Source: Pyrobaculum sp.
Lineage (GTDB): Archaea > Thermoproteota > Thermoprotei > Thermoproteales > Thermoproteaceae
Direction of reading: 5' to 3'
DNA length: 21,502 bases
Assembly (NCBI GenBank): GCA_046293555.1
Contig: JBKBOT010000026.1
Coordinates: 1 to 21,502, forward strand
Part shown: in pieces, positions 1-21,502 of the stretch
Numbering within the stretch: the first letter of the stretch is position 1
How the letters are laid out: each line of letters starts with the position of its first letter
Program-made: the position numbers and the translations under genes
Notes under the pieces: generated by a model
Seen by the model: only the letters and a program-made list of their open reading frames with translations
The model's database searches: none
Told to the model about the DNA's origin: nothing

Positions 1-417
1 CTCCTCATGGCGCTGGCGGGAATTGCGGCGGGTCTAGGCCAGCCGGTGGTAAGGCGGCTAGAAGGCCGGCTGGACCCACGACGCGGCGCCGCCGTGGGGC
101 TTGTGGCCACCGCCGTTGGGCTCACCCAGCTGGCCCTGGCGCTTGAGGCAAGGCCGCTGCTATACGCCGGCGTGTTGACAGCAGCCTTGGGGCAAGTGGT
201 GGCAGGCGCCTTTATCTACACGCTGGTTTCTAAAACCCACGGCGGCTTGGGGCTAGGGCTGGGGGCCTTACAGTCGGCGGGGGCCCTCGGCAGAATTATA
301 GGGCCCTCCCTAGGGGGCTTTCTCTACGTCCACGTCAGCCCCACGGGGCCCTTCATAGCCGCCATGTTGGTAGTCGTGGCCGCAATCCCGTTTATATACC
401 TCCGCCCCCCCTCTTGA
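1..417 (+). CDS. MFS transporter, C-terminal part (5' end outside window)
   Basis: Frame open from base 1; consecutive hydrophobic helices; MFS-like C-terminal signature GALQSAGALGRIIGPSLGGFLY. Confidence 0.8.
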   Translation, partial: LLMALAGIAAGLGQPVVRRLEGRLDPRRGAAVGLVATAVGLTQLALALEARPLLYAGVLTAALGQVVAGAFIYTLVSKTHGGLGLGLGALQSAGALGRIIGPSLGGFLYVHVSPTGPFIAAMLVVVAAIPFIYLRPPS

Positions 418-476
418 CCTCGTTCTTGAGGCAGTCCGTGCCGCCTCGCTAATTTAATATACGCGTATTTAGCCCC

Positions 477-1073
477 ATGGAGGTAGACACGGCCGTGGTG
501 GGGCCTCTCGCCACAAACAGCTACCTGATATGTGAGAGAGATGAATGCCTGCTGGTAGACCCCGGCGGCGACGCCGCGGAGCTGCTAGGCCGTCTGGGCC
601 GCCGCGTCCTCGTCGCCATGGTGGCTACCCACCTCCATTTTGACCACGTGGCTGCCGTGGCCGCGGTGGCTGAAACCACGGGGGCCCCCTTCTACGCCCA
701 CCCCGCGGACTGGGAGGTATACAGAGAGCTAAACTCCATGGCGGAAGAATGGGGCTTCGAGCTGCCGGAGCTACCCGCCCCCAAGCCTCCTGGCGGCAGG
801 CTTTGGCGGCTAGAGGTGATACACACCCCGGGCCACACCCCGGGCTCCATATCTCTAGCTGGCGACAACTTTGTCCTCACCGGCGATACGCTTTTCCACA
901 TGTCCGTAGGGCGGACAGACCTGCCGTATGGCAGCTGGCGGCAGCTAGTCCAGTCGCTCTGCGCCCTGTTGAGACTACCTCCGGACTATGTGGTATATCC
1001 AGGCCACGGCCCCAGGACGTACATTGGAGTAGAGCGGAGGGAAAACCCCTACGCCCATTACTGCATGCGGTAA
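477..1073 (+). CDS. MBL-fold metallo-hydrolase (glyoxalase II-like)
   Basis: Motifs TNSYLI, LVDPG, THLHFDH (HxHxDH), HTPGHTPGS, TGDTLF, GRTDL, YPGHG. Confidence 0.93.
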   Translation: MEVDTAVVGPLATNSYLICERDECLLVDPGGDAAELLGRLGRRVLVAMVATHLHFDHVAAVAAVAETTGAPFYAHPADWEVYRELNSMAEEWGFELPELPAPKPPGGRLWRLEVIHTPGHTPGSISLAGDNFVLTGDTLFHMSVGRTDLPYGSWRQLVQSLCALLRLPPDYVVYPGHGPRTYIGVERRENPYAHYCMR

Positions 1074-1687
1074 GCCGCCTCCCAGAACTCCAGCTCGTAC
1101 TCCGCGGCCGTCTTGAAATACGGCAGGAGCCTCCTGGGCTCTGCCCCAGCCAGAGCCCTTTTTACCCCCTCTACCAACGCCCTATATTCCGAGGTTAGAT
1201 ACGTAGAGGCCCACTTGACGTAAAGCTCCACCCTATTTTGTCTCAACTTATCTCGATGGGCCTCCGCAATGTCTAGATAAGTCCAGAAACATGGCGCCAC
1301 CGCCGCCATGCAGGCATAAAAGTCCTCCAGGGCGCAGGTAGAAAGGAGAAAAGCCATGTAGGCCCTGTTCACCCAGTTGGGCTCTGTGGCCACCGCCTGC
1401 TCTACCGAAAGCCCCACCTCTTGCAAAAACCTCTCGTAGTTAGCCATCTCCCCCGTCGCAGTGCCATAGGCGAGGCTAAGCGCCATTTTCATCTCGCCCA
1501 CGCCAGGCGCCCTGGCGGCCGCCAGAGAGAGTGCCCTGGCGAAATTGACAAGATAGAAATAGTCCTGTAGGAGGTAATAACGGAATTTCTCCAACGGGAG
1601 CACCCCGCCATATAGCTCCACCACAAAGGGGTGACGTAAGATCTTCCCCCACAACTCCCCAACCCCCCTACGCAACTCCTCAGCCAT
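1058..1687 (-). CDS. tenA: TenA family protein (thiaminase II / aminopyrimidine aminohydrolase)
   Basis: HPFVVELYGGVLPLEKFRYYLLQDYFYL, PCFWTY (catalytic Cys), WASTY, YELEFWEAAY. Start reassigned to ATG 1687 (MAEEL) because the ORF-track extension is AT-rich promoter sequence. The 3' end overlaps the convergent MBL gene. Confidence 0.9.
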   Translation of the reverse strand: MAEELRRGVGELWGKILRHPFVVELYGGVLPLEKFRYYLLQDYFYLVNFARALSLAAARAPGVGEMKMALSLAYGTATGEMANYERFLQEVGLSVEQAVATEPNWVNRAYMAFLLSTCALEDFYACMAAVAPCFWTYLDIAEAHRDKLRQNRVELYVKWASTYLTSEYRALVEGVKRALAGAEPRRLLPYFKTAAEYELEFWEAAYRMQ

Positions 1688-2133
1688 GTAGATAAAGACA
1701 CATATAAAAATAAAGACGCTGGGATTTAACGGGAATAAAAAGAGTGTCAAGAAGGTGCGATTATTACCAACAACGCCGGAAAGCTGTATTGCTCACTGTT
1801 TATCCCAATAGCCACAAGCCAACACGCAGAAGTGTCCACCCCGCCTTTATAGCTAGCGGCACCGGGCTACAACACCACTGGTACCTTTCGCCAAGAGTTC
1901 TAACGGCTTGGCCCCACGAGTGAAGACAAAACTGCGGCCCAAAAGGGAACGACCCCCCAATGCTCTCAGCAGGCACCATCGGTAAGTAACGTGCCAATGG
2001 AGAGTCGGCAGTCACCACATATCGACAAAGGGGCCAATAAGCCCAAATGATCTTCACGCCCCCAGTCAGCGCGGTTGGTGGTTAGACCACGTGAGGAACT
2101 TTAACAAGAAGGATGGAAGACGATGTGAAAACT

Positions 2134-2150
2134 GAAAAAAAGAGGGGGTT
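2134..2150 (-). terminator. Pyrimidine/T-tract terminator
   Basis: Minus strand reads TAA-AA-CCCCC-TC-TTTTTTT at the stop of the 49-aa ORF. Confidence 0.55.
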
Positions 2151-2300
2151 TTATGCGATTAGTTGCCAACTTACCCAATACAGTATCCCCAACAGTATTG
2201 CAGCCAATATTATGCTGCCAGCCACGAGTTTTTTCTCTACTGGCAGGATTGGCTCTACCACCCTCTCCACCTTACCCTCGGTCTTTTCTTTCTCTGTCAT
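2151..2300 (-). CDS. 49-aa single-TM membrane protein co-transcribed with the YeiH-family transporter (not in ORF track)
   Basis: Manual translation MTEKEKTEGKVERVVEPILPVEKKLVAGSIILAAILLGILYWVSWQLIA*. ATG is 1 nt after the upstream stop, preceded by GAGGT, and the stop is followed by a C-run/T7 terminator-like tract. Confidence 0.8.
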   Translation of the reverse strand: MTEKEKTEGKVERVVEPILPVEKKLVAGSIILAAILLGILYWVSWQLIA

Positions 2301-2301
2301 A

Positions 2302-3792
2302 TTACCTCAAGAAGAAGTGGTGTACGTCGTGGAAGAATATCCAGCTGATAGCTAACCCGATCCATATTATGAAGCCAAATAGCGCTATGAAGTACACCGC
2401 CGCCAGTTTCCCGTAGCCCTCTTTACGCAAGGTGGAGAAATCTGTAACTAGCCCAATGCTGAAAAAGGTAAGCGCGAAGAACATCTTCCTAAATACGTCT
2501 GTCTGCTTTGTGGCGTCGTCAAATGGCTTTAATGCCTTCTTGGTCGCATCTGGCACCTTCTCTGGCGGAAGCCCCGCGGTGGCTGCGCTCACCGCCGCAG
2601 AGGCGAGAGCCAGCAACACAAAGAACGTGACGAAGTAGCCAATGACGAACTTGGGGAATCTAAACCAGATCTCTATCTTTCTCACCTTCTCCCCCGGCCT
2701 TCTATCAATGTAGTAAACCCAAATAACTGCGAGAATGAACGCCCAAACTCCAATAAATATGTCTATAAATAGCTTCACCATAACTCCCGCGTTTAGTATC
2801 CAGCCTTTTAACGGCTCGTATTGTGGATTTGTGCCGACAATTAGGGCGTCTACAATACTGGCGCTGGCAGCCGCGGCGCCGTCTGTCTTAACGGCTAGAC
2901 CCATCCAAGCTCCCGCCACTAGCGGCTGGTGTGCTAAAAACACCGCTGCCACAATGGGCAGGATTACTAACTCAACTGCCGCAAATACGACAACTAGCGA
3001 GGCGACCATGATGGGCACCACCGGCCTTGCTCTTATCGCGGCGGCGGTGGCTATGGCGGCAGATACGCCACATATGGCAATTCCAGACGCCAGTGGCGCA
3101 GCCCACTCTCTACTAAATTTAAAGAATTTACGAGCTACGAAGTAAGTAAGGGCCCAGTAGATTAAATACGCCTCTATAATTGCGGCAACGCCCCTGAAGA
3201 AGAAGTTAGCTAAAACTCTTGGGTCGATGGTAACAGCCTTCACGCCCACTATTGCGCCCAGGAGGACAATGGCAGTTTTTATAAACCACTCAGGTCTAGC
3301 CGCCTCTCTTAACTTTTCTGCAAACTTCCTGAAGAAATTGCCAATTATCAAGCCGAGAATTAAGGCAAAGAGATAACCAAACTCTCCAGTCAGTCTTAAA
3401 CTCCAGGGGATGCCAGATTTGGCGGGATCGGTAGAGGCGATGTAGGCATAGTGGCCAATTACCCAACATAACATCGTGAGGAAGAAAATTACCGTAAAGC
3501 CTAACGCAAATCTCTTTAAATTCCACCCCATGGCGGCTGCGCCAATAGAGAGGATGGCTAGAAACACTATGTAGGTAACAATCAGGGAGCCCAAACCCCC
3601 GAGATACTCATACGCCTTTGAGATCGGCACTATTGCCTTTGCCGGATCAACCCATTCTATTACATTAGCCGCCCACCCCAAGACGTTATAGCCATAGACG
3701 TATAACAGCCCTAGGAAGAATATAAGCAAGCCAAGCCACAACGCCCACCAGTCCTCTTTCTTCCACAACGAACTCCAATCGATAGAGGACAT
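2302..3792 (-). CDS. YeiH/UPF0324 family (putative sulfate exporter) membrane transporter
   Basis: Polytopic 496-aa protein with EDWWALWLG, RPEWFIKTAIVLLG, ASGIAICGVSAAIATAAAI, AGAWMG, RFPKFVIGY. Confidence 0.88.
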   Translation of the reverse strand: MSSIDWSSLWKKEDWWALWLGLLIFFLGLLYVYGYNVLGWAANVIEWVDPAKAIVPISKAYEYLGGLGSLIVTYIVFLAILSIGAAAMGWNLKRFALGFTVIFFLTMLCWVIGHYAYIASTDPAKSGIPWSLRLTGEFGYLFALILGLIIGNFFRKFAEKLREAARPEWFIKTAIVLLGAIVGVKAVTIDPRVLANFFFRGVAAIIEAYLIYWALTYFVARKFFKFSREWAAPLASGIAICGVSAAIATAAAIRARPVVPIMVASLVVVFAAVELVILPIVAAVFLAHQPLVAGAWMGLAVKTDGAAAASASIVDALIVGTNPQYEPLKGWILNAGVMVKLFIDIFIGVWAFILAVIWVYYIDRRPGEKVRKIEIWFRFPKFVIGYFVTFFVLLALASAAVSAATAGLPPEKVPDATKKALKPFDDATKQTDVFRKMFFALTFFSIGLVTDFSTLRKEGYGKLAAVYFIALFGFIIWIGLAISWIFFHDVHHFFLR

Positions 3793-3894
3793 GTAAAACC
3801 CTTTGGCTTAGATTTATAAGTTTTATTACCGATAAACTCAGTAATATTAATTATTTATGTTTCTATAAAAAATTATGTATACACATATATATAT

Positions 3895-3910
3895 TTATCA
3901 AATTTGATAA
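3895..3910. promoter_or_regulatory. Perfect 16-bp palindrome, candidate transcription-factor operator
   Basis: TTATCAAATTTGATAA in the AT-rich divergent intergenic region between the YeiH transporter and radical SAM genes. Confidence 0.5.
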
Positions 3911-4017
3911 TACCTTTTCTAAGTGTAGACATAGTGATATAAATAGATAATGTTAGATAAAAATATATATTTTTGGACGTGGTCGCTCAGTATAAATATA
4001 TATTTCAATTATTAAGT

Positions 4018-4995
4018 GTGATTGCCCAAGTGGAGGTGTCTACACACTGTAACGCCATGTGTACCTACTGTCCAGTAACTATTTACCGCAGCCAGTGGGA
4101 TAGCCGTTTTATCGACACTACACTCTTCTCTAAAATAATACATGAGGGCATTGATATCATTAAACATATACATTTACAAGGTTGGGGAGAGCCGTTATTA
4201 CATCCACATTTTTCACATTTATTAAAAGAGGCAAGTCGTCTCTACAAGACAAGCTTTACTACAAACGCCACTCTGCTAAGCCGCCTGGCAGATAGAATAA
4301 TTGAGGCAGGGGTAGACGTGATGGCAGTCACCTTCGCCGGCGCTAAAGAGGAGACACACGACAGAATTAGAGTAGGGAACCCACTACGCTTGGTGACTCA
4401 CAACCTCAAAGCCTTTATAGAGAGAGCTAGATCCAATAAGCCACATGTCGTTGCTATATACATGATGTTAAGAGATACAGTAGAAGAATTGCCGCAATTT
4501 GTCGACCTAGCCGCCGCCATAGGTGTAGACGAAATTAGGTTAAGCAATCTGAGCTATATCCCACACCCAGATCTCTGGCACCTAAAGGTATACTCGCCTT
4601 TCTTCAAGCCGCCGCCACCTCACGTCTTGTCTATAATTCAGACGGCTAAAGAAAAAGCGGAGAAATACGGCATAAAGATATCCCATAGAAACTACACGCC
4701 TATAGAACACGTGGAATGTCCCGAATCCCCCACCACAACAATATACATAGACGTAAAGGGAAATGTGGCCCCATGTCCTTACCTCAGCCTAACTGGGGCT
4801 ATTAGATGTTTTGAGGGGAAATGTGAAAAACTACCCAAAGTGACATACGGCAACCTATATGAGAGTAGCCTCAAAGAGATATTAAAAAGTCGAAATTTCA
4901 AAATTTTTACAGATAAGTTTAGAAAACGTACAAACGAGTTATTTGCCCCACCCCCAGATGAATGTACAAAATGCTACCGGCTGTATTGGATCTAA
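4018..4995 (+). CDS. Radical SAM protein with C-terminal SPASM/Twitch domain
   Basis: CNAMCTYC (CxxxCxxC), LQGWGEPLLHP, FTTNATLL; C-terminal C..P...IYIDVKGNVAPC, YGNL, CTKC. Start set at GTG 4018, 27 nt after TATAAATA (3991). Confidence 0.88.
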   Translation: MIAQVEVSTHCNAMCTYCPVTIYRSQWDSRFIDTTLFSKIIHEGIDIIKHIHLQGWGEPLLHPHFSHLLKEASRLYKTSFTTNATLLSRLADRIIEAGVDVMAVTFAGAKEETHDRIRVGNPLRLVTHNLKAFIERARSNKPHVVAIYMMLRDTVEELPQFVDLAAAIGVDEIRLSNLSYIPHPDLWHLKVYSPFFKPPPPHVLSIIQTAKEKAEKYGIKISHRNYTPIEHVECPESPTTTIYIDVKGNVAPCPYLSLTGAIRCFEGKCEKLPKVTYGNLYESSLKEILKSRNFKIFTDKFRKRTNELFAPPPDECTKCYRLYWI

Positions 4996-5655
4996 CCACT
5001 GTCCCCCACGGCGTCACAGATAACGCAGAGGTCTCTGTAACTACCACGGCGTGACAGCCCACTTTAGACACGCCTTGCGATAATTGCCACCGGCTCTTGA
5101 CGAAATCCCCCGTAAGTCAGTATATTATCACTTCGCCCACTTTAAATTCCCACAACGCCCTAATCATTCACCACATCTCGAAAAGGCCTCGGCATGGAGT
5201 ACTTCATAGTAAAAAGCTGGCTCTACGTGAAGAGGGCGAGAGTGAAGACAAAAAAGGTCACAACGCCGGGGGCTTTACGTGGACTTAGCGAGTGAGCTTC
5301 CTAGCCGGCATGTAGTCTCTATCCACGGTCCAAGCAGACGACTGCTTGCTAACGTCCTTTACGACATCATAGGATTCACAGTATTGTCGCTATCCCAGAT
5401 TATATCAAAGTCCCAACGCCTTCACTATAAATCTCAACGTGTCGACACCCCCGGCGTCAGATCTCACCAAAAGCGCCTCCTAGCCACTACCCCCACTATA
5501 TTCTTCTTTAATATATTATTCTCACGCCGTACTTACAACTTATGTATACAACAGCCGACCCCCAAAACGCGTTAAAAGCCTCAACGCCCCACTGGAGACA
5601 CGCCAGAAGGACAAACCAGAGTAAAATATTTAAAGTCTATTCGTCCGCCAGGGTT

Positions 5656-6016
5656 ATGGCGTTGGTGCTCCTATTTGAAAACGCCAGATGAGCTAAAAGA
5701 ACTTACGCAATATGGTGTAAACCTCATGTCGCTATTTGAATGTACCAACATAGCCGATCTCAACGCGATTAGAGACAAGTTCGTTATAGTTGTAGAAAGT
5801 CCACAACTCGCAGAAAGACTCGGCGTTGTTAACATCACGCTAAAAGAGGCATATGAGTACTTACAGCTATTAAAAAAACACCCCCGTGACAAAAAGTCCA
5901 CACCCCACTCTTCTTCCCAAGGGGTGTTATATATAACATCTACAGCTAAGCTCGTAGGAAGTTCCGATAGTTATCAGACCCCCACAAAAGGCCTTACAGC
6001 CAAGCTTGCCATTTGA
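5656..6016 (+). pseudogene. Small hypothetical gene with a +1 frameshift near the start
   Basis: TTTAAA at 5629 is 27 nt before ATG 5656 (MALVL). Removing one C at 5670-5671 joins it to the frame YLKTPDELKEL...VIVVESPQLAERLGV. Pseudogene or sequencing error. Confidence 0.45.
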
Positions 6017-6113
6017 GCCCTGCTGGAGACAGGTGTTGCCAGACGTCCTGGCGGCAAGTCTGGATTGAAAACGCCGTAGGGAGACCTCGCGAAAAAACAG
6101 TAAAACGTAACTA

Positions 6114-6330
6114 ATGGAAAACAAAGAAGGGGCCCAAGCCACAAAGCCGAGGAGATATCGTCACCTCTACGTATGGGCGAAGACGCCACAAGAGGCGGGG
6201 TGGAGTATGGCGATGGAATAGCTACGGGGCGCCACAAGATGTGAAATACGACGTCGTGCTAACGGCAGGGTGATACTTGTGGAGATAGCCACATCGAGAG
6301 ACGTTGTAAAATAGAGGAGTTAAGGTAAGA
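6114..6330 (+). pseudogene. Possible decayed remnant of a DUF3782-like PD-(D/E)XK nuclease-domain gene
   Basis: Fragments in different frames (QEAGW; VKYDVVL; GRVILVEIA) recall the VExDVVxxxGxxILVEI core of crenarchaeal coiled-coil/nuclease families; several stops and frameshifts. Confidence 0.3.
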
Positions 6331-6691
6331 TCCGCCGTATATACACAACAGAGATCCGGTAGGTGGGGGTATTTACAAATAATAGCTCTATGCCCCCCAT
6401 AAGTGGTGATATATGTCGTTATACACTTATCTATGTGCTCAGTTTTATTCCCGCCAATGACCACAGGGCCTCTCACTGTGGCACATAGCTCCCATGGCCG
6501 ATATCTGCTGCTGACACCGAGATGGCCGCTGCCTTCTGGCCGCCGGCGGTTAGTTCTACCGCCATAAACGCCACTCCAGACGACACACGCCGTCTTTCCA
6601 CCACGCCGCCCCGCCGATTTCACCACGACCACCTGTCGATTACCGCCGGGCCTTTAAACAGAAAGGCTCTCAATAACCACTACCCGCCGGC

Positions 6692-7444
6692 TCACGCCAC
6701 GACGCCAATAAACCTCAGGGCCACATATGTAAACAACAGCCCGAAGGCAGTCTTTAGAAGCCTAGCGGGGGCCCGCGAGGCGGCCCAAGCCCCCAGCTGC
6801 GCCCCCGCCAGAGACCCCACGCCGAGAGTCAAGGCGTCTACCACATCTACAAACCCCTGCCCCACTTTAAACGCCGCACTTACGAGAGCCATAGGCAGGA
6901 AGGCAACCATCGACGTCCCCACGGAGAGCCTCATGGAGAGGCCCAACAGGTAGATATAGGCGGGGACGAGGAGGAAGCCGCCGCCCACCCCGAACACCCC
7001 CGCGGCGGCCCCAGCCGCAAGCCCAACGGCAAGAGACCCCCAACGCCCCACACGCCGCCTCGGGCTCCCAACTCCCCTCACCCCCTCGTACACCATCCGC
7101 AAGGCGGTGTACAGCAGTAGAAACCCCAGCCCCACCTCAAGAGCTCCAGCCATGCCAGCCAGGTGGGGAAACGCCAGCGACCCCGCCACAGACCCCACCA
7201 CGCCGCCGGCCCCCGAGCGGAGAGCCACATCTCTCTCCACATTGTGCCGCCACATGTGGCCAGCCGAGCCGGAGACGGCGGTTAACACCACAGCCACGAT
7301 GCTAGTCCCCACCGCCACGGCCATGGGCAAATTCAGCCAAAACACCAAGAGCGGCAACATCACCACACCCCCGCCAATTCCCAGCAGGCCGCCTAACACC
7401 CCCGCCGCCAGCCCCACGAGGGATAGTAAAAACAGGTCAGCCAC
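6692..7444 (-). CDS. Sulfite exporter TauE/SafE family protein
   Basis: Two internal repeats GGLLGIGGGVVMLP...AVGTS and GVFGVGGGFLLVP...SVGTS; GAQLGA; about 250 aa with multiple TMs. Confidence 0.9.
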   Translation of the reverse strand: MADLFLLSLVGLAAGVLGGLLGIGGGVVMLPLLVFWLNLPMAVAVGTSIVAVVLTAVSGSAGHMWRHNVERDVALRSGAGGVVGSVAGSLAFPHLAGMAGALEVGLGFLLLYTALRMVYEGVRGVGSPRRRVGRWGSLAVGLAAGAAAGVFGVGGGFLLVPAYIYLLGLSMRLSVGTSMVAFLPMALVSAAFKVGQGFVDVVDALTLGVGSLAGAQLGAWAASRAPARLLKTAFGLLFTYVALRFIGVVA

Positions 7445-7497
7445 AAGCCCGCTATAGACACACTATAAAAATATTAAATAGACAACTCAGCAAAGAC

Positions 7498-8112
7498 GTG
7501 GCTAGGTACATACTCATACCTATCGCCGCCGGCGCGCTACTTATGGCAATTGCCATCCTGGCAGACCTCTACGCCAACCCCATCATGTCAATAGCCATAC
7601 TGGGGGCGGCAATAACCCTGGTTTCCTACCTAGAACATCGGGTGGTAACCAAGATGTACTACATGGATTACCTCAAGAGGGTAGAGAAAAAAATTCCAGA
7701 CGCCCCCAGCGGCAGGCCGTACTTCTTCGTAGAAAGCCGCCGGGTCTATATCGCAATACCTACATGGGGCGGCGTGGCCACTCTCGACGCCCCACTCCCA
7801 CCAAGATTCATAAAACCCAGAAAGAAAACCCTAGAGGAGAGCCTACAGGCAGCACTATCCACAGTAGGTAAAGACATAGAGATGTACAACTGGGGCAATA
7901 CGGTAGTCATAAAGATGCGGCACCTCGGCATAGAGACGCCACCCAAGTTCAGACAGACAATAGGCACACTAGAAGCCGCCATGGCGGCGGCAATAATAGC
8001 CACGATAACAGGACAACCCACACAGATAGAACACGACGAAGAAGAAAGAGAAGCAGAAAACATCACCACCAGAAAAATAGTAATAAAAACCAGCCCCTCC
8101 TCTCAACACTAA
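7498..8112 (+). CDS. Hypothetical protein with two N-terminal TM helices
   Basis: 204-aa ORF divergent from the TauE gene across an AT-rich promoter region; hydrophobic N-terminus. Confidence 0.7.
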   Translation: MARYILIPIAAGALLMAIAILADLYANPIMSIAILGAAITLVSYLEHRVVTKMYYMDYLKRVEKKIPDAPSGRPYFFVESRRVYIAIPTWGGVATLDAPLPPRFIKPRKKTLEESLQAALSTVGKDIEMYNWGNTVVIKMRHLGIETPPKFRQTIGTLEAAMAAAIIATITGQPTQIEHDEEEREAENITTRKIVIKTSPSSQH

Positions 8113-8972
8113 ACACCACCCACGCCACCGGCCAGCCCAACGGCAGCCCGCCCGAGGCCACCACGCGACACGGTTTGCCCCCACTTTTACAGACGCCGAG
8201 ATTTATCTAGCCAGCGCCGCCGGGCTGATTCAACCGGCTGAACCAGCCACGCCGAGGCCCCCTCCACGTCTATGAGGCCCCCGGAGCTAGATAGAGCCCT
8301 CGCCCCAGCTCACGGCCATCAAAATGCTGTGGTGGAGGCACGCCCGTACCCCCCTTGGCCACCGCGGGAGATATGAAGACATATAATGCTCTTTAGTGGC
8401 CAGCTCGTTGGCTTATATATAGCCACACCCCCCTCCGCCGGCGCCTTGACCACGTCCCCCACCTCGCCTCTATACTGTCGTCAACACCCCCCCAGCCCCT
8501 CGCGGCTCAGCCCCGGCCTGGACACCATTTAGGCCTGTGGTGTACCTCTAAAGCCCGCCGTAGTTAACATTTTAACTCCGTCTGTCCAAAGGGGGCGTTG
8601 GTGGCGGGAGTGGTGGCGTGTATCACCTCCCCACGGCGTAGACTTTGAAAACCTGGCGGGGCTTTTCACTTCTGTCAACACCCTATCCCCACACTTCTTG
8701 AGAAAAAGAAAGTCCCCAGCCGCTCTACAGTCCACATCTACCATAGGACATAAAGGCAACTCACAGGAGGTATGTCTATGGAGACAAAATAGCCACGCCG
8801 CGTGGCGACAAGGTGCTTTGTAAACCGCATTCTGGCTAAAGACATCACGCGGTTGCCACACTCCCACGCCGACTTCTCTAAATTTTTATATTGATTCTTT
8901 AAAGTTTATCTATGTTTTAAACTATATATTTATAATGGAAAAATATTTATATTAGTTAGTTTTATTAAAAAC

Positions 8973-10085
8973 ATGAAGAAGGTATATCTGGTCATAATAA
9001 TTGTGGTTATTATAGTAATTGCGGCAGTCCTCTTACTAACCACAATGTCCAAAGGGCCTTCTCCCGCGCCTGGACTGGTTTATAAAGGGTCTAAGGAGTA
9101 CTCTTTGCCTAGCTACTACTACCAGTGGTTAAACATACCGACACAAGTCGCCGTCAGGACTTATTTTGTGGAAGGTGTAAACGCGGCAGAGGTTTTAAAT
9201 TGGTATAAGGCAGAGCTGCCACGTGTGGGTTATGAAATTCTCCAGCCGCCTGTAATCCAAACTCTTTCAACACCTCAAGGCTCTTTAGAATGGGGACTTC
9301 TTATAGCTAAGAGAGGCGATATGGGCCTTGGGGTTTGGGCTGTCAGCGGGGCACAGGTGGCGGTAGAGGGCAGACGAGGCACGTTATATCTCGTGGCTGA
9401 AGGTAACATCAAAGAATTTGTGCCGCCCGAGACCTCGACTCCTGGCGAAAAACTACCGCCGACAGACTTGGCAAGTGGAGAAGAGCCAATAGAGAGATAT
9501 CCAGGTTCTAAAATGCTCACCTACCAGAAGAGCGAGGGCTTCCCCACAGTCATAATAATTGACTACGGGACGGCAGACAACATGCAGAAAGTGGCGGAGT
9601 GGTATAAGAAGGAGCTTCAGCTCAAAGGCTGGGATATAAAAGACGAGCGGAGAAGTGCAGAAAAAATCTCTCTACATCTCATAAAAGAGAGAGAGGAGCT
9701 GGGGGTAGTAATCTACGCCCCAACAAGCGAGAGAAGCTACACCTCGATATCTATCCACTACGGCTTGTATAAACTCCCCACTAGAGACTTGGCAAGTGGA
9801 GAAGAGCCAATAGAGAGATATCCAGGTTCTATAATGCTTAGACACTCCTCGACGACGTACATGGGCGTGAAGATGATAGACATAACATACGCCACCCACG
9901 ACGGCGTAGATAAAGTAGCCTCGTGGTACGACAGCTATCTGGCGGCGAACCAATGGCAAGTCGCCACGTCGTCGGTGTCAGACGGGGCAAAGACAGTCAC
10001 CGCCTTTAAGAAAAAGGCATTTATCTCACTCACTGTCTCGCCAAAGGCAGGCTACACCGAGATAAATATTGTATACCAAGGCTAG
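8973..10085 (+). CDS. Membrane-anchored extracellular protein with three repeated ~105-aa domains
   Basis: MKK plus hydrophobic anchor; three units with Y(P/K)GS...V..WY...L...(G)W/Y pattern; AT-rich TATA region upstream. Confidence 0.85.
   Translation: MKKVYLVIIIVVIIVIAAVLLLTTMSKGPSPAPGLVYKGSKEYSLPSYYYQWLNIPTQVAVRTYFVEGVNAAEVLNWYKAELPRVGYEILQPPVIQTLSTPQGSLEWGLLIAKRGDMGLGVWAVSGAQVAVEGRRGTLYLVAEGNIKEFVPPETSTPGEKLPPTDLASGEEPIERYPGSKMLTYQKSEGFPTVIIIDYGTADNMQKVAEWYKKELQLKGWDIKDERRSAEKISLHLIKEREELGVVIYAPTSERSYTSISIHYGLYKLPTRDLASGEEPIERYPGSIMLRHSSTTYMGVKMIDITYATHDGVDKVASWYDSYLAANQWQVATSSVSDGAKTVTAFKKKAFISLTVSPKAGYTEINIVYQG
9464..9831 (+). repeat. Perfect 47-bp intragenic direct repeat (9464-9510 and 9785-9831)
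   Basis: AGACTTGGCAAGTGGAGAAGAGCCAATAGAGAGATATCCAGGTTCTA twice, offset 321 bp (107 codons), encoding DLASGEEPIERYPGS. Confidence 0.95.
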
Positions 10086-10086
10086 T

Positions 10087-11658
10087 GTGAAAAAAGCTGT
10101 GTTTTTTATACTTTTCCTATTGGCGTTAATTTTTCTAATTGCCTATTTTGATAAAAAGGAGGCGGGTTTAGAAAGTATCTCCCCCCAAAAAAAGCTTGAA
10201 AACATCCCAGAAAACTACCTGCCGCCAAAACTTCCGTGGGGGCTAGAGAGGGGCAGCGCCGAGAGTGACAATTTTTACCCCTCCACACTTCCAAGAAAGC
10301 CAAAAGTAGTCTTTGTGGCTAACATCTCTGCAAATGTCGGCGGGAGGCTAGCCACCGCCGTTGTTGAAAGAGATAAAATTTTTCTAGCCGACAGCCGGGG
10401 GGTCTACGCCCTTAGAAGAGACGACGGCTCTTTAATCTGGGGCGTAGAGATATATCTCGACAACCTTTACGAAAGAAAAACCTCCCACCCACAGCCAGTA
10501 GAGAAGTGGAAAGCTTTAGGCCTGCAGAAGTTTGTCAAAACTTATGGAGTGGGGAAACACCTCTATGTAGCCACCACGTCAGATAAAGGAGAGGCCTATC
10601 TCCTCGCCTTTGATAAAGACACAGGCGACCTCATGTGGAAAACCGCGCTTAAGCCCGGCGGCCTGCCTCCCACCACAGATCTTGTGGTGACAGAGGGGAG
10701 AGTTTACGTAAGTAGCGGGGGTTATATCTACTGCGTCTCTGAAGACGGCCTCCTCCTCTGGCGTAGCGAAGTTGAGACAGAGGCCAGAGGCTTAGCCTAC
10801 GGCGGCGAGATGTTATTTGTAACATCCTCTAAGAAGCTTTATGCACTTGATGCAAAAACTGGCGAAGTTCTTTGGGTTTTTAAACACGACAACGTCTTAG
10901 CCACGCCGTCTTACAGAAGAGAAAAAATAATCCTATCTGACCTAGAGGGAGCCCTCCTGGCGCTTTCTAAAGACGGAAAACTTCTCTGGAAAAACCACCT
11001 GGGGGACGGAGGCCTCCACCTTGCGGTAAATACCCAAAATATCTTTGCGGCGGGGAGGGGAGTAAGTATCTTCACGCTAGATGGGGAAGCTAGGGGAAAC
11101 TTTACAACAGATGGCGAAGAGGGAGGAAGGCCGGTGGCGTCACGAGACGTGGTTATCCTGCCTGTGGCGAGACGTGGCGAGGGCAAGATCTACTTACTGT
11201 GGCGTGGTTGGGCAAAACTCGCCGAATTTATTTTTGACAACCAGGAGGTGTGGACGCCTACAGTCAGCGCCGCCTATGGTGAAATATATGTAGTTCCAAA
11301 TCCAAACCAGTTATACAAACTAGCCGACGTGGAAAAACCCCAGATAGCCGCCGTAGAGGCCAAGCTACAGAACAACACCTTAGTTCTCTATGTAAAGGCT
11401 TATGACGAGGGAAGCGCCATATATAAAGTCCTCCTAGCCTATAGCATAAACAACTCGCCATGGGGCTATATAGAGATGGAAATTGCAAAAAGATACGTCA
11501 CAGAGCCCACCGGCGGTTATGGCCTTAGAGAAGAAGACTACATAACCGCAATAGAGGCACAACCAGGCTCAACTATAGAATTTTACATCGTGGCTATAGA
11601 CAACTCTGGAAATTACGAAATTTCAAAAAACTACGCCTACCGCATCTCCCAACAATAA
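10087..11658 (+). CDS. Membrane-anchored PQQ-like beta-propeller repeat protein with probable C-terminal Ig-like domain
   Basis: Repeats ALRRDDGSLIW, AFDKDTGDLMW, ALDAKTGEVLW, ALSKDGKLLW; N-terminal KK plus TM; C-terminal EFYIVAIDNSGN. Start GTG 10087, 1 nt after the upstream stop. Confidence 0.85.
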   Translation: MKKAVFFILFLLALIFLIAYFDKKEAGLESISPQKKLENIPENYLPPKLPWGLERGSAESDNFYPSTLPRKPKVVFVANISANVGGRLATAVVERDKIFLADSRGVYALRRDDGSLIWGVEIYLDNLYERKTSHPQPVEKWKALGLQKFVKTYGVGKHLYVATTSDKGEAYLLAFDKDTGDLMWKTALKPGGLPPTTDLVVTEGRVYVSSGGYIYCVSEDGLLLWRSEVETEARGLAYGGEMLFVTSSKKLYALDAKTGEVLWVFKHDNVLATPSYRREKIILSDLEGALLALSKDGKLLWKNHLGDGGLHLAVNTQNIFAAGRGVSIFTLDGEARGNFTTDGEEGGRPVASRDVVILPVARRGEGKIYLLWRGWAKLAEFIFDNQEVWTPTVSAAYGEIYVVPNPNQLYKLADVEKPQIAAVEAKLQNNTLVLYVKAYDEGSAIYKVLLAYSINNSPWGYIEMEIAKRYVTEPTGGYGLREEDYITAIEAQPGSTIEFYIVAIDNSGNYEISKNYAYRISQQ

Positions 11659-12094
11659 ACCTAAGAAACGACAATACACCCCACATAGCTAGCCACTCAC
11701 TAAAAGCCCCCCAGAGCTGCCTTGAGGCAACACCTAGAGAGAGCCATGCATAATGTTCCAGAGCACCCATCACGAGAGTAAAATACCTACCTGATATACA
11801 ACAAGAAAAACCCATATCAGACTTAAGGGATCTCTAACAGCTGGCGTCAGTTTACAAAGCCACCCCGCCGCCGGCATGTTTAACACAAGGGTAATCCCCA
11901 TGACGACAAGCCTCTGGACATTTTCAGACCCTCTTGCCCAACTAACTAAAGAAACCAACTAAATAAATACAAAACCGCGACGGATATGCAAAGACATATA
12001 AAATGCAACAAGTTTTAACCTTTACCCCAATAGTACATATTTCTATATACATTTCTAGGTTTTTCTATATCGGTTTTGTAGACGGCAGATCTCT

Positions 12095-12389
12095 TCGCCG
12101 TGTTTTTTCGCCGTGTTAGAGGGTGCCCCCTAACACAGCAACCCGCCAGACAACACGCCGCCGATAGAACTTTGTAAAGTGTGGCGTACCTCCCGTTTTT
12201 CTTTATAACGTAAGCTTTATATATTGATTTTACATTTGTCTACCCCCCTCGCCGTGTTAAAGCATTTAAAAAACGTCGTGCAACTTCCTCTTTACTTTTG
12301 TATACTATATATCGGTAAAGGGGATATGTGTATTTGTAAAGAGTTATCCAATTTATAAAACGTCGTGCAGCTTGAACCACGACGTCGAC
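12095..12389. repeat. Cluster of short direct and inverted repeats
   Basis: TCGCCGTGTT x3 (12095, 12108, 12249); imperfect IR 12110-12139; 23-mer ATTTAwAAAACGTCGTGCArCTT x2 (12264, 12351; 21/23 identical); 8-bp IR ACGTCGTG/CACGACGT (12360-12385). Confidence 0.8.
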
Positions 12390-12617
12390 GCCGAGACAAA
12401 CTGTCACGATGTAGACCACTCAAAAAATAACGGCGTGCCGAAAGAAATTAGAAAAACTTTGAAACTAGGCAAACACAGAAAAAGCCATGCGGCGTGTAAA
12501 ACCCCAAGACAGCGAGAGAAAAACTTAAAAACCCCCAAAAACAATTATCCAGAAACCCCAGAATCTCAAAGAGAGGATTGAAAGACGGCCATGTCCACGG
12601 GCTGGCCCTTCTAGCCT

Positions 12618-12874
12618 CACGCCATTGGCGTGGACTATATCCTTTTTCTTTTTCTCTCTCAACCCCGGGGGATGTGCCCCCGGGGGGCTTAGCCCCCGTC
12701 TGGCCCCACGCCAATGGTGAGTGTATCCTAATTCTCTATCTTTATCTCTAGCCACCCACCACGGGGGCGGCTGACTCCACGCCATCGTTATCAGGGGATC
12801 TTTCTTTCTCTCTTTTTCTTTCTCTCTTAGCCCTGGGGATGTGCCCCCGTGGGGCTAACCCCCATCTTACGCCA
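12618..12874. repeat. Two diverged copies of a pyrimidine-tract plus GC-rich hairpin unit
   Basis: Exact core GGGGATGTGCCCCCG at 12668 and 12835, each preceded by CTTTTTCTT..TCTCTC and followed by GGGGCT..CCCCC..ACGCCA. Confidence 0.8.
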
Positions 12875-12937
12875 CTGCCCTGACGCCGTATTTGTGATAT
12901 AAGTGTATTACATGTGTATTACGTTTTGAGAGACATC

Positions 12938-12950
12938 ACTGTTATAAATA
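12938..12950 (+). promoter_or_regulatory. Island promoter, copy 1 (extended TATA only)
   Basis: ACTGTTATAAATA 30 nt before ATG 12968; 12938-12962 is identical (25 nt) to 15608-15632. Confidence 0.8.
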
Positions 12951-12967
12951 TGGACGTTTCTATAGAC

Positions 12968-14101
12968 ATGGCCCAAACTCAAACCCCAGAACAAACAGTT
13001 GATCAACAAACGGTTATGAAGGATGTATGGCAGTTGATACGTAAGGACGTTGCTAATGTATTAGCCACAGAGCTTGACGAGGAAATTGCAAACGAATGTA
13101 CTGAGGCATTTTCATACTGTAGAACCGCGATTACGGGGTTGTGGATGGATTGGGATGGCGATGGTCCTGGTAAAAATGATCAGTTTGTGATGGATGTCAG
13201 ATGCGGCGATTATGATTGGCTAGAAGAGACGCTTTGTCATAATGAAGAAGATGATGAAGAAGGCGAGAAGGATGAAGAGGGTAGAGGGAGGAAACTCGGA
13301 GATATTTACGTCAATGTTAACGCTATTGACGTTGCTGTTGAATATATACTTGACTACTACAACCTGCCCCTCACAGAGGACGAATTGCTATACGCCATGT
13401 ACAAAGTAGCGCAAGAAGATGCCAACCTTGTGGCGCACATGGTGGCATACACTGCCGTGACGCCTATTTTGAGCTGGGCTAACGATCATGAGAAGCTGGG
13501 TGAGGCTGATGAATATGTGCGACAGTTTGCCGGTAAAGTTGTCGAAATGGGATTATACAATTATCCAGAGCTGCGTGAGTACGCCGATGGCATGGAGCCC
13601 GAGGAGGGTATATTTGTCCGCTTGACGGCTAACGGCCTCGATGACGTTTTCAGAAAAATAACTCCACAGTTTGCAAATGTATATCGTTATGCTAGGCCAG
13701 ATTCGGGTGAATGTTGGATATACTTCCATGATACAATAAGAATATGTAAAGACGAAAGTGAAGATAATAGATATGGGAGATTCACATACAAGGTCACAGT
13801 GGAGCACGATGGTCATACGTATAGTTATTACATCGATCCCTTGGATTTCACCAAGGTCATCGTGGAGACATTTAGCTATATATTCGACGTGGGGTACGTG
13901 GAGATGAGTAGAGCTCTCAGGAGGTTCATCGACGAGAACCCACGGTATGTTGTACCGATGGTGGAATATGCAATCGCCAAAAGGTGGCGTGATTTAAAAC
14001 TAACGCCTAGTGAGGAAGTGATTAAATACATCGACAAGTTTGAAGAATTTTTAGACAAATACATCGGCGTTGAGGAAGACGTTGAGGAAGATCAACAATA
14101 A
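12968..14101 (+). CDS. Acidic hypothetical protein (377 aa), probably two copies of a domain shared with 15638-16231
   Basis: Start moved to ATG 12968 on promoter spacing; D/E-rich (NEEDDEEGEKDEEG, EEDVEEDQQ); followed by a pyrimidine tract. Confidence 0.85.
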   Translation: MAQTQTPEQTVDQQTVMKDVWQLIRKDVANVLATELDEEIANECTEAFSYCRTAITGLWMDWDGDGPGKNDQFVMDVRCGDYDWLEETLCHNEEDDEEGEKDEEGRGRKLGDIYVNVNAIDVAVEYILDYYNLPLTEDELLYAMYKVAQEDANLVAHMVAYTAVTPILSWANDHEKLGEADEYVRQFAGKVVEMGLYNYPELREYADGMEPEEGIFVRLTANGLDDVFRKITPQFANVYRYARPDSGECWIYFHDTIRICKDESEDNRYGRFTYKVTVEHDGHTYSYYIDPLDFTKVIVETFSYIFDVGYVEMSRALRRFIDENPRYVVPMVEYAIAKRWRDLKLTPSEEVIKYIDKFEEFLDKYIGVEEDVEEDQQ

Positions 14102-14160
14102 CCCCTCTTTTTTCCCACCCTCCTTTTTCTCTCATTCCCCTAGCCCACTCTTTTTTCTTT
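14102..14160 (+). terminator. Pyrimidine-rich terminator
   Basis: TAA-CCCCTCTTTTTTCCCACCCTCCTTTTTCTCTC directly after the stop. Confidence 0.6.
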
Positions 14161-14318
14161 AGTTCATTAACCTTGCTATATCCTAAATCTTTCTCTCCCT
14201 CTCCCAGGCTGTGAGTTATCTCTCTCTTTTAACCCCCCTTTTCTACATCGGTGTGTTACGTCAGTTGTCTATATGCGCCATTGGCGCCTCTTTGTATATA
14301 TCAAAATTGTCCCGGCCA

Positions 14319-14363
14319 AAGTTATGTAATATCTCTACTTGTCGAACTTGACTGTTATAAATA
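14319..14363 (+). promoter_or_regulatory. Island promoter, copy 2 (full)
   Basis: AAGTTATGTAATATCTCTACTTGTCGAACTTGACTGTTATAAATA; 40/45 identical to 15576-15620. Confidence 0.85.
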
Positions 14364-14380
14364 ACTGCATTTAAAATTCC

Positions 14381-15487
14381 ATGGATTGGGTATATGATAT
14401 AAAGGCAGCTAGAGAGGTGGTGAATAGTGGTAAATTCAGCGTTGTTACCCACGGCGGCGTGGCCCATATGGATGACCTGCTTGCATCGGCCCTTCTGTAC
14501 AAACACACAGAAGCTGTGTACAGGCTGAATAGTTACGATGAAGTTGTTAGTGTGCCCGGCAACGTCCTCCTTGTGGACTTCGGCGATGCGTTTAGAGACA
14601 GGCTGCCGGAACGTTTCGCCGTGCTTGACCACCACGGCGCGCCGGATCCAGCCGCAGAACCATCATCCATAGTGCAGGTAGCAATGCTTCTAGATGTAAA
14701 ATCATCACCAATGGTGGTCACATTGACACATTTCGTAGACCTATTCGACCGTTTTGGAGTCTCTGTGAAGAAAATCGCAGGGCACTACGGCAGCTCTATG
14801 AACTTCGCCTTCACAAAATACTTTAGTGATTTCCACGGCCGTGTTTCAGACAGAATGTTAGAGTTATTGTCAGAAGCATATATGTCGAAAGTCGACGTGG
14901 GGTATGTCGAACTCTTCAACGCGTTTCAAATAGTGGAGAGACTGCCATACGGCCATCTGACTGAGATATTCCAACAAACCTTCACCCTGCTTAGACTTAT
15001 GCAGCGTGCCGCCAGAGACCCCTCTGTGGCTCTATCAAAAGAGGCTATCAACATCGGTTTTGGTATCGACTTCGGCTGTTATGCTGTGCTGGCAGTTCCG
15101 GAGCTTGAGCGTTATGCTCTCCAGGGTCTTGACAGATACTTCTCAGACGCCAAACGCGCTGCAGAGACAATTGTTAATAACAACTACATCGAGATAAAAC
15201 ATGGCGATATTACCGCTATCGCCATAGAGGACGCACTGCCGCCCATTTTACTTTGGCAGGCTTTGCAAGATTTAGACCGTGTGGAGAGTCCTACATTCGT
15301 TGTTGTAAGAGACTTAAGGAACCCTGGTGCGTATGCCGTCTGGAGGCCAAACGTATATGCGAACAAGATAGACTTCCGAAAGCTGTCCGGCGATTCTGTT
15401 ATCTTCAAACACAACACGGGCTTTATGGCTGTGGTAAAAGCAAAAAGCGCCGAGGAGGCGGCACGGCTTGTCTCACAACAGCTCTAA
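14381..15487 (+). CDS. MYG1-like (UPF0160) DHH-superfamily metal-dependent hydrolase/exonuclease
   Basis: VVTHGGVAHMDDLLASALL (MYG1 THxGxxHxD), LLVDFG, VLDHH, FVDLFD, and C-terminal IFKHNTGFMA (MYG1 FxHxxGF). Confidence 0.8.
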   Translation: MDWVYDIKAAREVVNSGKFSVVTHGGVAHMDDLLASALLYKHTEAVYRLNSYDEVVSVPGNVLLVDFGDAFRDRLPERFAVLDHHGAPDPAAEPSSIVQVAMLLDVKSSPMVVTLTHFVDLFDRFGVSVKKIAGHYGSSMNFAFTKYFSDFHGRVSDRMLELLSEAYMSKVDVGYVELFNAFQIVERLPYGHLTEIFQQTFTLLRLMQRAARDPSVALSKEAINIGFGIDFGCYAVLAVPELERYALQGLDRYFSDAKRAAETIVNNNYIEIKHGDITAIAIEDALPPILLWQALQDLDRVESPTFVVVRDLRNPGAYAVWRPNVYANKIDFRKLSGDSVIFKHNTGFMAVVKAKSAEEAARLVSQQL

Positions 15488-15550
15488 CCCCCGTTTTTTC
15501 AAACCTCTTCTTTTTCTATTTTTGTCTATTTACGCCATCTCTCTTTCTTT
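15488..15550 (+). terminator. Pyrimidine-rich terminator
   Basis: TAA-CCCCCGTTTTTTCAAACCTCTTCTTTTTCT. Confidence 0.6.
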
Positions 15551-15575
15551 ATACATATCCAAACTGCTCTTGCTG

Positions 15576-15620
15576 AAGTTGTGTAATATCTCTAACTGTC
15601 GAACGTAACTGTTATAAATA
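15576..15620 (+). promoter_or_regulatory. Island promoter, copy 3 (full)
   Basis: AAGTTGTGTAATATCTCTAACTGTCGAACGTAACTGTTATAAATA; motifs at -55/-40/-30 to ATG 15638. Confidence 0.85.
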
Positions 15621-15637
15621 TGGACGTTTCTAATAAC

Positions 15638-16231
15638 ATGGCTCAAACAGAACAAATAACACAAGTACAACAGACAGTACAAACGATATTAAAACACTGG
15701 AAGTCCATTAAGCCGCATATTGCCGATGTTTTCAGGGAAAATGAATATGACGAGCGTGTGTTAGATGCAAATGAGGAGGATAACAAATGGGTTGGCATCT
15801 ACGTTGTAGAGGGTAATGAAACTCCGCCCGAGAATGCTAAACTCGCAGTTAAGATCAGCTGTGGTAGATATGTAAAGTACATATTACCTAAAGAGCTCTA
15901 TGGTGACGAAGAGGAGGTTGAAATAAGTTGTAAAGGCGGTTTTAAAATCTACATAGACCTACAGCGGTTTGTAGAGGCTGTCGCAGGTTTTGTAGCAGAT
16001 GAGCTAGAAGTTGAGGAAGGCGATGTATTAAAAAAGCTTGAATTCCTTGCGCAACATTACCCACGGCAATTCGCTGAGATAGTTGTACCAATCGCAATCG
16101 CCTTGGGCCCCGACGTCGAGGCCGACTTACAACCAGATGCTTATTATCACGCCTTTGGTCTCATATGCCGAGAGTTATCCCTTGAAGCCGAAGTCTGTGA
16201 GGAGGTTGAAAAACATCCATTTTCTAAATAA
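15638..16231 (+). CDS. Acidic hypothetical protein (197 aa), paralog of 12968-14101
   Basis: Same 5' flank and MAQT..QQTV N-terminus; KISCGRY vs DVRCGDY; start by promoter spacing. Confidence 0.85.
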   Translation: MAQTEQITQVQQTVQTILKHWKSIKPHIADVFRENEYDERVLDANEEDNKWVGIYVVEGNETPPENAKLAVKISCGRYVKYILPKELYGDEEEVEISCKGGFKIYIDLQRFVEAVAGFVADELEVEEGDVLKKLEFLAQHYPRQFAEIVVPIAIALGPDVEADLQPDAYYHAFGLICRELSLEAEVCEEVEKHPFSK

Positions 16232-16325
16232 ACCCTTTTTTCAACCCCCCTTTTTCTCTCTTTTCTTTCCACCCTCTTTTCTCATTTTTTTAAAAAAAAA
16301 GTAGGGTGGATGGGGGAGAAAAAAT
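16232..16325. terminator. Bidirectional terminator region between convergent genes
   Basis: Pyrimidine tract then T7 (16285-16291) abutting A9 (16292-16300), followed by a purine tract. Confidence 0.6.
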
Positions 16326-16613
16326 TTATGTTTTTGATAGGAAGTGTTGTATTACCGAGTCGGAGGCGGCGCCTGCAAGCTGGAATAATAAGTACATAAG
16401 AAGGAGGAATGCGATGAACTTCAAAAGCTCGCGCTGTATGTCCTTCTTTCTACTTTTCCTCCTGCCGTTTTTCTTACTTCTGCTTTCCCTTTTGCCATTT
16501 TTCACAACCTTTACGCTTGTGACTATGCCGTTTTCTCCCCTCTTGCCGTTTTTCTTTTTGTCGTTTACAACTACGACGACACTCTCCCCATCCTTTTCCT
16601 TTTTCTTTTCCAT
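16326..16613 (-). CDS. Small Lys/Arg-rich protein with C-terminal TM helix (95 aa)
   Basis: Very basic N-terminus and LLKFIAFLLLMYLLFQLAG helix; minus-strand TATATAAATA at -27 and GTAATATC at exactly -55 as in the other island promoters. Confidence 0.7.
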   Translation of the reverse strand: MEKKKEKDGESVVVVVNDKKKNGKRGENGIVTSVKVVKNGKRESRSKKNGRRKSRKKDIQRELLKFIAFLLLMYLLFQLAGAASDSVIQHFLSKT

Positions 16614-16630
16614 GTTTTTAATACTGTGTG

Positions 16631-16668
16631 TATTTATATACGTGTTGTTCTGTTTTTGTCGATATTAC
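16631..16668 (-). promoter_or_regulatory. Island promoter variant on minus strand
   Basis: GTAATATC (16668-16661) at -55 and TATATAAATA (16640-16631) before ATG 16613. Confidence 0.65.
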
Positions 16669-16739
16669 CTACGTCTTTGGCCGGATGTTGCTTGTGGCTT
16701 GATGTGTCTGCCGCCGTATGTTCGGCATCCTCGTCTATA

Positions 16740-16784
16740 GTCGTATGTAATATCTCTATCCGTCGAACTTCACTGTTATAAATA
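16740..16784 (+). promoter_or_regulatory. Island promoter, copy 4 (full)
   Basis: GTCGTATGTAATATCTCTATCCGTCGAACTTCACTGTTATAAATA; -55/-40/-30 to ATG 16802. Confidence 0.85.
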
Positions 16785-16801
16785 CACATACATTTATTGT
16801 T

Positions 16802-17368
16802 ATGTTAAACACAATCCCTGGAATAAAAATCGCTAATGTTCAAAAGCTTAAACAAACAAATGAGCTCCCCATCTTGTGGCTGGGGGAGAAAAACGTGGCA
16901 ATTAACGCCAGCGGTTTTGGCTACATGGTCGAAGTGCCACACAACGTTTTTGCCAAGTTTGGACTCACGTGGAACAACGCGGTATATCCAAAGCTGCCCT
17001 ACGTGACTGCAGTTCAATACGTCGAGAGGGTCATCGGGGCCGTCAAGCCGTTTGCCCCCGGCGTCTACATCGTGGCCGGGGGGGTGCCGCCTATGGTCGT
17101 CAAGGCGGAAAACGTCATAAAGGTACACAGGAAAAACATAACCACAGCCACATCTCGCCACGGCCACATCATCGTACCATCTGGGATTGGCAACACGGCA
17201 AACGCGGTTGTGGGCAGGCCTGTAGACCTCTTTACAAATGTTGTGGACACCACAAACATGAAGGCCATACTGTACGTGCCCCCGGTGCGCCTGCTTGTGT
17301 TATGCGGCGAAATTTACGCGGTGCCCAAGGGCGAGAAGATTCCCAACTTCGACGAGGTGCCATGCTAG
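16802..17368 (+). CDS. Hypothetical protein (188 aa)
   Basis: ATG at conserved promoter distance; protein-like composition; no family recognised. Confidence 0.8.
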   Translation: MLNTIPGIKIANVQKLKQTNELPILWLGEKNVAINASGFGYMVEVPHNVFAKFGLTWNNAVYPKLPYVTAVQYVERVIGAVKPFAPGVYIVAGGVPPMVVKAENVIKVHRKNITTATSRHGHIIVPSGIGNTANAVVGRPVDLFTNVVDTTNMKAILYVPPVRLLVLCGEIYAVPKGEKIPNFDEVPC

Positions 17369-17748
17369 CCAGCACAGTTGTTGAGTACAGCAAACCACTC
17401 CCCGTATTGTTATTAAAAGAAGATAGAGTGGCCACGGCTGGCTTTGGCTATGCGGTGAGGTTTATAACAGATAGAGACCCCGGCGAGCTCTACATTGCTG
17501 TGTACTACACATTGTTAAAAACGTCTAATTTGTGTATCGCTTATTTTGACTCGCTTAATAACAAGATTAGAAAGAGTAAAAGATGTGTTGATTACGGACG
17601 TGACATAAAGGCGAGAAGGCGTTTGTATTTCCACGAGAGGCGACGGCCGTATGATGTGTATTTACACATAAGAGCAAATGATTATATAGGCATAGCGGGC
17701 GATTGGCATAATCAGGACTTCACGTCATACGTCTACATACTTCTCTAA
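17362..17748 (+). CDS. Hypothetical protein (128 aa), translationally coupled to and partly similar to the upstream gene
   Basis: ATG 17362 with SD-like GAGGTG (17354-17359), overlapping the upstream TAG; the longer ORF-track N-terminus is a shadow frame; followed by TAACCCCCCTTTTTC. Confidence 0.75.
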   Translation: MLASTVVEYSKPLPVLLLKEDRVATAGFGYAVRFITDRDPGELYIAVYYTLLKTSNLCIAYFDSLNNKIRKSKRCVDYGRDIKARRRLYFHERRRPYDVYLHIRANDYIGIAGDWHNQDFTSYVYILL

Positions 17749-17811
17749 CCCCCCTTTTTCCCTTCCCCCTCCCCCTCTTTTCTTTAACCTCTTTCCTCGA
17801 TTACATGTTTT

Positions 17812-17856
17812 GTCGTATGTAATATCTTTATCTGTCGATAGAAACCTTTATAAATA
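17812..17856 (+). promoter_or_regulatory. Island promoter, copy 5
   Basis: GTCGTATGTAATATCTTTATCTGTCGATAGAAACCTTTATAAATA; GTAATATC -55, GTCGA -40, TTATAAATA -26 to ATG 17874. Confidence 0.8.
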
Positions 17857-17873
17857 CTTACATTTTTACATCC

Positions 17874-18611
17874 ATGGAAGGGAGAATTACGGCAAAGGTC
17901 AGAGACCTAGACGCAATGCTTTCTGCCGTAGAGGCTGTAAATAAATATGCCGTATTACACTTTAGGGAAAATGGCGTATACGTGGGACAGATGGACCAGG
18001 GAAAGAACGTCTTCATGAAGATGTTTGTCAGTAAAAGCTTCTTCCAATCATACAGCTCACCTGGCATTACCGCCGTAACGGATGTGGTCACACTCAAGGA
18101 GTTAGTTAAGGCGTTAAAACAACAATTCGTTGAGATTGTAATACATGATGACGTCATTCACATCGCTGACCAAACGGTGAAGGCTGACGAATATGTTGAG
18201 GATTATGTCGATTTAGAGGTAAAAGATGTGTTTACAGTTGTTGGATTAGACGCATCGCCTACAGAGCTTAAGAAGTTTATCGCCACGCTTGACGACTTCT
18301 TTGTGGAGAAAATCGATATGTCTATAGACAAAAAGATTACGAAAATTACGGGAAGGCTTGACGGCAGGTATGTCTTTGAGGCTACATATGAAAACAACTC
18401 ACATGACGGCAGGGAACAAGCATCTGCATCATATAGCGTACGTTTGTTGACATTGCCGCTAGGGGCTATTTCCAAGGTGGCAAACATCATAAGGCTTTAC
18501 ACCTTCAAGGTCGGCGTTGGTGAAAAGGGACTTTTGATGTTATACCTAGAGGATAGGTATGTTAACGAGTACATAAAACTTGTGTACTACATAACACCGA
18601 GGATTGATTGA
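17874..18611 (+). CDS. Divergent PCNA-like DNA polymerase sliding clamp
   Basis: 245 aa (PCNA size); N-terminal AVLHFRENGVYVGQMDQGKNVFMKMFVSKSFFQSY matches the PCNA pattern, as do ASASYS and C-terminal KLVYYITPRID (cf. LxYYLAPxIE). Confidence 0.8.
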   Translation: MEGRITAKVRDLDAMLSAVEAVNKYAVLHFRENGVYVGQMDQGKNVFMKMFVSKSFFQSYSSPGITAVTDVVTLKELVKALKQQFVEIVIHDDVIHIADQTVKADEYVEDYVDLEVKDVFTVVGLDASPTELKKFIATLDDFFVEKIDMSIDKKITKITGRLDGRYVFEATYENNSHDGREQASASYSVRLLTLPLGAISKVANIIRLYTFKVGVGEKGLLMLYLEDRYVNEYIKLVYYITPRID

Positions 18612-18633
18612 AAAAAAAATCCTTTTTTTTTTT
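18612..18633. terminator. Bidirectional A-run/T-run terminator
   Basis: A9-TCC-T13 spanning the convergent stops of the PCNA-like and Hsp20 genes. Confidence 0.65.
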
Positions 18634-18990
18634 TTAGTCTATCCTTATTTTAAACCACTTCTTCTTTTTCGGTAGCTCTACAGACAAGACTCCGTTTTTG
18701 TATGTAGTCCTTGCCCCATCTGGCTCTACTGTATCCGGCAGCTTTATCTCGTAGTACCTCCGCCCGTCGGATACAATGAGGAGATCTCTCAGCCCTATCT
18801 CGTAACGCTTCCGCCCATCGGACTCAACGAAGAGATCTCTAAACACGTTTACAGCGATATCACGTGCGCCAGGGAGTTCCATGGTCACAACAATCTTATC
18901 GCCATAGTCAATCACGTCTACGATGTTGTCTTGCTGTGTATCGCAACCGCGACAAGGCATCCGCCTCCTCCATATATCTCCAGGTGCCAT
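18634..18990 (-). CDS. hsp20: Hsp20/alpha-crystallin family protein with internal 17-aa tandem duplication
   Basis: VDVIDYGDKIVVTMELPG, YEIKLPDTVEPD, TTYKNGVLSVELPK; start ATG 18990 with TTTAAATA at -27 and GTCGA at -40. Confidence 0.85.
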   Translation of the reverse strand: MAPGDIWRRRMPCRGCDTQQDNIVDVIDYGDKIVVTMELPGARDIAVNVFRDLFVESDGRKRYEIGLRDLLIVSDGRRYYEIKLPDTVEPDGARTTYKNGVLSVELPKKKKWFKIRID

Positions 18991-19054
18991 GGAGTTAATA
19001 ATATACGCATATTTAAAGTTTTCTGTCGACAAAAAACGGAAATATTTACTGCAG

Positions 19055-19432
19055 TTATTGTAACACAAATCGACGGATGTAAGAAAAGTCCAGCTTCTCC
19101 ACCTCGATGGTCAAAACGCCGTTGTCATATGTGGCCTTCAAGGTGTCTGGATCCACCTCGTGGACGAGATCAACTCTGTAGATAAGCCTTCGATTGCCCC
19201 CCTTGGCCCTCACCTCTATACTGCGTCTGTTCTTCCCAACTTTTATCTTTATGTCGTCTTTCTTGACGTCTTGTGGAAACCTCGCCACAACCCTCACCCT
19301 GTCTCCAAGGTCGTCAACTTTTGGTGTGGAATTATCTACATCACAACAAACTTCTAGAGGTATTGGCATTTTAATCGTGCGACATGTCCCCTCGTACCCT
19401 TTGCATAACCACTCCGCTATCCAGGTTAGCAT
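19055..19432 (-). CDS. hsp20: Hsp20/alpha-crystallin family protein
   Basis: DLGDRVRVVARFP, VKKDDIKI, EVDPDTLKATYDNGVLTIEVEK; ATG 19432 overlaps the upstream stop (start uncertain). Confidence 0.82.
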   Translation of the reverse strand: MLTWIAEWLCKGYEGTCRTIKMPIPLEVCCDVDNSTPKVDDLGDRVRVVARFPQDVKKDDIKIKVGKNRRSIEVRAKGGNRRLIYRVDLVHEVDPDTLKATYDNGVLTIEVEKLDFSYIRRFVLQ

Positions 19433-20343
19433 GGAGATAAACATATGTTTAAAAGCCTGTCGGCATAGATCTCATAAAGCCTCCTAAAGGCAGCAGGCCG
19501 TGGCGACATCTCTGACCTCAACGTCACCCATGCATTCACCAACGCCCTGTATTCAAATTTGTCCAACCCCCCAAAGAAGTTATCCACAAGGGGGAAACCA
19601 GTCTCTCTTAAGAAGCGATATAGCTCTTCAAGCTCGCCATCTTTGGGCTTGGCCTTGCCGAACCTCACCTCCCTATTTGTGACATGTCTCTCGCCTCCGC
19701 CAGGCAGAATGACCTTACCATATGCAGCCTTCAGACGCCATGTGGCCGCATCTGTCGTATCTACACCCAAGGCCCTAAGTATGGGCGTCACGGCCGGGCT
19801 GCCGAGGCCAAACACATGTAGCCTGCCTTTAAACCGCCGCCTGGCGGCTTCGATAATGGTGAGGGCATGGCGGCGGGACGTCCCCCTGGTGGTGAGGACA
19901 TACGGCACAGCCCCGCCGATGGCGAGAGCAGGCGCGTTTTCATACCTCTCTAAATACTCTAGAGATAGCTTGCGGTCCTTATAGACATGTAACACGGGCA
20001 CAACCTCCATCGTCTTGGACAGCTTCAACCAGTTTTCATACGACCTTTCGAGCTTCTTTCTTGCTAACTCAGGCGGGTCTTGTGGTGTGGGAGGCACGTC
20101 CAGGGAGAAGTAGAGATCTGCGTCCACACTTTGGTATATTCTAACTATATATTGTACATCCACAGGGATACCCCTCCTCATGACCTGGTAGCCGCCTGAG
20201 TCGAGCCAAAGTTCGCCGTCATATTGTAACATGGATCGGGGATCGCCCCTCACCTCCAAGGCGTTTATGAGTAGGGCTGGTACCCTGAAGTACAGCCAGG
20301 GCTTGGGGCTGGCCTTAATGGGCGTGCCCAATGCGATTTTCAT
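19426..20343 (-). CDS. tRNA-guanine transglycosylase (TGT)-fold protein, short and DpdA-like
   Basis: LWLDSGGYQ, FSLDVPP, VVPVLH, LAIGG, LHVFGLG, GVDTTDAATW; no CxCxxC Zn site and no PUA domain. Confidence 0.8.
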   Translation of the reverse strand: MKIALGTPIKASPKPWLYFRVPALLINALEVRGDPRSMLQYDGELWLDSGGYQVMRRGIPVDVQYIVRIYQSVDADLYFSLDVPPTPQDPPELARKKLERSYENWLKLSKTMEVVPVLHVYKDRKLSLEYLERYENAPALAIGGAVPYVLTTRGTSRRHALTIIEAARRRFKGRLHVFGLGSPAVTPILRALGVDTTDAATWRLKAAYGKVILPGGGERHVTNREVRFGKAKPKDGELEELYRFLRETGFPLVDNFFGGLDKFEYRALVNAWVTLRSEMSPRPAAFRRLYEIYADRLLNICLSPC

Positions 20344-20347
20344 TAAA

Positions 20348-20584
20348 TTATTCTACCCCTCTGTCACGCACCCCCCTCGCCCCGGCCGGCCTATGGCGCA
20401 CCGCCTCGCGGGCAGGGTATTCCTGCGATCTATATTTGTCGAGAAATTTCCACAACGCGGTGCGGACCACCTCGCCGCGGTTTGGAAACAACCCGATCTC
20501 TATGAGGTAGTCAATTTGTTCTAAGTCCTCTTTCGGCACTTTGGCTGCTACTACACCAGTTTCAACTAGACGTCTCCTAGGCAT
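20348..20584 (-). CDS. Ribbon-helix-helix (CopG/Arc/MetJ) DNA-binding protein
   Basis: VVAAKVPKEDLEQIDYLIEIGLFPNRGEVVRTAL matches the archaeal RHH pattern. Confidence 0.85.
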   Translation of the reverse strand: MPRRRLVETGVVAAKVPKEDLEQIDYLIEIGLFPNRGEVVRTALWKFLDKYRSQEYPAREAVRHRPAGARGVRDRGVE

Positions 20585-20613
20585 GTTTTAAACATAGTAC
20601 ATATTTTTAAACT
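20585..20613. promoter_or_regulatory. Compact 29-bp bidirectional promoter
   Basis: TTTAAA at 20587-20592 and 20606-20611, each 27 nt from the distal divergent ATG (20614 and 20584). Confidence 0.65.
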
Positions 20614-20898
20614 ATGTGGCGGTGGTTCTACCTGGCGGCCGAGGTGGGCGTCGCCGTGTTGTATAGCCTCCTACTAGCCGTGGTTGTTTTCTACACGTTG
20701 GCTTTTGGCGTGGCGTATAAACTCCTTGGCATATATGCCGTATGGATATATATACTGTTTATCGTGTTGACTATATTTGCCGCCATGGGGATGATGTACA
20801 TATTGATTTGCAACCACGGCAAAAGGGCGGCGGTAAGGCTGTTGGCATACTACTCCACAATTGTCATGATGGCTACAACCATGGTATGGGTCCTATAG
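20614..20898 (+). CDS. Small three-TM membrane protein
   Basis: 94 aa, three hydrophobic segments; TATA at -27. Confidence 0.7.
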   Translation: MWRWFYLAAEVGVAVLYSLLLAVVVFYTLAFGVAYKLLGIYAVWIYILFIVLTIFAAMGMMYILICNHGKRAAVRLLAYYSTIVMMATTMVWVL

Positions 20899-20932
20899 CA
20901 TGTGGTTTAAATACGTATAAGGTTTTTTGGAT

Positions 20933-21304
20933 GTGAGTCAGGAGGATTACATAAAGGCCGAGGCGCTTGCCTACAAGATATTCGAGACCGTGGGCGAGAG
21001 GTATATGAACGACGTCGTTGAGGAACACGGGGAGGAGATTATAGACAGACTCCGCGAGCTCGCGCCAATGTTAGGCGGCAGGGTGAGGACGATAGGTCGC
21101 GTCAAGGAGTTTGAGCTCGACGAATCGACGGCAGATGTGGTTGACGCCGTCATAAAAGAGGAGCTGGAGGGGTTGAAAAGACAGTTTGTCGACGAGGTGG
21201 TTCCACGTATTATTGAAAAGCTGCGGGCCAGACTGGCGGAGAGAGCTCCCCACAGGAGGTTTGAGCCGCGGGAGGTTGAGCCTCGAGAGAGGGAGTTAGA
21301 TTAA
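20933..21304 (+). CDS. Hypothetical charged helical protein
   Basis: E/R-rich ORF; start reassigned to GTG 20933, 27 nt after TTTAAATA (20906). Confidence 0.75.
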   Translation: MSQEDYIKAEALAYKIFETVGERYMNDVVEEHGEEIIDRLRELAPMLGGRVRTIGRVKEFELDESTADVVDAVIKEELEGLKRQFVDEVVPRIIEKLRARLAERAPHRRFEPREVEPRERELD

Positions 21305-21314
21305 TACGTCTTTT

Positions 21315-21337
21315 GTCGAGGTTAACTGTTATAAATA
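21315..21337 (+). promoter_or_regulatory. Island promoter, copy 6 (GTCGA plus extended TATA)
   Basis: GTCGAGGTTAACTGTTATAAATA; -40/-30 to ATG 21355. Confidence 0.8.
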
Positions 21338-21354
21338 AAAGTTTTTTTATTTCC

Positions 21355-21502
21355 ATGGAGACTGTCGGTGGAGATATACCAAGCGTTTCAAACAACACTA
21401 CCAAACGATCTACAGCGATGTTGGGACTCATCGCAATTGTGGCGTTTATGGCCATCGTAATAGCAATGGCGCTTTCTGTATACGTCCTACCCGCCGGGGT
21501 TG
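21355..21502 (+). CDS. Membrane-anchored hypothetical protein, 5' part (runs off window; not in ORF track)
   Basis: METVGGDIPSVSNNTTKRSTAMLGLIAIVAFMAIVIAMALSVYVLPAGV..., open to the end of the window, with the conserved promoter upstream. Confidence 0.7.
   Translation, partial: METVGGDIPSVSNNTTKRSTAMLGLIAIVAFMAIVIAMALSVYVLPAGV

Follow-up and report, generated by a model that had tools for sequence, protein, structure and literature searches.

The right-hand part of this 21,502-nt Pyrobaculum sp. contig (the whole stretch of DNA analysed here, referred to below as the window) raises a simple question: why are genes with so little in common preceded by the same ~60 nt, and what, if anything, might read it? 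A first-pass annotation had proposed that eight transcription units share a private, ‘position-fixed’ promoter and together make up a candidate mobile-element regulon. The coordinates on which this rested, for a 13-mer, for GTCGA and for a box at -55, all hold, and copies of the cassette precede 8/8 of the start codons listed, though some are degenerate (those before 12968, 16613(-) and 18990(-)). In order, the cassette runs TATGTAATATC, 7 nt, GTCGAAC, ACTGTTATAAATA, 17 nt and (C)ATGG; the eight copies are given below, with bit scores from a 41-nt position-weight matrix that was built from these same copies.

12910..12950, + strand: promoter copy 1, 28.8 bits; TATA part ACTGTTATAAATA only; ATG at 12968
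14323..14363, + strand: promoter copy 2, 57.0 bits; full tripartite form; ATG at 14381
15580..15620, + strand: promoter copy 3, 56.8 bits; full tripartite form; ATG at 15638
16631..16671, - strand: promoter copy 4, 37.1 bits; box 1 GTAATATC with TATATAAATA variant, -40 box degenerate; ATG at 16613(-)
16744..16784, + strand: promoter copy 5, 57.6 bits; full tripartite form; ATG at 16802
17816..17856, + strand: promoter copy 6, 54.4 bits; full form with ACCTTTATAAATA; ATG at 17874
19008..19048, - strand: promoter copy 7, 35.2 bits; GTCGA and TTTAAATA, box 1 degenerate; ATG at 18990(-)
21297..21337, + strand: promoter copy 8, 44.0 bits; GTCGA and exact 13-mer, box 1 degenerate; ATG at 21355

Exact copies of the 13-mer ACTGTTATAAATA lie at 12938, 14351, 15608, 16772 and 21325, each ending 17 nt before its ATG; allowing up to two mismatches there are eight matches against 0.60 expected, a number reached in none of 100 shuffles. 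Upstream, GTAATATC occurs exactly on the plus strand at 14326, 15583, 16747 and 17819, in each case 55 nt 5' of an ATG, and at the same distance on the minus strand (16661-16668). The shared cassette is a real observation, far above chance level. A sixth exact GTAATATC, at 15206-15213 on the minus strand, is intragenic.

Part of this regularity belongs to the host. In 735 host starts the AT-rich peak falls at -26 to -20 from the ATG, and 68% of them have a pyrimidine at -1; the TTATAAATA of the cassette, at -26 to -18, matches the host TATA position, and 7/8 window copies have C-A at -1/+1. Whilst the fixed spacing is real, the distance from cassette to ATG is the same as that of the host AT box, and is nothing more special than the ordinary leaderless geometry of the host. 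The private features are the bases flanking the TATA box, with C where the host prefers A, and the two upstream boxes. Host promoters favour A in the three positions -5 to -3 relative to their TATA box (0.48, 0.52 and 0.56), whereas in the copies of GTCGA-N9-TTATAAATA position -3 is C in 5/5 and position -6 reads T, T, T, A, T; ACTG stands ahead of the TATA box in just 1/172 anchored host promoters. Compared with host promoters, then, the cassette has no A-rich BRE directly 5' of its TATA box, in agreement with the earlier remark that the bases there do not form a purine-rich BRE. GTCGAAC sits 8-14 nt upstream of the TATA box.

All eight copies fall within an island bordered on the left by a single CRISPR repeat that follows a CRISPR leader:

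12170..12584, + strand: CRISPR leader, then one exact CRISPR repeat (12561-12584); CRISPR-DR45, 37.2 bits against a gathering score of 37

The island is foreign DNA, as judged by this border, by a tetranucleotide signature that is the same as that of the CRISPR-targeted contigs of the assembly, and by a virus-type DpdA-like gene. It carries a CRISPR spacer match (16511-16553), and is sequenced to the same depth as the host flank. As regards foreign origin the idea of a mobile element is borne out, but the ORFs scanned gave no recognisable capsid, replication or integrase gene. The island genes are as follows.

12968..14101, + strand: gene, 377 aa; no known family; weak paralogues on contigs C30 and C73
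14381..15487, + strand: gene, 368 aa; Thermoproteaceae-wide family, DHHA1 phosphoesterase in some sources, PF03690 in one relative
15638..16231, + strand: gene, 197 aa; no known family
16326..16613, - strand: open frame, 95 aa; lysine-rich with hydrophobic tail; putative coding
16802-17368 (188 aa) and 17362-17748 (128 aa), + strand: two overlapping genes behind promoter copy 5, probably one transcript
17874..18611, + strand: gene, 245 aa; divergent PCNA-like sliding clamp, below curated cut-offs
18634..18990, - strand: gene, 118 aa, Hsp20 family; PF00011, 4e-6, above cut-off
19055-19444, - strand: Hsp20/CS gene, without the shared promoter
19426-20343, - strand: DpdA-like transglycosylase gene, without the shared promoter; phrog_887 at 2.6e-22; STSV1, 35.9% identity, 6e-41
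20348-20584, - strand: RHH regulator gene, without the shared promoter; CdrS-like at 4.7e-8, under its cut-off
21355..21502, + strand: first part of a gene coding for a membrane-type protein, cut off by the contig end

The clamp-like product of the 17874 gene matches Hus1 at 0.0035 and the sliding clamp NF002221 at 7.3e-5, and is 27% identical to a copy on contig C52. Among 18 products of promoter-bearing genes there is one detectably homologous pair, so that the cassette-bearing genes are, as had been suggested of the cargo, mostly unrelated; moreover, the 14381 gene has three 60%-identical paralogues on other contigs, all without the cassette, which therefore does not travel with the gene family.

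How private is the cassette? GTCGA alone is frequent, with 2354 copies genome-wide and 46 on this contig. All genome-wide copies of GTAATATC-N7-GTCGA (4/4) and of GTCGA-N9-TTATAAATA (5/5) are inside the island, and 5/7 of the exact 13-mers lie within this 8.4 kb of a 1.75-Mb assembly. The matrix returned 31 hits above 12 bits across the genome; taking as a control ceiling the best hit on reversed sequence (20.7 bits), 12 stand above it, namely the eight window copies (which match by construction) and four on another contig, C35. The left 12 kb of the window holds none of the hits above that ceiling, in line with the first-pass annotation. A single weak copy is present on C123. On a public metagenome contig, L015, three copies score 29-41 bits and two more fall under the ceiling, at 15.1 and 12.2 bits, with 17-18 nt to the ATG. 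The subtypes recur across these contigs: the upstream part of promoter copy 1 is of a different subtype, resembling C123 and L015:1821-, and that of promoter copy 4 is found again at L015:869-. Scanning 62 genomes of the order with up to three mismatches gave six matches in this genome, one at noise level in G004 and one in the control, and the cassette was not found in the 61 other genomes; nor were there exact copies in the public collections viral_contigs, genome_contigs and metagenome_contigs. Outside the island, clear copies are thus confined to C35, C123 (weak) and L015, and the motif scan of genome and order places the cassette in the element and its kin and does not find it to be common before host genes.

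Taking these observations together, we think it probable that the cassette is a promoter class specific to a mobile element that resembles a virus or plasmid, one whose source, within that same reading, would be a Pyrobaculum-type archaeon. The sequence pattern, its privacy, its persistence in a second element, the foreign character of the island and the TFB homologue gene described below are observed; the transcription start sites, the co-expression of the genes and the assignment of proteins to boxes are what we infer. Host TBP would bind TTATAAATA, 26 to 18 nt 5' of the ATG, as it does for host genes, and transcription would start at or adjoining the A of the conserved (C)ATGG to give leaderless mRNAs, from what appear to be single-gene cassettes with pyrimidine-rich terminators. 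ACTG (non-A-rich, and at the normal BRE site of TFB), GTCGAAC (-40) and TATGTAATATC (-55) would be putative sites for one or more element-specific factors, which might recruit or replace host TFB such that unrelated genes are expressed as one class. The usual reach of TFB ends short of the -40 and -55 boxes, and for these distal boxes a small sequence-specific protein is the more likely reader. TFB-RF1 of Pyrococcus and Ptr2 of Methanocaldococcus act from a conserved site just 5' of a weak or atypical BRE, by recruitment of TFB or TBP. Activators that recruit TBP/TFB from a site ahead of a weak promoter are established, Ptr2 and TFB-RF1 being the examples cited in PMC5569661.

A possible reader of the proximal box lay beyond the view of the first-pass annotation, namely a TFB homologue on C35 whose own gene stands behind a 39.0-bit copy of the same promoter class:

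L004:5744-6562, on C35: TFB homologue gene; PF00382 at 8.5e-14, two repeats, above cut-off

Judging by its sequence, this divergent protein is our lead candidate for that role. Both of its TFIIB repeats were recovered in the genome search too, and it aligns with residues 30-287 of human TFIIB (5.9e-12) and with 1D3U (1.2e-9). In the C-terminal recognition helix it carries TSPSSIKE at the place that TEVTVRN occupies in host TFB1. Towards the N terminus it retains the EWR motif and the second zinc knuckle (CVECG), but C-x-H replaces the C-x-x-C of the first knuckle, ~13 linker residues are absent, and Zn-ribbon Pfam hits are under cut-off. Given the missing linker residues and the altered knuckle, the protein may be an impaired or non-initiating form. 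Its closest non-self relative among 1.84 billion representatives, at 34% identity, is a TFB on contig C21 of the same assembly; since the recurrent promoter word of C21 differs from the cassette, any correspondence of TFB to box is at best putative. In all, the assembly has the usual two tfb genes (two being normal for Pyrobaculum species; PMC3388794), one short open frame and two on CRISPR-targeted contigs, with no TFB gene found on other spacer-targeted contigs that have private promoter words, and a tblastn search of 50,697 phage and virus records with the C35 protein gave nothing at E 0.01.

C35 also has a Cas8a-like gene, preceded by a copy of 22.7 bits, and, immediately 5' of the TFB gene, a 30%-identical paralogue of the 188-aa product of the 16802 gene. 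Saying this, C35 may be a related but separate element: four host spacers match it almost perfectly where the island has no such match, what the two have in common is a paralogue, not a continuing sequence, and the contigs are not linked by any overlap. We tentatively raise, as a minority reading, that a TFB paralogue belonging to this element family, with its BRE-reading helix changed, steers the RNA polymerase of the host to a BRE class that is private and non-purine (ACTG, perhaps with GTCGAAC) and so runs an orthogonal transcription programme. If true, phage-encoded sigma factors and the poxviral TBP/TFIIB-like factor would have a counterpart here among the archaea, and the TFBs of C35 and C21, which are closest to each other, would be the first representatives of a clade of TFBs from mobile elements in which promoter specificity has changed.

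The upstream boxes could instead be operators, a reading that we consider rather unlikely. Here, they would be sites of an element-encoded repressor of the Aca8 (SIRV2) or F55 (SSV1) type, with host TBP and TFB alone driving the promoter; the effect, which we doubt to the same degree, would be to shut off a strong early promoter class post-infection, or to keep an integrated element silent. In the subtype of L015 and C35:2456, boxes 1 and 2 together make an inverted repeat, TCGAC-N4-GTCGA (noted by eye in the aligned rows), of a form typical for dimeric RHH or HTH operators, and genes for RHH and HTH proteins are present in the island and on C35 alike; the equal depth of island and host flank, likewise, makes a quiescent integrated copy plausible. 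Published virus-specific early promoters do have conserved flanks ascribed to Aca-type repressors (PMC11065993). The main window subtype, however, has TCTCT in place of the left half-site, such that the palindrome is absent; the boxes lie upstream of BRE and TATA without overlapping them, whereas characterised archaeal repressors occlude TBP/TFB or RNAP (PMC5569661); and the BRE position is not of the strong purine-rich type of such early promoters (G at -6, A at -3; PMC11065993).

It is less probable still that the similarity is neutral, one promoter-terminator module having been copied by duplication, recombination or gene conversion in a recombinogenic element, with no dedicated factor and with what would be, on the same low estimate, a plain good host-type TATA promoter. 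Descent from one module would fit the weak homology that reaches further 5', to TTACGCCAT ~100 nt before the ATG, and also into the pyrimidine-rich terminators, as it would the promoters of 12968 and 15638, which are 87% identical across 46 nt with the first codons included; the TATA position and start context are, as noted, normal for the host. Yet mismatches are unevenly spread: in 17 aligned copies the boxes are identical and the spacers between them vary, so that conservation takes the form of blocks at fixed spacing, and identity is 0.63-0.80 within -60 to -1 against about 0.47-0.64 in adjoining segments, the similarity being confined to the former. The same boxes and spacing also persist in L015, whose DNA matches nothing in this genome by tblastx at 1e-5, and this argues for selection on the boxes. 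The C at the A-preferred BRE position, kept in all five exact copies, likewise speaks against neutrality. A shared 5' leader (a riboregulator or RNA-binding-protein site) transcribed from a start further upstream, to which a weakly conserved GTATATAT-like word ~85 nt 5' of some ATGs might point, is very improbable, given that the consensus of eight copies has no predicted pairs, an Rfam search of the intergenic regions matched no family and the TATA box is exactly where the leaderless genes of the host have theirs.

An element-specific promoter class, which remains our preferred reading, would not be new in kind. Of the overall proposal made at first pass, the private cassette, the unrelated genes, the foreign island and the atypical BRE stand; a special fixed distance does not. 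The phenomenon itself is known from Sulfolobales viruses, for which regulatory sequences that are virus-specific and shared by unrelated single genes have been published, with consensus early-gene sequences in SIRV2, SIFV2, SMV and SSV T6 (Bhoobalan-Chitty et al. 2024, PMC11065993). There as here, a near-identical promoter with conserved flanks, in a flavour of its own for each element, precedes several unrelated single genes of mostly unknown function, anti-defence candidates among them (here the Cas8a-like gene of C35 and the DpdA-like gene of the island). The viral promoters, however, have a canonical TATA box with a purine-rich strong BRE, where ours have C at -3 and T or A at -6; their flanks are ascribed to Aca-type repressors, where ours are two upstream boxes at -40 and -55; and theirs are early genes (PMC11065993), where ours would be putative early genes at most. 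Our host is a hot-spring Pyrobaculum-type archaeon.

Most promoters of SIRV1 or SIRV2 similarly add a virus-specific cis element to a host-type TATA promoter, though there it is a GTC trinucleotide 3' of the TATA box (Kessler et al. 2004, as cited in PMC5569661) rather than upstream boxes and a changed BRE position. TFB-RF1 and Ptr2, both named in PMC5569661, are known proteins of host regulons, and it is the layout alone that resembles theirs, the position of GTCGAAC fitting it. Finally, TFB homologues are encoded by a subset of rudiviruses, JinchiV1 and PBV300, so that a mobile element of hyperthermophilic archaea with its own TFIIB-family gene has precedent, in a group that also has a queuine tRNA-ribosyltransferase-like gene; the accessible parts of these sources tie no private promoter to a viral TFB (PMC13700489; bioRxiv 10.1101/2020.01.16.907410). 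The present case has an unusual control box and, on C35, an element-encoded TFB homologue gene behind the matching promoter class.

The promoter 'cassette' of the window is a unit of about 60 nt that stands before eight ATGs (12968, 14381, 15638, 16802, 17874 and 21355, with 16613 and 18990 on the minus strand), and reads, from its outer end, GTAATATC at -55, GTCGAAC at -40, a TATA part and (C)ATGG. Exact copies of the 13-mer ACTGTTATAAATA lie at 12938, 14351, 15608, 16772 and 21325, all five ending 17 nt upstream of an ATG; with up to two mismatches there are eight matches in the window against 0.60 expected, a count attained in none of 100 shuffles. GTCGA recurs at -40 of 14381, 15638, 16802, 17874, 21355 and 18990, and GTAATATC at -55 of 14381, 15638, 16802, 17874 and 16613, such that every coordinate put forward in the first-pass annotation was recovered. 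Within the 12968 and 15638 frames, the first ATG falls inside the TATA box itself (ATAAATATGG, at 12950 and 15620), and gene callers would probably begin both genes 18 nt too early.

Across the assembly (1.75 Mb in 145 contigs, one of which, C26, is the window in its entirety) GTCGA by itself is frequent (n = 2354); the combinations GTAATATC-N7-GTCGA (4/4 copies) and GTCGA-N9-TTATAAATA (5/5) are confined to the window contig, which also holds five of the seven copies of the 13-mer. A 41-nt weight matrix, trained on the eight window copies, gave 31 genomic matches above 12 bits, as compared with 13 in a reversed-sequence control whose maximum was 20.7 bits; of the 12 matches that score higher, eight are the window copies, as follows from construction, and the other four lie on a second contig, C35. 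No match fell in the left 12 kb of the window, where the architecture had likewise been reported absent. Copies were also found on a short contig of the assembly, C123, and on a public metagenome contig, L015 (6021 bp).

Cassette copies scored on other contigs
C35 (14.9 kb), 2456: matrix match, 39.8 bits
C35, 5687: matrix match, 39.0 bits
C35, 3159: matrix match, 22.7 bits
C35, 10016, minus strand: matrix match, 23.5 bits
L015, 1812, plus strand: 30.3 bits
L015, 2989, plus strand: 41.3 bits
L015, 869, minus strand: 29.4 bits
L015, 860, plus strand, and 1821, minus strand: weaker copies

An alignment of 17 copies, contributed by the window (eight), C35 (four), C123 (one) and L015 (four), yields the consensus TatgTAaTaTC, about 7 nt, TGTCGAA, about 4 nt, aACtgTTATAAATA, 17 nt and cATGG; conservation is blockwise, with spacers varying in sequence and constant in length. 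Pairwise identity is elevated solely between -60 and -1 (0.63-0.80, versus about 0.47-0.64 in adjoining segments under identical scoring). The main window subtype is GTAATATCTCTA; a second, GTAATATCGAC...ACGTATATAAAT, occurs at 16613 (minus strand) and in L015, its TCGAC and GTCGA forming, as judged by eye from the aligned rows, an inverted repeat with 4 nt between; a third, ...TTACGTTTTGA..., is found at 12968, on C123 and at L015:1821 (minus strand). The idea that the cassette acts as an RNA leader was dropped, as the copies have no consensus structure (0 predicted pairs); the intergenic regions, moreover, matched no Rfam family.

Beyond the assembly, the exact tripartite pattern has no match in viral_contigs, genome_contigs or metagenome_contigs. 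Allowing up to three mismatches in 62 genomes of the order, including its own, returned six matches in its own genome (four on the window contig, two on C35), a single three-mismatch match in one other genome (G004) and one control match. The pattern of the GTAATATCGAC subtype was absent from viral_contigs, and its six single matches in bacterial genomes were taken as chance. When 50,697 phage and virus records were searched by blastn with one cassette, the matches were likewise at chance level, each to a bacterial phage and with E of 2 or more. GTCGA-N5-13-mer was found at 12 metagenome loci, eleven of which were dismissed (six have in common a conserved sequence unrelated to the cassette, and the other five are isolated matches lacking the architecture), leaving L015 as the single genuine relative. 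This contig has two divergent promoter pairs with ATGs 17-18 nt past the TATA box, and some of its genes begin M-x-Q-T-(E)Q, as do those at 12968, 15638 and on C123; by tblastx it has no match in the window's own genome at 1e-5. In L015 the coding sequence is too far diverged for homology to be detected, yet the boxes persist, which speaks for selection acting on them.

Which parts of the cassette are special becomes apparent from the host's own promoters. Profiled ahead of 735 long ORFs from host contigs, these have their AT-rich box between -26 and -20 relative to the ATG and are rich in A from -32 to -30, with a pyrimidine at -1 in 68% of starts. The TATA-to-ATG distance and the C-A at -1/+1 of the cassette are thus the host's normal leaderless design, not a special feature; the 'position-fixed' character ascribed to the promoter is therefore real, but ordinary. 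The BRE is another matter. In the 172 of 1117 host upstream regions that could be anchored on a TATA-like 8-mer, A stands at -5, -4 and -3 from TATA in 48, 52 and 56%, whereas the base at -3 is C in all five GTCGA-N9-TTATAAATA copies (that at -6 being T, T, T, A and T), upholding the earlier remark that the pre-TATA bases are no purine-rich BRE; for strong Sulfolobus promoters, PMC11065993 quotes a rule of G at -6 with A at -3. As the host favours A at -5 to -3, and has the cassette's ACTG just once among the 172, what is private to the cassette is its BRE position, together with both upstream boxes.

The genes concerned, together with their neighbours in the 'island' (12585-21502, to the right of a CRISPR repeat), are as follows.

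Genes of the island, in window coordinates
12968, 15638, 16802 and 17362: no known family
14381: Thermoproteaceae-wide family with 40 relatives, some named DHHA1 phosphoesterase
17874: divergent PCNA-like clamp, under curated cut-offs
18634, minus strand: Hsp20
19055-19444, minus strand: second Hsp20/CS protein, no cassette
19426-20343, minus strand: DpdA-like transglycosylase (phrog_887, 2.6e-22), no cassette
20348-20584, minus strand: RHH protein, no cassette
20614 and 21005, plus strand: two small genes, no cassette

Each unit consists of the cassette, a gene and then a pyrimidine-rich tract (repeat family D4), and the units look monocistronic, save for the overlapping 16802 and 17362. These C/T-rich tracts with T runs lie at 14102-14140, 15488-15525, 16232-16300, 17749-17800 and 18612-18636, and, along with an A9...T13 stretch between the convergent PCNA-like and Hsp20 genes, are probably terminators. 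The view that unrelated genes sit behind one promoter stands: among 18 products of promoter-bearing genes (window, C35, C123 and L015) there is one homologous pair detectable by blastp at a threshold of E 0.05, 16802 with C35:5187.

The 368-aa DHH/MYG1-like protein encoded at 14381-15487 is present in the assembly in four copies of about 60% identity (the others at C41:6488, C23:14627 and C25:10410), at least two of them on contigs targeted by CRISPR spacers, and the family also occurs in Pyrobaculum and Thermoproteus chromosomes. The regions upstream of these three paralogues are unrelated to the cassette, for which reason we abandoned the idea that the promoter travels with its gene; it is tied to the locus. 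From this, and from the genes without a cassette, it follows that the island has at least two promoter classes. The DpdA-like gene is of the latter kind; its family, known from archaeal viruses and from phages, elsewhere places 7-deazaguanines in DNA, and it matches 80 phage and virus records, best STSV1 (35.9% identity, 6e-41) with SIRVs, E. coli phages and Cellulophaga phages among the others, and has paralogues on C21 (76%) and C1 (70%). The same 50,697 records gave nothing by tblastn for the PCNA-like and 368-aa proteins, nor for a TFIIB-family protein (TFB) and a 365-aa protein of C35; a related-locus search with the 368-aa protein and the C35 TFB found none, the ESM Atlas returned nothing usable for the 188-aa and 377-aa proteins, and PADLOC no match for four window proteins.

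The left 12 kb of the window carries ordinary host genes (MFS, metallo-beta-lactamase, TenA, radical SAM, TauE, PQQ propeller), and its tetranucleotide signature correlates at 0.93-0.94 with large host contigs. The corresponding values for the island are 0.72-0.76 with host contigs and 0.86-0.92 with C35, C21, C25 and C19, all four of which are targeted by the assembly's own CRISPR spacers (for C35, four matches from 297 spacers, over 47/47, 50/51, 38/39 and 30/31 aligned bases), and G+C is 46.5% in 12501-21502 against 52.4% for the genome. By its composition the island is foreign DNA, and the affiliation with a mobile element suggested at first pass, with the cassette as part of it, is sustained by this signature and by the spacer-targeted kin contigs.

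The switch in composition occurs at a solitary exact CRISPR repeat (12561-12584; Rfam CRISPR-DR45, 37.2 bits), preceded by sequence homologous to the leaders of other arrays in the assembly (leader and repeat together, 12170-12584). A 1116-nt contig of the likely source run appears to connect the C123 gene, via the repeat, to window 12585-12914; the check on it covered its loose end, which is C123 sequence. C123 (876 bp), read on the minus strand, has a promoter of the 12968/15638 type and a 190-aa open frame that continues into a CRISPR repeat, followed by spacers. Such a joint would be a circular or tandem junction, and is consistent with, though no proof of, an element bearing a single CRISPR repeat and occurring in two states, one inside an array and one circular or tandem. 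It is possible that the leader-repeat-island arrangement is an assembly join at the repeat; depth in source-run contigs is the same on both sides (host flank 18.4, island 16-19), and no contig overlap connects the window contig, C35 and C123, the sole one being of 39 nt between C35 and C61. A low-depth (5.5) array piece from that run carries, between two CRISPR repeats, a spacer equal to window 16511-16553 and absent from the assembly's own arrays; some cells of the sample therefore target the island. A leader with a solitary repeat is also seen at C4:21441, C17:9624 and C37:373 (minus strand), and arrays on C123, C128, C46 and C103 begin behind non-leader DNA. Mobile elements may here sit inside CRISPR arrays, perhaps via recombination at a carried repeat.

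C35 may be a separate, related element and not a continuation of the island. Its copy at 5687 stands before the gene of the 272-aa TFB (5744-6562), which matches Pfam PF00382 (8.5e-14, two repeats), human TFIIB residues 30-287 (5.9e-12) and Pyrococcus TFBc (1D3U/1AIS, 1.2e-9). Pyrobaculum species are described, in the portion of the source on this point, as having two tfb genes each (PMC3388794); this assembly has the expected two (C5, C18), a short one (C2) and two further on the spacer-targeted C21 and C35. A word-indexed protein search with the C35 TFB returned only itself, and an exhaustive one 549 matches at 1e-3, the best non-self match (34% identity, 1e-18) having an aligned row identical to the C21 TFB (contig positions 1229-2077); the two are reciprocally closest relatives, at 34% identity. 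The helix that aligns with the one by which TFIIB reads the BRE is TEVTVRN in host TFB1, SPSSIKE in C35 and SPPAVKQ in C21, the latter two having S-P-x-x-(I/V)-K in common; the C35 protein also lacks about 13 linker residues, and its first zinc knuckle is C-x-H. It is plausible that this TFB reads a changed BRE, and it could equally be a non-initiating modulator. A correspondence between TFB and box in C21 versus C35 was dropped, none being seen between the C21 TFB and the promoter words of C21.

Behind the 22.7-bit copy on C35 lies a Cas8a/Csa4-like gene (3217-4188, plus strand; Pfam 7.5e-30, PADLOC Cas8a 9.1e-25), with paralogues on C52 (two), C50 (two) and C79; its product may be a decoy of the type I-A large subunit. 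Also encoded there is a proline-rich protein of 838 aa (11936-14452, into C61) in which NRPRNLID-x-E-x-x-TVPQLERNK is repeated many times, and these repeats probably broke the assembly between the two contigs. Two small basic proteins of about 57-60 aa (2046-2228, minus strand, and 9998-10171, plus strand; M-x-K-L-x-FYDV...SPYTG) have 50-59%-identical copies on C9, C23, C66, C52 and C19; no tool gave them a name, and we presume a resemblance to the Thermoproteales chromatin protein CC1.

Synthesising these observations, we favour, with some reserve, a reading of the cassette as a class of leaderless promoters peculiar to the element, in whose recognition one or more element-specific factors assist; that the element's TFB itself reads the proximal box we regard as rather improbable. 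Of the candidate regulon first proposed, the private cassette, the mobile element and the unrelated genes hold, but the fixed position is host-normal and the kind already known. To our knowledge, archaeal viruses do not encode an RNA polymerase, and their takeover of the host's transcription is poorly understood; a BRE-deviant core, with an element TFB behind the same promoter class, offers a concrete test case for whether TFBs of mobile elements alter promoter specificity. The motif is also a practical 'handle': it tied together three assembly contigs and one contig from public metagenomes, a link that protein searches had failed to make, and it marks out candidate co-regulated genes of the element family, the Cas8a-like candidate CRISPR decoy included.

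Other spacer-targeted contigs have recurrent promoter words too, GACGTATATAT eight times on C25 and GATATAAATAC five times on C21, and since each has its own, such elements seem generally to keep private promoter flavours. Promoter-like words recur on C25, C19, C21 and C41, for example on C25, where (A/G)GTGACGTATATATA precedes starts by about 17-22 nt, and on C21, where GATATAAATACGTCA is accompanied by conserved boxes upstream. Shared regulatory sequences, specific to one virus and placed ahead of single early genes that are unrelated, have been published for SIRV2, SIFV2, SMVs and SSVs as well as for some metagenome contigs, and serve to predict anti-defence genes; in the passages concerned, their cores are canonical BRE/TATA and their flanks ascribed to Aca-type regulators (PMC11065993). 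A second source, in its treatment of promoters, gives SIRV promoters a virus-specific GTC motif, and names Ptr2 and TFB-RF1 as the factors known to act by recruitment where promoters are weak (PMC5569661). Annotated TFB homologues exist in JinchiV1 and a number of rudiviruses (PMC13700489, bioRxiv 10.1101/2020.01.16.907410), the relevant passages making no tie to a private promoter. In contrast to the Sulfolobales virus promoters, the core of the window cassette departs from the host's BRE preference, and a divergent, element-borne TFB gene has the same promoter class; the cassette is thus of a kind already published, from which it differs in its atypical BRE position, its pair of upstream boxes and the TFB gene linked to it.

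Follow-up and report, generated by a model that had tools for sequence, protein, structure and literature searches.

To our knowledge, 7-deazaguanines in DNA have so far been found in phages, a few archaeal viruses and bacterial Dpd islands. The DNA of STSV2 contains dCDG (PMC10516641), and in phage CAjan, DpdA is required for dPreQ0 in the phage DNA (PMC6884629). The same two sources count STSV2_15, STSV1 ORF18, SIRV2 ORF310 and SBRV1 ORF19 as DpdA; these proteins belong to viruses of Sulfolobales, are 266-310 aa long, consist of one domain and lack CxCxxC. Phage DpdA of the CAjan or 9g type combines a TGT fold, a pair of catalytic Asp residues and a conserved His with a Zn site that is degenerate or absent (PMC5699537 for 9g). 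In the Salmonella enzyme, His181 and Asp130 are positioned for base binding, and bacterial DpdA has a Zn site, CxCx2Cx22H, that pins a large insertion (both PMC10164549).

Here we compare these systems with a gene in a 21,502-nt stretch of DNA from Pyrobaculum sp. (the window). The open reading frame at 19426..20343 on the minus strand begins with ATG and encodes 305 aa, among which are the motifs WLDSGGYQ (D48), FSLD (D82), VPVLH (H119), AIGG (G143), HVFGLG (H176) and GVDTTD (D198). Cys is confined to the last seven residues (NICLSPC), so the protein lacks CxCxxC; it likewise lacks a PUA domain, a C1/C2 domain and a Zn subdomain. Pfam TGT (PF01702) matches at E 6.9e-9 (35.7 bits, cut-off 26.3) and PHROG 887 at E 2.6e-22. 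The best solved fold match of the AlphaFold2 model (mean pLDDT 95.8, pTM 0.93) is ArcTGT 1iq8 (Foldseek E 2.2e-13, TMq 0.72), and the TGT-fold match is far above chance. A family alignment of 80 sequences shows no variation at D48, G50, D82, P116, G143, H176, G179 and D198 and keeps H119 in at least 90% of its members; among 246 aligned relatives, 237 have this His. In profile alignments, H119 falls opposite Gln169 in P. horikoshii ArcTGT and opposite the AHG histidine in Salmonella Montevideo DpdA (PDB 7ui4), making the His-for-Gln change the counterpart of His181 (PMC10164549). The sequence-only reading had proposed a short TGT-fold protein that has the catalytic Asp pair, the substrate Asp and the GG and HxFG motifs, with His at the usual Gln position and with neither a Zn-binding Cys cluster nor a PUA domain; translation, Pfam match, model and alignment all agree with it.

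ArcTGT is also the best solved match by sequence (E 3e-12 with the single sequence, 1.8e-26 with the profile; 96 bits versus 41.5 bits for DpdA). Both proteins have the preQ0-type GG(A/V)VP loop, but the window protein covers only the catalytic barrel of ArcTGT (1iq8 residues 55-265), without C1, C2, PUA or Zn subdomain, and has about 35 fewer N-terminal residues as well as His in place of Gln169. The 7ui4 DpdA, which ranks second among solved proteins in a search with the family profile (E 7.9e-10), has the same Asp/Asp/His active-site arrangement, whereas the Zn site and large insertion of bacterial DpdA are missing here. Searches against family models gave 55.4 bits for TIGR00432 (ArcTGT/TgtA; cut-off 350), 20.6 bits for the general model TIGR00449 (cut-off 47.6), and no match at E<=1 to bacterial TGT (TIGR00430), ArcS (NF040592) or the bacterial DpdA models (NCBIfam NF041059, PADLOC DpdA). 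A PADLOC search of the protein returned nothing, and in a whole-genome search for bacterial DpdA only ArcTGT scored (23 bits, cut-off 200). When 54 proteins from the wider superclade were scanned, 26 touched the PADLOC DpdA model.

The nearest relatives tied to experiment are viral DpdA proteins, namely that of STSV2 (35% identity) and, in the same superclade, that of CAjan. A tblastn search of the window protein against a phage collection gave 80 records, led by STSV1/STSV2 (35-36% identity, E 6e-41 to 6e-40) and followed by rudiviruses and then by CAjan-type phages; the CAjan protein itself is only 27% identical (77% of the protein aligned, E 7e-5). By fold, the top viral match in BFVD is the rudivirus SBRV1 protein, over the full length (TMq 0.73, TMt 0.75). 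Crenarchaeal viral DpdA and the window family have the motifs DSGG(Y/F)Q, SLD, P-x-x-H, GG and the catalytic Asp in common. In a tree rooted on four ArcTGTs, from which bacterial TGT, ArcS and bacterial DpdA were left out, all 82 other rows separate from ArcTGT with support 100, and the clade of the order to which Pyrobaculum belongs (97) is sister (89) to a clade (100) of STSV1/2/4 and five rudiviral proteins. CAjan DpdA falls in the same Zn-less subclade as the order's family, on a very long branch (2.92) that makes its position unsure. The earlier suggestion of a DpdA-like enzyme fits sequence, fold and tree, the last of which splits the protein from ArcTGT and places it beside STSV and rudivirus DpdA; it does not extend to a match with bacterial DpdA models. 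In fold, catalytic and substrate Asp, His and tree grouping, the protein has the features of the viral DpdA group (phage and archaeal-virus DpdA; Hutinet 2019, Cui 2023).

While the described crenarchaeal proteins are viral, the window family is a cellular core gene of another order, vertically inherited and mostly single-copy. All but one of the order's 62 genomes carry it, and the tree of the short proteins tracks genera. This distribution comes from a wider genome search; a single-protein scan of genome contigs had given just four loci. Three copies exist in the present genome, one at the conserved position (contig C1), one in the window and one on contig C21, the latter two in contexts not common to relatives. 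Both extra copies nest within the clade of their own lineage, beside the core copy (supports 100/98 and 99/91), and all three are under purifying selection. By its place in the tree, the window copy is a lineage-specific duplicate of the core gene, with the host gene and not the viral clade as its source. A recent arrival from a Sulfolobus virus was rejected because the copy nests inside its own genus, and a decaying pseudogene because dN/dS is 0.13-0.16 and the catalytic residues are intact. The gene had been thought of as belonging to an island; it turns out to cluster with the conserved chromosomal paralogue and is no orphan, although the window copy does lie in an unshared context. Such clustering is one half of what the sequence-only reading had itself named as counting against it.

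That context is made up of the following features.

12585..21502, no strand: low-GC stretch of mostly orphan genes that holds the four-gene unit (GC 0.41-0.48, promoter-like repeat); runs off the contig end
14323..14385, plus strand: reference copy of the 63-nt promoter-like repeat (GTAATATCTCTA..TGTCGAAC..ACTGTTATAAATA..ATG)
15580-15642, 16744-16806, 17816-17878, 21297-21359 and, in part, 12933-12978: other copies of this repeat
17874..18611, plus strand: highly divergent PCNA-like sliding clamp, 245 aa, convergent with the four-gene unit
18611..18619, minus strand: run of nine T directly after the stop codon of the second Hsp20 gene; putative terminator of the unit, read from sequence
18634..19068, minus strand: second Hsp20 small heat-shock protein, 144 aa (Pfam HSP20 E 6.8e-6); 14-nt overlap with the first Hsp20 gene
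19055..19444, minus strand: first Hsp20/CS-domain small heat-shock protein, 129 aa (Pfam HSP20 E 2.9e-6, CS E 6.1e-6); 19-nt overlap with the 3' end of the TGT-like gene
19426..20343, minus strand: short Zn-less TGT-fold (DpdA-like) transglycosylase, 305 aa, one of three genome copies (from motifs, Pfam, PHROG, model and tree)
20348..20584, minus strand: ribbon-helix-helix (RHH) regulator, 78 aa, the leading gene of the unit; ends 4 nt upstream of the transglycosylase gene
20601..20611, minus strand: TATA-like box TTTAAAAATAT, 17-27 nt upstream of the regulator's ATG; candidate promoter, judged from the letters

The RHH regulator matches Pfam RHH_8 at E 2.6e-4 (below cut-off) and PHROG 876 at E 0.0023, and is not counted as a partner of the family because no homologue stands beside the TGT-like gene in any other fetched locus. 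The clamp is recognised chiefly by structure, with TM 0.85 to PCNA clusters in an Atlas search (feature score 0.96), against E 0.0035 for Pfam Hus1 and E 0.1 for PCNA in the PDB. Neither Pfam nor PHROG matches most open reading frames of the low-GC stretch (PHROGs are blank for nine of ten island frames), and an IMG/VR scan with a 368-aa island protein found nothing. Across the whole genome the promoter-like repeat was found four times in C26 and once, weakly, in C35.

The description of these surroundings as an island is partly borne out, by their low GC (0.41-0.48, genome 0.52) and by their absence from relatives; the join to the left flank is provisional, as none of the listed contigs of the source run bridges 12505-12585. 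The contigs of a second run (X3) do not cover the stretch. Nor does synteny set the left border, because the PQQ-propeller gene at 10069-11658 was not found in five relatives. Further into the left part of the window, the radical-SAM gene at 3973-4995 has a SPASM domain. The expectation that the window holds no folE, queC, queD or queE was correct (none among 20 open reading frames scanned against Pfam). The same holds, as far as tested, for dpdB-K, none of which is among the 20 scanned frames; DpdB (NF041060) has no match in the genome, in a search that lacked a positive control and was equally empty in 14 control genomes. CAjan has its own preQ0 genes beside dpdA, unlike the window. The host genome encodes QueC and QueD (preQ0), QueF-L and a full ArcTGT elsewhere.

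The fold and the intact active site are observations, as are the tree and distribution of the family and the copy number and contexts of its genes. On this basis we propose, at a probability of roughly 45%, that the protein is a DpdA-type DNA-guanine transglycosylase that uses host preQ0, and that the window copy serves a virus- or plasmid-like island; base exchange, the base used and the DNA target are the parts that we infer. Asp198 would be the nucleophile towards C1' of a guanine nucleotide within a polynucleotide, with Asp48 as general acid/base. Recognition of the Watson-Crick edge of the base would fall to Asp82 and His119, and the GGAVP loop would accommodate a preQ0-like 7-substituent. 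Guanine would in this way be swapped for a host-made 7-deazaguanine (preQ0 or a precursor), most likely in double-stranded DNA by analogy with the viral relatives. The window gene is an old extra copy kept under selection in a unit with the RHH regulator and two small heat-shock proteins. Next to this unit is the divergent sliding clamp, in surroundings that resemble a virus or plasmid, and there the enzyme would mark the DNA of the element or add a second sequence specificity.

The confident model, the invariant or nearly invariant catalytic and base-binding residues of the 80 members and the pairing of H119 with the Salmonella histidine speak for this reading, as do the tree, the viral matches and the modified DNA of STSV2 and CAjan. 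The tRNA-holding parts of ArcTGT are absent, the genome already has ArcTGT and QueF-L for tRNA archaeosine, and host QueC and QueD are available for preQ0. Both extra copies sit with genes of DNA metabolism: in the window this is the PCNA-like clamp, on C21 a dCTP deaminase together with an N6 DNA methylase. Viral homologues adjoin ThyX, a DNA methyltransferase or a dCTP deaminase. On the other side, bacterial DpdA models are unmatched, neither a restriction-like partner in the contexts examined nor a DpdB was found, the best solved sequence relative is ArcTGT and not DpdA, and the place of CAjan DpdA in the tree is insecure. The STSV2 modification is rare (0.04% of G) and is tied to the viral DpdA by gene content only (PMC10516641); we found no literature report of a modified deoxynucleoside in any member of the order. 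A broader version, in which the order writes a 7-deazaguanine into its own chromosomal DNA as a heritable mark and elements captured and diverged copies of the host gene, strikes us as rather unlikely. In that case preQ0 would be the base, and QueF-L, wherever its gene adjoins, might mature it to deoxyarchaeosine; element DNA would carry the mark, or a variant of it, via the captured copies.

A gene that is present once per genome, descends strictly vertically and occurs in 61 of 62 genomes resembles a housekeeping RNA-modification gene more than one for defence or anti-restriction, and an RNA-guanine transglycosylase is a serious rival, which we hold to be possible if somewhat doubtful. The protein would then be a second, minimal enzyme of the archaeosine pathway, placing preQ0 into a tRNA site other than G15 or into another RNA for conversion to archaeosine by QueF-L, with the island copies spare or retargeted. 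QueF-L, which acts on preQ0-tRNA in vitro (PMC5485725), is the family's only recurrent pathway neighbour, in some genera, whereas STSV2 DpdA is paired with an ArcS-like gene (PMC10516641). It adjoins the short gene in eight of nine Thermoproteus genomes (co-directional in seven) and lies 3.3-33 kb away in the 13 Pyrobaculum genomes with both genes on one contig. A Trm112-like gene is also near in Pyrobaculum. Such RNA-related neighbours and the closeness to ArcTGT in sequence and fold favour this rival; so does the pocket of the order's own ArcTGT, altered to AIGSP from IGGVVP while the short protein keeps GGAVP. Yet QueF-L lies about 1 Mb from the short gene in three complete Vulcanisaeta-type genomes and was not found above cut-off in genera g3, g4 and g5 or in most of g6 and g7, all carriers of the short gene. 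Every known tRNA-binding module of ArcTGT is missing along with the Zn subdomain, G+15 is already explained by ArcTGT and QueF-L, and the superclade has no known RNA-acting member, its experiment-tied members being linked to DNA (PMC6884629 and PMC10516641).

That the window and C21 copies instead lie outside this organism's chromosome, as genes of separate viruses or plasmids from related hot-spring Pyrobaculum that binning or joining brought into the assembly, and serve those elements alone as a classic anti-restriction DpdA, is improbable. The unbridged left join, the island's own promoter-like repeat, orphan genes and viral-type PCNA would suit it, as would an HTH protein on C21 weakly similar to Pyrobaculum spherical virus ORF131 and three copies of the dCTP deaminase in the genome, whose 93-95% identity suggests repeated elements. 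However, read depth in the low-GC stretch (16-19) equals that of the flank (18.4), estimated contamination is 0.14%, both copies nest beside the core copy, and an IMG/VR scan with the family alignment returned three loci (STSV1, STSV2 and one rudivirus-like contig) and no close viral relative. We give slightly less weight still to a TGT-fold enzyme of other activity, for instance a salvage enzyme, or a DNA glycosylase that takes out a damaged or modified guanine and puts no 7-deazaguanine in its place. In Vulcanisaeta-type genomes a HerA-like ATPase adjoins the short gene and an Nre repair gene lies two genes further upstream, and no gene that would mark out a modification system accompanies the family throughout the order. 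The two neighbours conserved upstream of it in Pyrobaculum (157 and 364 aa) gave nothing in Pfam and nothing below E 0.1 in a PDB sequence search. Against this, the family retains, as base-exchange enzymes do, the catalytic Asp pair and the whole preQ0-type pocket (D82, H119, GGAVP), and the adjacency of QueF-L ties the short gene to 7-deazaguanine chemistry.

If the preferred DNA target is true, a stand-alone DpdA-like gene that vertical descent has kept in nearly the whole order (61 of 62 genomes) would be the first cellular case outside an island. The carriers grow near 100 °C, and a 7-deaza purine at such temperatures could, speculatively, alter depurination or duplex stability. If the target is RNA, the family would represent a minimal kind of RNA transglycosylase in the archaeosine pathway that is new and likewise undescribed. 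The gene is carried by cultured species, among them Pyrobaculum islandicum, P. neutrophilum, P. oguniense, Thermoproteus tenax and Caldivirga maquilingensis. The present genome, moreover, amounts to a natural experiment, with one core copy and two old, selected copies on element-like DNA, and this arrangement points to a contest between host and element over the mark.

The open reading frame at window positions 19426-20343 (minus strand) starts with ATG and encodes 305 aa, and the motifs listed by the sequence-only reading (WLDSGGYQ, FSLD, VPVLH, AIGG, HVFGLG and GVDTTD) are all present in its translation. The reported absence of a zinc-binding cysteine cluster was also borne out: the window protein has no CxCxxC zinc motif, because all of its cysteines fall within the last seven residues. 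It matched Pfam TGT over cut-off (E 6.9e-9) and PHROG 887 ('queuine tRNA-ribosyltransferase') at E 2.6e-22, scored 55 bits against the TgtA equivalog TIGR00432 (cut-off 350) and 20.6 bits against the general TGT model TIGR00449 (cut-off 47.6), and matched none of the PADLOC models. An AlphaFold2 model made from an 80-sequence alignment (pLDDT 95.8, pTM 0.93) has P. horikoshii ArcTGT as its top solved-structure match (1iq8, TMq 0.72), with QTRT1 and bacterial TGT next in rank; the top viral structure is a protein of rudivirus SBRV1, matched at full length (TMq 0.73, TMt 0.75). In the 80-sequence alignment D48, G50, D82, P116, G143, H176, G179, D198, P214, R266 and N270 are invariant, and H119 is conserved in at least 90% of sequences. 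Profile alignments to PDB chains set H119 against ArcTGT Gln169, in agreement with the histidine originally placed at the usual TGT glutamine position, and also against the AHG-motif histidine of Salmonella DpdA (7ui4), an enzyme in which Asp130 and His181 are described as modelled base-binding residues (PMC10164549). The window protein appears to lack the N-terminal lid present in the tRNA enzymes, because the aligned core begins at ArcTGT residue 55, facing profile position 19; Salmonella DpdA is likewise reported to be without it (PMC10164549).

Searching 50,697 phage records with tblastn returned 80 records, including the Sulfolobus viruses STSV1, STSV2 and STSV4 (35-36% identity, E 6e-41 to 6e-40), many rudiviruses (about 25%, E to 1e-20) and CAjan-/Seurat-type coliphages (27%, E 7e-5), for one of which the record labels the gene '7-deazaguanosine inserting enzyme'. 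Among viruses with a DpdA gene, Hutinet et al. 2019 (PMC6884629) list 12 Ligamenvirales and 2 Bicaudaviridae; they also report that dPreQ0 in CAjan phage DNA requires CAjan DpdA. According to Cui et al. 2023 (PMC10516641), STSV2 DNA carries dCDG at 0.04% of G, and the virus is described there as encoding only DpdA and ArcS homologues. The homologue adjoins ThyX in all three STSV genomes, with a DNA methyltransferase nearby in STSV2. Four rudiviral loci were retrieved, and in 3 of them (SIRV2, SIRV9 and SRV) it adjoins an 'aminoacid permease' gene, which could encode a base transporter for precursor salvage.

We aligned 246 sequences, comprising all relatives retrieved, eight viral proteins and the genome's own ArcTGT, after removing five shorter than 200 aa. 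Histidine occupies the H119 column in 237 of these and CxCxxC is found in 96; two of the four zinc ligands are reported lost in phage 9g DpdA (Hutinet et al. 2017, PMC5699537). A quick IQ-TREE of 86 rows selected from this alignment, rooted on four ArcTGTs and sampled without bacterial DpdA, DpdA2-4, ArcS or bacterial TGT, separates ArcTGT from all 82 other rows with a support of 100. Its deep branches retain CxCxxC, and a zinc-less subclade includes CAjan DpdA, the clade of the order Thermoproteales (97) and a sister clade holding the STSV and rudiviral proteins (own support 100; sister relation 89). The placement of CAjan DpdA is unsure because of its branch length of 2.92. When 54 superclade members were scanned, the PADLOC DpdA model was touched by 26 and its NCBIfam counterpart by 25; the strongest of these 25 reached E 7.1e-17, and the single member given in full scored 49 bits (cut-off 200). 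The family profile itself gave 96 bits to ArcTGT 1iq8, 41.5 to Salmonella DpdA and about 30 to bacterial TGT.

The family is an old core gene. A search of a 5.8-billion-protein set found 102 relatives, the named ones being from Pyrobaculum, Thermoproteus, Vulcanisaeta and Caldivirga (mostly annotated 'tRNA-ribosyltransferase' or hypothetical), plus two proteins of Njordarchaeales MAGs. Within the order it was matched in 61/62 genomes (E<=1e-10), in all 37 of good quality and in 9/9 genera, the single exception being 54% complete. An evenly drawn phylum sample gave 49/301 genomes, and outside the order the 18 carriers among 270 genomes cluster in a few families. In a careful IQ-TREE of 36 rows (29 loci from the order-wide search, four further loci and the three copies of the Pyrobaculum sp. 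genome; order genomes for which no locus existed were omitted) each genus forms one group with the minimum of 4 label changes, and inheritance is therefore vertical.

Besides one normal ArcTGT (contig C7, 492 aa), the Pyrobaculum sp. genome holds three short copies, a state found in no other genome of the 62; two of these (G045 and G003) show a weak second match.

Short copies of the transglycosylase
C26 19426-20343, minus strand: window copy, the gene under study
C21:18566-19444: second extra copy, 76% identity with the window copy
C1:40277-41164: core copy, 70% identity with the window copy

In the 36-row tree the copies form one clade, ((window, C21) 100/98, C1) 99/91, sister to the nearest species (100/99), and the window copy has the longest branch (0.31 versus 0.16-0.17). 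Pairwise dN/dS is 0.13-0.16 and dS 1.3-1.5; the duplicates are therefore old and maintained by selection. The genome's own ArcTGT (locus L001, 1465-2943) has AIGSP in place of P. horikoshii IGGVVP and, with no CxCxxC, only a C-x4-C; the pocket and zinc site of the housekeeping enzyme are therefore altered in this lineage, whereas the short paralogue retains the canonical GGAVP loop.

Neighbourhoods were compared by all-against-all blastp of ORFs of at least 70 aa from 21 loci. The C1 copy has neighbours typical of the genus: a divergently transcribed 157-aa unknown gene adjoins the core copy in 9/11 core Pyrobaculum loci, and an unknown gene of about 360 aa and a Trm112-like gene also lie nearby. 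The window and C21 copies shared no neighbour with any locus. Downstream of the C21 copy (locus C21:17700-24514) are an HTH protein weakly matching a Pyrobaculum spherical virus ORF131-like domain, an additional TFIIB, a dCTP deaminase and an N6 DNA methylase, a 60% paralogue of which lies on contig C13. The deaminase has two more genome copies (93-95% identity) and is 47% identical to that of SBRV1, itself two genes from the SBRV1 TGT homologue.

The window copy is the second of four closely packed minus-strand genes, which face a divergent clamp gene.

Features around the window copy
20348-20584, minus: RHH protein, 4 nt upstream of the transglycosylase
19426-20343, minus: transglycosylase
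19055-19444, minus: Hsp20, overlapping the transglycosylase by 19 nt
18634-19068, minus: second Hsp20
17874-18611, plus: very divergent orphan PCNA-like clamp, convergent with the four genes
12933-12978 (partial), 14323-14385, 15580-15642, 16744-16806, 17816-17878, 21297-21359: promoter-like 63-nt repeat heading each plus-strand gene of the island
12165-12584: CRISPR leader-like sequence with one repeat at its end (12561-12584, Rfam CRISPR-DR45)

With a TTTAAAAATAT box 17-27 nt ahead of the RHH start codon and nine consecutive T after the final stop codon, the four genes probably form one transcription unit, of which RHH may be the regulator. The clamp is scarcely seen by sequence (PDB E 0.1, Pfam Hus1 E 0.0035); a structure-based look-up matched it to PCNA clusters, many of them viral, at TM 0.85. 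GC is low (0.41-0.48), and ORFs give almost no family hits, over the whole stretch that begins at about 12.6 kb and reaches the end of the contig. The 63-nt repeat, with a TATA box at its end, precedes five plus-strand genes and runs from a conserved box through TGTCGAAC to ACTGTTATAAATA, about 20 nt ahead of the ATG. Across the whole genome its 38-nt core, with up to 7 mismatches allowed, occurs four times in C26 and once, weakly, on C35, and this near-confinement suggests a private regulon of the element. The stretch resembles what an integrated virus or plasmid might leave behind; neither an integrase nor an att site nor a tRNA was found in it. A 368-aa protein of no known family (14381-15487, plus) has three paralogues on C23, C25 and C41 (60-62% identity) and no relative in IMG/VR.

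The CRISPR leader and its repeat recur on more than 10 further contigs of the genome, and the shared sequence stops at 12505-12585, an interval bridged by none of the contigs listed from the source run. In that run the CRISPR repeat runs on into differing spacers, and no listed contig connects it to the island, so that an insertion at an array or an artefact of assembly may account for the join. To the left, 8973-11658 is also lower-GC DNA, encoding a 370-aa unknown protein and a PQQ beta-propeller protein; the latter was not found in the 5 related genomes searched, and the variable region may therefore start near 8.5 kb.

Precursor and archaeosine genes lie elsewhere in the genome.

7-Deazaguanine pathway genes
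C34: QueC
C2: QueD-type PTPS
C1:44463-44675: QueF-L, 3.3 kb from the core copy

In vitro, QueF-L is reported to convert preQ0-tRNA to archaeosine and to leave free preQ0 unconverted (PMC5485725). It was over cut-off in 41/62 order genomes, and spacings were obtained by combining the coordinates of both searches. In the Thermoproteus-type genus it directly adjoins the short gene in 8/9 genomes, following it on the same strand in 7 and converging with it in 1; the ninth genome, 76% complete, gave no match. The distance is 3.3-33 kb in the 13 Pyrobaculum genomes with both on one contig and about 1 Mb in three complete Vulcanisaeta-type genomes, and several genera with the short gene have no QueF-L above cut-off. 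In all five Vulcanisaeta/Caldivirga loci a HerA-like DUF87 ATPase of about 530 aa directly adjoins the short gene upstream, followed in four Vulcanisaeta-type loci by a UbiA-family gene; the one scanned (L050) has an Nre repair gene beyond UbiA and a DUF2848 gene downstream of the transglycosylase.

We predict, with near certainty, that the window protein is an active transglycosylase that exchanges its target base for a preQ0-like 7-deazaguanine. DNA is the leading candidate for its target, at a probability a little under one half (about 0.45): the enzyme groups among viral DpdA, its histidine is DpdA-type, all tRNA-holding parts are lost, a complete ArcTGT/QueF-L tRNA route exists elsewhere in the genome, and the mobile copies keep company with DNA-metabolism genes. 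The case for RNA is a serious if weaker one, drawing on vertical, housekeeping-like inheritance, neighbours that belong to RNA modification and the lack of any restriction partner among the genes found. That the gene is mis-binned element cargo seems unlikely, source-run depth being 16-19 on the stretch and 18.4 on the flank, and some other activity is slightly more doubtful still.

A literature search covering papers but not their supplements found no report of a cellular DpdA-like gene in the order. New here are the QueF-L adjacency count, the RHH-transglycosylase-Hsp20-Hsp20 unit and the three-copy state, with two copies element-borne and derived from the host gene. Of the two, the window copy most likely acts on behalf of the element-like stretch around it.
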